The notes beneath the pieces are model-generated. The model was not told the origin of the DNA. It saw only the letters and a list, made by a program, of their open reading frames with translations, and made no database searches. Below, in pieces: positions 1 to 64,000 of a DNA stretch of 64,000 nucleotides. Made by a program: the position numbers and the translations under genes. This DNA comes from an uncultured virus (IMG/VR IMGVR_UViG_3300021197_000193) (Duplodnaviria; Heunggongvirae; Uroviricota; Caudoviricetes): the IMG/VR virus record IMGVR_UViG_3300021197_000193, positions 1 through 64,000 of that record, one strand, 5' to 3'. Each line of letters begins with the position of its first letter. The first letter of the stretch is position 1.

Positions 1-845
1 TTACATACTATTTCTGAGTTGTCCGCGAACTTAGACAACGTATTCCATCCCCACCCATATTTGTTACCGCCAACGGCATCAGATACTTCGTCGCGTATCC
101 GCTTTGCATATTCGTGATCCCTGTAAGGTAGCAACGGATACATGGTGAACGCCCACTCGCGGAACTCAGCAATAGCATCCTTCATTTTGGCTTTGGCTTT
201 CTTATCTACCCGAACCTTGGGCGCAACAGGCACCCCCTTACCACCATCCACAAAAGATATTTTGTCGTCGTCAACACGAAACGTCAGCGCCACACCATCA
301 TCACGGGATGTTAAGTCGTTAGTCCACCGATTTTTCCGTGCATCGTCAGGCAGCGCCCACGCAGCTACCGTGTTACTTTTGGCAAGATAGTATTCCTTGT
401 ACGTGGTGCCGTAACCCAACGATATAAAGTGTTTACCGTTGCGAACGATGAACCGCATACCCTTTGGTAAGTGTCTGTCTAAGAAACTATACCGACCGTT
501 GTGTGCACCTTGACCTGTACCGTTACGCACCTTGATTGTCGTCGTACCATCCCTGTGTCTGCGCCACACGATTGGTGCAAGGTTAATCATTTCTGCTTCG
601 GTTGGTGTACCTGTGTTACCACCGTAACCCCAACCCCTAAACACATCGTCACCAGTGTAATACCCATCTGTCAGCACATAGCAGTTGTTGTTGATCTTTT
701 TGATCCGTTCCTGTTTACGCGCACGGTCACCAAGAGGACGCACGTTGTCGTTCTTGTGTTTACCTCGCAGGGGTTTGATAGCATCGTATACTGCTGCTAC
801 TTTGTCGAAGGACATTAGGTGTCTGTTTTGCCAATATAAGGCCAT
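1..845 (-). CDS. Hypothetical phage protein, partial (runs off window start)
   Basis: Not in ORF track. ATG at 845 preceded by GGAGAAATACA RBS; frame read by eye stays open to position 1 (MALYWQNRHLMSFDKV...). Confidence 0.75.
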   Translation of the reverse strand, partial: MALYWQNRHLMSFDKVAAVYDAIKPLRGKHKNDNVRPLGDRARKQERIKKINNNCYVLTDGYYTGDDVFRGWGYGGNTGTPTEAEMINLAPIVWRRHRDGTTTIKVRNGTGQGAHNGRYSFLDRHLPKGMRFIVRNGKHFISLGYGTTYKEYYLAKSNTVAAWALPDDARKNRWTNDLTSRDDGVALTFRVDDDKISFVDGGKGVPVAPKVRVDKKAKAKMKDAIAEFREWAFTMYPLLPYRDHEYAKRIRDEVSDAVGGNKYGWGWNTLSKFADNSEIVC

Positions 846-891
846 TGTATTTCTCCATTTGTTATGGGGTGACACCACGCCACCCCTTTCA

Positions 892-908
892 TTTAGGGAA
901 GTCCCTAA
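892..908. promoter_or_regulatory. TTTAGGGA-NN-TCCCTAA(A) palindrome, copy 1
   Basis: tttagggaagtccctaa; overlaps stop codon of 905..1681 and lies upstream of the 1..845 RBS. Confidence 0.8.
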
Positions 909-1681
909 TACGTTTTACCCACGTACCACGCAGCGGCTACCAACACCGATACCAGTACCGCAGCAACAAGAACCTTTGGTACGCGAATAATGTATACGTG
1001 CGCATCGGCGTCACGCTGCGCGGCTGTTGAGTTGCCTACAGCAACAGTTGGATTACCTACAGCAGTAGTTTGGTTACCTGTAGCTTTGACGGTCACACTT
1101 GCTTTCTTCTGTGTGACACGTTTTGGCTTGGGCTTTACGTCCACCCGGTCCGGGGAAGGTTCGTCAGCAGGCACAAACGTAAGCCATTTGTTCTTACTTT
1201 TATTATCAAGGTAGCCGTACTTGGTAGGGCCAAACGCGTCAATCAACGCTTCACGATCTGCGCCAATCAGAGTGTCGGGCACAAACCAACACTTACCATC
1301 CCAACGTGCGCCCATCGCCTTGGCATGTTCCTTATTCTCAAATGGCGCATTGTACAGGTAGTGTTTTGGCTTGCCATTGGTTTTAACTTCTTCTTCGTCA
1401 GCTTCAGCAAAAGCCGCGTCAACAATGGTGCCCAATGGCTCGTCACCAAACTCATCGTCACCAAACAAATCGGTAAGATCAAATGGCTTTGCGTCTGTTA
1501 CCACAACAGCTTCTTTTGTACGTTTCACTTGTCCTCTTAACTTGTTTAACTTTACCTCGACAGCTTTAGACGTGCGCCCAAGGCGCAGCCCAATATCCTC
1601 GCGTGGTACTCCTGCCGCTGAAAGGTCTAAGAGTATTTGCATCTCTTTAGCCGACCACGGCTTATTGCTTCTAGTTTCCAT
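905..1681 (-). CDS. GcrA-like HTH + DUF5710-like domain + C-terminal membrane anchor protein
   Basis: N-term WSAKEMQILLDL...IGLRLGRTSKAVEVKLNKL resembles the GcrA HTH; PFENKEHAKAMGARWDGKCWFVP resembles DUF5710; hydrophobic C-terminus VLVAAVLVSVLVAAAWY; RBS AGGAGATGACAA. Confidence 0.6.
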   Translation of the reverse strand: METRSNKPWSAKEMQILLDLSAAGVPREDIGLRLGRTSKAVEVKLNKLRGQVKRTKEAVVVTDAKPFDLTDLFGDDEFGDEPLGTIVDAAFAEADEEEVKTNGKPKHYLYNAPFENKEHAKAMGARWDGKCWFVPDTLIGADREALIDAFGPTKYGYLDNKSKNKWLTFVPADEPSPDRVDVKPKPKRVTQKKASVTVKATGNQTTAVGNPTVAVGNSTAAQRDADAHVYIIRVPKVLVAAVLVSVLVAAAWYVGKTY

Positions 1682-1901
1682 TTGTCATCTCCTTTGGCCT
1701 TGCTTTTGGCCTTATTGTTTTGGACAGTATGTTTGTCCGTTCACATTGAGCCATGCTATCTTTATCGAAAGCATAGATCGGTTCGTAGTATGCAGGTAAC
1801 GCATCACCACATGCTTGCGCACTGGGGAAGATGATACGTGATTGAAGGTATTCCCCTTGGACATGATAACTTAGTATCATTATCGTAAAGTATTCTATCA
1901 C
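1671..1901 (-). CDS. Hypothetical protein with TIRPKARP tail
   Basis: ORF track; GTG start overlaps upstream stop (GTGA); operonic. Confidence 0.7.
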   Translation of the reverse strand: MIEYFTIMILSYHVQGEYLQSRIIFPSAQACGDALPAYYEPIYAFDKDSMAQCERTNILSKTIRPKARPKEMTNGN

Positions 1902-2065
1902 CAGTCAGGTTCTCCATTTTCGTCTAGTGTTGGCATTTTAAAGGTGAAGTCACGCTCCACCTTCGGCTCTGGTTCTTCAGGTTCCAAGGGCACTACGCCT
2001 ATGGCTTTTAGTGCTGCGTCTAAGAACTTAGGTAGAACATCAGACACAGGTTCACCCGTCGTCAC
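1898..2065 (-). CDS. Small acidic hypothetical protein (55 aa)
   Basis: Read by eye: GTG start with GGGGAG RBS, MTTGEPVSDVLPKFLD...ENGEPDW*; fills the gap between neighbours. Confidence 0.6.
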   Translation of the reverse strand: MTTGEPVSDVLPKFLDAALKAIGVVPLEPEEPEPKVERDFTFKMPTLDENGEPDW

Positions 2066-2258
2066 GTTCTATCTCCCCTAGCCCGTTGCAGTTGTCACAC
2101 TCCGCTTGGTATTCTTCCAAGTATCCATACGGATTTGTGAACCCCATTGGCACAGCGCGTTCCATTGTTTGTTCCCCTGTACCTTTGCACTCAGGGCAAA
2201 CAATGAACGGATTATCCACAAACAAGTTTTTCAATGTAGACGCCCCTTTTGCACACAA
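2052..2258 (-). CDS. DnaJ-type zinc-finger protein
   Basis: CPECKGTG and CDNCNGLG (CxxCxGxG) motifs; true start may be TTG at 2234. Confidence 0.7.
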   Translation of the reverse strand: MCAKGASTLKNLFVDNPFIVCPECKGTGEQTMERAVPMGFTNPYGYLEEYQAECDNCNGLGEIERDDG

Positions 2259-2521
2259 CGCGCCAAGAATTTCTCCGCGTCCTTCGCCGCTTCAACGGCT
2301 TCGTTTTCTTCGTGCGCATCTGCAAATATGTCAGAGCCATGGTCTTGCATAAACGTACCCAAGACATCCATCATGCACAGAAGCATAGATGCTTTGGTTT
2401 GCGTGTTTGCTTCTGTGAACCCATCCATAAACTCCACAGTGACAGATACTTCTTCACCGCCTTGGCTACGGGTTTTAATGTCCGCGTACAGTTCAATTAT
2501 CTTTACCTTCTTGGCCATCAC
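2231..2521 (-). CDS. Hypothetical protein
   Basis: ORF track; overlaps neighbours in operon fashion. Confidence 0.65.
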   Translation of the reverse strand: MMAKKVKIIELYADIKTRSQGGEEVSVTVEFMDGFTEANTQTKASMLLCMMDVLGTFMQDHGSDIFADAHEENEAVEAAKDAEKFLARCVQKGRLH

Positions 2522-2667
2522 TTACCCTTTCGTTTCATTGCAGTCATAGCTCGCCTGTCGTTACGGTTAAGAGGTTTTGACATATCCATGTCAGCCAACC
2601 TACGTTTCTGGCGTAAAGAGTTCGGCTTCGGCTTCGGGCCTCGTCCCTTTTTGTTAAGGTTTGCCAT
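2518..2667 (-). CDS. Small basic hypothetical protein (49 aa)
   Basis: Read by eye: MANLNKKGRGPKPKPNSLRQKRR...KRKGK*; TAATG coupling to the upstream gene. Confidence 0.6.
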   Translation of the reverse strand: MANLNKKGRGPKPKPNSLRQKRRLADMDMSKPLNRNDRRAMTAMKRKGK

Positions 2668-3896
2668 TATAAATCCTCCGATTGTACATGCACCGTCACA
2701 CCGTGATCGGGCTTGGCGTTCTTGTTATCCACGATCACCCACAGCACAGGATGATCCCACGTACCCCAACCATTGTAGAGGTAGCCATCTGTAAACACGA
2801 TAGAGGCTTGCGGCTTGATGTTATGCTCGCGCATATACTCAGGCACACAACACACATCAGTGCCGCCACCACCCACAGGGTTCGTCTTGGATGCCACGGT
2901 ATCCAGTTCGTCGTTGGTATACTTCTCATACCCACAGACTTTCGTGTCCCAATAACTTACGTGCAATTCTTCGGGCTTGACCGCTTCACAGATACCAACC
3001 AACTCGCTAATCATTATCTGCTGTTCACGTTTACCGATAGAGCCAGACATATCGTTGTGTTCTGCAATGCACGTAACTTGTTCTGAGATACCGCTAGGCA
3101 TGTAGATACCAGTTCCTATGTAACGCCTGTTAGGTTTCTTCCACGTCGAGTAATCTTTACCTGCGCACGTTGTTTGCACAAACTCACGCAGCACCTCGCG
3201 CCAATCCACCTTGGGCTTCAGCAATTCTTCCATGTCACGATTGCCACCGCTGCCCATTTTACCTGCAACCAGTGAGCCTTGACGTATGGCCTCGTCCACC
3301 TCGCGTTGTATCTCACGCTGCTCGTCGGGCGTCATGTCTTGTGCGCCTTCCCAATCGTGATCGTCGAACCCTTGGGGATGTCCATCGTCACACTCTGGAC
3401 ATACATCTTCACACATACACTTGCCACGGCCACCGCCGCCGCCATCTTCTTCTTTGTAGATATCCCAGAAGATTTTAGCTGTACCCCACCCCTTGTACTT
3501 GGGGTCATAGCATCCACCCTTGGGCATCGTGACCCAACCATCTTGGCCATACTCGTCAATGATCTTGCCATTGATATCGTAGTCCATTGCGATGTTGGCA
3601 GTGCGCGGACATATCTTCCACAGGTGTGCCCACGTTACCAAGTGACGATACATCTTGTGAAACACCTCATGTATCACGACGAACCGTAGCTCTGGATCGT
3701 TATGTGCAAACACGAACCCTCTACCGTACCATTCGTCACGTCCGTTGGTACAGGCTGTTGGCACCGTGTCATCAATCGTACGTTCACCGATCATCAGCAA
3801 CCCCGATATCTCAGGGATGCGTGGCATGATATCAACGACCGCTTTGGACAGCCGTTGTTCTTCCGTTAGTTGTTTACCTATTGCTAACATTGTCAT
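2667..3896 (-). CDS. DUF2201-type metallopeptidase / vWA-like protein
   Basis: PTACTNG, HEVFH (HExxH), NIAMDYDIN, MIDAS-like DMSGS, GGGGTD, FTDGY; adjacent to an AAA ATPase. Confidence 0.85.
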   Translation of the reverse strand: MTMLAIGKQLTEEQRLSKAVVDIMPRIPEISGLLMIGERTIDDTVPTACTNGRDEWYGRGFVFAHNDPELRFVVIHEVFHKMYRHLVTWAHLWKICPRTANIAMDYDINGKIIDEYGQDGWVTMPKGGCYDPKYKGWGTAKIFWDIYKEEDGGGGGRGKCMCEDVCPECDDGHPQGFDDHDWEGAQDMTPDEQREIQREVDEAIRQGSLVAGKMGSGGNRDMEELLKPKVDWREVLREFVQTTCAGKDYSTWKKPNRRYIGTGIYMPSGISEQVTCIAEHNDMSGSIGKREQQIMISELVGICEAVKPEELHVSYWDTKVCGYEKYTNDELDTVASKTNPVGGGGTDVCCVPEYMREHNIKPQASIVFTDGYLYNGWGTWDHPVLWVIVDNKNAKPDHGVTVHVQSEDL

Positions 3897-3902
3897 TCTC
3901 CA

Positions 3903-3919
3903 TTTAGGGAGTTCCCTAA
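3903..3919. promoter_or_regulatory. Palindrome copy 2
   Basis: tttagggagttccctaa directly upstream (minus strand) of GGAGAATGACAATG. Confidence 0.85.
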
Positions 3920-5020
3920 TTAAGTTTTATCCGCTGCGAACATGTAGTTGTTCTGCATTGCCCATGTGGTGAACTTCTTGTTCTTCATCACCATTGACTG
4001 CTTGCTGTACTTGGGCGCACGTACACCATTGGCGAACATACCCTGTGCCTCGGTGTCCAAACGTGGCATGTAGTCCATCCACGCGTTGAGCCAGTCACCT
4101 TCGATAGATGCAAGCGTACGATAGACAACCATACAGATAGCCGCAGCACTGTCAGGCACCTTGGCGTTCTTCGGATCGTCCTTGATAGATTGTAGGCTTG
4201 GCAGTTGATCCGACAGTTTGACAAACGCCATCAAGTCCATAGCACCACGATCACCAATAGTACCCATCAGCGCGGCAGTGAGTGTCTGATCGTCAAACGC
4301 ATGACGTTGCTGTAAGATATCAGACGCAGAGTGCAACGAACGCGGTGTCACAAACGCAGCGCGTAGCGGCCCTGCCAATGGATGGAATATGTATGGGTTC
4401 TCGTCGGGGTCTTTCACATCTTCAAACGAATAGAACAGTTGGGGGTTATCTTTACACCAACCAAGTAGGGTGTGGTCAATACCATTGTTGATACCCCATT
4501 CGATCCATTCCATGTTAGTAGACTTGCGAACCTGTACCACGGTCATGCGGTTACGCGCGTGTGGTGGTAACATGTCACCCACACCCTCAGACCCTTTGTT
4601 GGTTGTCGCATACACAATGCTATCAGGGTGCAGCGTGTAGCTGCCGATCTTACGCTCCAGTATCAAGCGTAGCAGTGCAAGTTTAACGGATGGGTTAGCC
4701 TTACCGAACTCGTCAATCATAATGATGACAGGCCCATCTGTGTGCAGCCCCAATTCTTCGTTGGTGACGTAGCGAACGAACTTACTGTTCTCGTCAATCT
4801 CCATAATCATTGGGATCATAATGTCGCCAAGGTCAAGGCTCGTACAGTCTACATAGAACATCCTATGGTTAGGCTTCAGTTTACCCAACTCAGGCAGTGT
4901 GGATGATTTACCGTTACCGATGTCACCCTGCATGAGGACGGTACGTTCGTGGCCGATGGCTCCGATCAGTGTTATACATTGGTCAAGGCTCAGTGCGTAC
5001 ATTTGTTGTGCGTTATTCAT
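3920..5020 (-). CDS. MoxR/AAA_5-type ATPase
   Basis: Walker A GDIGNGKS, Walker B IMIDE, sensor ATTN, NRM arginine finger, TPRS sensor II. Confidence 0.85.
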   Translation of the reverse strand: MNNAQQMYALSLDQCITLIGAIGHERTVLMQGDIGNGKSSTLPELGKLKPNHRMFYVDCTSLDLGDIMIPMIMEIDENSKFVRYVTNEELGLHTDGPVIIMIDEFGKANPSVKLALLRLILERKIGSYTLHPDSIVYATTNKGSEGVGDMLPPHARNRMTVVQVRKSTNMEWIEWGINNGIDHTLLGWCKDNPQLFYSFEDVKDPDENPYIFHPLAGPLRAAFVTPRSLHSASDILQQRHAFDDQTLTAALMGTIGDRGAMDLMAFVKLSDQLPSLQSIKDDPKNAKVPDSAAAICMVVYRTLASIEGDWLNAWMDYMPRLDTEAQGMFANGVRAPKYSKQSMVMKNKKFTTWAMQNNYMFAADKT

Positions 5021-5038
5021 TTGTCATTCTCCAGTTTG

Positions 5039-5056
5039 TTTAGGGACTTCCCTAAA
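5039..5056. promoter_or_regulatory. Palindrome copy 3
   Basis: tttagggacttccctaaa upstream of the AAA gene RBS. Confidence 0.85.
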
Positions 5057-5064
5057 TGGTTAAG

Positions 5065-5160
5065 TTAAATCCAGTTTAGTGATACGGATATCATCCATAC
5101 CAGAACCACCGCGACGATCACCGCCGCAATAGTCCAGTCTTGCCAATCACCCCAGTCCAC
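5065..5160 (-). CDS. 31-aa single-pass membrane peptide
   Basis: Read by eye: MDWGDWQDWTIAAVIVAVVLVWMISVSLNWI*; TAGTG coupling with the upstream stop. Confidence 0.55.
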   Translation of the reverse strand: MDWGDWQDWTIAAVIVAVVLVWMISVSLNWI

Positions 5161-6134
5161 TACATATCCAGACTTGGTAGGGCAGCGATAGCTGCGGTGA
5201 TTTTTGTGCGTGTCTCTTCACGCAGTGTCGGGCTGTTCTTGATCTGATCTAGGTTCAAGCTGCGTTCACCCGACACATGAAACGCTTGTTCCAATCGTTG
5301 GCGCATGGCCTCCATCTGGCTATCTTGTGTCACGTTACATGTACGCAACATCTCGGTCAGCTCGATAGCGCGGTCAAACACTGTGTCAAACAAACGATTG
5401 CCCTTGCCTTCCTCGTTCACGTCGAGTTGTCGCGCAAGCGTGGTCAGATTGTCATGCAGCTTTTGCCATATGTCATTCATCGCGGTCTTGATGGCTTGCG
5501 TGTAGTGTGTTTCATATTGGGTTCGCAGTGTGACCATAGCCTCGTTGCCAATGTCAATACGAAAGTCACCGCTATCAGGCAGAGGCACGTAGGATACACG
5601 GAACCCGAACTTGTCACGCAGACTGTCGCGCGTTGGATACTCGTCACGGTGAAACATAGCACCTAGCTTGGCTTGGGCGTCCATGATCTTCCACTCGTAC
5701 ACGTTCAGGAACTCGTCCACCAACCGCTCGAACTCATACTGTAGGTCGGTCATAACTTCGTGATACTTGAAATACTGCATGGTGGTCAGCAGTCGGGAGC
5801 CGTTGTCTGACCATGGCATAGTCATACCATAGTGTAGGTTACGTGTGTTACCTGCGAACTTCTGGACGGCGCGTAGCTCGTCGCAGTCACCTAGTAAGTT
5901 CTTAGTCACATTGGCCACGCCCTTGTCCGCGGCGTTCATGTTGGTGACATCATCCGATGCCTTGCGGTCTTTCTTACGTGCAGTCCATACGGACGCGTTG
6001 AAGTCCACGGTCATTGCCGCTGAACTGATTGACGGTGCTTGGGCAACGCAGTCGCCAACGCCATTCCAATAATCTTTTGCCATTGTCTCTGCGTCTTGCA
6101 GTAATTCGTTGTTAATCTCGTGATCCATGTTCAT
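5160..6134 (-). CDS. Conserved phage protein (possibly DUF3150-like) linked to the AAA/vWA pair
   Basis: 324-aa ORF, RBS GGAGAAAGACA; family assignment tentative, from gene context. Confidence 0.6.
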   Translation of the reverse strand: MNMDHEINNELLQDAETMAKDYWNGVGDCVAQAPSISSAAMTVDFNASVWTARKKDRKASDDVTNMNAADKGVANVTKNLLGDCDELRAVQKFAGNTRNLHYGMTMPWSDNGSRLLTTMQYFKYHEVMTDLQYEFERLVDEFLNVYEWKIMDAQAKLGAMFHRDEYPTRDSLRDKFGFRVSYVPLPDSGDFRIDIGNEAMVTLRTQYETHYTQAIKTAMNDIWQKLHDNLTTLARQLDVNEEGKGNRLFDTVFDRAIELTEMLRTCNVTQDSQMEAMRQRLEQAFHVSGERSLNLDQIKNSPTLREETRTKITAAIAALPSLDM

Positions 6135-6151
6135 TGTCTTTCTCCAGTTTG

Positions 6152-6169
6152 TTTAGGGAGTTCCCTAAA
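6152..6169. promoter_or_regulatory. Palindrome copy 4
   Basis: tttagggagttccctaaa; flanks match copy 3 (ctccagtttg...tggtt). Confidence 0.85.
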
Positions 6170-6178
6170 TGGTTTAGG

Positions 6179-6442
6179 TTAGTCATTCTTAGCGTCTTCG
6201 ATAAGTCTTACGATATGTTCAAACGCTGCCCACGCGTCACAGCATGAGCACCCGCAGTCTTCACCGTCTGCGGATATTTCCAAATCCTTGCGGATGTCAC
6301 CAGAGCCGTGCTCGCTCCACGCCTCATAACAAGGCTCACCCACATAACTTGTAAGGAACATCTTTACGACACGTAGCGCGGCCTCCGATTTATGTGCCAA
6401 CTTCGCTTCGCGTGTAGTACCATGTTGGTTTGATCCCGACAT
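6179..6442 (-). CDS. Hypothetical protein (Cys-rich)
   Basis: ORF track, operonic; CGCSCC. Confidence 0.6.
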   Translation of the reverse strand: MSGSNQHGTTREAKLAHKSEAALRVVKMFLTSYVGEPCYEAWSEHGSGDIRKDLEISADGEDCGCSCCDAWAAFEHIVRLIEDAKND

Positions 6443-6443
6443 A

Positions 6444-6644
6444 TCACCGCACCTTTTGATTTAGGTGCAGCAAGTCGTCCTTGCGTGTTACGAGCGTGTA
6501 GCCTTGCTTGGGCAGCGGTACTGTGCACCAACTGGCACGTTGCTCTGCGGCTACCAAGTCACCGCAATTTAGGCATACGTTGTATCCAAGCGCGCGGCGC
6601 TTGACTGGGAATAGTTCCCCGCATGATTGACATTCTGCTGACAT
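6444..6644 (-). CDS. C4 zinc-finger protein
   Basis: CQSC...RRALGYNVCLNC; RBS GGAGG. Confidence 0.7.
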   Translation of the reverse strand: MSAECQSCGELFPVKRRALGYNVCLNCGDLVAAEQRASWCTVPLPKQGYTLVTRKDDLLHLNQKVR

Positions 6645-6662
6645 GTTTTGTCCTCCGGTGTA

Positions 6663-6680
6663 TTTAGGGAGTTCCCTAAA
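6663..6680. promoter_or_regulatory. Palindrome copy 5
   Basis: tttagggagttccctaaa between the promoter at 6746-6774 and the first RBS. Confidence 0.85.
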
Positions 6681-6745
6681 TGGTTAGTGTGATACGCGAG
6701 ACACACGGGTGCCTCGGTAGCTAACTGCGCGCTAACTACTCTGTA

Positions 6746-6774
6746 GTTATATCACAAGTAGCGAGAAATGTCAA
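6746..6774 (-). promoter_or_regulatory. Sigma70-like early promoter
   Basis: Minus strand TTGACA-N17-TATAAC with extended TG. Confidence 0.75.
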
Positions 6775-6843
6775 TAGGTATCAGAAACTATCGTGTGGGG
6801 GGTATTTGTATCATGTGACACCATGTGACGTTGTGGGTAGCTG

Positions 6844-7081
6844 TAAGTCACTGATGTTAAACGAATGTTCCGATGTTCCAATGTTCCGTAAGGGATATGT
6901 CTAGATTTATGAAGTGGTTTTTACGCCCACGACCCCTTCTTACCCCTCCCAATAAAATCTATATATATACTCTTCTAAAAACGGAACAACGGAACATTTG
7001 TTTGTTTTCAAGCACTTAACTGCCATATGCTACGGAACATGGACGGAACATACGGAACATTCGTTTGTTTTCAATGACTTA
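6844..7081. other. Putative replication origin (iterons flanking an AT-rich core)
   Basis: Three TGTTCC (6866-6887) and five GGAACA (6983-7059) in opposite orientations around ATATATATA; IHF-like TTTCAAnnnnTTA at 7006-7018 and 7069-7081; non-coding. Confidence 0.6.
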
Positions 7082-7089
7082 GCATTTGC

Positions 7090-7264
7090 GTGACGCGAGG
7101 CGCTGATGGGATACTGGTATCAGATCATTTAGGGAGTTCCCTAAACGTGGGGGGCTATGCGCTAACCCCAACGTCACATAACATTCTATGGCGATGCGTG
7201 GCGCTACTGGGATACTGGTATCAATCTGCGGTGACGCGTAACGCTACTGGGATACTGGTATCAA
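7090..7264 (+). repeat. Three ~33-bp direct repeats with GATAC-TG-GTATC core
   Basis: Copies at 7090-7122, 7191-7224 and 7231-7264 (G[TC]GA[CT]GCG..CGCT...GGGATACTGGTATCA). Confidence 0.85.
7128..7145. promoter_or_regulatory. Palindrome copy 6
   Basis: tttagggagttccctaaa, intergenic, between repeat units 1 and 2. Confidence 0.85.
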
Positions 7265-7270
7265 TGGGCA

Positions 7271-7301
7271 TAAAAAAATGGGGAAACCTTTCGGCTTCCC
7301 C
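7271..7301 (-). terminator. Rho-independent terminator
   Basis: Minus strand GGGGAAGCC-GAAA-GGTTTCCCC followed by ATTTTTTT, just after the stop at 7309. Confidence 0.8.
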
Positions 7302-7308
7302 TGAGATG

Positions 7309-7539
7309 TTACAAGAAGTAGTCTTCCATGTCGTCGTCTTCATAGCCTGCCCACTCTGCCATGAGGCGGACATCGCGGTTATGTTTTGCCTTATCGACTA
7401 TTTTGCCAACAATGCCGCCAACAGGTTGCCATGGGTCTGGCGTGGGTTCAAGATTGGCAAACACGTTGTTTGTCCGCGCCTCATCTAGTGCACGATCAAT
7501 TGTTTTTTGATCGTATGTATATGCTCGAGTTCTAGTCAT
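7309..7539 (-). CDS. Hypothetical protein
   Basis: ATG 7539 with GGAGG RBS (ORF track start 7572 probably too long). Confidence 0.7.
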   Translation of the reverse strand: MTRTRAYTYDQKTIDRALDEARTNNVFANLEPTPDPWQPVGGIVGKIVDKAKHNRDVRLMAEWAGYEDDDMEDYFL

Positions 7540-7589
7540 TTGGTTTCCTCCAAGGTTAATTGGGGCAGACAATGCCTGCCCCTGATATG

Positions 7590-8129
7590 TTATCGTTTGA
7601 TTGACAGTGTATCGAATACTGTCAAAACCGCTTTGCGCGTAGGCTTGTAATTTTTGCCTAATTCTGACTCATTCTTTTCAACCCAATTCTTAAGATTGTT
7701 TATGAGCTGGTCGCGCATCTGGATCGACGTTAGCTTGTCGGCCTTTTTGACCTCGGCCTTGCCGTCTGTCACTTGCGTGATCTTGTTTAACTTGCCGCCA
7801 GTATCAGCAAACAGTTTTGGTGCTTGGCGGCGCATCAAGGCGTCTTTAAGATCGGCTATAGTAGAACCAATGTCGGTGCTTTCATGGGCACGCTTCTTAG
7901 TTTTAAGAATGTCACCAAACAATGCTTTTAATTCATCATAACCCTCTTTGGTTGCGGTTGATTTACCGCTTTCAAGGTTATTTTTGGTAGGCGCAACGGC
8001 ATCTGTCCATCGCATATGCTTTGATACGCTGTCGACGTGCGTTTCAAACTTAGTCTCGCCATTTAGCTTGGCATACCAAGCTTCTTTGATTGAGGCCAGA
8101 GCAAGCACATTATTAAGAACATTAGACAT
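7590..8129 (-). CDS. Hypothetical early protein
   Basis: ATG 8129 (MSNVLNN) with AAGGG RBS; lysine-rich. Confidence 0.7.
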   Translation of the reverse strand: MSNVLNNVLALASIKEAWYAKLNGETKFETHVDSVSKHMRWTDAVAPTKNNLESGKSTATKEGYDELKALFGDILKTKKRAHESTDIGSTIADLKDALMRRQAPKLFADTGGKLNKITQVTDGKAEVKKADKLTSIQMRDQLINNLKNWVEKNESELGKNYKPTRKAVLTVFDTLSIKR

Positions 8130-8261
8130 GTTATATCCCTTCAAGATATACGGCGCGAAACCCATTGCTTCGCTGTCCCGATAAAACACTTATGCCATGG
8201 TGTAACGTGTTACACAATAGATAGAACCGCACCGGATGGCACTGGATGTTATCAGATGTCA

Positions 8262-8279
8262 TTTAGGGACTTCCCTAAA
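8262..8279. promoter_or_regulatory. Palindrome copy 7
   Basis: tttagggacttccctaaa in the divergent early/late intergenic region. Confidence 0.85.
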
Positions 8280-8413
8280 TAGGCTATAGCGCAGCACCAC
8301 CCCCCTACCACCCCCCGCGCTGTTCTATGGGACTCCACATACACATATACATACTATTACAGACGAATTTATGGCACATTTTTGAAAACCCCCCACCCCT
8401 TTTTCCAAAACCC

Positions 8414-8442
8414 TTGTCAAAAAATTTTTTGTAACCTATTAT
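8414..8442 (+). promoter_or_regulatory. Sigma70-like promoter for the packaging/virion operon
   Basis: TTGTCA-N17-TATTAT, 31 nt upstream of the terS ATG. Confidence 0.7.
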
Positions 8443-8473
8443 TACGTTATCGGTTAACAACCTGCGACGTATT

Positions 8474-9070
8474 ATGACACTGAATGTCACCCCAGAGCTA
8501 GGGATACCCCTAGAAGATGAGGTAAACCAAATACCTCTACCGGAGCGTGCAGCCGCACTGGACAAAACCGTTGACGAATTAGAAAAATACGGTGCGGACC
8601 TTGAACCTACCGAGGCAGACAAAGAAGTTGCAGCTACATTAGCCACCGCATATGCCCAAGACCCTGATAAAACGTCTAAAAAAGTTACCCACAAGCGCGC
8701 CGCGGTGCTAACACCTGCATCTGTGCGCCTGACACAGGGTATTATAGAAGAATTTAACCATTCTGTAGTGGAATCATCGAAGCAATTACGTAATCTGGTG
8801 ACTAACAAACTGGTCATCGAGTCCGAAAACCCTGATCCAAGGGTACGTATGCGTGCATTGGAGCTTCTAGGTAAGATATCCGACGTAGGGTTGTTCACTG
8901 AGAAGTCTGAAGTGACGATCACACACCAAACAACTGACGACATTAAAGAAAAACTACGTGGTAAACTTGCAAAACTTGTAAATCCACCGCCAGAAATAGA
9001 AGACGCTACTGTTATTGAAGAGCAAATGCTTGATACCGACGAAGAATTTGGGTTCGACGACGATGACTGA
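8474..9070 (+). CDS. Putative terminase small subunit
   Basis: Directly upstream of TerL; RMRALELLGK motif seen in many TerS proteins. Confidence 0.65.
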   Translation: MTLNVTPELGIPLEDEVNQIPLPERAAALDKTVDELEKYGADLEPTEADKEVAATLATAYAQDPDKTSKKVTHKRAAVLTPASVRLTQGIIEEFNHSVVESSKQLRNLVTNKLVIESENPDPRVRMRALELLGKISDVGLFTEKSEVTITHQTTDDIKEKLRGKLAKLVNPPPEIEDATVIEEQMLDTDEEFGFDDDD

Positions 9071-10613
9071 AGCGTTAGACTTCGACGAGGCCGATATTGA
9101 GGCTATGTTGGCTAATTTAGACGCGTTTAGTCCAGAAGAAGTAGCAGAAATTGATCGTATGGTAGATGAATTGCATAATCGTGCGGTAAATTCATCTGCG
9201 TATGACGACCTAATAGAGTTTTGTAAGCTGATGATGCCTGATTTTATTGTGGGCAAACACCATCGTATATTGGCTAACATGTTAATGGGTATTGAACGTG
9301 GGGAGAAAGACCGTGTTTGCGTAAATATACCCCCTAGACACGGTAAGTCTCAGCTTGTTTCTATATTCTACCCAGCGTGGTTTTTAGGTAGAAATCCGGG
9401 CAAAAAAGTTATGATGGTATCTCATACCACGGACTTAGCGGTGGATTTTGGACGTAAAGTGCGTAACTTGATCGCTACAGATCAATATCGTTCTATATTT
9501 CCTACAGTCCAACTGGCACAGGATAGTAAGTCAGCAGGACGTTGGAATACAAATGTAGGGGGCGAGTATTATGCGTGTGGTATTGGGTCTGCTCTTGCTG
9601 GTCGGGGCGCTGACCTCCTGCTCGTTGACGATCCCCATTCTGAACAAGACGTCATCAACGGGAACTTCGACGTGTTTGAAAAAGCCTACGAATGGTTCAC
9701 GTTCGGTGCCCGTACTCGTCTTATGCCGGGAGGTCGGGTAGCGATTATTCAAACGCGTTGGCACATGGATGATCTTACAGGGCGTGTTGTACGGGATATG
9801 ACCCAGAACGAACGTTCTGACCAGTATGAGGTTGTAGAATTTCCTGCAATATTGGAGGTTATGAATAAGAAAACAAAGAAAGAGGTACAGAAACCGCTGT
9901 GGCCTGAGTTCTTTGACCTTAATGCGTTACTGCGTACCAAGGCGTCTATGCCTACGTTCCAGTGGAACGCCCAGTATCAGCAACAACCTACCGCGGAAGA
10001 AGCCGCCATCGTCAAGCGAGAATGGTGGCAGGAATGGACTTCCGAGCGGCCTCCTACCTGTGAATATGTTATCATGTCGTTGGATGCCGCAGCCGAGAAA
10101 CATAACCGCGCAGACTATACAGCGCTTACTACATGGGGTGTTTTCTTGAACGAAGATACCTCTGCGTACAATATTATATTGTTAAATAGCATAAAACAGC
10201 GTATGGAGTTTCCAGAGCTTAAGCAGCTTGCCATGGACGAATACATGGACTGGGAACCGGATTCGTTCATAGTGGAGAAGAAAAGTTCTGGGGTGGCCCT
10301 GTATCAAGAGATGCGGCGTATGGGGTTGCCTATATCAGAGTACACCCCACACAGGGGATCAGGGGACAAGACAGCACGTCTTAACTCTGTAGCAGACATA
10401 ATTGCATCCGAGCTTGTGTGGGTGCCGCAGACACGATGGGCAGAAGAAGTTGTCGAAGAGATTGCAGGATTCCCGTTTATGAGTAATGATGACCTTGTAG
10501 ATTCGACAGTAATGGCCTTAATGCGTTTCAGGCAAGGTGGGTTTATAAGACTGCCCACCGACGAACCAGAAGAGCAACGGTACTGGAAGCGGCGTAGTGG
10601 CGGATATTATTAA
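9063..10613 (+). CDS. terL: Terminase large subunit
   Basis: Walker A PPRHGKS, Walker B LLLVDDP, IQTRWH, nuclease SLDAA...ADYTA and NDDLVDS; start at MTEALD (9063). Confidence 0.95.
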   Translation: MTEALDFDEADIEAMLANLDAFSPEEVAEIDRMVDELHNRAVNSSAYDDLIEFCKLMMPDFIVGKHHRILANMLMGIERGEKDRVCVNIPPRHGKSQLVSIFYPAWFLGRNPGKKVMMVSHTTDLAVDFGRKVRNLIATDQYRSIFPTVQLAQDSKSAGRWNTNVGGEYYACGIGSALAGRGADLLLVDDPHSEQDVINGNFDVFEKAYEWFTFGARTRLMPGGRVAIIQTRWHMDDLTGRVVRDMTQNERSDQYEVVEFPAILEVMNKKTKKEVQKPLWPEFFDLNALLRTKASMPTFQWNAQYQQQPTAEEAAIVKREWWQEWTSERPPTCEYVIMSLDAAAEKHNRADYTALTTWGVFLNEDTSAYNIILLNSIKQRMEFPELKQLAMDEYMDWEPDSFIVEKKSSGVALYQEMRRMGLPISEYTPHRGSGDKTARLNSVADIIASELVWVPQTRWAEEVVEEIAGFPFMSNDDLVDSTVMALMRFRQGGFIRLPTDEPEEQRYWKRRSGGYY

Positions 10614-10623
10614 GAGGTAAGTT

Positions 10624-13101
10624 ATGGCTATCGAAAAAGGATTATATTCTGCCCCGCTTGGGTTGGACGACAGTATCTCCGACATGGAAGAAATGGAAGT
10701 GCCCGATCTGGAGATTGAAATTGTAGACCCAGAGGCTGTAACCCTATCCGATGGGGGTATGGAGATAACCTTAATTCCCGGCACCGAAGCAGATTTTACC
10801 GAGTTTGGTATGAATTTGGCAGAAGTGTTGGACGAAAGCCACCTTAACGAGCTGTCAGACGAGCTTATGGGCCAAGTGCAATCAGATACGGACAGCCGCA
10901 AAGACTGGGCGGACACGTTTGTTAAAGGTCTGGACGTACTGGGGTTTAAATATGAAGAACGTACTGACCCTTGGGAAGGAGCTTGTGGCGTTTATTCTAC
11001 GGTACTTGCTGAAGCGGCTATTAGATTCCAAGCCGAAACTATGTCTGAGACTTTTCCCGCCGCGGGGCCAGTAAAGACTAAAATCCTTGGCGAAGAGACT
11101 AAAGACAAAGAAGAAGCCGCCGCACGGGTCAAAGCGGATATGAACTACGAGCTTACCGAGCGTATGGTGGAGTATAGGCCCGAGCACGAACGTATGCTGT
11201 ATAGCCTTGGGTTAGCGGGTTCGGCGTTTAAGAAGGTGTATTTTGACCCTAATCTGGGCAGACAAGCCGCTATTTATATATCCGCAGAAGACGTGATTGT
11301 ACCCTATGGGGCGTCTAACATAGAGTCCGCGGAACGTGTTACGCACATTATGCGTAAAACAAAGAATGATCTGAAGAAACTACAGGCCGCTGGGTTCTAC
11401 CGTGATGTGGAGCTAGGTGACCCTGAAGCGTTTCATACTGACATAGAAGAGAAAAAAGCTGAAGAAGGCGGGTATTCGTTAAGCAACGATGACCGCTATG
11501 CTGTGTATGAAATCCATGCTGACCTTCTTATTGAAGGTGTCGATGACGACGATGATATTGCTCGACCATACGTTGTCACTATTGAGCGTGGAAGCGGCGA
11601 AGTGCTGGCGATCCGTAGAAACTACGAGGAGGGAGACCCATTAACCCTCAAACGCCAGCACTTCGTCCACTACGTATATGTACCGGGATTCGGGTTCTAC
11701 GGACTCGGCCTCATACATATTATCGGTGGTTACGCTAAAGCAGGGACTTCCTTGATACGTCAGCTTGTTGACGCTGGTACGCTCTCCAACCTCCCGGGAG
11801 GGTTAAAGTCCCGTGGACTACGTATCAAGGGAGACGATACACCGATTGAACCGGGTGAGTTTAAAGACGTAGACGTACCGTCTGGTAGCATCCGTGACAA
11901 TATTATGCCGTTACCGTACAAAGAGCCTAGCCAGACTCTTCTCGCCCTGTTGAACCAGATTACGACTGAAGGTCGTAGATTGGGCGCGATTAGCGATATG
12001 GATATCTCAGATATGTCCGCTAACGCTCCAGTGGGTACTACACTGGCACTACTAGAACGTACGTTGAAGCCTATGGCCGCAGTACAGGCGCGTGTACACT
12101 ACGCTATGAAGCAGGAATTTAAGCTGCTGAAGGCTATTATGGCGGAATATGCGCCCGCAGAGTACGCGTACGAGCCGCTGAGAGGCGAAGTGACCGCCAA
12201 GCAGGCTGACTACATGATGGTTGATGTGATCCCTGTAAGCGATCCTAACAACTCTACGATGGCACAACGCGTAGTACAGTACCAAACTGTACTGCAGATG
12301 TCCGAAAAAGCCCCACAGATATACGACCTGCCGCAACTACACAGGCAGATGATAGAAGTATTGGGGGTTAAAAACGCGGATAAACTGGTCCCTACAAAAG
12401 ACGATGCGAAGCCTACAGACCCAATAAGCGAGAATATGGACGCGTTGATTGGCAAACCGATGAAAGCGTTCATCTATCAGGATCACGAAGCGCATATTGC
12501 GACCCACGTATCGTTCATGCAAGACCCTATGATGGCCCAGATGATCGGGCAGAACCCACAGGCAAAACAGATTATGGCGTCTCTGCAGGCGCATATTGCC
12601 GAACACCTTGGTTTCTCTTACCGCAAAAAGATCGAAGAGAAGCTAGGCGCGCCGCTACCTGCACCGAACGAAGAACTACCAGAAGATATGGAAGTACAAC
12701 TGTCCCGTCTAGTCGCAGATGCAGGCAAGCAGCTTACACAAGCAAACCAACAACAGGCAGCGCAGCAGAAAGCGCAGCAACAACAGCAAGACCCAATCAT
12801 CCAAATGAAGCAGGCAGAACTGCAGATCAAACAGGCAGAGCAGCAGCGTAAAGCCGCGAACGACCAAGCGGATGCCCAGATCAAGCAAGCAGAAGTACAG
12901 CTTAAACAACAAAAAATGATGATTGATGCGAAGATTGCGTCTGAACAGATCAATGTAGATAAGGCCGAGTTGGCTATAGACGCGAAACGGCAAGGCGTAA
13001 AAGATGCCACAGCTAAACGTGTAGAAGACAACAAGATCGACTTGGAGCTGGCCAAATTAGTCCAGTCGGCTAAAAATGTACAACCTAAAAAGGAGAGTTA
13101 A
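10624..13101 (+). CDS. Portal protein
   Basis: 825 aa following TerL; Gln-rich coiled-coil C-terminus like P22-type portal barrels. Confidence 0.85.
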   Translation: MAIEKGLYSAPLGLDDSISDMEEMEVPDLEIEIVDPEAVTLSDGGMEITLIPGTEADFTEFGMNLAEVLDESHLNELSDELMGQVQSDTDSRKDWADTFVKGLDVLGFKYEERTDPWEGACGVYSTVLAEAAIRFQAETMSETFPAAGPVKTKILGEETKDKEEAAARVKADMNYELTERMVEYRPEHERMLYSLGLAGSAFKKVYFDPNLGRQAAIYISAEDVIVPYGASNIESAERVTHIMRKTKNDLKKLQAAGFYRDVELGDPEAFHTDIEEKKAEEGGYSLSNDDRYAVYEIHADLLIEGVDDDDDIARPYVVTIERGSGEVLAIRRNYEEGDPLTLKRQHFVHYVYVPGFGFYGLGLIHIIGGYAKAGTSLIRQLVDAGTLSNLPGGLKSRGLRIKGDDTPIEPGEFKDVDVPSGSIRDNIMPLPYKEPSQTLLALLNQITTEGRRLGAISDMDISDMSANAPVGTTLALLERTLKPMAAVQARVHYAMKQEFKLLKAIMAEYAPAEYAYEPLRGEVTAKQADYMMVDVIPVSDPNNSTMAQRVVQYQTVLQMSEKAPQIYDLPQLHRQMIEVLGVKNADKLVPTKDDAKPTDPISENMDALIGKPMKAFIYQDHEAHIATHVSFMQDPMMAQMIGQNPQAKQIMASLQAHIAEHLGFSYRKKIEEKLGAPLPAPNEELPEDMEVQLSRLVADAGKQLTQANQQQAAQQKAQQQQQDPIIQMKQAELQIKQAEQQRKAANDQADAQIKQAEVQLKQQKMMIDAKIASEQINVDKAELAIDAKRQGVKDATAKRVEDNKIDLELAKLVQSAKNVQPKKES

Positions 13102-13107
13102 CGCCTC

Positions 13108-13305
13108 ATGGCTAAAACCGTCTTTGACGTGCTGAAAGATAGAATCAACGACGATATATCGTCTGCACAGAGTTTCCTAGCTGCGGGTTCGCCCAAAGAA
13201 TACGCAAGTTACAGGGAAGTTGTTGGCTTAATTCGGGGTCTCGAAGCCAGCAAATCGTATGTAGAAGACCTCTCGCGTAATTATATGGAAGACGATAATG
13301 ACTGA
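13108..13305 (+). CDS. Hypothetical protein
   Basis: ORF track with AGGAG RBS; sits between portal and co-chaperonin. Confidence 0.7.
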   Translation: MAKTVFDVLKDRINDDISSAQSFLAAGSPKEYASYREVVGLIRGLEASKSYVEDLSRNYMEDDND

Positions 13306-13672
13306 AGCAGCAGTTAAGATCAGCGAAGCTGAATTTGAACTACAATTACCAAAACCTGTGGGATATCGTGTGTTAATCGCGCTACCCCAGCCAGAAGAAA
13401 CTATTGCGGGTACGTCTATTATTAAGACAGATACCGCAAAAACGCAGGATCATATTATGTCTATCATTGGGTTAGTGGTAGATATAGGCGATCAAGCGTA
13501 TAATGACGAGGAACGTTTTCCTACGGGACCGTGGTGTCAGGTAGGCGATTACGTCATGTTTCGCATGAACTCGGGTACGCGCTTCACTATTGAAGGCGTT
13601 GAATATCGGCTTATGAACGACGATTCTATTGAAGCCGTTGTAGCTGATCCATCAGGCATACAAAGGGCGTAA
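13298..13672 (+). CDS. groES: GroES/Cpn10-like co-chaperonin
   Basis: KPVGYRVLI, GLVVDIG, QVGDYVMF, GTRFTIEGVEYRLMNDDSIEAVV follow the Cpn10 pattern. Confidence 0.85.
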   Translation: MTEAAVKISEAEFELQLPKPVGYRVLIALPQPEETIAGTSIIKTDTAKTQDHIMSIIGLVVDIGDQAYNDEERFPTGPWCQVGDYVMFRMNSGTRFTIEGVEYRLMNDDSIEAVVADPSGIQRA

Positions 13673-13674
13673 TC

Positions 13675-14700
13675 ATGGCTTTTCAAAAAGTAGAATTTGA
13701 GTTTCCAGATGAAACTGATGAAGCGATTGCCATCGAAGATACTGGAGCTGTTGAAATTGATGTTACAGGTAAAAAAACTGCTGAAGACTTTGCGGATGAA
13801 TCCAGACCTGAAGCTGAAGCTGAAAGTGAAGTGGATACTACAGACAACGACGTGGAAGTTGAAGTGGTTGACGATACGCCGAAAGCTGACAGGAACCGCA
13901 AGGCTTCGGAACCTCCAACAGATGTTACCGACGAAGAATTGGAAGACTATTCGGACAAAGTTCGCAAGCGCATCCAGCACTTCAGCAAAGGTTACCACGA
14001 CGAACGCAGGGCAAAAGAAGAAGCCTTACGTCAAAGCCAAGAGCTGGAGCGCGTCACTAAGCAGCTTATGGACGAGAACCAGAAGTTAAAGGGCAGTGTC
14101 TCTAAGAATCAAGCGGCTTTACTTGAGCAAGCCAAAAAGAATGCCGCGATTGAAGCAGAAACCGCAAAAACAGCCTATAAAGCAGCGTATGAGTCCGGGG
14201 ACTCAGATGCGGTGCTCGCAGCGCAAGAAAGTTTAACATCTGCTAAGTTAAAGGCTGATAGGCTAGCAAACTTTAAATTACCTGCTTTACAGGCTACCGA
14301 AACTCCTGTACAACCAGAACCAGAACCCGCTCCGGCAGTACAAGTCGATGAACGGGCCGCAAACTGGCAGCAAGCCAATTCGTGGTTCGGCAACGACGAT
14401 GAAATGACAAGTTTAGCGCTGGGGCTGCATAATAAACTTGTCAAACAGGGCGTAAGCCCGCAAAGTGATGAATACTACGAGACTATAGATTCTCGTATGC
14501 GTCAGGTCTTCCCAGATAACTTTGAGGAGGCTGAACCACAGCGAAAGAAGACTTCAGTGGTCGCCCCCGCTACGCGGAGCACTGCACCTAAAAAGGTGAA
14601 ACTGTCCAAAACTCAAGTTCAAATCGCTAAACGGTTGGGGTTAACGCCGCAACAATACGCCAAACAGGTTGCAATAGATATGAGGAAACAAGATGGCTGA
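13675..14700 (+). CDS. Putative capsid scaffolding protein
   Basis: Acidic N-terminus, coiled coil, basic C-terminus; upstream of capsid genes. Confidence 0.7.
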   Translation: MAFQKVEFEFPDETDEAIAIEDTGAVEIDVTGKKTAEDFADESRPEAEAESEVDTTDNDVEVEVVDDTPKADRNRKASEPPTDVTDEELEDYSDKVRKRIQHFSKGYHDERRAKEEALRQSQELERVTKQLMDENQKLKGSVSKNQAALLEQAKKNAAIEAETAKTAYKAAYESGDSDAVLAAQESLTSAKLKADRLANFKLPALQATETPVQPEPEPAPAVQVDERAANWQQANSWFGNDDEMTSLALGLHNKLVKQGVSPQSDEYYETIDSRMRQVFPDNFEEAEPQRKKTSVVAPATRSTAPKKVKLSKTQVQIAKRLGLTPQQYAKQVAIDMRKQDG

Positions 14701-15142
14701 AAACCGTATAGACCGTGAATTAAAGACACGAGAACGTACCGTTCGTAAAAAGGCTTGGACGCGCCCAGAGGTGTTACCATCTCCAAATCCCCAGCCGGGT
14801 TACGAATTTCATTGGGTCCGCGTGAGCACGCAAGGACAAGTGGACGCCACTAACGTTTCTTCAAAACTTCGTGAAGGTTGGGAGCCTGTAAAGGCAACAG
14901 ACCATCCAGAGATTACCATGGTTGCGATTGAACAAGATCGTTTCAAAGACAACGTGGTTATTGGTGGATTGATGTTGTGTAAGGCTCCAGTAGAGTTGGT
15001 AGAGGAACGGAATGAATACTATTCAGGCCAAGCCAAAGCCCAAATGAACTCTGTAGACAACAACCTTATGAGAGAAAGTGACCCGCGTATGCCTATCTTC
15101 AATGATAGAAAAACGAATGTCACTTTTGGTAAAGGAACTTAA
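14693..15142 (+). CDS. Conserved head-module hypothetical protein
   Basis: ORF track; position between scaffold and capsid. Confidence 0.7.
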   Translation: MAENRIDRELKTRERTVRKKAWTRPEVLPSPNPQPGYEFHWVRVSTQGQVDATNVSSKLREGWEPVKATDHPEITMVAIEQDRFKDNVVIGGLMLCKAPVELVEERNEYYSGQAKAQMNSVDNNLMRESDPRMPIFNDRKTNVTFGKGT

Positions 15143-15157
15143 TCTTAGGAGCTTAAT

Positions 15158-15757
15158 ATGGCTTATCCTACCGTGGACGCCCCCTATGGGCTGAAACCGA
15201 TCAATTTGATCGGGGGTCAGGTTTTTGCTGGGGCAACTCGACAAATCCCTGTCGCTTCAGGTTATAACACAAATATCCTTAACGGAGACCTTGTGAAACT
15301 TGTAGCTTCTGGCACACTTGAAAAAGATGCTGGAACCGCAACTGCTACACCCGTGGGTGTATTTCTTGGCTGTCGTTATACAGACCCTAACTTGGGTTAT
15401 GAATTGTATAGCCAGCATTATCCTGCAAACACTGTAGCAAGTGACATCGTTGCTTATGTAGCAGACGATCCTGACCAGCTTTATAAAGTTGCCGTTGTGT
15501 CTGGCACAACTGTAATTGCTGGTGTAGGTCGCACTGCTGTAGGTAACAACGTCTCACTTGTTCAAAACGCAGGTTCCACCGCAACTGGGAACTCGAAGGT
15601 CGCTGTACTTTCGACTTCAGCAGCCACTACGAACACTTTGCCAATTCGCGTCATTGACGTGGTGGCCGAGACAGCAACCGCTGCAGACACATATGTCGAG
15701 CTGGTTGTTAAGTTCAACTTTGGTATGCACCAGTATCAACGCGCACTTGGCGTATAA
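15158..15757 (+). CDS. Putative capsid decoration/cement protein
   Basis: Beta-rich 199 aa immediately upstream of the major capsid gene; AGGAG RBS. Confidence 0.6.
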   Translation: MAYPTVDAPYGLKPINLIGGQVFAGATRQIPVASGYNTNILNGDLVKLVASGTLEKDAGTATATPVGVFLGCRYTDPNLGYELYSQHYPANTVASDIVAYVADDPDQLYKVAVVSGTTVIAGVGRTAVGNNVSLVQNAGSTATGNSKVAVLSTSAATTNTLPIRVIDVVAETATAADTYVELVVKFNFGMHQYQRALGV

Positions 15758-15769
15758 GGAGATTAACTA

Positions 15770-16675
15770 ATGGCTATTTCACGCGCCCAGCTACTTAAAG
15801 AGCTGCTCCCCGGCCTAAACGCCTTGTTTGGTCTGGAATACGCAAAGTACGGTGAAGAACACGCTGAAATCTACGAAACCGAATCATCAGATCGGTCTTT
15901 TGAAGAAGAAACCAAATTATCCGGTTTTTCAGCGGCACCTGTCAAAGACGAAGGTTCTGCCATTGAGTATGACAACGCTCAAGAAGCATGGACCGCACGC
16001 TACACACACGAAACAGTGGCAATGGGTTTCTCAATCACTGAGGAAGCTATTGAAGATAACTTGTATGACTCATTGTCAGCACGTTATACTAAAGCACTTG
16101 CTCGTGCGATGGCGTACACCAAACAAGTTAAAGCTGCGGCCATCCTAAACGGTGGTTTTGCAGGTACAACTTATGGTGACGGACAGACGTTGTTCTCCAC
16201 TGCGCATCCGCTTATTTCTGGCGGCACAAACTCAAACCGTCCTACTGTTGCAGCGGACCTTAACGAAACTTCTTTGGAAGCGGCTGTTATTGGTATCGCG
16301 GCATGGACAGACGAACGTAGTTTGTTGATTGCAGCGCAACCACGTAAATTGATTATCCCACCTGCCCTGCAATTTGTTGCTACGCGCTTGTTGGATACCG
16401 ATGGACGTGTTGGCACTGCAGATAATGATATTAACGCATTGCGTAACAATGGGTCTATCCCAGAAGGTTATGCAGTCAATCATTATCTAACTGACAGCAA
16501 CGCTTGGTTCTTGACCACAGACATTCCAAACGGTCTGAAACACTTTACACGTAGCCCAATGTCTACTTCTATGGATGCAGACTTTGATACGGGTAACAGT
16601 CGTTATAAAGCCCGTGAGCGTTATTCGTTTGGTGTATCCGATCCCTTGGGTATTTACGGTTCCCCCGGAGCCTAA
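15770..16675 (+). CDS. Major capsid protein
   Basis: 301 aa, strong RBS (AAGGAG), followed by terminator; HK97-type features (EGSAIEYD, LIIPPAL, ARERYSFG). Confidence 0.85.
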   Translation: MAISRAQLLKELLPGLNALFGLEYAKYGEEHAEIYETESSDRSFEEETKLSGFSAAPVKDEGSAIEYDNAQEAWTARYTHETVAMGFSITEEAIEDNLYDSLSARYTKALARAMAYTKQVKAAAILNGGFAGTTYGDGQTLFSTAHPLISGGTNSNRPTVAADLNETSLEAAVIGIAAWTDERSLLIAAQPRKLIIPPALQFVATRLLDTDGRVGTADNDINALRNNGSIPEGYAVNHYLTDSNAWFLTTDIPNGLKHFTRSPMSTSMDADFDTGNSRYKARERYSFGVSDPLGIYGSPGA

Positions 16676-16697
16676 AACATTCCAAACAAATAAAATT

Positions 16698-16727
16698 AGG
16701 GGCAGCTTCGGTTGCCCCTTTCTTTTT
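16698..16727 (+). terminator. Rho-independent terminator after capsid gene
   Basis: AGGGGCAGC-TTCG-GTTGCCCCT followed by TTCTTTTT. Confidence 0.85.
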
Positions 16728-16736
16728 GGTTCTTTC

Positions 16737-16746
16737 TGTGTATAAT
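16737..16746 (+). promoter_or_regulatory. Extended -10 promoter
   Basis: TGTGTATAAT immediately after the terminator. Confidence 0.55.
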
Positions 16747-16802
16747 ATGTTTATCCCTGACAGCTACGTGGTGTAGCTGACCAACCCAGACAGGAGATCG
16801 AC

Positions 16803-17273
16803 ATGGGTACAACTACTTTTTCCGGTCCTATTCGGGCAGGCAACATCCGTAACACTAATGGCACTACCGTAGGCTCTGATGTAGCCAATGTAGGATATGT
16901 TGTTATGGCTCAAGCGCACACAGCAGACCTATCAGGCGGCGCACTTACAGCTTCTGTTACAAACATTGTTATTCCAGCTAACTCCAAAATCGTAAACATT
17001 GTGGTCGATATGGAGACAGCAGCTAATGCAACTTCAAATATTAGCGTTGGACAACAAGGCGGTAACAACAATACGTTCATCAACGCGCTTGCTTCGGGTA
17101 CAACTGCGGGGCTAAAAACTATCACGACCCAAGGTGGTGGTACATTGGCGTGGAAAAACACAGGCACATCCGACCTTCGTTTGACTGTTACCACAAGCGC
17201 AGCAACTAACGCAGGTTCTGCCGTAATCACTGTAATGTATTGCCAAGCGTTTAATACAGCAGTCCAACCGTAA
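16803..17273 (+). CDS. Putative virion structural protein
   Basis: Beta-rich, follows capsid gene; AGGAG RBS. Confidence 0.65.
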   Translation: MGTTTFSGPIRAGNIRNTNGTTVGSDVANVGYVVMAQAHTADLSGGALTASVTNIVIPANSKIVNIVVDMETAANATSNISVGQQGGNNNTFINALASGTTAGLKTITTQGGGTLAWKNTGTSDLRLTVTTSAATNAGSAVITVMYCQAFNTAVQP

Positions 17274-17285
17274 AGAGGTGCTACT

Positions 17286-17570
17286 ATGGCTGCTAATTTA
17301 GTACGCGCATTTAATGTTGCACAAGGTGACGCCGCTGCACTTGTTGGACCTAGCCGTTCTCGTATTTTAGGGGTGTTGGTTAATGCCGCTGCCGCTTGTG
17401 CGTTTACACTACGTGACGGTAGCGCCACTGGTACTATTCTTCTGGACCTTACGTTGCCTGTAGGGTGGAATGATGTGTACATCCCCGCAGACGGTATTTT
17501 GGCCGAGAACGGTTGTTATGTAGCCGCGCTTACAGGTTCAAACAACAAGATAACTATTCTGTTGGAGTAG
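17286..17570 (+). CDS. Hypothetical virion protein
   Basis: ORF track, GAGG RBS. Confidence 0.65.
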   Translation: MAANLVRAFNVAQGDAAALVGPSRSRILGVLVNAAAACAFTLRDGSATGTILLDLTLPVGWNDVYIPADGILAENGCYVAALTGSNNKITILLE

Positions 17571-17573
17571 GCT

Positions 17574-17882
17574 ATGCGGGCATATTACAAAAAAGGTGGG
17601 GGCGTAAAATCTCCCGCTTGGACCCGCAAAGAAGGCAAAAGTGAATCTGGTGGCCTAAACGCTAAGGGAGTTGCTAGTTATCGTAAAGCAAACCCCGGCA
17701 GTAAGTTAAAAACTGCGGTTACTACTAAGCCTAGCAAACTTAAAAAAGGGTCTAAAGCTGCCAATCGGCGGAAGTCTTTCTGCGCACGCATGAAGGGCAT
17801 GAAGAAGCGCAACACAAGCTCAAAGACGGCTAACGACCCTAACAGCCGTATTAACAAGAGCTTACGAAAGTGGAACTGTTAA
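17574..17882 (+). CDS. Small basic protein (DUF6321-like)
   Basis: AWTRKEGK...RRKSFCARM...SLRKWNC; highly K/R-rich. Confidence 0.65.
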   Translation: MRAYYKKGGGVKSPAWTRKEGKSESGGLNAKGVASYRKANPGSKLKTAVTTKPSKLKKGSKAANRRKSFCARMKGMKKRNTSSKTANDPNSRINKSLRKWNC

Positions 17883-17884
17883 CA

Positions 17885-18223
17885 ATGGATAGGACTAATA
17901 TGGAAAGTTCATTACGCCCAAAGGCCCGCCCTAAGTCTCTGACTAAGAAAAAGAAGAAATTAGCGCCGTCTATGAGCCTTCGCCCTAAAAAACGCCCTGA
18001 AGGACAACCTATAAAGCAGCGTATGAGTCCGGGGACTATGCCAACAATGGAAGAAGGCGCAGCTATTGAACGTGGCAACCGCGCGGCACAGCGTGAAGCG
18101 TACGATCAGCGCACGTTAGCGGGAGGCATGGCGCATGGCGGTAAAGTCAAAAAGATGATGGGTGGAGGCAAGATTCGCGGTTACGGTATGGCTCGTGGCG
18201 GTAAAGTTTGTAAGATGCGTTAA
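17885..18223 (+). CDS. Small basic protein with SLRPKARP and MAxGG motifs
   Basis: ORF track (start refined to 17885). Confidence 0.65.
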   Translation: MDRTNMESSLRPKARPKSLTKKKKKLAPSMSLRPKKRPEGQPIKQRMSPGTMPTMEEGAAIERGNRAAQREAYDQRTLAGGMAHGGKVKKMMGGGKIRGYGMARGGKVCKMR

Positions 18224-18402
18224 TGCGTAGGTACTACAAATCCGGTGGTTGTGGCTGTTCTTCTCGTAGCAAAGGTTACAAGAAGGGCGGCTCTGTTAAG
18301 GATGCGTGTTACCGCAAAGTAAAGGCAAGCTATAAGGTGTTCCCGAGCGCGTATGCAAGTGGGGCCATTGCAAAATGTAGAAAGAAGAAGGCGGGCAAGT
18401 AA
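18223..18402 (+). CDS. Small basic protein (59 aa)
   Basis: Read by eye: MRRYYKSGG...FPSAYASGAIAKCRKKKAGK*; TAATG coupling at both ends. Confidence 0.7.
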   Translation: MRRYYKSGGCGCSSRSKGYKKGGSVKDACYRKVKASYKVFPSAYASGAIAKCRKKKAGK

Positions 18403-18680
18403 TGGCTGTTCGCAAGACCGCAAAAGGCGCAGCACTAAAACGCTGGTTCAAGGAGGACTGGAAGGATGTTAAGACGGGTAAGCCATGCGGTCGTAAAAAA
18501 GGTGAAAGCCGTGGTACGCCGTATTGTAGACCATCTAAACGAATTTCTAGCAAAACTCCAAAAACTAGCGGGGAAATGACGAAAACAGAAAAAAGCAAAC
18601 GTATAGCGCAGAAAAAACGTTTGGGGCAACCCGCAGGTAAACCTAAACGCGTAGCACCGTTAAAAAGGCGTAAGAAATGA
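18402..18680 (+). CDS. Small basic protein (DUF5872-like)
   Basis: LKRWFKEDWKDVKTGKPCGR...PYCRP motif. Confidence 0.65.
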   Translation: MAVRKTAKGAALKRWFKEDWKDVKTGKPCGRKKGESRGTPYCRPSKRISSKTPKTSGEMTKTEKSKRIAQKKRLGQPAGKPKRVAPLKRRKK

Positions 18681-19366
18681 CGACATCAGGCACCACAGCG
18701 TTTAACATGGACTTCACCGAGATAGCGGAAGAAGCATGGGAACGTGCGGGCCGTGAGTTACGTTCTGGATACGACCTACGCACCGCTAGACGTTCTATGA
18801 ACCTAATGACTATAGAATGGCAGAATCGTGGCATTAATATGTGGACCATAGATTCTGGCACTGTAAACCTAGTGCAGGGCACTTCACGATACCAGTTGCC
18901 AGCAGACACTATAGATTTGCTTGAACATCAAATACGTACTAACAGTGGTAACGCGGCGACACAATCTGACCTTACCATAAGCAGAATTAGTGTAAGTACG
19001 TACGCATCTATACCTAACAAGTTAACACAAGGGCGTCCCATACAAATGTACGTAGAGCGCCTTAGAGCGGAGCCGCATGTAAACGTGTGGCCTGTGCCAG
19101 ATAACAACAACTATATTCTCTATTATTGGCGTATGCGTCGTATACAGGACGCAGGTGCGGGCGTAGAAACCGCGGATATGAACTTTAGGTTCTTGCCGTG
19201 CTTAGTAGCGGGCCTCGCATACCACATTGCTATGAAGGTTCCTGACTTAGCGGAACGCGTCCCCATGCTAAAAGCTGCTTACGAAGAACAGTTTGAGCTA
19301 GCTGCAGGGGAAGACAGAGAAAAAACGCCTGCACGGTTTGTTCCTAGAATAGGGAGAGCTGTGTAA
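18677..19366 (+). CDS. Putative head-to-tail adaptor
   Basis: Size and position; helical N-terminus plus YQLPAD...VWPVPD core typical of podoviral adaptors. Confidence 0.6.
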   Translation: MTTSGTTAFNMDFTEIAEEAWERAGRELRSGYDLRTARRSMNLMTIEWQNRGINMWTIDSGTVNLVQGTSRYQLPADTIDLLEHQIRTNSGNAATQSDLTISRISVSTYASIPNKLTQGRPIQMYVERLRAEPHVNVWPVPDNNNYILYYWRMRRIQDAGAGVETADMNFRFLPCLVAGLAYHIAMKVPDLAERVPMLKAAYEEQFELAAGEDREKTPARFVPRIGRAV

Positions 19367-19731
19367 TGACCGAACGGTTTGCTTCTTCTAAAAATGCTTT
19401 GGGCCTGTGCGATGTGTGTGGGTTCCAGTACAAGCTAAAAGAGTTGCAACCTTTGTTTGTTAAGGGGCGCAACACGCACATGCACGCGTGTGAAGAATGT
19501 TGGAGTCCCGATCACCCGCAACTAAAACTAGGGGAATTTCCAGTAAATGACCCGCAGGCTATACGAAACCCACGCCCAGATCAAAGTTTAGGGGCGTCTG
19601 GACCGTACAGCAGTCGTGGGGTGCAGTGGGGGTGGAATCCTGTAGGGGGTGGCTTTGATCCGTTTAGTCTTGTACCAAACACGTTAGTTGGTACTGGATT
19701 TGTGGGCACAGTTACTGTAACAACAACATAG
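19366..19731 (+). CDS. Zn-binding hypothetical protein
   Basis: CDVCG...CEECW, HPQ, NPRPD motifs. Confidence 0.7.
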   Translation: MTERFASSKNALGLCDVCGFQYKLKELQPLFVKGRNTHMHACEECWSPDHPQLKLGEFPVNDPQAIRNPRPDQSLGASGPYSSRGVQWGWNPVGGGFDPFSLVPNTLVGTGFVGTVTVTTT

Positions 19732-19741
19732 GAGGTGTATA

Positions 19742-19921
19742 ATGCCTAAAGTTGGAAACAAAATGTTTGGCTACGATGCCGCGGGAAAGAAAGCCGCCGC
19801 TAAAGAAGCAAAGAAATCTGGTCAGTCTATGACTAGCGCGTACAAAAAAGGTGGGCAGATTAAAGTTCGCGGTACGGGCGCGGCTACAAAAGGGCTGTAT
19901 GCCCGTGGCCCAATGGGGTAA
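19742..19921 (+). CDS. Small basic protein (59 aa)
   Basis: Read by eye: MPKVGNK...YKKGGQIKVRGTGAATKG...; AGGAGG RBS. Confidence 0.7.
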   Translation: MPKVGNKMFGYDAAGKKAAAKEAKKSGQSMTSAYKKGGQIKVRGTGAATKGLYARGPMG

Positions 19922-19924
19922 AAT

Positions 19925-20554
19925 ATGAACTATACCGAGCTGAAAACTAATATAGAAGACATCTGCGAAAGTTCTTTTACAGATGCCCAGCTCGCTATGT
20001 TTACAGAGCAGGCCGAACAGAAAATATATAACACCGTACAAATACCTGCTTTACGCAGGAATGTTACGGGGGCTGTAACGGTTAATAACAAGTACCTAAC
20101 CATGCCTACTGATTTTTTGTACACATACTCCCTTGCGTTAGTGGATGCTGATGGGGGCTATAATTACCTTATAAACAAAGACGTAAACTTTATTAGGGAA
20201 GCATACCCTACTCCTACGTCTGTGGGGTTTCCTAAACACTACGCATACTTTGATGATAGTTCGTTTATTCTAGGTCCAACACCTAGTGGAAACTACACCG
20301 CGGAACTTCATTATGGATATTACCCGCCTTCTATAGTTACTGCGGGTACTACATGGTTGGGTGAAGAGTTTGATTCTGCGTTGATGAACGGCGCGTTGAT
20401 TGAGGCTATCCGGTTCTTAAAAGGTGAACCAGATGTTGTTCAGAATTATGAAAAAATGTACTTACAGTCTGTGACCCTGTTAAAAGGGCTTGGAGATGGT
20501 AAACTACGTGAAGACGCCTATCGCTCGGGACAGTTCCGAGTGCCAGTAAGCTAA
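19925..20554 (+). CDS. Putative second adaptor / tail tubular protein
   Basis: MNYTELK...LGPTP pattern; position in neck module. Confidence 0.6.
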   Translation: MNYTELKTNIEDICESSFTDAQLAMFTEQAEQKIYNTVQIPALRRNVTGAVTVNNKYLTMPTDFLYTYSLALVDADGGYNYLINKDVNFIREAYPTPTSVGFPKHYAYFDDSSFILGPTPSGNYTAELHYGYYPPSIVTAGTTWLGEEFDSALMNGALIEAIRFLKGEPDVVQNYEKMYLQSVTLLKGLGDGKLREDAYRSGQFRVPVS

Positions 20555-20566
20555 AGGAGATTAGAT

Positions 20567-21004
20567 ATGGCTATAACACAGGCGATGTGTACCAGTTTCA
20601 AGCAAGCCCTGCTTGATGGTGAAATGGACTTCAGCAGCAATACAGCGCAAACATTTAAAATCGCGTTGTATACTTCATCCGCTTCTTTGGCTGCGGCTAC
20701 TACTGCGTATACCACTTCTAATGAGGTGTCGGGTACGGGGTATAGCGCAGGTGGGAACACGTTGACTATATCGACGAACCCAACAAATGGTGGATCAGGA
20801 ACTACCGTGTTTTTGAGCTTCGGCACAAGCACATGGTCTTCATCTACAATAACCGCTCGCGGTGCGTTGATTTACAAATCAGGTGGTGGGAACCCATCTG
20901 TAGCGGTGCTTGATTTTGGCGCGGACAAATCTTCTTCTAATGGAGATTTTCAAATCCAATTCCCAACAGCAAACGCTACAAGTGCTATTATTCGTATTGC
21001 GTAA
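20567..21004 (+). CDS. Tail-associated structural protein
   Basis: FKIALYT, GYSAGG, TITARGALIY; precedes tail fibre; AAGGAG RBS. Confidence 0.65.
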   Translation: MAITQAMCTSFKQALLDGEMDFSSNTAQTFKIALYTSSASLAAATTAYTTSNEVSGTGYSAGGNTLTISTNPTNGGSGTTVFLSFGTSTWSSSTITARGALIYKSGGGNPSVAVLDFGADKSSSNGDFQIQFPTANATSAIIRIA

Positions 21005-21023
21005 ACTATAGAGGTGGTCGTAT

Positions 21024-23918
21024 ATGCCTGTTTTAAAAAATAGAGCCTACGTTTCGACAGGTACTACCGGGACAGGCGCGATAACTCTGGGTAGCCCTGT
21101 TTCAGGGTATCAAAGTTTTGCAGATGCAGGGGTGTCTAACGGTAATTCAGTTAGGTACACTATAGAAGATGGCACAAACTGGGAAATTGGTGCTGGCACA
21201 TACACAGCTTCTGGCACTACATTGTCTCGTAGTCCAATTGACAGTTCAAGTTCGGGGTCTGCTATTAACTTATCAGGTAGCGCCCGCGTGTTCATTACCG
21301 CCGCTGCCGAAGATATATTACAGCCGTCCAATAACCTGTCCGATTTAGCCAACGCGTCCACTTCTCGTACAAACCTTGGGGTAGCTATTGGCTCAAACGT
21401 ACAGGCGTACGATGCGGATTTAACCGCGTTAGGTGGGTTAGCAAAAGCTGATGGTAACATTATCGTCGGTAATGGTTCAACGTGGGTCGCTGAAAATGGG
21501 GCCACTGCTCGAACTTCACTGGGTTTAGCCATTGGTACAAACGTGCAGGCGTATTCCACTGTCTTACAAAACACTACAGCGTCTTTCCTCACCGCGGATA
21601 AAACTAAGCTAGATTACATTACTGTCACGCAGGCAGTTAATCTTGACCAAATGGAGACCGATATTGCCGCGCTTGAGAACGGCATGGTCTATAAGGGCGA
21701 CTGGAACGCGGGTTCAGGTAGTTTTCCGGGCGGTGGCTCTGCTCAAACGGGTTGGTTTTACTACGTTTCAGGGGCAGGTACGGTTAATGGTGTGACATTT
21801 GCTGTAGGTGACAATGTAGTTGCTACAACAGATAATGCCTCTACAACCACATACGCAGGAAACTGGTCCAAACACGATCAGACAGATGCTGTTCAAGCTG
21901 TTGTAGGTTTAACTGGTTCAATTTCAAAAAGTTCTCTTTTGTCTGCATTAAACGTGGAAGATGGCGCAGACGTAACGGATGCAGGCAACGTAAATCCGCT
22001 TGTAGATGCGCACATAAACGTAAGCAGTGCGAGCAGTGGGCAATACCTTAACTGGAATGGTTCGGATTACGCTTGGGGTAGTATAGACACCTCTACCTTA
22101 ATGCCTAAAGCTGGTGGAACTTTTTCTGGCGCGGTTACATTTACGGATGCTGTAACCCTTGACGGGTCAATTGGTGGGCGCGATGTTGTTTGGGACAGAC
22201 CGAATAACTCGTTAATCTTTAACGACAACGCCAAAGCTAAGTTTGGAACAGGCCAAGATTTAGAAATATTTCATGGCTCCGACAGCAGTTATATAGATGA
22301 GGTGGGCGGCGGCTCTTTATTTATACGGACTAACGGCCCCAATGTGTTTATCGGCAAATACACGGGCAGCGAGTATATGGCCGTTTTTACGCCAGATGGC
22401 GCAGTGTCCCTTCGGTATGATAACGCCACGAAGTTTGAAACGACCAGTAGCGGTATAAACGTCACAGGCACGGTTACAGATGACGGTGCTACTCACGATG
22501 GTGATGTGACCTTCACGGGCGCAAGCTACAATGCTGTATGGGATAAGTCGGACAATGCCCTAGAGTTTGCGGATAACGCCAAAGCGAAGTTTGGAACTGG
22601 TGGTGATTTAGAGATTTATCACTCTGGTTCGGATAGTTTTATCAAAGACGTTGGTGACGGCGCGTTAAATGTATACAGCAATGCAGTTGATTTCTTTAAT
22701 GCGGCAGGCTCAGAGCGAACCGCAAGGTTTATCGGTGGCGGCTCAAACATTTTATTTAATGCGGGGGCTATTAAACTACAAACAAACGCAACAGGTATAG
22801 ACGTTACTGGAGTTATAACTGACGACGGCGCTACTCACGATGGCGACGTGACCTTTACGGGCACTTCCTACAACGCTGTATGGGATAAATCACAAAACTC
22901 CCTAGAGTTTGCCGATAATGCCAAAGCCACTTTTGGGGACAGTCGTGATCTACAAATATACCACGATGGAAACTCTGTCATAAGGGACGATGGTGGTGGT
23001 GATCTTGAGTTGCGTGGTTCCAACACCATTTCCTTAATGAACGCTGCGGGCACAGAGTATAAGCTACGGGCTTATACAGACGGTGCGGTTAATTTATATT
23101 ACGATAATGCCGTGAAGGTCGCAACGACTTCATCAGGTATTAGTGTAACAGGCAGTGTTGTTGCAACCACACATGAAAGTTCTGGTGCTCTTACTCTTAA
23201 AAGTGCTTCTGGTAGTGATCTCACTATAAATCACGGTGATAGATTAAACCTTGCGTATCAGGGTTTGCAGTACGGTGAGATTTATAGATCATCAGGCTTT
23301 AATATTGAAAACAAAGAGCAAGACGCAGATATAATCTTTAAAGGTAATGACGGTGGTAGCACCATTACCGCCTTGACCCTTGATATGTCTGATGCGGGTA
23401 CAGCAACATTTAACCATGATGCTAAATTCGCAGATAACGGCAAAGCTACATTTGGCGCAGGTGCGGACGGATCAATTTACTCTGACGGCAACAACTTTAT
23501 TATTGATGGTACAACAACAGGTATTTATCAAACTCTCATACAAGGCACAACAGGCGTAAAGCTGCGGAACAACGGTGGCTCTGGTGGGTATGCAGATGGA
23601 TTGATTGTAGACGGTGCCAACTCCGCGTCCACAAGAGTAAGGGCACAATATGGCACAACAACTCGCCTTGAGACAACATCATCTGGTGTAACGGTAACAG
23701 GCACCGTTGCCGCAACAGCCGTAACAGGCGATGGATCGGGGCTTACTAACCTACCTGCGGCGGCTGCTAGCGGTGTGTTTTATGAAAACGACACTAACGT
23801 ATCTTCTAATTACACTATTACATCAGGTAAAAACGCTATGTCGGCGGGTCCGATTACGATTGACAGTGGTGTAACTGTAACGGTTCCTTCGGGTTCAGCT
23901 TGGACGGTGGTAGCATGA
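21024..23918 (+). CDS. Tail fibre protein with internal repeats
   Basis: G/S/T-rich 964 aa; ARTSLGL units; repeated FADNAKAKFG..DLEIYH modules; C-terminal NAMSAGPITI..GVTVTVPSGSAWTVV. Confidence 0.85.
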   Translation: MPVLKNRAYVSTGTTGTGAITLGSPVSGYQSFADAGVSNGNSVRYTIEDGTNWEIGAGTYTASGTTLSRSPIDSSSSGSAINLSGSARVFITAAAEDILQPSNNLSDLANASTSRTNLGVAIGSNVQAYDADLTALGGLAKADGNIIVGNGSTWVAENGATARTSLGLAIGTNVQAYSTVLQNTTASFLTADKTKLDYITVTQAVNLDQMETDIAALENGMVYKGDWNAGSGSFPGGGSAQTGWFYYVSGAGTVNGVTFAVGDNVVATTDNASTTTYAGNWSKHDQTDAVQAVVGLTGSISKSSLLSALNVEDGADVTDAGNVNPLVDAHINVSSASSGQYLNWNGSDYAWGSIDTSTLMPKAGGTFSGAVTFTDAVTLDGSIGGRDVVWDRPNNSLIFNDNAKAKFGTGQDLEIFHGSDSSYIDEVGGGSLFIRTNGPNVFIGKYTGSEYMAVFTPDGAVSLRYDNATKFETTSSGINVTGTVTDDGATHDGDVTFTGASYNAVWDKSDNALEFADNAKAKFGTGGDLEIYHSGSDSFIKDVGDGALNVYSNAVDFFNAAGSERTARFIGGGSNILFNAGAIKLQTNATGIDVTGVITDDGATHDGDVTFTGTSYNAVWDKSQNSLEFADNAKATFGDSRDLQIYHDGNSVIRDDGGGDLELRGSNTISLMNAAGTEYKLRAYTDGAVNLYYDNAVKVATTSSGISVTGSVVATTHESSGALTLKSASGSDLTINHGDRLNLAYQGLQYGEIYRSSGFNIENKEQDADIIFKGNDGGSTITALTLDMSDAGTATFNHDAKFADNGKATFGAGADGSIYSDGNNFIIDGTTTGIYQTLIQGTTGVKLRNNGGSGGYADGLIVDGANSASTRVRAQYGTTTRLETTSSGVTVTGTVAATAVTGDGSGLTNLPAAAASGVFYENDTNVSSNYTITSGKNAMSAGPITIDSGVTVTVPSGSAWTVVA

Positions 23919-24988
23919 CACTAAAAGTAGACACAATAACCAACTTAGCGGGTACAGGCGCACCGAACATTCCTGACGGGGTATCCATAGCAGGCACCGC
24001 GTTAGCTTCTACTTCGACAATGCAGTACGCGGCTTCTGGTTCAGAGCCGTCTTCTCCAGAAGATGGGGAGCTTTGGTTTGATACGTCAAGCAACGAGTTT
24101 AAAATGTACGTTAACGGAGGTTGGTACACGGTTACTGTTACGGCACCCCCTGCTTGGTATGGAACTCGCTCTCTTGTAGGAGGTGGACATCCAAACACTA
24201 ACCAAATACAATATTTTGCTAACGCTAGTAACACAAACGCGCAAGACTTTGGAGACCTATTAACATCTAGGTACGGACTTACCGCAGCGTCTAATGGAAC
24301 ACGCGGTCTATTTGCTGGTGGGGGAACGCCTTACATAAACGTAATAGAATATGTCACTATAGCAAACACAGGTAATTCAGTAGATTTTGGAGATTTAACC
24401 GAAGTAAGATTTTATTTTACAGGTTGCGGTAACGGAACATACGCTTTTTTCCTAGGGGGTGTTAACGCAGGAGCTAATATTGATTATGTAACAGTTTCAA
24501 CTGCCGCAAATGCAGGGGACTGGGGTGATCTTAATACATCACCAGTATACAATGGTGCTTGGTCAGCGGCAAATGAATCTCGTCTTTTGTCTGGATATGA
24601 CAATCAGCAAAATAATCGAATACAATATGTTTCTTCAACAACTCCGGGGAACGCGCAAGATTTTGGAGACATGGTTGCTGGTACTGACTTTGCTGCTGCC
24701 GTAAATGACGCCACAAGAGCGGTTTACGGAGGTGGAGGTGCCACTGATACTAATGCTATGGGGTATGTAACAATAGCAACAACTGGCAATGCTACAGATT
24801 TTGGAGATTTAACTTCTAATAGAGGCCGCTGCGCTGTTTCGGCAAGTTCCACTAGAGGATTTTGGTGCGGTGGCGGCAATAGCGTTAACAACATTGATGT
24901 TGCTACAATCCAAACCCCCGGCAACGCTACTGATTTTGGTGACTTAACCAATTCAATTACTTATGCCGGGGGAACGGCGGGGAGCTAA
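23915..24988 (+). CDS. DFGDL-repeat tail-associated protein, paralog 1
   Basis: ATGA-coupled start at 23915; ~43-aa repeats IxYVTIAxxGNAxDFGDL. Confidence 0.75.
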   Translation: MTLKVDTITNLAGTGAPNIPDGVSIAGTALASTSTMQYAASGSEPSSPEDGELWFDTSSNEFKMYVNGGWYTVTVTAPPAWYGTRSLVGGGHPNTNQIQYFANASNTNAQDFGDLLTSRYGLTAASNGTRGLFAGGGTPYINVIEYVTIANTGNSVDFGDLTEVRFYFTGCGNGTYAFFLGGVNAGANIDYVTVSTAANAGDWGDLNTSPVYNGAWSAANESRLLSGYDNQQNNRIQYVSSTTPGNAQDFGDMVAGTDFAAAVNDATRAVYGGGGATDTNAMGYVTIATTGNATDFGDLTSNRGRCAVSASSTRGFWCGGGNSVNNIDVATIQTPGNATDFGDLTNSITYAGGTAGS

Positions 24989-24991
24989 ACA

Positions 24992-26080
24992 ATGAGTACC
25001 TTCAACGTTGGTAATATAGAAAACAGGTCCGGTGGAGCACCAGATTTTAGCCAAGGTCTTACCGTTGGTGGTACAGACATTAGCACTTTGGTGACGATGA
25101 CCGAATATCACACAGGCGCTAGTGCGCCTTCGTCCCCCGCAAACGGCGCGATTTGGTATGATGGGACGGTTATAAAACAATACATTAATGATGGTTGGTA
25201 CACACTTAGTGCGGCTTTGCCCCCTGCTAATTCAGGTAATAGAGGTGTCTTTGGGGCAGGGAATTTATTACCAAGTTATGCTGCTTCAAACGCAATGGAT
25301 TATATTACTATATCTACGACAGGTAACGCTACAGATTTTGGAGACATGGTTGCAAACAACAGTATTTATGGGGGATGCTCTAATGGCTCTAGGGGTTTAT
25401 TTGGAGGTGGTTATCCTAATAATAGTGGCAATACTACCACGATAGATTACATCACTATAGCCACAACAGGTAATGCTCAAGATTTTGGTGATCTTACAGT
25501 CGCAAGGCGATCACTTGCCGCACTTTCAGATGGCACGAAGGGGGTTTTTACTGGTGGTTTTGTGAGCGGTGATACTAATACTCTAGACTACGTTACCGTA
25601 GCTACAACGGGTAATGCTCTTGATTTTGGTGATCTAACGGTTGCTGGACAACAAGGTGGATGCTGTGCCGACTTTGTTCGGGGTGTAATTCGGCAACAAT
25701 ATTCAGCAACCAATGCGTACAGTTATATTACGGTTGCTACTACGGGCAATGCTACTGTTTTTGGTAACTCTACGCTATTTGGTAATCAAGGAAACAATGG
25801 TTGTGCAGATGCGACTAGGGGTATTTTTGCAGTATATAACAAGATTATAGAATATATTACAATTCAAACCGCTGGGAACGCTACGGACTTTGGCGACCTT
25901 ATAATAACTAACAGTAATAATTCCGGCGCTGTTGCCAATAGCACAAGGGCTGTTTGGGCTGGAGGTCAATCGGGCCTAAATGCAATGAACTATGTCACTA
26001 TTCAAACACTAGGTGATGCCGCAGACTTTGGCGATTTAGCGTTGGCAAGATATGGTCTTGCTGGAGCATCTGGAGAATAA
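24992..26080 (+). CDS. DFGDL-repeat tail-associated protein, paralog 2
   Basis: Same architecture and length (362 aa). Confidence 0.75.
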   Translation: MSTFNVGNIENRSGGAPDFSQGLTVGGTDISTLVTMTEYHTGASAPSSPANGAIWYDGTVIKQYINDGWYTLSAALPPANSGNRGVFGAGNLLPSYAASNAMDYITISTTGNATDFGDMVANNSIYGGCSNGSRGLFGGGYPNNSGNTTTIDYITIATTGNAQDFGDLTVARRSLAALSDGTKGVFTGGFVSGDTNTLDYVTVATTGNALDFGDLTVAGQQGGCCADFVRGVIRQQYSATNAYSYITVATTGNATVFGNSTLFGNQGNNGCADATRGIFAVYNKIIEYITIQTAGNATDFGDLIITNSNNSGAVANSTRAVWAGGQSGLNAMNYVTIQTLGDAADFGDLALARYGLAGASGE

Positions 26081-26083
26081 ACT

Positions 26084-27166
26084 ATGAGTACGTTAAAAGT
26101 AGACTCCATTAAGAACAACGGTAGCGCCGTTAATTTTACAACCAACATCCAATCGGGAGATGGTCTGGTTAAACGTGATTACTACGAACAAGCGTCTGAA
26201 CCTTCGGGGGCACCGAACGCGGCTGTTTGGTACGATACTGCGGATGAACAGTTAAAGTTAAAGGTTAACGACAAGTGGTACAATGTTACGGCGGAGGCAC
26301 CTTTAACAGTCTGGTACGGATCAAGGGGAGTTTTTGCAGGGGGCCAAAGTAGCTATTTTAATGTAATAGAGTACATTACCATAGCCAATACAGGTAATGC
26401 TACAGACTTTGGAGATTTAAGCGCTAATAAGGTTGGTGTAGGTGCGGTATCAAATAGTGTTAGGGGAGTTTTTGGAGGAGGTACTGTACAGTATTCCAGT
26501 GTAACAAATGTGATGGAATACATTACTATAGCCACCACGGGAAATGCTACAGACTTTGGGGATTTAACAGTAGCAAGGCAAACAAAGGGCGCAAGTAACG
26601 CTGAAAGAGGTGTTTTTGTTACTTATAGTCCCGCGGGTAATGTAATAGACTATATTACCATAGCCACCACAGGGAATGCTACTGACTTTGGTGATTTAAG
26701 TAGCTCAAAGTCTAATACAGCAGCAGCTAGTGGTAGTGTAAGGGCGTTGTTTGCTGGTGGTTTTTCTAGCCCCAATAGATTAAATGTAATAGAATATATT
26801 ACTTTAGCTACCGCAGGAAACGTTACGGACTTCGGAGACTTATTAGCAGGAGTCAACGGTATGGGGGCTTGCTCAGATTTAACAAGATGTGTTTTTGCTG
26901 GGGGATACACTGGTTCAAACTCAAATGTTATGCAATATGTTACTACAGCTACGACAGGTAACGCTACAGACTTTGGAGATTTACTTACTGGAATAAACCA
27001 GACTGATGGTACTTCTAATGGGGTAAGGGGAGTTTTTGCTGGGGGTACTACTGGTAGTGACATTAACACTATTCAGTATATTACCATCCAAACTCCCGGT
27101 AATGCCGCCGACTTTGGTGATCTTACAGCGGCTAAATACGCCGTGGGAGCTTGTTCAGGGAATTAA
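26084..27166 (+). CDS. DFGDL-repeat tail-associated protein, paralog 3
   Basis: Same architecture (360 aa). Confidence 0.75.
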   Translation: MSTLKVDSIKNNGSAVNFTTNIQSGDGLVKRDYYEQASEPSGAPNAAVWYDTADEQLKLKVNDKWYNVTAEAPLTVWYGSRGVFAGGQSSYFNVIEYITIANTGNATDFGDLSANKVGVGAVSNSVRGVFGGGTVQYSSVTNVMEYITIATTGNATDFGDLTVARQTKGASNAERGVFVTYSPAGNVIDYITIATTGNATDFGDLSSSKSNTAAASGSVRALFAGGFSSPNRLNVIEYITLATAGNVTDFGDLLAGVNGMGACSDLTRCVFAGGYTGSNSNVMQYVTTATTGNATDFGDLLTGINQTDGTSNGVRGVFAGGTTGSDINTIQYITIQTPGNAADFGDLTAAKYAVGACSGN

Positions 27167-27167
27167 C

Positions 27168-27986
27168 ATGAAAAAAGAACTAACAACAACTGATGAAATA
27201 ACGTTTAGCTTGCCAGCAATGTCTGCGGATAAAATTAACGCGGCTGCGGTAGCTAAAGTAAACAAACATTTGCCTGAGTTAGAGCAAAAAACTCGTGCGT
27301 TTGATCGTAATAATAGCCAACATACGTTGTCGCTGATGACGCTTACAATGCTTAACGGGCAGTCGCCTATGCGTATGATGCGTCAGATTATGGCGGAAGT
27401 TGAAAAACGTAAATCAGCTTTGGCAGAAGCACAGGTAAATCACGCTAAGACCACCCAAGAAATAGAAAAATTAGCGGCAAAAAATGATCCTGTGTCTATG
27501 GCAGAACATCGGCAAAAACGTTTCAATCTAGATATGCTAGAGTCAAAAATAAATGGCTCGTTTAAAGATATCGCTACGTTGATTGACGCTTATGAAAACA
27601 TCAAAGCAAAACATGGTATTGATGATTGGGACGAAGAGACGTTTGAAAAAGAAGAAAAACGTCATCATGTTCGCCGTGGCTTTGAACTTATGTATCGTAA
27701 TCTGCTTGATGGTGGTCGAGCCAATACAGCTACAATTGAATACCTACAGCAGTATGGTGTTCATCCACAGGTATCTTTGACTGAAGTAACTGGATACATT
27801 CAACACACCACTAAACAAATTAGTGAAGGCACAATACCGCACGCTAATGACCTTGAAGGTTTTTTAGATCATATGGCGGACAAATATTGTGCTTGTGTAG
27901 ACATGACAGCGGAACGCTTGTTTGGTAAAGCTGACTTTATGAACACGGAGTATATGCTCCGATTGGAGGTAAAAGATGATTCTTGA
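27168..27986 (+). CDS. Coiled-coil hypothetical protein
   Basis: Start refined to MKKELTT (27168); helical and charged. Confidence 0.7.
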   Translation: MKKELTTTDEITFSLPAMSADKINAAAVAKVNKHLPELEQKTRAFDRNNSQHTLSLMTLTMLNGQSPMRMMRQIMAEVEKRKSALAEAQVNHAKTTQEIEKLAAKNDPVSMAEHRQKRFNLDMLESKINGSFKDIATLIDAYENIKAKHGIDDWDEETFEKEEKRHHVRRGFELMYRNLLDGGRANTATIEYLQQYGVHPQVSLTEVTGYIQHTTKQISEGTIPHANDLEGFLDHMADKYCACVDMTAERLFGKADFMNTEYMLRLEVKDDS

Positions 27987-28278
27987 ATATATGTTAGTCC
28001 GTGAAGCAGGTGCCAAACGTGCGCCGTCATGGGTAGAAGACGGTGGGTACTTTCCAAACCCCGACAATAACACAATGGTTGGGTGGTCCCCAGACCTTGC
28101 GGATCGAGACTATTATGTTCCTGATAGTGTCACGGAACTTACCCGCGCGCAGTTAAAGACTAGAGTTCGTGGTATTGATTCTAATTATCCAATGTTAGAT
28201 GCAGAAGGCAACGAGTTGTCTGACTCTGCTATTGATGCGAGTGTAGACGCATGGTGTGACGCTCACGGAGCGTCTTAA
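27976..28278 (+). CDS. Hypothetical protein
   Basis: GGAGG RBS; overlaps previous gene. Confidence 0.7.
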   Translation: MILEYMLVREAGAKRAPSWVEDGGYFPNPDNNTMVGWSPDLADRDYYVPDSVTELTRAQLKTRVRGIDSNYPMLDAEGNELSDSAIDASVDAWCDAHGAS

Positions 28279-28281
28279 ACT

Positions 28282-28914
28282 ATGCTCGGTTTCTTTCCCC
28301 TTACAGGCGCGCCACTAGCGTCTACATTTGAGCAGAACATTGCTCGGGTGTCGGGGGTAGAAGCCGCGGCCTTACTAAACTCTGTCACTGTACGCGGTAC
28401 AGCCTTAATAGAACCCTCGGGTCTTATTGCCACAGGTGCCATAGGTTCTGTAAGTGTCATAGGTACAGCCAACGTATCGTTAACAGGTGTTGCTACTACT
28501 ACCGGAATAGGCAACGTAATTATATCTGCGGATGCAAATGCTTCAGTTGTTGGTGTATCTGTAACTACCGGACTCGGCACTGTAACTATTAAAGGCGCTG
28601 CGACTATAATTCCTACGGGACTAGAGCTTGCCAGTGCTATAGGAAATGTAACCGTAAGTGGCGCGAGTAACACTACTGTTAGCGGGGTGCAAGGCACTGG
28701 CGCTGTAGGCACCGCAAGTATAGCTACAAATGCGATATTCCAAGTTGTAGGTAATTCCGCTACACTGACATTAGGTGATGTTACTGTAGCTATTAACGCG
28801 ACAATAGACGTAACAAGCGTGACCGCTACCGCAGAACTAGGTAGACTGCTCGTATGGCAAGATATAGATGATTCACAGACACCCAACTGGGTAGACGTGT
28901 ACGACAAACAGTGA
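28282..28914 (+). CDS. Tail-fibre-associated repetitive protein
   Basis: Repeats of GVxAxxxIGxVTV; MLGFFPL N-terminus. Confidence 0.65.
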   Translation: MLGFFPLTGAPLASTFEQNIARVSGVEAAALLNSVTVRGTALIEPSGLIATGAIGSVSVIGTANVSLTGVATTTGIGNVIISADANASVVGVSVTTGLGTVTIKGAATIIPTGLELASAIGNVTVSGASNTTVSGVQGTGAVGTASIATNAIFQVVGNSATLTLGDVTVAINATIDVTSVTATAELGRLLVWQDIDDSQTPNWVDVYDKQ

Positions 28915-28921
28915 GGCTAGT

Positions 28922-30451
28922 ATGACAACTTATACACCATTATTAAAATTAGCTCTCCCTGTGCAGGGCGCTTTAGACGGTACATGGGGCGATACAGTTA
29001 ACAACAACATAACCTCTATGGTAGACGAAGCAGTTGCGGGCCGTGCGGTTATAAACTCTTGGACAGCTAACGCGCACGCATTAACAAGTGCTAACGGCAC
29101 AACCGCAGAATCTCGTGCAGCCATACTGGAGCTTACAGATACAAACAGTCAACTTTCTGGCAACGCTACAGTGACGTGCCCGGCGTTGTCAAAATTGTAC
29201 GTAATAAGAAATACTGTAGGAAGTAATAGGTCCGTTACGGTTAAAACAGCCGCAGGTACTGGTATCGTTGTACCTAATGGGACAACTACTATTTTGTTTT
29301 GTGATGGCACAAATGTGGTGTCGGCGTTAACAAACAGTAGCACCCTTGCGGTAAATGGTAACTCTTTATCTTTAGCGGGTAGTTTAACAACTGCAGGGGC
29401 GTATGCGCTTACTCTTACAACCACAGGGGCTTCAAATGTAACTTTGCCCACCACGGGCACTATAAGCACTCTGGCGGGCGCTGAAACGTTGACTAACAAG
29501 ACGCTTACAACCCCCACAATAAACGGTGGAGCTATAACAGGTATTACTGATTTAGCAGTGGTAGATGGAGGTACGGGTGCTTCCAGTGCTAGCGCAGCGC
29601 GAAATAATCTTGGCGCTCTTGGGGCACTTGTAGACGATACGTCTCCACAATTAGGTGGTGATTTGGATGTTGATGGCAATAATATAACGTTCGGTGCGTC
29701 TAACATCGCCCAGTTTGGTTCTGGTAACGAGCTGCAGTTATACCAAGATGGGCAAGCATACATTAAAAACGCTACCTCCAACCTTAATATTCAGTCGGAT
29801 GCGATTAATCTGCAGACTGTTACAGGCACGGAAAATATGGTTACGGGCGCAGTAAGCGGCGCAGTTACTTTATTTTACGATAACGGCGCGCGTATAGCTA
29901 CAAGTTCTGGTGGGGTCACTGTGTCTGGGGACATTGCGGTGACAGGCACAGTAGATGGACGTGACCTACAGGTTAATTTACCCGCAACGCTAGGGACCGC
30001 AGGGCAGAACCTTACCGTGAACGCCGCGGGTAACGCCGCAGAATGGGCGGATGCTAGTATAGCAGGGCGCTACATACTAACTGCTACTACGTCTAACGCT
30101 ACACAAACTATCGCCACAACAGACGGCGGTGCAGGGTCTACAAGCAACCAAATATTTCTAGCTGTTAGTTCCGCAATCATTTTTACAGGTACAGCAATCG
30201 TTCGACAACAGAGTAGTCAAGGCTCATCGGTATCTGCGTGGGATATTAAAGGCGTTGCACGTAGGGAGGCTTCTGGAAACGCAGTTGTTGTGGATAGCGA
30301 CATAACAGCAAGGACTAACGGTGGCGGGTATGGTATTGCTATATCAGCCTCGACTTCTGACGCAGGCGCACTTGAGGTAGCTGTAACTGGAGCATCGGCC
30401 AACCTTAAATGGGTCGTAGATATCCAAACAACTGATGTGGTGTATTCGTAA
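28922..30451 (+). CDS. Tail fibre/spike protein
   Basis: GTWGDTVNNN N-terminus, ETLTNKTLT, LAVVDGGTGAS, DTSPQLGGDLD fibre motifs. Confidence 0.8.
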   Translation: MTTYTPLLKLALPVQGALDGTWGDTVNNNITSMVDEAVAGRAVINSWTANAHALTSANGTTAESRAAILELTDTNSQLSGNATVTCPALSKLYVIRNTVGSNRSVTVKTAAGTGIVVPNGTTTILFCDGTNVVSALTNSSTLAVNGNSLSLAGSLTTAGAYALTLTTTGASNVTLPTTGTISTLAGAETLTNKTLTTPTINGGAITGITDLAVVDGGTGASSASAARNNLGALGALVDDTSPQLGGDLDVDGNNITFGASNIAQFGSGNELQLYQDGQAYIKNATSNLNIQSDAINLQTVTGTENMVTGAVSGAVTLFYDNGARIATSSGGVTVSGDIAVTGTVDGRDLQVNLPATLGTAGQNLTVNAAGNAAEWADASIAGRYILTATTSNATQTIATTDGGAGSTSNQIFLAVSSAIIFTGTAIVRQQSSQGSSVSAWDIKGVARREASGNAVVVDSDITARTNGGGYGIAISASTSDAGALEVAVTGASANLKWVVDIQTTDVVYS

Positions 30452-30684
30452 TGGGGATGGACGTAATTTGGAGCGCGGCGTTAACTGCGGTGATCGCCTT
30501 CATTTTATGGTGGATAAAGGCGCAACATGACGAATTAAAACGCGTTCAAATACTGCTTAATCGTACGAGAGAGGAACTAGCTAAGGAATACTCGACGAAG
30601 GTCGAGAGTAACACGTCCATCGACCGAGTTATTGCTAGGTTGGATGCTCTCGACGCTAAAATGGACCGGATGTTAGAGCGGTAA
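30451..30684 (+). CDS. Small membrane protein (lysis module)
   Basis: N-terminal transmembrane segment then coiled coil. Confidence 0.65.
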   Translation: MGMDVIWSAALTAVIAFILWWIKAQHDELKRVQILLNRTREELAKEYSTKVESNTSIDRVIARLDALDAKMDRMLER

Positions 30685-30701
30685 GTAACGGATGCGTGGT
30701 T

Positions 30702-31169
30702 ATGATAGAAGTATTAGCGTTAGCAGGTGCAGTCACTAAAATTGCTGGGGGTATAACTAGCGCTGTGCAAGCGGGTAGAGATGTTAACTCTTTGATGCCG
30801 CATTTTGGGAAGCTAGCTAAGTTAGAAGCAGACATTAATCTAGCAGAACAAGGAAAACACAAAGGTCCGTTAGGCCGTCTAACATCTTCAGAGGAAGAAG
30901 GGTTTGCCATAGCGCAAGCGAAGATGGCACACAAACAAGCTATGGATCAGCTCCGCAGCGCGTGCATGTTGTACGGACCCCCCGGAATGTGGGACTTGGT
31001 GGTACGCGAGCAAGCCGCGGCACGAACCAGACAAAAAGAAGCGTTAGAAGCGGCGGCGGCGGCACGGGATAGGCTTTTCTGGGGAATATCCCTTGTGCTG
31101 GGATTAGTTGTTTTTGTTGGTGGAATCGCACTTATGGTGTATACTGCAGATAAATTAGCAAACGGGTAG
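30702..31169 (+). CDS. Membrane-anchored hypothetical protein
   Basis: C-terminal hydrophobic helix. Confidence 0.65.
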   Translation: MIEVLALAGAVTKIAGGITSAVQAGRDVNSLMPHFGKLAKLEADINLAEQGKHKGPLGRLTSSEEEGFAIAQAKMAHKQAMDQLRSACMLYGPPGMWDLVVREQAAARTRQKEALEAAAAARDRLFWGISLVLGLVVFVGGIALMVYTADKLANG

Positions 31170-31172
31170 GCT

Positions 31173-31361
31173 ATGGAAAAAATACTTGCTTGGAAAATTA
31201 TGCCGCGTCTGATGATGCTGGTTATGACAATAATGTACATTCGTGTTTTGGAGTGGGGGATGAATCTCGACGACTTGTCAACGCAGCAAAGTGCAATGAT
31301 ATCAATATGTTCTGGGGCGCTTACGGGCGCGTTTGCCGTGTGGTTGGGGTCTGAGAAATGA
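31173..31361 (+). CDS. Small two-TM membrane protein
   Basis: Two hydrophobic stretches; AWKIMPRL motif. Confidence 0.65.
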   Translation: MEKILAWKIMPRLMMLVMTIMYIRVLEWGMNLDDLSTQQSAMISICSGALTGAFAVWLGSEK

Positions 31362-31747
31362 GTATTTTTACCGCTGCACTAGGGCCAATAGCCGACCTTG
31401 CGGGAAGTTGGCTGCAAGGTAAAGCAGACAAAAACGCTGCGGAAGCACGACTTAAACTTACTGAGGCCGAGGCGAAAGCAAAAATATTATTGTCAAAAGA
31501 AACAAGCGTTGCCGATTGGGAACGCATTATGGCGGAAGGCGCAAAATCAAGTTGGAAGGACGAATGGTTTGTGATTATTTTGTCTATCCCATTGATTTTA
31601 TGTTGGATTCCGGGCGCTGAAGGTTGGGTTGATCGTGGCTTTGAACAGCTTAACAAAGCGCCGGATTGGTACTTTTATAGCCTTGGAATTGCGATTTCAG
31701 CCAGTTTTGGTGTGCGCGGGGCACAGGCATTTTTTAAAAGGAAGTAA
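31358..31747 (+). CDS. Putative holin
   Basis: SSWKDEW motif, transmembrane helices, basic C-terminus, directly upstream of endolysin. Confidence 0.7.
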   Translation: MSIFTAALGPIADLAGSWLQGKADKNAAEARLKLTEAEAKAKILLSKETSVADWERIMAEGAKSSWKDEWFVIILSIPLILCWIPGAEGWVDRGFEQLNKAPDWYFYSLGIAISASFGVRGAQAFFKRK

Positions 31748-31748
31748 C

Positions 31749-32210
31749 ATGAGTTTTAAACTAAGTCAGCGCAGTTTGGACCGTATCGAAGGTATAGACG
31801 ACGAATTGTATACCCTTGTGCGTGCGGCTATACACAACACCCCGTATGATTTTGGTATTCCGCATCTAGGTGGCCTTAGAACCATAGAAGAGCAACGCAC
31901 CTTGGTAGATTCAGGCGCATCAAAAACTATGAAAAGCAAACATTTAGAAGGCAACGCGTTTGATTTTATGGTTTTTCTAGGGCCACGCGTGTGCTGGGAG
32001 TTAAAATTCTATGACGATGTTGCTGACGCTATTGTAAAAACCGCCAAAGAGATGGGCATCAAACAGTTAAAGTGGGGCGGTGCTTGGCATATAGACAATA
32101 TACTAGAGTGGGACGGCACAATGTTAGATGCTTACAACGCTTATGTAGACCTTCGGCGTAGCCAAGGACGTACACCTTTTGTAGACATGCCACATTTTCA
32201 GAAAGGGTAA
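31749..32210 (+). CDS. Endolysin, peptidase M15 (L-Ala-D-Glu peptidase-like)
   Basis: GGLRTIEEQ, SKHLEGNAFD (SxHxxGxAxD), WGGAW, DMPHFQ; start refined to 31749. Confidence 0.88.
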   Translation: MSFKLSQRSLDRIEGIDDELYTLVRAAIHNTPYDFGIPHLGGLRTIEEQRTLVDSGASKTMKSKHLEGNAFDFMVFLGPRVCWELKFYDDVADAIVKTAKEMGIKQLKWGGAWHIDNILEWDGTMLDAYNAYVDLRRSQGRTPFVDMPHFQKG

Positions 32211-32212
32211 TT

Positions 32213-32425
32213 ATGCGCGTTGAGAATAAAGCCAAAACACTAGAAAACGGTGCAGTAGACCCTGCGCATGTAATACACCAAGTGTGCGCTGCATGTGGGT
32301 ATGACCTAGATGAAGCAGAGTTGGCCGCAGATACTTGCGCTGATTGTGGGGCGGCACTAAACTTAAAACAACATATAGCTATAAGCGTTACTACGTTTCC
32401 CCCCGTGCTCGCTGAAACATCATAG
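32213..32425 (+). CDS. Zinc-ribbon protein
   Basis: CAAC...CADC. Confidence 0.65.
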   Translation: MRVENKAKTLENGAVDPAHVIHQVCAACGYDLDEAELAADTCADCGAALNLKQHIAISVTTFPPVLAETS

Positions 32426-32432
32426 GTGCAAT

Positions 32433-34298
32433 ATGCCGTTCCAAAAACTTATTTTTAAAGCGGGTATTAACGACGAACGTACAAGCTATTCTTCGGAAAA
32501 TGGTTGGTACGAGGGCGATAAAGTTCGTTTTCGTCAAGGGTTTCCTGAAAAAATAGGTGGCTGGAACAGGATATCTACGTCTACGTTTCAAGGCGTATGT
32601 CGTTCCTTGATGAACTGGGTTACCTTATCAGGGTTTAACCTTGTGGGTGTTGGCACCAACTTAAAGTTTTACTTGGAACAGGGTGGCGCGTATAACGACA
32701 TAACCCCTATTCGCGCTACTACGACTAACGCAGCGACTTTTGCAGCTAGTAATGGGAGCGCTGTTGTAACTGTAACTGATGCTAGTCACGGTGCGTCTAT
32801 TAATGACTTTGTTACTTTTAGCGATGCAGCGTCTTTAGGCGGCAACATCACCGCGGCGGTCTTAAACGTAGAACATCAGATAACAGCGGTCACTAGCGCC
32901 AATGCGTACACTATAACAGTGTCAGTCACAGCAAATTCATCTGATACGGGTAATGGAGGTTCTGCTACTGATGCAGCATACCAGATAACCACAGGGCAGT
33001 CGTCGGTTGTGCCGCTTACAGGTTGGGGCGCAGGTACGTGGGGCGGCGGTACTTGGGGTAATGGTCTAGCTTCTAACGAGGCTATTCGGCTTTGGAGTCA
33101 AGCCAACTTTGGGGAAGACTTGTTGTTCGCTGTGCGCGGCGGTTCCATATACTACTGGGACGCCACAAATGGTGTGTCAAATCGCGGGGTGCTTTTGTCT
33201 AGTCTTGGGGGCGCGTCTAACGTACCAACAATACAAAACTTACTACTGGTATCTGATATTAATAGGTTTGTGTTCTGTTTTGGGTGCAACAGCCTTGGTA
33301 GCGCTACGCAAGACCCCATGCTTGTACGTTGGTCAGATCAAGAAAGCGCGGTTAATTGGACCCCCGCTAGTACAAATCAAGCAGGTGGGCTTAACTTGTC
33401 TCGTGGTACAGAGATTGTAGCCGCCAAACAAGCCCGTCAAGAGGTTCTAGTTTGGTCTGACTCCGCGTTGTATTCCATGCAGTATGTAGGAGCACCCGCG
33501 GTCTGGGGCGCGCAGCTTGTAGGAGACAACATATCTATTGCTTCTCAAAACAGTGTGGCTTTTGCTAATGGCGTTGCGTACTGGATGGGTAAAGATAAGT
33601 TCTACAAGTATGATGGGCGCACACAGCCGCTACGCTGCGACATAAAAAGACATATATTTAACGACCTTAACACTTTGCAGTATGACCAGTTTTTTGCAGG
33701 GACTAACGAAGCGTTCCATGAAATATGGTGGTTCTATTGTTCTACAGGGCAGACAGAAATTGATCGTTATGCCATATACAATTACTTGGAGGATACTTGG
33801 TACTATGGTTCTTTAGGGCGCACTGCGTGGCTAGACTCTGGTCTTAGGAACTTTCCGCTTGCAGCTACCTACTCAAATAACTTGGTCAACCATGAAGATG
33901 GTATTGATGATAACGAGACAGGTGCAAACGCGGCAATAGCTGCAAACATATCGTCTTCTCAATTTGATTTGGGGGACGGCAGCAGGTTTTCTTTAATAAG
34001 TCGCGTGCTTCCTGACATGACATTTGAAGGGTCTACAACGGGCGCACCCGCGGCCACGCTTACACTGCAACCCATGGCAAACTCAGGGTCAGGATTTAAC
34101 AGTCCATTATCTGAAAGCGGCAACAGTGCAGGGACAATAACTCGTACGGCTACCGCACCTATAGAACAATACACAGACGAGTTATACATGCGCGTGCGGG
34201 GGCGACAGATGGTGATAAAAATAGAATCTACGGGGCAAGGAGTTATGTGGCAACTTGGAACACCTCGTTTAGATACTAGGCCAGACGGACGGCGTTAA
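32433..34298 (+). CDS. Tail nozzle / tubular protein B (P22 gp10-like stabilisation protein)
   Basis: 621 aa, beta-propeller-like (LVRWSDQE, YWMGKDKFYKYDG); position before ejection proteins. Confidence 0.7.
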   Translation: MPFQKLIFKAGINDERTSYSSENGWYEGDKVRFRQGFPEKIGGWNRISTSTFQGVCRSLMNWVTLSGFNLVGVGTNLKFYLEQGGAYNDITPIRATTTNAATFAASNGSAVVTVTDASHGASINDFVTFSDAASLGGNITAAVLNVEHQITAVTSANAYTITVSVTANSSDTGNGGSATDAAYQITTGQSSVVPLTGWGAGTWGGGTWGNGLASNEAIRLWSQANFGEDLLFAVRGGSIYYWDATNGVSNRGVLLSSLGGASNVPTIQNLLLVSDINRFVFCFGCNSLGSATQDPMLVRWSDQESAVNWTPASTNQAGGLNLSRGTEIVAAKQARQEVLVWSDSALYSMQYVGAPAVWGAQLVGDNISIASQNSVAFANGVAYWMGKDKFYKYDGRTQPLRCDIKRHIFNDLNTLQYDQFFAGTNEAFHEIWWFYCSTGQTEIDRYAIYNYLEDTWYYGSLGRTAWLDSGLRNFPLAATYSNNLVNHEDGIDDNETGANAAIAANISSSQFDLGDGSRFSLISRVLPDMTFEGSTTGAPAATLTLQPMANSGSGFNSPLSESGNSAGTITRTATAPIEQYTDELYMRVRGRQMVIKIESTGQGVMWQLGTPRLDTRPDGRR

Positions 34299-34915
34299 TG
34301 GCTAACGAAATTGACCAAGTTGACCCACCTGCGTTACCCCTAGCACCGGACACGTACAACAGACCGTTCACCGACCAACAAAGTAACGTTCTGCGCTTGT
34401 TTTTTCGACGGCTTACAAATGTGGTTACTACTCTAACCGCAACAGATGTAGGTGGTAAATTTCTGTACACCCCGTGCGCATCATTCTACAGTACGCAAGA
34501 TCAAACGGCTGGGTCTATTAACACAGGGTATGCGGTTACCTTTAATAACACTGCGTACAACAGCGCCGTTACGCTATCTAACAATAGTCGGATAAATGTA
34601 CAAAACGCAGGTGTATACAAGTTTGATGTTACACTGCAGTTAGAACACAACAACTCAAGCGAAACACCTGTAACTGTTTGGGAACAAAAGAACGGTAGCG
34701 CTGTAGCATATTCTGGTCATATGTTTGACGTAAAAGGTAACGACGATTACGTTATACACTGGGGTTTTACTACTGCGTTAGCTGCAAACGACTACGTAGA
34801 AGTCTATTGGGCAACAGGGGACACCCAGTTAAATTTGCACACAGAAGCAGCCACCTCTCCACATCCCGGCATCCCGTCTGCGTCTATAGACATATCCTTT
34901 GTAAGCAATGTATAA
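34298..34915 (+). CDS. Putative tail needle/plug protein with C1q-like C-terminal domain
   Basis: Follows the nozzle gene; beta-sandwich motifs (VTFNNT, GVYKFDVTLQ, LAANDYVEVYW). Confidence 0.5.
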   Translation: MANEIDQVDPPALPLAPDTYNRPFTDQQSNVLRLFFRRLTNVVTTLTATDVGGKFLYTPCASFYSTQDQTAGSINTGYAVTFNNTAYNSAVTLSNNSRINVQNAGVYKFDVTLQLEHNNSSETPVTVWEQKNGSAVAYSGHMFDVKGNDDYVIHWGFTTALAANDYVEVYWATGDTQLNLHTEAATSPHPGIPSASIDISFVSNV

Positions 34916-34916
34916 T
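34887..34916 (+). promoter_or_regulatory. Candidate sigma70 promoter for the ACP-KS cassette
   Basis: TAGACA-N18-TATAAT, 29 nt upstream of the ACP ATG. Confidence 0.5.
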
Positions 34917-34945
34917 AACCGCACCCTTAACAGCGAGGTGCGAAA

Positions 34946-35233
34946 ATGGACTTTATTGAATTATTTGATGCGTGCGTGCGTGACCACAAACCACGATTAG
35001 ACAAGTATACTAAACCTACATCCTTAGATGTTACTCTAGCAGAAGAAGATATTGGGCTAGACAGTTTAGATGTAACACTTACATTTGTTTTGTTGTTTGA
35101 AATATACGGAATACCAGAAACAGAAGACTTTAATGTGCCTACAGAATCATTACGCCATGTACGAGATTACATGTGGGAAAACAAAAGCCGTGATTTTGAT
35201 ACAGTAGAAGCAGCCATGGAGGTTGTGGCGTGA
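34946..35233 (+). CDS. Acyl carrier protein (ACP-like)
   Basis: 95 aa, acidic, DIGLDSLDV phosphopantetheinylation motif followed by helix and EIYGI; GAGG RBS; coupled to a ketosynthase. Confidence 0.85.
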   Translation: MDFIELFDACVRDHKPRLDKYTKPTSLDVTLAEEDIGLDSLDVTLTFVLLFEIYGIPETEDFNVPTESLRHVRDYMWENKSRDFDTVEAAMEVVA

Positions 35234-36342
35234 TATATTTAACTAAAATATACAGTAATTACGCCGAAACTCCTACACTGGTTGACGATGTGCCGTACCC
35301 ACAACATGCGTATATAATCCCCGAAACCTTTAAACGAGCTAAATCTGGGTTAAAATATCCCCCACATACGCTATTAGATACGGTGATTACCGACGAAGCT
35401 ATACAGTACGTGTTAGACAACCCTGTAACAGGCAAGACTGGGTTTATTTTTGCTGCGGGCAATCAAGGATGGATGGGCAACAACGGGCGTTATGATAAAG
35501 ACGACACTACGGAACTTCACTATAAAGTAAAATTACCTTTTATTGTACTAACAAACATATACGCAGGGCGTGTGGCTAGCATGTTTCATGTACACGACCA
35601 CGTATCTACGGACGCTAGCGCGTGCGCGTCCAGCTTAAAGGTAATGATGGACGTACAAAACCTTATGAACAATTTTGGGTTTGATCGCGTTATTGTGCTT
35701 AGTGGCGAAGATGCAGTCAACAACCTAACCTTAGAGTTTTTTGGTGAAGCAGGTGCGAGCCTGCAGTACAAAGATGAAGACCGCGTAAAACCATCTGCGT
35801 TCGACACAGTTAACCAAGGGTTCTTTCTAGGGCAAGGTGCAACGCTATGTATATTTGAAAAAGAACACGCGGTAGGACATGAACCGAAAGGCGCGTTTTT
35901 AGGTGCGTACACGTCCGCGGAAGATAACACAAACCCTCTTGGGCAACGATCTGATGGTGAAGGTTATTCTAAAGCTATAGAAGGCGCACTGCATATTTCT
36001 TGTACGCCTCCGTCTCTTGTGCAAGTTGTTAAGACCCACGGAACAGGTACAGAAGTTAACAACAAAGCAGAAAAAGCGGCGCTGCAACGTAGTTTGAGAG
36101 AATTTGTTGCTACATCGTACAAACCACGCATAGGACATACTATGGGCGCTAGCGGGTTATTAGAGACAGGGTTGTTGCTAAATGACCTTAAGTGCGGTAT
36201 AGTACCAAAAATCCTCAATAGGACCGAAGACGATAATGTGTTCTTATCCTATGATGCGCCAGCCCCTAAAGGGCCATTTCTTAGTCTAGCCGCTGGCATG
36301 GGTAACATCTATTCAGCCGCAATTTTTTCTACGGAGGTGTAG
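35230..36342 (+). CDS. Beta-ketoacyl-ACP synthase (FabB/FabF-like)
   Basis: Catalytic Cys in DASACASS, His in KTHGTGT, Lys and His in SYKPRIGHTMGASG; AFD...GFFLGQGA; GTGA coupling to ACP. Confidence 0.92.
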   Translation: MIYLTKIYSNYAETPTLVDDVPYPQHAYIIPETFKRAKSGLKYPPHTLLDTVITDEAIQYVLDNPVTGKTGFIFAAGNQGWMGNNGRYDKDDTTELHYKVKLPFIVLTNIYAGRVASMFHVHDHVSTDASACASSLKVMMDVQNLMNNFGFDRVIVLSGEDAVNNLTLEFFGEAGASLQYKDEDRVKPSAFDTVNQGFFLGQGATLCIFEKEHAVGHEPKGAFLGAYTSAEDNTNPLGQRSDGEGYSKAIEGALHISCTPPSLVQVVKTHGTGTEVNNKAEKAALQRSLREFVATSYKPRIGHTMGASGLLETGLLLNDLKCGIVPKILNRTEDDNVFLSYDAPAPKGPFLSLAAGMGNIYSAAIFSTEV

Positions 36343-36343
36343 G

Positions 36344-36811
36344 GTGGCGACTGTAATTGATAGCAAAACTACGCAGCTTGAGCCTGCGCAAGTCGTCATG
36401 GAATTTTCAGGTAGCTATAACACCACTAATCTTCCTCCCGCCGCGTTTGGGGCAGCGTTAATTAAAGAGTTTTCCATGCCCAATACAGATATAGTGCAAT
36501 ATGGAAATACAGTGTTTATAGGGCATCGTGGTACAGGAAAAAACAAACACCAAATGTGGGGTCGTGGTTTAACAGTAGATACGGCGCAAAACTTCATTGT
36601 TGCAGGGTTAAAATACTTTACACATTTGCAGGATTTGGGTGTAACGCATTACAGAACGCAATACGATGGTAACATTTATGACAGCGCTTTTCGTGCGTGG
36701 AAACGATACGCAGACAGGGCGGACACTAAAGTAGCGGCAGGGCGAACTGCTTCAGGGAAGACTCAAGGGTTTGTTATGCTAGGCAAAATACCCTTAACAG
36801 AGGTGGTGTAG
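36344..36811 (+). CDS. Hypothetical protein (possible GNAT-like fold)
   Basis: 155 aa alpha/beta ORF with GGAGG RBS; occupies the position of T7 gp13/P22 gp14-type proteins before the ejection genes; fold is inference. Confidence 0.55.
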   Translation: MATVIDSKTTQLEPAQVVMEFSGSYNTTNLPPAAFGAALIKEFSMPNTDIVQYGNTVFIGHRGTGKNKHQMWGRGLTVDTAQNFIVAGLKYFTHLQDLGVTHYRTQYDGNIYDSAFRAWKRYADRADTKVAAGRTASGKTQGFVMLGKIPLTEVV

Positions 36812-36812
36812 T

Positions 36813-39800
36813 ATGTCTTTTGTTATAGAAGCCGTTGAAGACGTAGTTGACACTGCAGTAGATTTTGTTGAAGACGTTACAGGTAATATTGCTGACGTTG
36901 TTGAAGATGCTGTTGAATGGGTTATGGATGAAGTTGTTCAGCCTGTAGTTGATGGTGTAGAAAACGTTGTAGAGTATGCGTTAGATAATCCCATTGAGGC
37001 AATTGCTACCGTTACCGCTGCAGTTATGACCGCAGGTGGCAGTCTTACATTAATGCAAGGCGCGTTGATAACAGGGGCTGGCGCAGGGACACAAGCGTTA
37101 GTTGATGGAGAAAGTTTAGAGGACGCGGTAAAAGCCGCGGTTATCAGCGGTGCAGGTACTTATGTAGGCGGGACAGTCGGTAACTATGTAGGCCCATCCA
37201 TAGAGGCAGGAACCGCAGCGGTATTTGCTAACCCTAAGTTAGCTTCTACAGTAGCCACGGCGTTAACCGCAGGGGCAGAAGGTGCCGCAAGGACGTACGT
37301 AGCAACAGGTGACCTAGAGCAGGCGGGCAACGCGTTTTTAACTGCCGCTGCAGTATCTGGCACGCAGGCGGGGGTGGATGCCGCCACAAATAAAATTATG
37401 GGTAACGTTGGGTACGAGCTAAACGAACTAGGCAACGTTGAACTAGACGGGGTGTCTGCAGGCATTAAAAACGCGGTCAGTGCGGGGATATCTGCAGAAT
37501 TGCTAGGGCAAGACGTGTCTAGCGCCATGTTATACGCAGGTGCAGGAGACATACTTTCTGATATTGGTAGTTCTGAGTTCCTAGAAAAATATGTAACTGA
37601 TACCGCGTTTGTTCAAAGTATTGTAGACAAATATACCCCTGTAGTTGAGTACATGCAGGAGTTTGTGGACAGCGTTGAAGCGTCCGCAAAAGAAAATTTA
37701 ACTGATGCGCAAATAAAAGTTATAACCGATGCTACTGTTGCAGCGTTCGATGTAGCTAAACAGGGTAACCCTGAACTAGCAGGAGAAACATTTTTTGGTA
37801 AAGATGGTTTAGGTAAGTCCGCGTATGATACGATGTACGACTTTATTACCGATCCAATTAACTCTGCGTTAGACGATTTTACTGGTAATACCGCTACTAC
37901 AATTGAAAAAGCTACAGCAATAAATGAGGCTGTAGAAGAACAAAAAAATGTAGTAGCTGCGCATAATGCGCGGGTCGCTGAGTACAATGTACTATGGGAC
38001 ACTTATGATACGTTTGCCTACGTACGAGATCAGAGGCTTGCGGAGCACGAAGCCAACCCCACTCAAGCCACTTTAGACGCGCTCAATACCGCAACACAGG
38101 ATTTAAATGCCCAAGCTGCGCGAATAAACGCAGAAGCGCCCGCGTTAAAAAATCAAATCGACGCTGGGCTAACGGCGGATGGCCCTATTGCTGCTGCTAA
38201 CGCCGCGGTTGACGCCGCTAACAAAGATTATCAAGACACATATCAATACATTTTAAGTGATTTTGAAGACCTAGACGCCGCGCTAGTCCCCATGAAACAG
38301 GAGGCAATTAAACTAGCCGCAACATCTTTAATACCTGATCTAGCAGTAGATGAGTATGGAAATTTTTATGGTTTATCTCCTGATGAGGTGTATGAAAACG
38401 CACTGCAAAACTTTACCAATAGACCCACTACAGAAAGCTCTATTCGTAGCGCGTTAGACACAGCAAGATTTTCCGCGGTAACCAAGGCTCTCGCAGATCA
38501 AGGCATAGATATTTACAGTCTAAGTAAAGATCAGATTGGCACATTGCTGAACTACGCGAACAACGAACTGCAAACATTTGCGGATATTGTGCCGCAGCCG
38601 GGAGATGCTCCTATAGCAGGAACGCAGGAGTTTTCTAACAACCTGTTTAACTTGCTGCGAAATGATACTTCAGATGCAACTCCTGAATTTAAAGCCTTTA
38701 TAGAAGCGTCTGGTTTTGACATTGGTGATGATGATTACCAACCTTTTTTAAACGGCGAGTACATACAAACTACTGACGGTAGTGTCATAGCCACGGAGGG
38801 GATGAGCGAAGCAAACTTACTTTACGCGCTAGAAAATAATAACATATCGGTAGATGAACTTGAATACGCAGGTCCAGCCGCGCAAGCCAAATTTGCAGAG
38901 TTATTATCATCAGGTATGAGTTACAGTGGTGATATCCCGGGAATAGGTGCGGCGTTGCTTCAAAATGCAGAAGCACAGACTGATGGTTTTGCGTCTGCGC
39001 AGGATAACAGAATACCTTTTGACGATGGGGTTACCGCAGAAGACTTGCTTTCGGGTGAGGCAGTAATCACTAATAAAAACGGCCAACCTACATGGACTTT
39101 AGTTGACACTGTTGTGGCCGATGGTGATGGCGTTGTCACAGTTGCAAATAATGACGGTACGGTAGACCTTCTAACTGGCACTTTAGACGCAATAGTTATA
39201 ATGGAAAACAGCGCTACATTATCCTTGTTAGTAACAAACAGAAACCCAAAGTCATTGTTGTCGCCAGAGTACCTTGAAGGTCTTTACGGCACTACCGTAG
39301 GGTCTGAAATTAAAACAAGTTTACTACCCCCACCGAACGGTGCAGCGTGGATGCAGACTGTGTTAGACCTTACAGCAGAGCAAGGTGCGCAACTGGATGA
39401 GCAAGTTGGTAGTCCTTTCCACAAAGCCTTTAGTCGTTTGTATGAAGTGTACAAAAAAGAAACGCCTGAAGACCAACAGAAAGCATTTACGAACGCCGCA
39501 AGCGTAGTGACGGGGGCTAGTGGAGAATTACTAACCGCAGCGGCGTTTCTAGGTGGATTGGCTTTAGATGTAGATGTAGAAAACAACGCGGTGCTATCAG
39601 TCGCAAAAGACATGGTTAAACTTAGCGGAGATTTACGGACCGACGAGTGGAAGGCAGGCGCGGCTGATATGCAAGCGCGGTCACAAAACTACGATGCAGA
39701 GTGGCGAGCTAACAACCCCGGCAAAGAACCTACCCTAGCAGACAAAGGTTATTTAAAAGCACAGGCAATATGGGGGAACCTTACTGAGCACCCCGTGCAA

Positions 39801-42800
39801 TTTCTTGCTGAAAATGTGGGCAGTGAAATACTTCAAGAAGTCCCAATATTTTTGGCATCAGGTGGTACAGCTAACGTAGCCAAAGCAGCATTGATAAACG
39901 GCGGAGAAGCCTATGCTAAACGAATAGCTACGCGTGCCGCAGTGGGGACCGCGCTAGTTCTTGACGCAGGAGAAGCCTTTGGGGGCACCGCGGCTGCATC
40001 GTTTGATGAAACTTTTGCTACCGCTATGGCTGCGGTAAACGACGATGGATCACAACGGTTTACAGAACAAGAAGCCACTGATCTAGCTATGGAAACAGCC
40101 ACAAATGCGGGTATGATTGCAACGCTTACTACGTTAGCTACCGCAGGGATCGGAGGACAGGCGCTAGCAAAAAACATTCTTGGGGATAACGCTAGCGAAT
40201 TTGCAGGTGACTCTTTAGACATACTGGTTAAACGAGTTAACGACGGGTCAAAAGTTGTAATAAAAGAAGGTAGCACTGAGTTTGTAGAAGAAGCGCTACC
40301 GCAACTGTATACCGCGACTGTAAATTCACAGATTGATCCTGAATACGATGTGGCGGGGTCTGTTTGGGAAACTGGATTTATGGGGGTTGCTTCGGGTACG
40401 GGCGTTGCGGCGACGTTGTATTCTGGTAATGCTGTAGCAGACACGCTATTGCGAACAAATCCTAATGTTCGAGACGCGGTAAAAAATGCTGCAACGCCAG
40501 AAATGGCCTCTCAAGTGCTAACTGATTTAGGTGTTACAGACACCACAGTTTTGAACAACGTGTTAAACTCTACATATGACACGTTATATGTAAGCACTAA
40601 AGAAGCAGAGAAAATATTTGCTGACCAGAATCCAGACTATCAACCCACCCAAGCAGAAATAGAGTCGTTTGTATCCAAGAGCGCGGAGTCTAATGTAGCA
40701 ACAGCGGTTGCAGCGTACATAGACCCAAAGTTTCTAGATGCAGACGAAATACGTGCCGCGGCTGCTGATGCGGGGTTAACCCTTACAGACGAACAGGTTG
40801 CCAATTCCGTAGGGAAAGTCGATGACGAAACTTCCAGCCTTGCGTCATTAATAGATGCTTTGCGTACCGCCCCCGCAACACAAGGGGACATAGTTGACGC
40901 AATAAGCAATTTAGATTTAAATGCTGCGTCTACTGAAGCAGTTAAAGAAATTGTAGATAGCGCCATAGCGAGTATACCCGCAGGTGTGAGTACAGAAGAT
41001 GTTAGCAACGCTATAACCACGGCTATATCCGAATTACCTGCGGGTGTGAGCACAGAAGATGTTAGCGATGCTATAAACACAGCGCTAGGTTCACCTGCAA
41101 CAGTAGATGAAGACGGTAATCCTGTCGAAGCTACAGGTATATACAAGGTAATAGACGATTTACCTGAAGGGTTAAGCACAGAAGATGTTAACTCTGCAAT
41201 ATCTGACGCGTTAGAAGATATGAACAACTTGTCTACAACAGACGTAGATAAAATTGTAAGTGATGCACTGGGTTCACCTGCAACAGTAGATGAAGACGGT
41301 AATCCTGTCGAAGCTACAGGTGTATACAAGGTAATAGACGACTTACCTGAAGGGTTAACCACAGAAGATGTTAGCGAAGCTATAACCACTGCGATAGCAG
41401 ATATACCTGAAGGGTTAAGCACAGAAGATGTTAGCGATGCTATAAACACAGCGCTAGGTTCACCTGCAACAGAAGACGATCCTGCTACAGGTATATACAA
41501 GGTAATAGACGATTTACCTGAAGGCTTAAGCACAGAAGATGTTAACTCTGCAATATCTGACGCGTTAGAAGATATGAACAACTTGTCTACAACAGACGTA
41601 GATAAAATCGTAAGTGATGCACTGGGTTCACCTGCAACAGTAGATGAAGACGGTAATCCTGTCGAAGCTACAGGTGTATACAAGGTAATAGACGACTTAC
41701 CTGAAGGGTTAACCACAGAAGATGTTAGCGAAGCTATAACCACTGCGATAGCAGATATACCTGAAGGGTTAAGCACAGAAGATGTTAGCGATGCTATAAA
41801 CACAGCGCTAGGTTCACCTGCAACAGAAGACGANNNNNNNNNNGGTTAACCACAGAAGATGTTAGCGAAGCTATAACCACTGCGATAGCAGATATACCTG
41901 AAGGGTTAAGCACAGAAGATGTTAGCGATGCTATAAACACAGCGCTAGGTTCACCTGCAACAGAAGACGAACCTGCTACAGGTATATACAAGGTAATAGA
42001 CGACTTACCTGAAGGGTTAAGCACAGAAGATGTTAACTCTGCAATATCTGACGCGTTAGCAGATATGAACAACTTGTCTACAACTGACGTAGATAAAATT
42101 GTAAGTGATGCACTGGGTTCACCTGCAACAGTAGATGAAGAAGGTAATCCTGTTGATGCTACAGGGGTGTACGCCACTATTGCTGATCTAAACAACTTAT
42201 CTTCGGATGACGTTGATAAACTAATAGGTACAGCTATTGAAGCGCTACCTGAAGGGTTAAGTACAGAAGATGTTAGCGGTGCTATAAACACAGCCTTGAA
42301 AGGCTTGGAAAACCTTTCTTCTACTGACGTTGACACCGCAATAACCGACGCGCTAGCAGACATAAACAACCTGTCTTCTGAAGATGTGCAGGGTATTGTC
42401 GATACAGCTATTGGTGATCTAAACGACTTATCTACAACAGACGTAGATAAAATTGTAAGCGATGCACTGGGTTCACCTGCAACAGTAGATGAAGAAGGTA
42501 ATCCTGTTGATGCTACAGGGGTGTACGCCACTATTGCTGATCTAAACAACTTGTCTTCGGATGAAGTTGGTAAACTGATAGATACAGCTATTGACGCGTT
42601 ACCTGAAGGGTTAAGTACAGAAGATGTTAGCGGTGCTATAAACACAGCCTTGGAAGGCTTGGAGAATCTTTCTTCTACTGACGTTGATACTGCTATAACC
42701 GACGCTCTTGCAGACATAAACAACCTGTCTTCTGAAGATGTGCAGGGTATTGTCGATACAGCTATTGGTGATCTAAACGACTTATCTACAACAGACGTAG

Positions 42801-43921
42801 ATAAAATTGTAAGCGATGCACTGGGTTCACCTGCAACAGTAGATGAAGAAGGTAATCCTGTTGATGCTACAGGGGTGTACGCCACTATTGCTGATCTAAA
42901 CAACTTGTCTTCGGATGAAGTTGGTAAACTGATAGATACAGCTATTGACGCGTTACCTGAAGGGTTAAGCGCGGGTGATGTTAGCACGGCTATAAATACA
43001 GCCTTGGAAGGCTTGGAAAACCTTTCTTCTACTGACGTTGACACTGCAATAACCGACGCGCTAGCAGACATGAACAACCTGTCTTCTGAAGATGTAGACG
43101 GTATAGTTGATAGCGCGGTAAAAACGATTACCGAAGATGTGTCTGGTTTAGAAACCCAAATTGGTGACCTAGAAACACAAATTGGTGACGTAGAAACTAA
43201 TTTGGAAGACCAACTAGACGCACTTGGGTTGTCTACAGCAGAACAATTAACCACAATCGCGGACCTTATAGGAAAGCCAGAACGCGCAGTAACGCAGGAA
43301 GATGTAGATTTTGTTGTTGATCTAACCGCGCAAGAAAATGTCAGCCAAGAGTTAATTACGCAGTATGATGTTACTGGAGATGGTATTCTTGACATTAACG
43401 ACCAAGACCTGCTAAATCTTGTGCTACAGGGTAGTGACGCTACCCTTGCGGACTCTTCTATATTTACTCCTGCGACAGGGTTGTATGCACAGCAGCAGCA
43501 AGCTCAACAGCAACAACAAGAGTTTCAACAGCAGCAAGCTCAACAGCAGCAGCAAGATACAGATTCAGTTTCGGAACTAATAAACAACTTAAACACGCAA
43601 ATAAACGCACAGCTAGACACCAATGCACAACAGCAAGCAGCGCGGGACTTTTTAGAGTTAGAGCAGCTAGGGGCGTTCCAAGGAGCTAGGACAACAGTGA
43701 CTACCCCAGACCCGTTAAACTTGGATTACTTGTACGACTTTGAAAGTATTTTTGCTAACCCTACGCAAGAAGGCAAGTTTTTAAGCCCGTACAGCACTAC
43801 AACGCGAAATAAACCCGCTAATCAACCTACGGGACCAATGCCCATGGCAAGCGGATTTGCAGAGGGTGGACAGGTTGAGGATGAAAATGATATGCTACTA
43901 AGATTACTTGGAGAAGCGTAA
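36813..43921 (+). CDS. Giant acidic repeat-containing internal virion/ejection protein (spans assembly gap)
   Basis: ORF 36813..41849 and the frame containing 42065..43921 carry the same repeats on either side of the N gap at 41834-41843; hydrophobic G/A-rich N-terminal helices; DVTGDGILDIND Ca-binding-like loop; FAEGG near the C-terminus. Confidence 0.7.
40980..43110 (+). repeat. Near-identical 354-bp coding tandem repeats
   Basis: Equivalent positions 42121/42475/42829 and 41430/41784 are 354 bp apart (118 aa; LPEGLSTEDV, LGSPATVDE). Confidence 0.9.
41834..41843. other. Assembly gap (10 N) within the tandem repeat
   Basis: Run of N; flanking sequences are repeat copies. Confidence 0.99.
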
Positions 43922-44586
43922 TGGGTATTATAGAAGACGGTTTAAGCGCGTTAGATGGGTTAATGTTTAAAGATACGCCTACAAAAGGCGACCCAAACGC
44001 TTACGAGACTACTGGATTAGGGCAAGTAATAGGTTTAATTGGGGGCGCATCTGGATTATTTGACAGCGATACCCCTGCTACAGGATATCAAGGCGGTATC
44101 CCACAATATTCTGCGCGGCGGCAGGCTGTACCAAACACAAACGACCCTAATCGAAGGCCGGGCAGTGGTGGGCAGCGCTATTTTACGGATATGCAGTACA
44201 CAACTCCTACCACAGATACACCTATGAGCGCAGAAGGGTTGGCAGCGATGAACGCAGCGAACCCCGCAAGAGAGCTACGTAAAAGACCTGAAATACAGCA
44301 AATGGCTAGAGGGGGTATAGCTACCTTAAAAGAAGGTACATACCTGCGTGGCACAAGCGATGGGATGGCTGATAAAGTACCCGCAAATATAGACGGCGTG
44401 CAGGAAGCTAGACTAAGTGATGGGGAATTTGTAATTCCTGCAGATGTTGTTAGTCACCTTGGGAACGGTAATTCGGACGCAGGAGCTAAAGTGTTACAAG
44501 ATATGATGCGGCGTATACGTAAAACTCGCACAGGCAACGAAAAACAGGGTAAAGAAATAAACCCGCAACAAATTTTACCCGTGTAG
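43921..44586 (+). CDS. Internal virion protein with DGMAD...ARLSDGEFVIPADVV domain
   Basis: Motif common in phage internal/tape-measure proteins; MARGG motif. Confidence 0.65.
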   Translation: MGIIEDGLSALDGLMFKDTPTKGDPNAYETTGLGQVIGLIGGASGLFDSDTPATGYQGGIPQYSARRQAVPNTNDPNRRPGSGGQRYFTDMQYTTPTTDTPMSAEGLAAMNAANPARELRKRPEIQQMARGGIATLKEGTYLRGTSDGMADKVPANIDGVQEARLSDGEFVIPADVVSHLGNGNSDAGAKVLQDMMRRIRKTRTGNEKQGKEINPQQILPV

Positions 44587-44596
44587 GAGGTCAGAC

Positions 44597-45424
44597 ATGG
44601 TTACTCCCGTACTAACTGGAAGCAGCGAAGACCCAATTAAAACAGGTGTAGAAAGTTCTCTGTCTAATTGGGCTGGCCCCTACGTTACTGAAATGCTCGG
44701 TAAGGGCCAAGCGTTAGCAGGTGAAGACTACAATGCGTATATGGGGCCACTCACAGCGGGTGCGTCTGACTTACAAGATCAAGCGTTTCAAGGTGTGGCC
44801 GGATTAGCGTTACCTACAGACCAAATGGGTACTGGGGGGTATCAAACACAAACGTTTACTGGGGACATTGCTCAACAGTATATGAACCCGTACTTGCAGG
44901 CATCGTTAGACCCACAATTAGCGGAAGCTAGACGCCAAGCGGAAATATCTAGGGTACAGGATGCGGGCAGGTTAACACAGGCAGGTGCTTACGGGGGGTC
45001 ACGTCAAGCCCTTATGGAAGCAGAAGGTTCGCGGAACTTAGGACAAAACCTAGCGGCCATAACAGGACAAGGTTACGCTGATGCGTACAGGCAGGGTTTA
45101 GGCCAGTTTAACATAGAACAAGACCGTGGGATGCTCGCGCAAGATAAAACTAACCTGTATGGTGCCGAAGGATTACAGCGGCTAGCAAACATGGGCGCAA
45201 CGCAACGCGGGATTGAATCGGAAGGCATTACGGCGGATAGACTGCAGTTTGAAGAAGAACGTGACTTCCCATACAAACAGGTGCAGTACATGCAGTCTTT
45301 GTTGCAGGGGCTACCGATAGCCGCGCAATCAGTGCAATACGAGGAACCTAGTTACCTACAAAGGATAGCTGCGGGAGCCTCAGATACCGAAACCTTACTG
45401 TCAAACTTGTTTGGACGAGGCTAA
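44597..45424 (+). CDS. Putative DNA ejection (pilot) protein
   Basis: YMNPYLQ, AGAYGGSRQ, Q/A/G-rich; AGGAGG RBS. Confidence 0.65.
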   Translation: MVTPVLTGSSEDPIKTGVESSLSNWAGPYVTEMLGKGQALAGEDYNAYMGPLTAGASDLQDQAFQGVAGLALPTDQMGTGGYQTQTFTGDIAQQYMNPYLQASLDPQLAEARRQAEISRVQDAGRLTQAGAYGGSRQALMEAEGSRNLGQNLAAITGQGYADAYRQGLGQFNIEQDRGMLAQDKTNLYGAEGLQRLANMGATQRGIESEGITADRLQFEEERDFPYKQVQYMQSLLQGLPIAAQSVQYEEPSYLQRIAAGASDTETLLSNLFGRG

Positions 45425-45425
45425 T

Positions 45426-47720
45426 ATGGCGTTAGAAACTGGTGGGCTTGACGCCCAAATCGAACAGCGAATGGACGCCTATCGTGGCAACCCGCAAAAG
45501 TTACAGCAGCGTTACGGGGCCAACAAGGAACTCCTAGATTTATTAGCACTGCAAAAACTTACGTCTGAAAAGCAGGCGGCGGCACGCGATATGCAAATGA
45601 AAATGCAGCAGCAGCCCGGCACTATAGCGCAGCAGCGCGAACAACAAGCCTTGGACCTAACAAAACAACAGATGGGTGGTACGCTTGGAGAACTAACGGG
45701 ACGTACTGCAGGTACTCTAGGGCAAAAACAAAAACAACAGCAGCAAAATATGCAGCGTATGGCAAAGATGCAGCCGCGCAAACCCGCAGGTATCGCAGGA
45801 CTTCCGGGCCTTGCAGGTGCTGGAGCCAGACCTCCACAAGCGCAGGGTTTAGCAGGTGCACGTATGGCGCAGGCCGCAGCACAAGGCGGTCCAAAAAGAA
45901 TGGCAAGTGGGGGCATCGTGTCGTTTGCGGAAGGCGACCAAGTGTCTAGCCCTATTAGTCGGTTTTTTGAAGGTTTGACTAATAAGTTTGACAAACGGGG
46001 CGCACGAAACAAATTAGAGGCGGCGGTCCGTCAAAAATATGGACCCTTTGCAACGGCTGACGGACTGTTTACTCCGCAGTCTGAAAAACAACAAACGTAT
46101 GCTAAAGACGTTATTAGCATGATAGACTCACTAAGCGACCAAGAATTACAAACACTTGCTAACGCCCCCTTTACTTCAAGTATGAACGAAGCGCAGCTAC
46201 AAGCGTTACCACGTTTGCCCGGCGATGTAGGTCGTCCTGACTTTGTTCCTGATAACTACGAGCCGGGGACTGTGGTTTCTAGTGATCCCACCCTGCCATC
46301 TAGACCTGTACCTGATACAGTGGCAAGCCCTACTTCGGTAGACCCTACTACTTCGGCAGACCCTACTACAGGTACTGTGACGTTTGCACCTGTGGAGCAG
46401 GAAGACTTTTTTAAGGACGTACCTACATCGTACGACCCCGTAGCACCAGAAAAGGCGGATAAATCAGCGCTAAATACATCTATTACTGACATGACGGACC
46501 AAGCGGGAAAAACTCCTACTAGAGCGAGCGTGGACTCTCTACAAGCTGCACCATTAGAAGCGGTAGCTGCACCGTACACAGAATCAGAACAGAAATTAGC
46601 TGACGAACTTTCAGAACGCTACGTTGCGGATTCAAACGAAAAACCTTTAGAAAGACTTGACGCGGCACGGGCCAGTTCTGATGAGTATTTTGACCGCGCA
46701 GGTGTAGCAGCGCTTTACGACCAACAAGAAAAAGATGAGCGTGCTCTACAAGCTGACATATTAAGCCCGTCAAAACTTAAACGGCTACGCAGATTGCGGG
46801 CGATGTCTGGCGCAAGACGTGGGCTTGGGGGTATCACCGATGCGTACTTGGGCGAATTAGATAAACAAGCAACAGACCGTAGCGCAGGACTTACAACCTT
46901 ACGGGGTATTCAAGACACAGGGGTAACCAGCGACTACAATATTGCCTCCAAAGGAGCAGCTTCAGGGGAAAACGCAGCACTGCGGGCCGAGAACAGACGC
47001 ACTACAGGTATGGGTGGGTTGCAGGGGATTCTGGATCAAGGACAAGAACGCGCGTTACAGGGGCAACGAGAAGAAAACGACGTCCGCGCGCTTAACTTCC
47101 AAGCAGACAGCGCCATTGCGGAGGGTAATTTCAACGCCGCAAGAGAAGCGTACAACCGTCAAGGTAGCGCACTTCGTAAAGTTGTTCAGATGAACATAGA
47201 TGATGTTAACAACCAAGTTAAAACAAACTTGTCTATTTCTGAAGACCAAAACTCAGCGATGCGCGACGCACTGGAAGCCAAGCTAGAAGTCGCAAAAGCA
47301 AAATCTAAAGCGCGGTACGAGCAAAATGTTGCATTAATGAACAACGAGGTGGAGCTGCAAAAACTGCTAGACGCGCGCGCTGCAACTGTTAACGCCAGCG
47401 TAGAAGAAGTTTTGAAGAATGACCCAACAGTTATGGCGCTACGAGCTAAACAAGCTGAGTTGGCAGCGACAGAAAACGAACCTGAACTTAGAAAAATTAA
47501 CGAACAACTAGAGAGGCTTAGACGTGCTACCATAGAAGTGCTTGTTAGCCGATACGATACTTTTGCTGATATGTACGCAGAAACAGCCGATTTAGCCGAA
47601 CGTATCATGCAGGTTAGGGCGGGGAATACTATGGTGTCTAGCACGCGTAGTGAATTAAACCCCAATGATATTGTAGATCGTACTCGCCTTGACTATCAAC
47701 CATCGGTTCCAAACCCATAA
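45426..47720 (+). CDS. Putative ejection protein
   Basis: Gln-rich N-terminus, MASGGIVSFAEG, long coiled coil; start refined to 45426. Confidence 0.65.
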   Translation: MALETGGLDAQIEQRMDAYRGNPQKLQQRYGANKELLDLLALQKLTSEKQAAARDMQMKMQQQPGTIAQQREQQALDLTKQQMGGTLGELTGRTAGTLGQKQKQQQQNMQRMAKMQPRKPAGIAGLPGLAGAGARPPQAQGLAGARMAQAAAQGGPKRMASGGIVSFAEGDQVSSPISRFFEGLTNKFDKRGARNKLEAAVRQKYGPFATADGLFTPQSEKQQTYAKDVISMIDSLSDQELQTLANAPFTSSMNEAQLQALPRLPGDVGRPDFVPDNYEPGTVVSSDPTLPSRPVPDTVASPTSVDPTTSADPTTGTVTFAPVEQEDFFKDVPTSYDPVAPEKADKSALNTSITDMTDQAGKTPTRASVDSLQAAPLEAVAAPYTESEQKLADELSERYVADSNEKPLERLDAARASSDEYFDRAGVAALYDQQEKDERALQADILSPSKLKRLRRLRAMSGARRGLGGITDAYLGELDKQATDRSAGLTTLRGIQDTGVTSDYNIASKGAASGENAALRAENRRTTGMGGLQGILDQGQERALQGQREENDVRALNFQADSAIAEGNFNAAREAYNRQGSALRKVVQMNIDDVNNQVKTNLSISEDQNSAMRDALEAKLEVAKAKSKARYEQNVALMNNEVELQKLLDARAATVNASVEEVLKNDPTVMALRAKQAELAATENEPELRKINEQLERLRRATIEVLVSRYDTFADMYAETADLAERIMQVRAGNTMVSSTRSELNPNDIVDRTRLDYQPSVPNP

Positions 47721-47734
47721 TATAAGGTCATATA

Positions 47735-50700
47735 ATGGCACTGTACCAATTAACTGACCGCCGCGGGAACAAAATACAGGTAGAAGGCCCAGAAGGCGCT
47801 ACCACAGAACAACTTGTGTCAATATACAACCGCACGATGGTAGAGCGCAGGCGCGAACCAGAACGTAGGTTCCGTGCAGGGTTGGAAGATTATTTCGGTA
47901 CGCAAGAAAACATAGCGGAGCAGATAGCGCGTAGTAGAAAACCTACGGTGGGCGACTATTTTGGTGAAGTTCCAAAAGGTCTTATTGGCGGCGCTGCGGG
48001 GTTAGTAGAACAGGGCGCGTTAGGTCTTGCGGCATTACTACCAGAAGATGCAGAAAATGTTGTCCGTGATGGGATAAAATCTGTGGGCGGCGCGGTGCAA
48101 GATTATGTAGCCCCAGACTTTAACTTAGAAGATAGCATCCCCCGCAAACTTAGCGAAGCAGGTGGTTCTTTTGCGGGTCTTGTTGGTGCGTCTCTTATAA
48201 ACCCTATAGCAGGGGGCACATTGGCGGTAGCCGCGGGGTCTGGAGAAGCTAGCGAACGTGCGCGAGCCGCAGGTGCTACACAGGAACAACGTAACCTAGC
48301 AGCGTTACAGGGTATACTCCCGGGCGCACTTGAGCTTATCCCTGTAGGACGTTTAGTCAAAGGGATTAAACAAGTATATAAGGGTGAAGCTAAACCCGTC
48401 GAACTTATAAAGAACCGCATCCAACGTGCATCGCGCGAAGGTGGTATAGAAGCCGCGCAAGAAGTTGCGTCTGGTATTGCCCAAAACATGATAGAGCAGG
48501 GGTACAACCCCGAGCAAGGTACGTTTGAAGGTAGCGGAGAAGCCGCAGGGTACGGCGGTGCCGTAGGGTTTTTAGCGCAAAGCCTGCTTGACCTTGCTAC
48601 ACCTAGAACCCGTGGCAGTGCGGCAGATGTAGAACCAGAAGAAACACTTGCTTTACCTGCACCGGACACAGGTATTGCGGGGCTTTTACCTGCACCACCA
48701 AAACAACTTGCCGACCAACGTAAACCTTTGGGTAATGCGCAAGCTCGCGCAGATGTAGGCAGAATAATTGATTCTACAGGGGATGTAACCCTTGGAGAGA
48801 TGGAAGACATTGTAGCGCGAACAGGTATATCTCTGCCTGACCTTGAAACTGTTGTTTCTGAAGAAATGCAGAAACGTGGCACTAAGCTAGCGCAACGTGC
48901 GCAAGAAGAAATCGAAGATGAGCTTACTACTCCAGAAGTAGAACGCCCACCGTCCCGTATGGACACCGCTGTAGCAGATGCGTTGGCAGGTAGAAACGCA
49001 GTGCAAGAGGCAGCACGCAGACGTGAAGAACAAGCTGCATTAGAACGTGACGATGTAGCCGCGTACGAGCAACCCGACCTGTTAGCCGCAGAATTAGAAG
49101 CGGAACGTAAAATATCACCAGAGGCTGCGGCACAAGATGCAGCGCGTCCTGCACCGCCGAACGTGGAGCTAGATGAACAAGGTAAAGTACGAGAAATAAA
49201 AGAAGAAGAAGTTTTACCAATACAGGGGCCACGAAGACGTGACCTTGTAGATTTAATAAGTGAAGAAAGTGCACTTGCTAAAGAAATTGAAGCGGAAGAA
49301 ACGGTAAAACGTCAGCAAGAGCAAACAAGGGCCGAGTCTACCGCGGAAACCGCGCAGGGTAAATTAGACGCAGATCGTGCAGCGCAAACCGAAGCTACGC
49401 GCACCAAAGTGTTGCAGGACACAGTGGCTAATGCAGGCGAAGTACGTAGACCAGAAGCGTTGCGTAGGCTGTACGAAACCGCGTTGACAGAAGCGGGAAT
49501 TACAAACCCCAAAGCCACATCACAAGAAATGGAAAGCCTGCGCCGTGCGTCTAATGTCATACGGGCAAAAGACCCTGTAGCAGACGCCGCCGCCGCGCAA
49601 GAGGGAATCAAAGACCCAGCACAAGTAAAATTGGAAGCTATGGTAACTCCCAAAGAAAGGCGGCGAAATGTTAGACCAGTTGACCCAGAGACAGGTGGAG
49701 ATGGCGTTTCGTCTGCTGGACAAGGCAGTACAGTCGGAGCCGCCCCAACCGCTGCGAGTACCGCCAACATTACAGCACCTAACGACAGCGGAATGGGACG
49801 CCCTGTGTCTGGCGTTGGAGGAACTACTGCACCAGAAGGAGCGCAGTCAGATACACTAAATCTGGACGCAGCTATTTTAGAAGCTGTAACAGACCCTGAT
49901 CCTGTTACGCCTCCCGTAGAGCAGAAAAAACGGCCCGAGGCAGGACCCAAGTCAAAACGTGTTACACAGAAAACTAAACGTACGGATACCTCCGGTAGAC
50001 GTAAAGTATTACCTACGTTTCCAGAAAAACAAACACTTACAAAAGTATCGAAAGACCTGAAGCGCAGGGGTCCAGCGGGTTCGTCTGTTCGTGGTACTCG
50101 TAAAGTCCAAGCCAAAGAAGACACTACACGCGCCGAGCTACGTAAACGGTGGGATGAAACTGCGCCAGCCGTGGTCAAACAAGACACCCAGACCACAGAC
50201 ACTTTGGTCAAAGGCGATGTGCTATCGAATAGTGACAATAAGAAAACTCTAAACTTCTTGGAGGGTAAGGTTACTACCCGTGACAAGGTTGGGCTTGCCG
50301 CTAAACGCTACCTGTCTATGCACCCGAACCCAGAAGAAGGTTTGTTTGTAGCATTGTTCGATATGGTAAACCGCACGCCTAAGTTTTCTGGGCGTGAAAA
50401 AGGCATGACCGATGCGCAAGCCGAGTTACGCAAAGGTACAAGTGACGTGCAAGGCGCACGCGCTGTATACTGGGCCATGAACAACCTGAGTCCACAAACA
50501 CAGAAGTGGATGGACGAAACTAAAGCCGAGATACAAAAACAGTTAGATGCTGTTACGGGGTTAGACTACGCGGCGCGGACAGAATCACCTTTGACTATAC
50601 GACAACGCATAGAGAACGCTGCCCGTGCTATTAAAGAGCGCGAAGCGGTAACAGTGAAGACGGGAGTTACAGTTCAGACATCAGAAGCTGTAGAAGCTAT

Positions 50701-53700
50701 GCCTGAAGGTCAGTACAGACCCCGTAGAAAAACAGGCAAGACTGCGTATGAAGCATATTTATCGGATCAGTACACCGCCGAAGAACGCAAAGCTATTGCC
50801 AAAGACGATGACCTTGCGCTTAAAACATACGCAGACTTTGAGTTTCTACAGAAGCAAGGATTTGCCCTAGAAAAAGACGCGGTGGTTGGGCTAGATGCGG
50901 CACCCCACCCTACAGTTATGCAGGCCATAAAACGTGGTGATCTTAAAGCCGCGCTTGCCGCACTAGCCAACACAAACGGTAACGCACAGGTGCGAGAGCT
51001 AGCCGCTAAGTTTGCCAATGTAGCAGGTGACACAAAACTTGTTATAGTGAAGAACCTGAAGGCCGAAGACGGACGCCCCGCTGCAGGATTGTTTGATCCT
51101 AAGACCAACACGATATCGCTAGACGCAGATACTGGTATCAACACGCACACGTTGATGCACGAAATGTCTCACGCAGGCATGTCAGCGGCATTGGCTGACC
51201 CTAAGAATGGGTTTGGTATTCAGCTTAAAAAGCTGTTCAAAGACTTGGATGGTCTGCTAGGTACAGCTTACGGCTCAAAAGACCCTGATGAATTTTTATC
51301 TGAGGCGATGAGCAATCCAGAGTTCCGATCAGAACTTGCAAGCATAAACCCAAAAGGCGAACCTGTTAGCGCACTGCAACGTTTCTTTAATATGGCTAAC
51401 AACTTTTTGAGTAGGTTTGTGCCGTTTATTAAATCTCGTAACCTGACCGCTTTGCAAGAAGTAGACAGTCTTGTAGATGCGTTGTTAGCCCCTGCACCCA
51501 TGTATCGTTACGCCAACCAGATGGCAATGATGACTACCGCCGATGGTGTTAGGAAGTTTACACGAGACGCAGTTGATGCAACGCAGAAGGCTATAAACAA
51601 AGAAAGCCGAGAGCAATTCAGGTTCAACGTGCGGGACTTCTTTACCCAAGGGTTCTCAAAGAAAACCAAAAACCTGCTACTTAAACTTACTGGCTCTCAA
51701 GGGTTAGGCGACATTGCGGAAGCAGTTGGCTTGGGCAGAATGGGCCACGATTTGGATGAGTTGATATCCAACCAACGAGGAGAAATCCAAACCGCAAACG
51801 AACTTATTAAAAGAAAGATCAAGGAAATCCTAACCAAGTTAAACAAGGGTACGGACGAGCAGGCGCAAAAACGCCGAGAAGCCTTAGATCGTTTGATCTA
51901 TGATAACGACTACGGTGCCACTATCTATCAGGTAGACCCTACAAAACCAAAGGGTACATACATTAACAAAGACGGTAGCCCTCGTATAGACAACGATGGC
52001 AATGATCTGTTGGAGGTATGGAACAAGCAACGTAAAGACTGGAAAGCATTAGGACCAGAGGGGCGAGCTGTATATAACGAGATGCGAGCAGTGTACAAAG
52101 GTCAGTACGAAAAGCTCAAAGCCGTTATCCTGAAACAGATTGACGAGTTGGTGCAGAACCCTGACGATGCTAAAAAACTGAAGAAGGACATCTTTGCCAG
52201 ATTGTTCGATGCTAGCACCCTAGATGTGTACTTCCCGCTTATGCGTGACGGTGATTACGTGCTACGTTATGAGGTCAAGAACCCTAAGTCGTCACGCGAA
52301 GCCACTGTGGTGCAGACATTTACTACAGACGCAGAACGTCAAGACGCTGCCAAGATGTTCCGAGCGAACAAAGACTATAAGAATGTAGAGATTGTTGACG
52401 AAGTGTCCGCGAACACCTTCAGGGGTACAGGCGTAGACCCAAGTTTTGCATACGAAGCCCTAAGTATTTTGGACAAAAACAAAGTCCCACAAGACGTAAA
52501 AGATCAGGTAATCAAACTGTTTATAAACTCGCTACCTGAGACATCGTTTGCCAAGTCATTGCAGAAACGTAAAGGCACCCCGGGGTACATGCAGGATTCT
52601 GTGTATGCTCTTAAGACAAAGGGCTACAGTCTTGCTAGTCAAACAGTCAAACTAAAATACGGGGCACTTTTGCGTCAGTATGAAGCTGACCTTGATACAT
52701 TACCCTTTAATGCGATGTTTAAAGTTCCAAAAGCAAAGAGCTTGGTAGGGAAGAACACGGAACGGCTTACCGCTGCGTTTGGTGATGTAAAGGCAGAATT
52801 AAAAGACCGTGCGCAGTTTGCACGAAAAGGCGCGGACAACAAAAGCATAGAAGCGGTAGCCCGTAGACTGAACCAGACCGCGTTTATATACACCATCGGC
52901 TTTAACGCATCGTCTGCTCTGGTCAACCTGTCGCAAATCCCGTTGTTCGTTGCCCCGTTTTTGGGCGGGAAACATGGGTACGTAAAAACGTACGCCGCTA
53001 TTAAATCTGCCTACGGTAATACATTACTGGGTGGTAAGCGTGGCGGCAAAACAAATTCAATACTAGATTTTTATGACATATCTGACAAAGGTACATTCAC
53101 CCTGAAAAAAGGTTTAGAGTTACCTGAAGGGAAAGAAGCCGAACTACGCAACATGACCGCCTTGGTGCAAACTGCATCTCAACGGGGCTTGTTGGGCCAA
53201 GGGTTCTTAGCAGAAGCTATGGGGTTGAACGAGACTAGCCGCATCAAAAAGGGCGGTAAAATAGGCAACGCTATGGACAATGCGTCCGTGCTATCCGCAT
53301 GGCTGTTTAACCACGCAGAACAACTTAACCGCCAAGTAACTTTAATGGCTTCGTTCAATCTAGCGTTGCAGGGCATAAAAATAAAAAACTACCTCGACAC
53401 TAACAAGTTAGACGACACTCCCGCCAATCGTACCAAGGCAGAAAAGAAAACGACTGGTAAAGACCCTAGCGAAGCACAAATAGAAGAAGCCGTGCGGCAA
53501 GCCATTTATGATACACAGCAAACAAACGGTGGCACGTTCTTGGAGACTGCCCCGAGTATTGCGCGGGAAGGTATCGGGCGCGTTGCGTTTATGTATAAAA
53601 ACTACGGCCTGCAAATGTACTACACCATGTTTAAGACCGCAAAGATTGCATTGGACAGTGATAAAGGTAGATTGTTTGGCCCAGAAGGGTCACCCGAACG

Positions 53701-54550
53701 TAAGGCCGCGGTAAAACAACTTATCGGTATGCACGGATCGGCGTTGTTTTTTGCAGGGGTACAAGGACTACCATTGTACGGCGCAGTAAAACTTATGGTT
53801 AACCTGTTCTTATTGGATGAGGAAGAGGAAGATTTTGATACAATCGTGCGACAGTATATGGGTGAGGGTTGGTATAAAGGCGCGATAACCCAGTTCGCAG
53901 GGATCGACGTGGCAGGGCGTATGGCGCTTACTGGACTTCTGATCCAAGAGAACCGCTATAACAACAACCCATCCCTAGAAGAAACAATCGGGTTCTACGC
54001 AGGTGGACCCGCACTTAGCGTTGCTAATCGTCTGTACCGTGGAGGTTCCGATTTACTGGCAGGGGAAACACAGCGTGGCATGGAAAGCATATTACCTGCA
54101 GGGGTGACCAACGCATACAGAGCAGCGTTTGGTAGGTATGCACAACAAGGCGGCGCGTTCACTAGACGTAACGACCCTATCTACGATGATGTTACCAATG
54201 GCGAATTACTGATGTGGGGGCTTGGGTTCCCTCCTACAGAATACACATTCCGTCAGGAACAAAACTCTATCACCAAACGTATAGACATCGCTGTAAACAA
54301 GAAACGATCCGCGCTAAACAAAAAATACTACGTTGCCTCGCGTATGGGAGATTACAGTGAGATGATGCAAGTCTATAAAGATATGCTTAAATTCAACAAG
54401 CGTCATCCAGAGGCTGCTATTACCCCAGAGTCCATAGATCGTTCCATGAAGCGCCACGCAGAGACTACGGAAAACATGCACAATGGCGCGTCGTTTAGCA
54501 CTACGTACGGTGCCGCAGTTCAAGACATACGGAACGCCTTCAAGCAATAA
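47735..54550 (+). CDS. Large polyvalent/ejection protein with zincin-like metallopeptidase
   Basis: 2271 aa; GLFDPKTNTISL...LMHEMSH...EFLSE (HExxH); YFPLMRDGDY (PLxRFG-like); hydrophobic helices near both ends; last gene of the virion module. Confidence 0.75.
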   Translation: MALYQLTDRRGNKIQVEGPEGATTEQLVSIYNRTMVERRREPERRFRAGLEDYFGTQENIAEQIARSRKPTVGDYFGEVPKGLIGGAAGLVEQGALGLAALLPEDAENVVRDGIKSVGGAVQDYVAPDFNLEDSIPRKLSEAGGSFAGLVGASLINPIAGGTLAVAAGSGEASERARAAGATQEQRNLAALQGILPGALELIPVGRLVKGIKQVYKGEAKPVELIKNRIQRASREGGIEAAQEVASGIAQNMIEQGYNPEQGTFEGSGEAAGYGGAVGFLAQSLLDLATPRTRGSAADVEPEETLALPAPDTGIAGLLPAPPKQLADQRKPLGNAQARADVGRIIDSTGDVTLGEMEDIVARTGISLPDLETVVSEEMQKRGTKLAQRAQEEIEDELTTPEVERPPSRMDTAVADALAGRNAVQEAARRREEQAALERDDVAAYEQPDLLAAELEAERKISPEAAAQDAARPAPPNVELDEQGKVREIKEEEVLPIQGPRRRDLVDLISEESALAKEIEAEETVKRQQEQTRAESTAETAQGKLDADRAAQTEATRTKVLQDTVANAGEVRRPEALRRLYETALTEAGITNPKATSQEMESLRRASNVIRAKDPVADAAAAQEGIKDPAQVKLEAMVTPKERRRNVRPVDPETGGDGVSSAGQGSTVGAAPTAASTANITAPNDSGMGRPVSGVGGTTAPEGAQSDTLNLDAAILEAVTDPDPVTPPVEQKKRPEAGPKSKRVTQKTKRTDTSGRRKVLPTFPEKQTLTKVSKDLKRRGPAGSSVRGTRKVQAKEDTTRAELRKRWDETAPAVVKQDTQTTDTLVKGDVLSNSDNKKTLNFLEGKVTTRDKVGLAAKRYLSMHPNPEEGLFVALFDMVNRTPKFSGREKGMTDAQAELRKGTSDVQGARAVYWAMNNLSPQTQKWMDETKAEIQKQLDAVTGLDYAARTESPLTIRQRIENAARAIKEREAVTVKTGVTVQTSEAVEAMPEGQYRPRRKTGKTAYEAYLSDQYTAEERKAIAKDDDLALKTYADFEFLQKQGFALEKDAVVGLDAAPHPTVMQAIKRGDLKAALAALANTNGNAQVRELAAKFANVAGDTKLVIVKNLKAEDGRPAAGLFDPKTNTISLDADTGINTHTLMHEMSHAGMSAALADPKNGFGIQLKKLFKDLDGLLGTAYGSKDPDEFLSEAMSNPEFRSELASINPKGEPVSALQRFFNMANNFLSRFVPFIKSRNLTALQEVDSLVDALLAPAPMYRYANQMAMMTTADGVRKFTRDAVDATQKAINKESREQFRFNVRDFFTQGFSKKTKNLLLKLTGSQGLGDIAEAVGLGRMGHDLDELISNQRGEIQTANELIKRKIKEILTKLNKGTDEQAQKRREALDRLIYDNDYGATIYQVDPTKPKGTYINKDGSPRIDNDGNDLLEVWNKQRKDWKALGPEGRAVYNEMRAVYKGQYEKLKAVILKQIDELVQNPDDAKKLKKDIFARLFDASTLDVYFPLMRDGDYVLRYEVKNPKSSREATVVQTFTTDAERQDAAKMFRANKDYKNVEIVDEVSANTFRGTGVDPSFAYEALSILDKNKVPQDVKDQVIKLFINSLPETSFAKSLQKRKGTPGYMQDSVYALKTKGYSLASQTVKLKYGALLRQYEADLDTLPFNAMFKVPKAKSLVGKNTERLTAAFGDVKAELKDRAQFARKGADNKSIEAVARRLNQTAFIYTIGFNASSALVNLSQIPLFVAPFLGGKHGYVKTYAAIKSAYGNTLLGGKRGGKTNSILDFYDISDKGTFTLKKGLELPEGKEAELRNMTALVQTASQRGLLGQGFLAEAMGLNETSRIKKGGKIGNAMDNASVLSAWLFNHAEQLNRQVTLMASFNLALQGIKIKNYLDTNKLDDTPANRTKAEKKTTGKDPSEAQIEEAVRQAIYDTQQTNGGTFLETAPSIAREGIGRVAFMYKNYGLQMYYTMFKTAKIALDSDKGRLFGPEGSPERKAAVKQLIGMHGSALFFAGVQGLPLYGAVKLMVNLFLLDEEEEDFDTIVRQYMGEGWYKGAITQFAGIDVAGRMALTGLLIQENRYNNNPSLEETIGFYAGGPALSVANRLYRGGSDLLAGETQRGMESILPAGVTNAYRAAFGRYAQQGGAFTRRNDPIYDDVTNGELLMWGLGFPPTEYTFRQEQNSITKRIDIAVNKKRSALNKKYYVASRMGDYSEMMQVYKDMLKFNKRHPEAAITPESIDRSMKRHAETTENMHNGASFSTTYGAAVQDIRNAFKQ

Positions 54551-54573
54551 AAATCCCCCGCGCGAGGCGGGGG
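54546..54573 (-). terminator. Rho-independent terminator of the minus-strand transcript
   Basis: Minus strand CCCCCGC-CTCGC-GCGGGGG followed by ATTTTTATT. Confidence 0.75.
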
Positions 54574-54612
54574 TAGTAGAGAGGAGAATGACAAGTATGT
54601 CGAGCTTGTCAT
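54548..54612 (-). ncRNA. Candidate anti-RBS small RNA
   Basis: 5' hairpin ATGACAAG/CTTGTCAT, single-stranded TCTCCTCTCTAC, then terminator; 12 nt complementary to the GGAGAATGACAA leaders. Confidence 0.4.
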
Positions 54613-54622
54613 GTATGATGTA

Positions 54623-54850
54623 TCACACTGTCCTCCATATGCGAACCCCAAACATACCATTTTCAATTCGGACCCGCGTTTCTGCGCCCCACTTTTTGCG
54701 TTGCGCTATATCTTGTAGTTGTTTTCGCGCCTTAATAATGTTGACGCACGGGATGAAAACAGACGCTCCAACCACCATATCATCCCAATTAACAACTATT
54801 TTTACTTGGTCTGGCGACAGATCATCAGTCTTCAGTGGTTTCTGATACAC
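54623..54850 (-). CDS. Hypothetical protein
   Basis: WDDMVVGASVFIP...GVRIWR; overlaps primase-helicase end. Confidence 0.7.
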   Translation of the reverse strand: MYQKPLKTDDLSPDQVKIVVNWDDMVVGASVFIPCVNIIKARKQLQDIAQRKKWGAETRVRIENGMFGVRIWRTV

Positions 54851-57623
54851 CGCTAAACCCCGTTAGTTTTACCGACAATGCCCATATAGCAGGTAAGTTA
54901 AAGTTCGTGCCCTTGCTTAACCGCATCTTAATACGTTTAGCCCCCATCTCTTTTTGCATACCTTCCACGGTGCTTGTGTAGTCTATTTTCTGTTCTCCAA
55001 GCCACGTCTTAAATGTCTTTGGTACAATATAAAGCATGTTTGTATCTGTCTCGTATCGTGCAACAAACATACCTCGGGGGTTCTGCTCGGGTATGACCAT
55101 GGGTGTAATACCTTCAGCGTTGGGCGCTTTCTCCGTGCTTTTAATTTTAAGTATGCTGCCCCAATGCTCGGTAGCAAATTCTGTGACTAATGTTTGTACC
55201 GACGCGGTGCTATCGTCTACGAACGCCTTGACCCTTATCAGTTGTCCTACCACCCACTTGAATAGCTTTTTCATGTCGTAATCTACTATGCCTGCACGTT
55301 TAGCGGCTAACGCTCCCACCAGTATGGCCGAACACCCACCAGACCAAAAACGGTTTTTCTGATCCAACCCTGCGGCCTTGTCTAACTCAGCTTTAATTTT
55401 TTCATAGTCCGCGACTATGGCTGTTTTATTTTGGATAACATACCGCACAAAGTCTGGGCCATAATGCCCGTAGTTGTTTTGTATGTCCTTGAACAACCCT
55501 GCGGATACAACGGGGTCTACTTTTACCATAGGTATTTCGTCCACCCGTAGCTCCAATAACCGCTGCATCTCCGCTTTAGTGTCGCCCTTCGCCATAGCCA
55601 TCTGCGCGTACATACTAACATTACCTGACGATAACGCTATCAAATGCCACGGCCTACCCCTAACACGTTCGTAGTTGCCGCCACCTGCCATCCGGTTCTT
55701 CTGCGTACCTTCTGATAGTTGGTATGCGTAATCAGATGCTTGCTTGCCATGAATGTTTGTCATTTCGTCTGTGTTCAGACCAAGGTTGTGCATGACCTCG
55801 GCAAAATTCATACGAGAGTTTGGGGTATCCCCTTTGGTGCCCGTAAGCCCACGCGGTTCGCCCCATATAGCGGTGCCCGTATACATAGCAGTTGTTTTAC
55901 CACCACCCGTCTCACCGAACAGATGGATACCTAAACTATACAAACCTGTTAGGGGCATGAGTATAGTGCCAAACCCTGCGCACACCGTGAACTGCTGTAA
56001 CTCCATACCGTCTTGATTGTAGAAGTCTAATATCTCTTTGTGCCGTTCTCTGGTGCCTTTAGGTTTGAACTTAACTATGTGCCCTGCGGTCTTACTAGAT
56101 GGTGGATTGTACTCCGCGCCATGTGCGGTAATAAGTTGGTCACCTAACACAAACTCATCCATAACTTCGTCGTCAACCCATCCAAATTGTTGGTGCGCCT
56201 CACTTGCTGTGGTGGTCTGCTGCAACTCTCGTATCCATGCCGCTGTGTATGCCATAAGTTTATCTACTTCCTTACCGTAAGTTACTATACCCTGCATGGA
56301 CATGTGCTTACGAAACTCTTCTCTGGACGTAACCGCAGATAGCGGCACTACAAAGTCGCGCACCCCGTCTCTTGGCAAGTGTAGCGCAAAAGCTATAACT
56401 TCTCCAAGCTCCACATCATGCAGTCTGCGCGTAACGTAAAAGTCATGGTGGTATATGCAAATTTCTTCGGGATCACCGTTATCATTTTCCCCTCTCAGGT
56501 ACACACCCCCATGCTGACCTCTAAAGTATGGACGTGGTAGCGCAGGTATAGCTACCTGTTTTTCGTCACCCCCAAACATATCTTCTGGTGCAGCCTCTTT
56601 AATTTCTTTTGTGAGTACCGCAGGTGTTGTTATCTTCCCCTTGTTAGGGCAACCTTCGCACCCTTCTGGGTTCAACCGCTCTATGGTGCTACAAAAATGC
56701 GGTCCCCCTGTGTCTTGCATTTTCTTCAAGGTGGCTTCCACGTTGTAGTCTGCATGACTAGCCGACATTATGTGCGCCGCTTCGTCCCCGTCCTCGCAGA
56801 CGTTAGCTATAGACAACCCTGCGCGCCACAAGTCATGCGATATGCTGTCCTGATGCTTTATTATGTGCTTGATCTGATTGCAGCCCGTACCGTTTTTTGT
56901 GCGTGTTATAAGCCGCTTAAAACTACCTTTATAGTTTTGGTACATGGCTTCTTTAAATGCGCTAACCGCAGATGTCTCGCGTTTCTGGGGTACTGGTATC
57001 GGGTCATCGCCAAGCAACACCGCAAACTGGTCAAAGTCCACGGTGGAAAAATCTTCTATGCCATAAAAATCTACGGGTAGCGGTGTCTCGTATTTGTGGT
57101 TGTAGGTACTTGGCACACGTAAAACACTAGCAGCATCAGATGTACGTGATGGGTCTACAGGAAAACCTTGTTCTTCACATAACCTCTTTAGTCGTGTCGC
57201 TACAGGAAACCAATCTTCTCTACACACAGGCGCGGACAATATCCAATAGACATGTACGCCACGCCCTGAGTTCACGAGTGTAGGTGTAGGCAGGCTGTTA
57301 TTTTCGCAGAAGGTGCGTAGTTCATCAATGGCGACTACCTGAGATGGAAATTCCTTATCGGGGCCGCAGTCTAAATCCAAGAAAAAAGACTTCATCCATT
57401 GCATATTTTTTGCGGTGCGCGAACTACTGTCAAAAAACGTACCCAAAGCAAAGAAAGCGTTCCACCCATTATCATTAAGGTTACGTGCTTCGTGCAGTAG
57501 GTCGTCTGTAGACAAGCAAAATGTTTGTTTAATCTGCTCGTTGGGTTTTACACCTTTGATGGCCCACACGCAATATTCGCCTTCGTGCGCTAGCACCAAG
57601 TCTAAAAAAGTTTTGGTTTTCAT
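54825..57623 (-). CDS. Primase-helicase (RepB/AEP-like primase + DUF927-like helicase)
   Basis: FFLDLDC, SGRGVHVYW, SVLRVPSTYN primase motifs; CEGC Zn site; Walker A GETGGGKTT, DEMT; start refined to MKTKTF (57623). Confidence 0.85.
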   Translation of the reverse strand: MKTKTFLDLVLAHEGEYCVWAIKGVKPNEQIKQTFCLSTDDLLHEARNLNDNGWNAFFALGTFFDSSSRTAKNMQWMKSFFLDLDCGPDKEFPSQVVAIDELRTFCENNSLPTPTLVNSGRGVHVYWILSAPVCREDWFPVATRLKRLCEEQGFPVDPSRTSDAASVLRVPSTYNHKYETPLPVDFYGIEDFSTVDFDQFAVLLGDDPIPVPQKRETSAVSAFKEAMYQNYKGSFKRLITRTKNGTGCNQIKHIIKHQDSISHDLWRAGLSIANVCEDGDEAAHIMSASHADYNVEATLKKMQDTGGPHFCSTIERLNPEGCEGCPNKGKITTPAVLTKEIKEAAPEDMFGGDEKQVAIPALPRPYFRGQHGGVYLRGENDNGDPEEICIYHHDFYVTRRLHDVELGEVIAFALHLPRDGVRDFVVPLSAVTSREEFRKHMSMQGIVTYGKEVDKLMAYTAAWIRELQQTTTASEAHQQFGWVDDEVMDEFVLGDQLITAHGAEYNPPSSKTAGHIVKFKPKGTRERHKEILDFYNQDGMELQQFTVCAGFGTILMPLTGLYSLGIHLFGETGGGKTTAMYTGTAIWGEPRGLTGTKGDTPNSRMNFAEVMHNLGLNTDEMTNIHGKQASDYAYQLSEGTQKNRMAGGGNYERVRGRPWHLIALSSGNVSMYAQMAMAKGDTKAEMQRLLELRVDEIPMVKVDPVVSAGLFKDIQNNYGHYGPDFVRYVIQNKTAIVADYEKIKAELDKAAGLDQKNRFWSGGCSAILVGALAAKRAGIVDYDMKKLFKWVVGQLIRVKAFVDDSTASVQTLVTEFATEHWGSILKIKSTEKAPNAEGITPMVIPEQNPRGMFVARYETDTNMLYIVPKTFKTWLGEQKIDYTSTVEGMQKEMGAKRIKMRLSKGTNFNLPAIWALSVKLTGFSGVSETTED

Positions 57624-57685
57624 TGTATCCGCCCATACCGTAAGAGTAACTACGGCCACCGTAGCAGCCGTAGTGTTTTGAGTTA

Positions 57686-58372
57686 TTATTCGTCGTCAAA
57701 CAAACTGTTCACAACGCTACTCAAATTCTCTTCGGAAGGCTTTGCCGCAGGTTTCTTCGCAGCCTTTTTAATCGGTTCAACGTTGTCGGCCTCTGCGAGT
57801 ACGTTGTTAGACTGAGATTTAGTCTTGGTGAACGGGTTGGGGTCTTCCATTACAAACCCTCCGTCCACTTTCTTAAACGGATTTGCCTTCTCTCTTGGAA
57901 CAAACTTTATAACCTGTACGGCATTTATACGCAAGGACACACTTTGATTACCACCAAAATCATACGGCACCATTTTAACCGCTATATTGACAGTGCTACC
58001 AGTGGTTAACTGAAAGTCTTCGGGTAGCGCGTTCCCTTGAGAATCATACTGCGCAGGGTTGTTAGTCACCTGCCCGTTGTATGAACCCTTCAAGACAGCC
58101 TTGTGCGTAAACGTACCATCGTCGTCTTTGACAAAAGGATTGTCTAACATCTCAGCCCACTTGGGTTCGCGGTTGGCTACGTAAACTTCAGCCATAGCAG
58201 TGAACAAAGCCTTGGCTGTTTTGTTATCCATACGGAACTGTATAGAAAATTCCGCGTTAGTGTCGCGTGGACCACATGGCATACTGCGATTGACTTTCTT
58301 GTCAAAAGCATAGGTCTGGTCCAAACGTGGCCACAGAGCCTCGACTTCTTCAATTATATAGTTTTCAGACAC
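57686..58372 (-). CDS. ssb: Single-stranded DNA-binding protein (T7 gp2.5-like)
   Basis: GSTVNIAV...SLRINAVQVIKF OB-fold motif; acidic C-terminus LFDDE. Confidence 0.75.
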   Translation of the reverse strand: MSENYIIEEVEALWPRLDQTYAFDKKVNRSMPCGPRDTNAEFSIQFRMDNKTAKALFTAMAEVYVANREPKWAEMLDNPFVKDDDGTFTHKAVLKGSYNGQVTNNPAQYDSQGNALPEDFQLTTGSTVNIAVKMVPYDFGGNQSVSLRINAVQVIKFVPREKANPFKKVDGGFVMEDPNPFTKTKSQSNNVLAEADNVEPIKKAAKKPAAKPSEENLSSVVNSLFDDE

Positions 58373-58388
58373 ATCATTCTCCTTTTAT

Positions 58389-58619
58389 TTATTGGTCTTC
58401 GTCGGGATTAAAATCAAACTCTAACTGTGCATCGTCTGTAGGTTGCGGTGTTTTAGTTAGAGCGTCAGTCACATTGGTTTTGTTAAACCTGTATGTGTTA
58501 CCTACCTTTATATAAGTAGACTTGGGGATATGACCCTGCCGCACCCAAGCGCGGACAGTAGACACTGACACTGCGAAATGCTTTGCCAAGTCTTCTATTG
58601 GTACATATGGTTCTGCCAT
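58389..58619 (-). CDS. Excisionase/AlpA-like HTH DNA-binding protein
   Basis: IEDLAKHFAVSVSTVRAWVRQGHIP...VGNTYRF winged HTH. Confidence 0.8.
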   Translation of the reverse strand: MAEPYVPIEDLAKHFAVSVSTVRAWVRQGHIPKSTYIKVGNTYRFNKTNVTDALTKTPQPTDDAQLEFDFNPDEDQ

Positions 58620-59020
58620 TATTTTTTCCTCACTGAAATGACGTACTCGGTGTCGATGTTCATACCCTTGGGCATTACATCAGGGTTCTCCTCTATAAAT
58701 TGTTTTACATTGGTCTGGTTCAACCGCCTGTCTAGAAACTCGGGCACATCATGTTCTTTAATAAAGTTGTACATCTGCTCCCAATCACTGGTCCAGTATT
58801 TGGTTTTAGTAGACCGAAAAAACAAACCTTCAGAGGTTCTAACGCTTTCGACATTGTGGCTATCACAGTAGTCTAGCAGCGCGTTCTTTAAGATTTCCTG
58901 TTGGCGTACCAACGCTCCATCTTCTTCCTTGTACCGTGCGGATAATTCTGCTCGTTTTGCCCTTAATTTTATGTAGGCTTTAGTCAGTTTATCTGCAGGT
59001 ATATCGGACGTATCGTCCAT
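58619..59020 (-). CDS. Conserved phage replication-module protein
   Basis: Coiled-coil N-terminus, SVRTSEG, DWEQMYNFIKE; RBS AGGAGAATGAC. Confidence 0.7.
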   Translation of the reverse strand: MDDTSDIPADKLTKAYIKLRAKRAELSARYKEEDGALVRQQEILKNALLDYCDSHNVESVRTSEGLFFRSTKTKYWTSDWEQMYNFIKEHDVPEFLDRRLNQTNVKQFIEENPDVMPKGMNIDTEYVISVRKK

Positions 59021-59050
59021 TAGTCATTCTCCTACTGTAACGAGAATTAC

Positions 59051-59079
59051 AATCTAGTAGCTTATAATGCCCTAGTCAA
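59051..59079 (-). promoter_or_regulatory. Sigma70-like internal promoter
   Basis: Minus strand TTGACT-N17-TAGATT upstream of the 58619..59020 gene. Confidence 0.6.
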
Positions 59080-60607
59080 GCAATTCTTTGTATAAGTCGA
59101 TCATTTTTGTGTGAACGTCTATTCTGTTGTTTAATAATGAATAAATACGCTTTTCCACAGCAGAACCTTGTAGCTGAACAACAGTACATCGGTGTTTCTG
59201 CCCCGACCTATGCACCCTAGCGTTTGCCTGTGCGTATGTTTCCAATGAAGATGTTGGCCCCCACCAGACTACAGTGTTAGCTGCTGTTAACGTAACACCG
59301 TGTGCCGCGGACTGCGGCTGGATGACAAGCACCTTTGGGTTGTCTGTGTTTTGGAACCGTTTAAAGATATCGGTGCGCCGTGCTACGGGAACATCCCCAC
59401 GGATCACCTCGGTTGTAATACCATCGTCTCGTAGTTTATCTGTCAGTATATCAATGGTGTGTTTGAATGGTACGAACACAAGAACCTTTTGACTGCTCTC
59501 GTCGATAACTTCTTTCAACACTTTGTATCTGTGCTTGATGTCAAACTCTAGCGTGTCGCCTTCGTCGGTGTAGACTGCCCCTGCCGATATTTGCAGTAGT
59601 TTGTTCATAATTATCGCTGCGTTCACAGCGGTGACTTCATCGTCACCCACTGTCATAGTCATACGCTTACGCAGCATCTCATAATATTTTTTCTGTTGCC
59701 GTGTTAGCTCCACATGTCGGTTGGTGTATGTCATCTCAGGTAGGTCAAGACATTCTTCCTTGGTAAACCGTATGGCAGGTTGCAGAATGTTAAACACTGT
59801 ATCTGACGCATGGGGTTTTATTACCCACCTAAATTGTGACACCTTGCTCATAACCATATCACGGAACGAACCAAAGAACCGTGGTACAGCGTTGGGGTTT
59901 ATCATTTTAGCAAGGCCGTATGCATCCAATGGAGATTGCGCCGCGGGTGTACCTGTCATCATCCAGAGCCAAGTATCTTCCCCGATTATGCGCCGTAGCA
60001 CCTTCCATCGTTTTGATTGTGCGTTCTTGTAATGCGTAGCTTCATCTACAACAACCAAATCAAACCCACCGTTCAAGATGTCTTCCGCTACTATTTCCAC
60101 ACCGTCATAATTTATTATGACAAACTCTGAACCTTGCTGGATGATCTCACGGCGTTTCTTTGACGCGCCATAAGCTATCGACACGCTACGATGCGGCGCA
60201 AACGTAAACAAATCCTCACGCCACGCGCTATCCATAATTGACAAAGGGCATATAACTAACACTCGTTTAATCTTGCCTTGCTTCATCAGATAATCCGCGG
60301 CCCAGATAGCGGACGCTGTTTTGCCTGTGCCTTGTTCGTTGAAACAAAAAGCCTTTGTGTTCATGGTTAGAAACGCGGCGGTCTTCTTTTGGTGGTCAAA
60401 CGGCGTATGTTTGCCTGTCCATGTATACCTACCATTGATCGGAGAAGGGACGTTTATGTTTAACTTTCTCAGGCTGTGCGCTTCGTCTATCCCCCACTTC
60501 ACTACGACTTCGTTATCCTCTATGGCACGACTTGCAGGGATTGTTTCAGTGACACGTTTAGGGTTGCGTAGCTTTAACAGCAACGCCTTGCCATCGACTA
60601 TTTGCAT
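59072..60607 (-). CDS. SNF2-family helicase
   Basis: EQGTGKT, VVDEAT, MTGTP, QANARVHRSGQ. Confidence 0.9.
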   Translation of the reverse strand: MQIVDGKALLLKLRNPKRVTETIPASRAIEDNEVVVKWGIDEAHSLRKLNINVPSPINGRYTWTGKHTPFDHQKKTAAFLTMNTKAFCFNEQGTGKTASAIWAADYLMKQGKIKRVLVICPLSIMDSAWREDLFTFAPHRSVSIAYGASKKRREIIQQGSEFVIINYDGVEIVAEDILNGGFDLVVVDEATHYKNAQSKRWKVLRRIIGEDTWLWMMTGTPAAQSPLDAYGLAKMINPNAVPRFFGSFRDMVMSKVSQFRWVIKPHASDTVFNILQPAIRFTKEECLDLPEMTYTNRHVELTRQQKKYYEMLRKRMTMTVGDDEVTAVNAAIIMNKLLQISAGAVYTDEGDTLEFDIKHRYKVLKEVIDESSQKVLVFVPFKHTIDILTDKLRDDGITTEVIRGDVPVARRTDIFKRFQNTDNPKVLVIQPQSAAHGVTLTAANTVVWWGPTSSLETYAQANARVHRSGQKHRCTVVQLQGSAVEKRIYSLLNNRIDVHTKMIDLYKELLD

Positions 60608-60619
60608 TTGCTTCTCCTA

Positions 60620-60637
60620 TTTAGGGAACTCCCTAAA
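60620..60637. promoter_or_regulatory. Palindrome copy 8
   Basis: tttagggaactccctaaa directly upstream of the helicase RBS (AGGAG). Confidence 0.85.
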
Positions 60638-60907
60638 TCATTTTTTCTTTTTGTAGTTCCGTGCGCGGTTCTTGCTGCGGCTTTCAATTCTTACACCGTC
60701 TTTATTTGAACCGCCTTTCGACAAGGCTTTCTTGTGACTGATGTCTTTGCCTTCGCGTTTATCAGCTTTACCGTTCCTGTTAGCATCTTTACTGGTGCGA
60801 TCCATCTTACGGCGGGCACGCTGACGTTCCATCCTAGCCTCAAACGGCTTACTACCGACAGGTTTGTTCTTCTGTTTGGGGCGATCTTTGGGGTTCTTGT
60901 ATGGCAT
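60638..60907 (-). CDS. Small basic HNH-like protein
   Basis: GKDISHKKALSKGGSN...SKNRARN. Confidence 0.65.
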   Translation of the reverse strand: MPYKNPKDRPKQKNKPVGSKPFEARMERQRARRKMDRTSKDANRNGKADKREGKDISHKKALSKGGSNKDGVRIESRSKNRARNYKKKK

Positions 60908-61575
60908 CAGTTGGCTCCGTTATGGACACATTCAATGATAGGGCAGTGGCGTCTGCATAACCCATTAGGGCGAGCGTTCCACATATCTTCTTTTGCCGCG
61001 GTTTCCATCTGCCCATACTTGCCGAGCCATTTCTCCCACAGCTTAGATTTATCATACTCCATGTAAGTATCTTTTACCAAGTCATTACATACCACAAAAA
61101 GTAATGCGGCGCGTACTTTCTTTATCTGCGGATACAACGCCATCAACGCTAGGGCCATCAACTCTAGCTGCCCTTTGTCCGCGTACTTGGAAGACTTGCC
61201 TGTTTTGTAATCCACAACAGTAGCTGTTTCGTCGTCTAATATAACTAAATCAGCTATACCGCGAAACCAAACATCATCCGCATAAAAATTACATGCGTCC
61301 AAGTTTGCTGTTAATCCTAATTTTATTTCACATAGTTTTTGCCCCTGCCTATCCTTTAAAGATGTTAAGGCTTGAGCTGCGTAGCTGAACTTAGCGGGCA
61401 CAGGTGTGCCTTTACCAATAAAATCCTCGGCCATTTTATGGAACTCGTTGCCATATATTATAGCTTCGGTCTTTACAAACGGCACCTCTTTCAAGATGTG
61501 TTTATGGTAATACTGTTTTGGACACTGCTCAAAGTCTTTGATCTTGCTAAACGACCACGGCCATACTTTTGTCAC
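60907..61575 (-). CDS. PD-(D/E)XK (Cas4/RecB-like) exonuclease
   Basis: WSFS..FEQCP, GIADL, VVDYKTG, QLELMA, CRRHCPIIEC. Confidence 0.85.
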   Translation of the reverse strand: MTKVWPWSFSKIKDFEQCPKQYYHKHILKEVPFVKTEAIIYGNEFHKMAEDFIGKGTPVPAKFSYAAQALTSLKDRQGQKLCEIKLGLTANLDACNFYADDVWFRGIADLVILDDETATVVDYKTGKSSKYADKGQLELMALALMALYPQIKKVRAALLFVVCNDLVKDTYMEYDKSKLWEKWLGKYGQMETAAKEDMWNARPNGLCRRHCPIIECVHNGAN

Positions 61576-63401
61576 TCACACTCTCCATATGATTTGCCTG
61601 TGCCGCTTTCACATGTGATCGGTAATCCATCAGCCCAGTCGGGCGTCTGGCGCATACATTCTTCTATGTACGCTTGTGCTTCGTCTAATTCTTCGTCGGC
61701 TACACAGGCTACAATACTATCATGTACAGTTAGCACAACATTGTATCTCTTGGCAATAAGTAACATCTGATGCCCAATGATACAACGTGCAATGGCTTGG
61801 CATACATTCTCCACGACCTTACCACCGTATATACGTTTCGGTCCACGCCTAGTCTTGTAAGTGTATTCAAACCCACGTTCACCCTGTTCCGCGTCTAAGC
61901 CATGATAGAACATGGGTAGGCCCGAAGGTAACACAATGGCGCTATGCTTTGCGACTACATGTAGGACGCCTTCACGCCCAAACGGTAGATCATCTCCGCG
62001 TTGCATGTGCTGCACCATGTTGTTGGCATCGCGCCATAACTCACTAATCGCATCGTTAGCGTCACGGTATACTTGTATGATGCGCCGTGCTTCTTCCAAG
62101 TCTATATACACGCCCATACCTTGTAACTGTGCTTGGAACTTAACTGCCCCCATACCGTACCCTGCACCAAGGATAGTGGTTTTACCCACAAATCTTTGGT
62201 CTTTGCTTACCCCATCTACTGGCACGTTATATATGCTAGACGCCATGTACTTATATACGTCTTCACCCGCTGCGAACTGTGATACCAGATCATGCTGCCC
62301 TGCAAGCCACGCCAACACACGCGCTTCAATTTGGGAACTGTCACAATCAACAAGAGAATGTCCTGTTGGTGCGACTATGCTTCCCTTTAACTTCTTACCG
62401 TTTGGTCCACGGCTAGGTAGGTTCTGTAGGTTGATTTTATCATCTCCGCCCCAACGTCCAGTGTGCGCAGCATAATATCTTACAGGCACAGGCAGAAGTC
62501 CGCGCGCTGCTATATCTATAAACCTCTGCGTACGCGTTTCTTCTAGCGTGGATTTACTGCCTAACCTTGCGGCCACCAGTGCTTGCACCCGATCATCTTC
62601 GTGGTCAGTCAGTGCTTTAAAGTCTTCGTCGTTCTTAGCGAACGCAAATGTTTCTTTGCCTGTTGTCAGACTTATCTTCATGGGCGGTTTAACCCCGAAC
62701 CCTTTTAGTAACTCCGCGAACTTAGGGTTGGACATAAGGTCTTTTTTGTCTTCAACACCTGCATCAGATAGCAGCCTTTCTTTTCGCTGCTTAACATCCT
62801 GCAAGTGCGACTGTAGCAATCCGCTGTCCAACTCTAGTGTAGGCTCAGTAAACATCCGCAGGGTGGCGTCTATCAAACGTAGCTCCGGCTTAGGGAACCG
62901 TTTGAGCATCCTGTTAAAAAGTTTGTAGGTTAGTTCCACATCATTTATGCAGTAGTCTCCGTACTGCTCTAATTCTTCGGTGGCAAAATCTCCACGTTGC
63001 TTGCCGATTGCGCGTACGACCTCTGTGCCTTTAACGCCGAGATTGTACCTCTCAGATAACGCAGCGAGACTTGCGCGAGCTTCAGTCCCATGTAGGGCAC
63101 GGGCAATACACAAAGTATCGGTATACATCCGAGGACGAATACCAAAACGCCAACTAAGAATGGCACCATCAAACATAGTGTTATGACAAAGTACCATAGC
63201 ATCTTCCCAAGGGAACGATGTGAGGTATCGGTTAAGCTGTTCGTACGTACCACTGGCCCACTCCGTCTCCCCATTATTTACTTTAACAGCCACGCCGATC
63301 ACCTCAAAACGAGGATCACGGACGTAGGCTTCTGTTGTTAACTTAGACAAAGAATAATCTCTGTCATAGTAGGTTTCAAAATCTAGCGTGATTAAGTCCA
63401 T
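61572..63401 (-). CDS. polA: Family A DNA polymerase with 3'-5' exonuclease
   Basis: Exo LDFET, HNTMFD, YCINDV; TGRW, NLQNLP, motif A DSSQIEARV, motif B KTTILGAGYG, motif C TVHDS. Confidence 0.92.
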   Translation of the reverse strand: MDLITLDFETYYDRDYSLSKLTTEAYVRDPRFEVIGVAVKVNNGETEWASGTYEQLNRYLTSFPWEDAMVLCHNTMFDGAILSWRFGIRPRMYTDTLCIARALHGTEARASLAALSERYNLGVKGTEVVRAIGKQRGDFATEELEQYGDYCINDVELTYKLFNRMLKRFPKPELRLIDATLRMFTEPTLELDSGLLQSHLQDVKQRKERLLSDAGVEDKKDLMSNPKFAELLKGFGVKPPMKISLTTGKETFAFAKNDEDFKALTDHEDDRVQALVAARLGSKSTLEETRTQRFIDIAARGLLPVPVRYYAAHTGRWGGDDKINLQNLPSRGPNGKKLKGSIVAPTGHSLVDCDSSQIEARVLAWLAGQHDLVSQFAAGEDVYKYMASSIYNVPVDGVSKDQRFVGKTTILGAGYGMGAVKFQAQLQGMGVYIDLEEARRIIQVYRDANDAISELWRDANNMVQHMQRGDDLPFGREGVLHVVAKHSAIVLPSGLPMFYHGLDAEQGERGFEYTYKTRRGPKRIYGGKVVENVCQAIARCIIGHQMLLIAKRYNVVLTVHDSIVACVADEELDEAQAYIEECMRQTPDWADGLPITCESGTGKSYGECE

Positions 63402-63835
63402 TACTTACTCGCTATCTCGCCACCACATGCCATGTAACCACATGCGTCTATCCAGTTGTCTGGATGTGATGGGTTCGACTTGATACGCGCGACTTTTAAC
63501 AAGTTCATCATCACAGCTACATCTGTGGCGCTTACTTCCACACCTAGATGCACGGACCAATACTTACCTATCGTGGTGAAATTATCTTCCATGTTACCAT
63601 GGTCAGCCGCGCGATCCTTGGTCACGTATTCTTTGGCGGTGTCTAGCACCTTCCCACGCGTAACCCTACGCGCTTCTTTTTCAAAAACTTCTTTGGGCGT
63701 ACCAATCTTCTTCATCAGATTGCTTACATAGCTTGGGGATGTTTTAGTCGCCATGGCAATTTCTCTGCCTGTAGCGTCAGGGTTTTTTATTTTATACTTC
63801 CAGACTTTTTCCGCTTTGTTTGGATTCTTCGCCAT
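63401..63835 (-). CDS. HTH + DUF6378-like protein
   Basis: C-terminal DRAADHG...MMNLLKVAR...DNWIDACGY; start refined to MAKNP with GAGGAG RBS. Confidence 0.75.
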   Translation of the reverse strand: MAKNPNKAEKVWKYKIKNPDATGREIAMATKTSPSYVSNLMKKIGTPKEVFEKEARRVTRGKVLDTAKEYVTKDRAADHGNMEDNFTTIGKYWSVHLGVEVSATDVAVMMNLLKVARIKSNPSHPDNWIDACGYMACGGEIASK

Positions 63836-64000
63836 TGTTTTCTCCTCTTGGCAAGTCATATTTTCTTTTTATGTTAGACGCTGTTTTTGGGCTTATACCC
63901 ATTATTTCCGCGATAGATTTCAACGTCATGCTACGTTTCAACATGCGGTCAACCATCTCAGCGTCTTTGGTCAACACCAACTTATTGGCTTCTTTCTTGG
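63792..64000 (-). CDS. HTH protein, partial
   Basis: LKSIAEIMGISPKTASNIK HTH; frame stays open to the window end. Confidence 0.55.
   Translation of the reverse strand, partial: KKEANKLVLTKDAEMVDRMLKRSMTLKSIAEIMGISPKTASNIKRKYDLPRGENNGEESKQSGKSLEV

What the first reader, a model, noticed from the sequence alone, without database searches (positions are those of the whole stretch)
54548..54650. Candidate sRNA antisense to the shared ribosome-binding leader of early genes
Seen: on the minus strand between the last replication gene and its terminator lies AUGACAAG-cucgacaua-CUUGUCAU-UCUCCUCUCUACUA-terminator. Its UUGUCAUUCUCC is the exact 12-nt complement of the GGAGAAUGACAA leaders of the AAA (5020) and vWA (3896) genes; it also pairs over 11 nt with the 59020 leader (AGGAGAAUGAC), 10 nt with the ssb leader (AGGAGAAUGA), and imperfectly with the leaders at 6134, 1681 and 845. 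A weak promoter (TTCGCA-N17-TACATC with extended TG) lies just upstream. Inference: a ~65-nt trans-acting RNA with an exposed anti-SD toehold that shuts off early/replication gene translation.
Basis: partly seen in the sequence, partly recalled or inferred. Interest (0 to 1): 0.8.

Follow-up and report, generated by a model that had tools for sequence, protein, structure and literature searches.

The report
Conserved phage small RNA with anti-ribosome-site seed
A family of uncultured marine phages carries, at the tail of its early-gene strand, what looks like a conserved ~65-base small RNA gene whose exposed stretch can pair with the ribosome-binding sites of the phage's own early genes, but no expression data exist yet.

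Summary
On the minus strand, p75 stop (54623) is followed by hairpin, UCUCC tract and the region's only intrinsic terminator. UUGUCAUUCUCC (54594..54583) exactly complements two early leaders.

It is not a plus-strand RBS. The minus-strand 75-aa gene is the real one. The plus ORF is an antisense shadow with no conserved start.

The element is conserved down to ~43% primase identity (a clade at ~28% carries a seed variant). It has an extended -10-like TG-n-TAnnnT over the p75 stop codon (44 of 52 unique sequences), a fixed 6-nt gap, and a hairpin starting at the predicted +1. Then come a near-invariant YGUCGUUCUCC, predicted unpaired, and a terminator with compensatory changes. At least 120 IMG/VR contigs carry it; no Rfam family matches.

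Pairing beyond GGAG occurs in 20 of 135 early leaders and 0 of 111 late ones. The window's seed G-to-A change coincides with C-to-U in three orthologous leaders.

Best reading (about 0.5): an independently transcribed, OppZ-like or RegA-like anti-RBS sRNA repressing ssb and other early genes. There is no expression evidence. Two clades lack long matches, and the covariation rests on one lineage.

The parts
54623..54850 (-). p75: conserved 75-aa protein of unknown function. It is the last gene of the minus-strand early/replication operon, and its stop codon TGA (54625..54623) lies inside the promoter-like element.
   Evidence: A full-length homologue follows the primase in all relatives that have downstream sequence. 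Pairwise difference by codon position is 0.216/0.133/0.47. Mean identity is 0.714, against 0.637 for the antisense frame, which carries 4 stops in 29 sequences. There is no Pfam or PHROG hit. The AF2 model has pLDDT 86.6 with no PDB match at E<=0.001.
54640..54645 (-). -35-like hexamer TTCGCA, 17 nt upstream of the -10-like hexamer, inside p75 codons.
   Evidence: A 4-of-6 match to TTGACA at 16-18 nt spacing is present in 37 of 54 unique relatives. This cannot be separated from coding constraint.
54617..54627 (-). Extended -10-like element TGTG-A-TACATC, overlapping the p75 stop codon.
   Evidence: Across 52 unique protein-anchored relatives, the stop codon is always TGA followed by TA (52 of 52). 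The hexamer fits TAnnnT in 44 of 52, with all three middle bases variable. It also fits in 29 of 32 further pattern-derived sequences where this base was not imposed. The window is one of the 8 exceptions (C at -7), and the consensus scan finds no promoter here.
54610..54610 (-). Predicted transcription start: the G at the base of the 5' hairpin, 7 nt after the hexamer.
   Evidence: The base 7 nt after the hexamer is G in 46 of 52 sequences, and the next bases are GACAA or GACAG in 43 of 52. The start is inferred; no 5'-end data exist.
54588..54612 (-). 5' hairpin. The core stem is GACAAG/CUUGUC (54610..54605 with 54595..54590). In the window it extends to 8 bp (AUGACAAG/CUUGUCAU), with a 9-nt loop.
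   Evidence: Fold. In relatives the loop varies in sequence and length (7 to about 70 nt), while the stem stays anchored at +1 and abuts the seed. Pair 5 is AU in 25, GC in 14, GU in 4 and other in 8 of 51. G.U pairs occur only in the minus-strand sense. All 17 of the 51 predicted RNAs whose structures were printed show this hairpin, and the mean unpaired probability of its 3' arm is 0.03 over all 51.
54583..54594 (-). Seed or anti-leader UUGUCAUUCUCC. It is the exact complement of GGAGAAUGACAA. The 3' seven bases are single-stranded and the rest lie in the 3' arm of the hairpin.
   Evidence: exact complement. (Y)GUCGUUCUCC is nearly invariant in relatives with primase identity from 99% down to 42%. 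Only the window and L001 have A at 54589. The mean unpaired probability of GUUCUCC is 0.86, and at least 0.7 in 42 of 51.
54574..54582 (-). Variable pyrimidine-rich linker (UCUCUACUA) between seed and terminator.
   Evidence: It is variable in sequence and length in alignment A1.
54546..54573 (-). Rho-independent terminator: a 7-bp GC stem (54573..54555) plus AUUUUUAUU. The U-tract overlaps the stop codon of the convergent late gene.
   Evidence: the only terminator found, on the minus strand. Compensatory stem changes appear in relatives: CCCCCGCC/GGCGGGGG, CCCCCAUC/GAUGGGGG, CCCCCGAC/GUCGGGGG and CCCCUGCC/GGCAGGGG.
47735..54550 (+). Convergent last late-strand gene (2271 aa, LPD39 domain). 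It ends 4 nt before the terminator stem.
5021..5032 (-). Candidate target: leader of the AAA ATPase gene (GGAGAAUGACAA-AUG, start 5020).
   Evidence: The cofold net energy is -12.9 kcal/mol.
3890..3901 (-). Candidate target: leader of the 407-aa vWA-like gene (GGAGAAUGACA-AUG, start 3890).
   Evidence: The cofold net energy is -18.7 kcal/mol.
58373..58384 (-). Candidate target: leader of the Gp2.5-like ssb gene (AAGGAGAAUGAU-GUG, start 58372).
   Evidence: The cofold net energy is -13.2 kcal/mol. In 17 of 29 relative rows this leader contains GGAGAACGACA, the exact complement of their seed.
59021..59032 (-). Candidate target: leader of the 133-aa gene (AGGAGAAUGACUA-AUG, start 59020).
   Evidence: 11 contiguous pairs.

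Best explanation
The segment is a small-RNA gene on the minus (early) strand, tucked between the stop codon of the last early gene (p75) and the operon's terminator. The RNA is about 64 nt in the window (54610 to about 54547) and 62-116 nt in relatives.

It probably starts at the G that opens a 5' hairpin. Transcription would come from an extended -10 promoter that overlaps the p75 stop codon, and read-through early transcripts would carry the same element at their 3' end.

Between the hairpin and the terminator lies an exposed, family-invariant stretch: GUUCUCC plus the adjacent UGUC of the hairpin arm. This stretch is complementary to the Shine-Dalgarno-plus-spacer sequence GGAGAAYGACA used by a subset of the phage's own early genes. 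In the window these are ssb, the AAA ATPase, the vWA-like protein, and the 133-aa and 100-aa proteins.

The proposed action is base pairing across these ribosome-binding sites. Pairing would start at the single-stranded UUCUCC and extend into the hairpin arm. It would lower translation of those early genes as the RNA accumulates, giving negative feedback on the early operon. This is an RNA counterpart of what RegA protein does in T4 and what OppZ does for its own operon in Vibrio.

Shown here: the anatomy, its conservation, the strand, the complementarity and its restriction to early leaders. Inferred: the transcription start, the existence of a discrete RNA, pairing in vivo, and the direction of the effect (repression).
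For: (1) Strand and anatomy. The only intrinsic terminator is on the minus strand. The RNA folds as a 5' hairpin, an open tract and a terminator, with z = -4.58.

(2) It is non-coding. p75 is the real gene and the plus ORF is not conserved.

(3) Purifying selection on a non-coding 11-mer. TGTCGTTCTCC is nearly invariant in 31 close sequences while loops and linker vary. It is kept in relatives with primase identity of only 42-48%.

(4) Promoter signature. TGA-TA is present in 52 of 52 sequences. TAnnnT is present in 44 of 52, and in 29 of 32 further sequences where that base was not imposed. There is a fixed 6-nt gap, and G at the predicted +1 in 46 of 52.

(5) Structure. The hairpin is anchored at +1 with AU/GC alternation at pair 5 (25/14). 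G.U pairs occur only in the minus sense. The terminator stem shows compensatory changes. The seed is predicted unpaired, with mean probability 0.86 over 51 RNAs.

(6) Specificity of the architecture. At least 120 viral contigs match the pattern, and 111 of 120 have a p75 homologue beside it. The same pattern gives 104 matches in 596 Gb of prokaryotic genomes, with 0 of 104 having p75 or a terminator.

(7) Targets. Among GGAG-led genes of seven genomes, pairing that extends at least 6 nt beyond GGAG occurs in 20 of 135 early-strand leaders and 0 of 111 late-strand leaders. The ssb leader contains the exact complement GGAGAACGACA in 17 of 29 relative rows. In 30 of 37 close loci at least one early leader pairs over 9 or more nt.

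(8) Covariation. The window and L001 have seed A where all others have G. Three orthologous leaders (ssb, g59020, g64654) have U where most relatives have C. L004 and L010 have seed G with ssb U, a G.U pair that RNA pairing tolerates.

(9) Energetics. Predicted net cofold energies after opening the hairpin are -18.7 (vWA-like), -13.2 (ssb) and -12.9 (AAA) kcal/mol.
Against: No transcript evidence exists. The four RNA runs laid are low-depth unstranded contigs and say nothing about a discrete RNA.

The window's own hexamer is TACATC, and the consensus scan finds no promoter there.

The close-set stem is almost invariant, so the formal covariation score is no better than shuffles: 0.170 against 0.166, with 202 of 500 shuffles as high.

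Long seed-leader matches are missing in genome G003 (0 of 22 early leaders extend 6 or more nt) and in the most distant clade G011 (maximum extension 3 of 27 leaders, contig 88% complete). Within +/-5 kb of the primase, only 5 of 20 distant loci show such a leader.

Per-genome early-versus-late tests are significant in 4 of 7 genomes only (p = 0.0013, 0.006, 0.011, 0.072, 0.107, 0.010, 0.203).

Early leaders sit in repeated intergenic cassettes, so they are not independent observations.

The A-variant seed exists in one lineage only: 1 family member among 15 pattern matches. The covariation is therefore one evolutionary episode. It is equally expected if one factor reads the same motif in all copies.

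The seed is far more conserved than any single leader, which could mean its main partner is something else, such as a host RNA or a protein.
Confidence: 0.5

Rival explanations
1. This is a cis-acting 3'-end element of the early polycistronic mRNA with no trans function. The hairpin, the pyrimidine tract and the terminator would together stabilise the 3' end, tune termination, or fold back on the same transcript (for example onto the ssb ribosome-binding site 3.8 kb upstream). The TG-n-TAnnnT conservation would reflect a processing or stop-codon context rather than a promoter.
For: The element shares the operon's terminator and would be present on every full-length early transcript. There is no TSS evidence. 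The window's hexamer is non-consensus. ssb, the most constant match in close relatives, lies in the same transcription direction two genes upstream. RNAalifold also finds a local pairing of the seed with GGAGAAC in the last p75 codons.
Against: Simple 3' stabilisers do not need an invariant single-stranded 11-mer. The local pairing is broken in the window (C-A) and absent in distant relatives, whose p75 ends TGGCGTAAA. T-12, A-11 and T-7 are conserved while the three bases between them vary, there is a fixed 6-nt gap to the hairpin, and the stop codon is invariably TGA. This is the pattern of a -10 element. Matching leaders also occur far away on what must be other transcripts or distant parts of the operon, such as AAA and vWA-like at 3.9-5 kb.
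Confidence: 0.2
2. The RNA is real, but its conserved seed serves another partner: a host mRNA or RNA, or an RNA-binding protein. One version has a phage translational repressor that recognises GGAGAAYGACA in leaders, with the junction copy as an unrelated or decoy site. The match to phage leaders would then be secondary.
For: The seed is invariant over a divergence at which individual leaders change freely, and the best-matching leader differs between clades: ssb in close relatives, AAA- or vWA-like genes in G006 and G008. G003 and G011 have no long leader match although the seed is kept. Covariation in one lineage fits 'same motif, same reader' as well as pairing does.
Against: A reader of GGAGAAYGACA would see the junction copy only on the plus strand, downstream of the hairpin and beyond the late gene. 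The G.U pairs, the U-tract and the promoter-like element all point to the minus strand, where the sequence is the complement. L004 and L010 combine seed G with leader U, which breaks motif identity but keeps RNA pairing. The host is unknown, so no host target could be tested. The architecture pattern gives only chance-level hits in prokaryotic genomes.
Confidence: 0.2
3. It is the ribosome-binding site of a plus-strand gene starting at 54588 or 54597 (85 or 82 aa, antisense to p75). The hairpin might bring the Shine-Dalgarno sequence close to ATG 54611, as in T4 gene 38 (recalled, not tested).
For: GGAG at 54583-54586 is followed by ATG at spacing 1 and 10 nt, and the frame is open to 54845. 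In 20 of 31 relatives some ATG, GTG or TTG lies 3-14 nt after GGAG.
Against: ATG 54588 is ACG in every relative except L001. In 11 of 31 relatives there is no start codon in range, and the resulting ORFs vary from 2 to 89 aa. The plus frame shares third codon positions with p75, so it stays open passively. It still has 4 stops in 29 sequences, and lower identity (0.637 against 0.714) and BLOSUM score (2.93 against 3.96) than p75. The position-1-over-position-2 substitution pattern fits p75, not the plus frame. An ATG directly after the hairpin is present in only 10 of 31 sequences. The plus frame has no PHROG hit.
Confidence: 0.03
4. The complementarity is a chance resemblance between a terminator-proximal pyrimidine tract and Shine-Dalgarno sequences.
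For: Any CUCC-containing tract pairs with any GGAG leader. With G.U allowed, 10-nt matches abound on both strands (416 early and 207 late hits in 57 loci).
Against: There are three exact 12-mers, and 14 near-matches against 4.16 expected. The 11-mer is invariant in at least 120 contigs. Extension of 6 or more nt beyond GGAG occurs in 20 of 135 early leaders against 0 of 111 late ones.
Confidence: 0.02

Closest known systems
OppZ and CarZ of Vibrio cholerae: autoregulatory sRNAs from the 3' end of a polycistronic operon. Source: passages of review PMC9438474; the primary paper PMC7398697 was seen only in a search listing and abstract.
   Same: The RNA sits at the 3' end of an operon and shares its terminator. 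It has a short conserved seed. The seed pairs with a ribosome-binding region inside the same operon (here ssb, two genes upstream), which would give negative feedback once the operon has been fully transcribed.
   Different: OppZ is made by RNase E processing and has one target. Here a conserved promoter-like element suggests a primary transcript, several leaders match (some far from the element), and the genome is a phage. Hfq dependence and Rho-dependent termination could not be tested.
c4 antisense RNA of phages P1 and P7, and sar RNA of P22. Source: passages of review PMC12197685.
   Same: These are phage-encoded RNAs that block translation of a phage gene by pairing around its ribosome-binding site. 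c4 acts on a target encoded elsewhere on the same transcription unit.
   Different: c4 and sar control one gene (ant) in temperate phages as part of immunity. sar is a true cis-antisense RNA. The present RNA has no sequence or Rfam similarity to them, lies at a convergent early/late junction, and matches several replication-type early genes.
T4 RegA translational repressor, and gp32 autoregulation. Source: passages of review PMC3014915.
   Same: The proposed function is the same: competition with the ribosome at the initiation regions of a set of early or middle mRNAs. An ssDNA-binding protein is among the controlled genes.
   Different: RegA and gp32 are proteins, and RegA sites are AU-rich and include the AUG. 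Here the proposed effector is an RNA, and recognition is of the SD-plus-spacer sequence GGAGAAYGACA.
3'-UTR sRNAs with their own promoter inside the upstream coding sequence (DapZ or MicL type). The classification is recalled; review PMC9438474 was read in passages only.
   Same: The promoter overlaps the end of the upstream ORF, the terminator is shared with the mRNA, and a conserved seed lies just downstream of the stop codon. The review names this last feature as a hallmark.
   Different: Those are bacterial, Hfq-dependent, and regulate unrelated regulons. No transcription start has been mapped here.

Membership tests
Trans-acting base-pairing sRNA gene (own promoter, Rho-independent terminator, conserved seed) | Own promoter giving a primary transcript | tested here: inconclusive
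   TG-n-TAnnnT is conserved: TA in 52 of 52, T-7 in 44 of 52 and in 29 of 32 further sequences, and G at +1 in 46 of 52. The window's hexamer is TACATC, the consensus scan finds no promoter, and no 5'-end data exist.
Trans-acting base-pairing sRNA gene (own promoter, Rho-independent terminator, conserved seed) | Rho-independent terminator at the 3' end | tested here: met
   A 7-bp GC stem plus U-tract lies on the minus strand only. Compensatory stem changes occur in relatives.
Trans-acting base-pairing sRNA gene (own promoter, Rho-independent terminator, conserved seed) | Strongly conserved 8-10-nt single-stranded seed (criterion as worded in PMC9438474) | tested here: met
   (Y)GUCGUUCUCC is nearly invariant. 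The mean unpaired probability of GUUCUCC is 0.86 in 51 predicted RNAs. The four 5' bases of the 11-mer lie in the hairpin arm.
Trans-acting base-pairing sRNA gene (own promoter, Rho-independent terminator, conserved seed) | Discrete stable RNA detectable in vivo | tested here: inconclusive
   Only low-depth, unstranded contigs of four RNA runs were available.
Trans-acting base-pairing sRNA gene (own promoter, Rho-independent terminator, conserved seed) | Regulation of targets through seed pairing; chaperone (Hfq or ProQ) dependence | not testable with these tools
   Only in-silico complementarity and energies are available. The host is unknown.
3'-end-derived autoregulatory sRNA (OppZ/CarZ type) | Located at the 3' end of a polycistronic operon and shares its terminator | tested here: met
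   The element lies between the last minus-strand ORF stop (54623) and the terminator. The operon structure itself is inferred from gene order.
3'-end-derived autoregulatory sRNA (OppZ/CarZ type) | Pairs with a ribosome-binding region inside its own operon | tested here: inconclusive
   In silico this is met for ssb in the window (10 Watson-Crick pairs) and in 17 of 29 relative rows (exact 11-mer). It is not met in G003 or G011. No in-vivo evidence exists.
3'-end-derived autoregulatory sRNA (OppZ/CarZ type) | Released by RNase E processing | not testable with these tools
   No end-mapping data exist. The promoter-like element suggests a primary transcript instead.
Any described RNA family (Rfam 15), including phage c4 antisense RNA (that c4 has an Rfam model is recalled) | Match to the family covariance model at its gathering score | tested here: not met
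   The whole-window scan finds only Mu-gpT-DE at 16755-16805. A permissive scan of 54400-54800 gives four matches at 11.6-16.4 bits, far below gathering scores of 33-56.
Ribosome-binding site of a plus-strand protein gene | Conserved start codon at working distance, and a coding-type substitution pattern in the plus frame | tested here: not met
   There is no start codon in 11 of 31 relatives, and ORFs vary from 2 to 89 aa. The substitution pattern and conservation favour p75 on the opposite strand.

The most novel reading that the evidence does not exclude
A whole family of uncultured marine phages encodes an autonomous small RNA that works as an RNA version of T4 RegA. It would be transcribed from a host-type extended -10 promoter at the tail of the early operon. 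Its invariant seed would clamp the SD-plus-spacer of ssb and other early and replication genes. This would give dosage-dependent negative feedback that times or balances early protein synthesis, with leaders and seed co-evolving through G.U intermediates. It would be the first multi-target, self-directed anti-RBS sRNA described in a non-temperate-type phage lineage, and a new RNA family.
Probability: 0.4. Interest if true: 0.78.

Novelty: new variant of a known kind. Interest (0 to 1): 0.62.

Why it matters
Functionally understood phage-encoded base-pairing RNAs are few. According to the review read here in passages (PMC12197685), they mostly come from temperate phages or prophages. They either guard a single immunity gene (c4, sar) or act on host genes.

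A conserved sRNA aimed at a phage's own early ribosome-binding sites would add RNA-based translational feedback to the ways phages schedule gene expression. Until now that role has been assigned to proteins such as RegA and gp32 (PMC3014915).

The element is defined well enough to seed a new RNA family. It has a promoter, a hairpin, an 11-nt seed and a terminator, and occurs in at least 120 contigs. It also makes a sharp, cheap prediction: compensatory mutations at one seed/leader base pair. That can be tested in a heterologous reporter system even though the host is unknown.

My two literature searches for such a case listed none. This claim rests on those listings and on passages of one review, not on an exhaustive reading.

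Tried and rejected
(a) A DNA search of the region against 50,697 phage records found no match. Protein searches show only distant cultured relatives: primase 27.7% to Pseudomonas phage Rollin, and portal about 44% to phage 023Pt_psg01 and Pelagibacter phage HTVC027P. No annotated reference exists.

(b) Expression. The look-up of sequencing runs gave marine RNA libraries kept as contigs. Laying four of them gave scattered 150-390-nt contigs at depth 2-7 on both strands, with no information on ends or strand. No verdict.

(d) RNAalifold on the MAFFT alignment missed the 5' hairpin because the loop indels were misaligned. It proposed seed pairing with GGAGAAC in the last p75 codons instead. I rejected this. 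It is broken in the window and in L001, weakened in 9 of 31 sequences (CGA or CGT arginine codon), and absent in distant relatives (TGGCGTAAA).

(e) count of structure pairs on the close set gave 90% paired, but a covariation score no better than shuffles because the stem hardly varies. Anchored tallies on the wider set were used instead.

(f) A contiguous-pairing scan allowing G.U was too permissive to be useful (416 early and 207 late hits). It was replaced by GGAG-anchored extension.

(g) A 14-mer scan for the C-variant seed gave 113 matches, none in the family.

(h) The architecture-pattern scan of prokaryotic genomes gave 104 chance-level matches, with 0 having p75 or a terminator, so it gave no host clue.

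(i) The A-variant pattern gave 15 matches, only 1 in the family and that one is the L001 contig. There is no independent lineage with which to repeat the covariation test.

(j) The C-variant pattern gave 10 matches, 3 of them family members (L036, L516, L521). The 88%-complete genome G011 has the seed GUCGUCGCUCUCC but no early leader extending more than 3 nt beyond GGAG. The single GGAGAGCGGC site lies inside an ORF.

(k) p75 function. There is no Pfam or PHROG hit. The AF2 model is confident (pLDDT 86.6), Foldseek finds no PDB match at E<=0.001, and the Atlas neighbours are viral hypothetical proteins. Whether p75 is functionally tied to the RNA is open.

(l) I considered a lambda nut-like (boxA/boxB) antitermination site from memory only. 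The order of hairpin and linear motif is reversed, and nothing lies downstream on that strand to antiterminate into. Not tested.

Full report
**Setting.** The window is bases 1-64000 of a 65,104-bp phage record. Early and replication genes lie on the minus strand, at 9280 down to 1 and at 64000 down to 54623. They include a D5-like primase-helicase, a Gp2.5-like SSB, a helicase, an AAA ATPase and a vWA-like protein. Late genes lie on the plus strand from 9015 to 54550. The finding sits at the convergent junction of the two blocks. No close relative is in the phage record collection. Protein searches find only distant cultured relatives: primase 27.7% to Pseudomonas phage Rollin, and portal about 44% to phage 023Pt_psg01 and Pelagibacter phage HTVC027P. 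IMG/VR holds many uncultured relatives.

**The observation.** After the TGA of the last minus-strand ORF (54625..54623), the minus strand reads UACAUCAUAC-AUGACAAG-CUCGACAUA-CUUGUCAU-UCUCCUCUCUACUA-CCCCCGC-CUCGC-GCGGGGG-AUUUUUAUUG. As RNA it folds into the two hairpins described, at -22.7 kcal/mol with z = -4.58. The scan tool finds one terminator here, on the minus strand only. GGAGAATGACAA occurs exactly at 3890-3901(-), 5021-5032(-) and 54583-54594(+). With up to 2 mismatches there are 14 matches against 4.16 expected, and 0 of 100 shuffles reach 14. In the leaders the 12-mer is a GGAG Shine-Dalgarno plus a 7-8-nt spacer, and the start codon follows it.

**Coding or not.** The plus strand has an open frame from 54588 to 54845, antisense to the 75-aa minus-strand ORF p75. 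The two frames share third codon positions, so the plus frame stays open passively.
- Across 29 distinct relatives the pairwise difference by p75 codon position is 0.216, 0.133 and 0.47. This is the pattern expected if p75 is the coding frame.
- p75 has higher identity than the plus frame (0.714 against 0.637) and a higher BLOSUM score (3.96 against 2.93). The plus frame carries 4 stops.
- ATG 54588 is ACG in all relatives except L001. In 11 of 31 relatives no ATG, GTG or TTG lies 3-14 nt after GGAG, and the resulting ORFs vary from 2 to 89 aa.
- An ATG right after the hairpin occurs in 10 of 31 sequences.

**Conservation of the element.** In 31 distinct close relatives (primase identity 64-99%), the loop, the linker and the region after the stop codon vary freely. 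In contrast, TGTGATA, GACAAG...CTTGTC and above all TGTCGTTCTCC are invariant or nearly so. The terminator stem changes by compensatory pairs.

A profile search brought in relatives with 42-48% primase identity. They have the same layout:
- p75 stop TGA followed by TA.
- Ten variable bases.
- A hairpin opening with GACAG or GAYRG and closing with CUGUC, with loops up to about 70 nt.
- Then GUUCUCC, a linker and a terminator.

In 596 Gb of prokaryotic genomes the same pattern gives 104 matches, about what chance predicts. None of them has p75 or a terminator. No Rfam family matches.

**Promoter signature.** I anchored 52 distinct sequences on the p75 stop codon.
- The stop codon is always TGA and is always followed by TA.
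- The hexamer starting at that TA fits TAnnnT in 44 of 52, with all three middle positions variable.
- Six variable bases follow.
- The next base is G in 46 of 52, and it opens the hairpin.

In 32 further sequences found by the pattern, which did not fix that base, T-7 is present in 29. TG-n-TAnnnT is the extended -10 consensus (established knowledge). The predicted start is therefore the first base of the hairpin, 54610 in the window. A -35-like TTCGCA at 17 nt is present in 37 of 54 sequences, but it lies in conserved codons. The window itself has TACATC and fails the tool's consensus scan. The start is inferred, not shown.

**Structure and strand.** I folded the 51 distinct predicted RNAs, which are 62-116 nt long with a median of 75. 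The 17 structures I printed, from close and distant clades and including the window, all show a 5' hairpin from +1 whose 3' arm ends at the seed. Over all 51, that arm's mean unpaired probability is 0.03. GUUCUCC has a mean unpaired probability of 0.86, and at least 0.7 in 42 of 51.

Anchored pair tallies show alternation at pair 5: AU in 25, GC in 14, GU in 4 and other in 8. GAUGG/CCGUC and GACAAA/UUUGUC variants also occur. G.U pairs (GACAGG/CUUGUC, GACAAG/CUUGUU, and U.G at the stem extension in 21 of 30 sequences) are pairs only in the minus-strand sense.

On the close set alone the formal covariation score equals that of shuffles, because the stem hardly varies. Together with the one-sided U-tract, these data place the functional molecule on the minus strand.

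**Targets.** For every GGAG-led ORF, I measured how far pairing with the genome's own seed extends beyond GGAG, allowing G.U. I did this in seven complete or large genomes.
- Extension of 6 or more nt occurs in 20 of 135 early-strand leaders and 0 of 111 late-strand leaders.
- Per-genome one-sided Mann-Whitney p values are 0.0013, 0.006, 0.011, 0.072, 0.107, 0.010 and 0.203.

In the window the best leaders are those of a 100-aa gene (start 64654, outside the window), ssb, the vWA-like gene, the AAA gene and the 133-aa gene. Predicted net cofold energies, after paying for hairpin opening, are -18.7 (vWA-like), -13.2 (ssb) and -12.9 (AAA) kcal/mol.

In close relatives the ssb leader is AGGAGAACGACA-UUG, the exact complement of their seed, in 17 of 29 rows. 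In 30 of 37 close loci at least one early leader pairs over 9 or more nt: ssb 29 times, the helicase 5 times and the 133-aa gene 4 times. In distant genomes G006 and G008, the leaders of AAA- and vWA-size genes carry GGAGAACGAC or GGAGAAUGACA.

**Covariation.** Only the window and its 99% twin L001 have A in the seed (UGUCAUUCUCC). In this lineage the leaders of ssb, the 133-aa gene and the 100-aa gene have U where most relatives have C. L004 and L010 combine seed G with ssb U, a G.U pair. A dedicated scan found no other family member with the A variant. This is therefore one evolutionary episode.

A clade with GCUCUCC exists (L036, L516, L521). Its 88%-complete genome G011 has GGAGAG in two early leaders but no extension beyond 3 nt. 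G003 also lacks long matches. These results count against a universal long-duplex requirement. A 7-9-nt interaction remains possible, and the review read here in passages gives 8-10 conserved bases as the typical seed (PMC9438474).

**Mechanism proposed.** I commit to the following reading at about 0.5. An independently transcribed small RNA, also present as the 3' tail of full-length early transcripts, uses its exposed UUCUCC as a toehold. It extends pairing into the hairpin arm to cover the SD-plus-spacer of ssb and other early genes. This lowers their translation as the RNA accumulates.

The closest described mechanisms are these:
- The 3'-end-derived autoregulatory sRNAs OppZ and CarZ (PMC9438474 passages).
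- The phage RNAs c4 and sar (PMC12197685 passages).
- The functionally analogous T4 protein RegA and the autoregulation of gp32 (PMC3014915 passages).

The rivals are these:
- A purely cis-acting 3'-end element (0.2).
- A real RNA whose conserved seed serves another partner, such as a host RNA or a protein (0.2).
- A plus-strand RBS (0.03).
- Chance (0.02).

**Limits.** There is no transcript evidence: the RNA runs available were unstranded low-depth contigs. The host is unknown. Early leaders belong to repeated intergenic cassettes, so the counts are not independent. Gene starts were called with a simple ORF-plus-GGAG rule in my scripts, not with a gene finder. Supplementary files of the papers were not consulted.

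**Verdict.** This is a real, conserved, minus-strand RNA element with the full anatomy of a small-RNA gene and a seed matched to early-gene ribosome-binding sites. It is a new RNA family and a new variant of a known regulatory kind. The regulatory function is plausible but untested.

Noticed in passing
window 894-907, 3905-3918, 5041-5054, 6154-6167, 6665-6678, 7130-7143, 8264-8277, 60622-60635: There are eight copies of a palindromic hairpin, TAGGGAAsTCCCTA, in early-strand intergenic spaces (16 strand-matches against 0.03 expected). Several sit 3-20 nt upstream of the GGAGAA leaders. In relatives G002 and G003 the same positions carry a different palindrome, TTCGGGCAnnTGCCCGAA, so the structure rather than the sequence is kept. 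They may be processing sites, attenuators or promoter-associated stem-loops of the early operon.
   Followed up: partly
window 16755-16805 (+): This is an Rfam Mu-gpT-DE RNA match (54.8 bits against a gathering score of 49, E = 6.6e-10). It lies just upstream of the ORF starting at 16803, in the structural gene block.
   Followed up: no
window 54623-54850 (-): p75 is a conserved 75-aa phage protein ending W-R-x-x. It is always the gene immediately upstream of the RNA element (111 of 120 contigs). There is no Pfam or PHROG hit. The AF2 model is confident (pLDDT 86.6, beta-alpha-beta-beta) with no PDB match at E<=0.001, and the Atlas neighbours are viral hypothetical proteins. Its constant linkage to the RNA raises the untested possibility of a functional tie, for example an RNA-binding partner.
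   Followed up: partly
window 47735-54550 (+): This is a 2271-aa late-strand protein with an LPD39 domain (residues 1394-1479) and an HEMSH zincin-like motif visible in the translation. Its C-terminal 200 residues are well conserved in one subgroup of relatives (61-99%) but only about 24-28% identical in another.
   Followed up: no
window 58372 and loci L003-L042: The ssb gene starts with GTG in the window and with TTG in most close relatives. The weak start codon sits directly after the leader that best matches the seed.
   Followed up: no
window 57623-57659 (-): The longest primase ORF starts at GTG 57659. Homology with relatives begins around residue 13-18, and an ATG at 57623 is the conserved start position.
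   Followed up: no
window 54551-54900 (+): No plus-strand terminator follows the late operon at the junction. The hairpin has an A-tract before it and no U-tract after it on the plus strand. Late transcription may therefore read through and produce RNA antisense to the small RNA, to p75 and to the primase. Only weak plus-strand terminator-like sites appear further on, at 55122-56559.
   Followed up: partly
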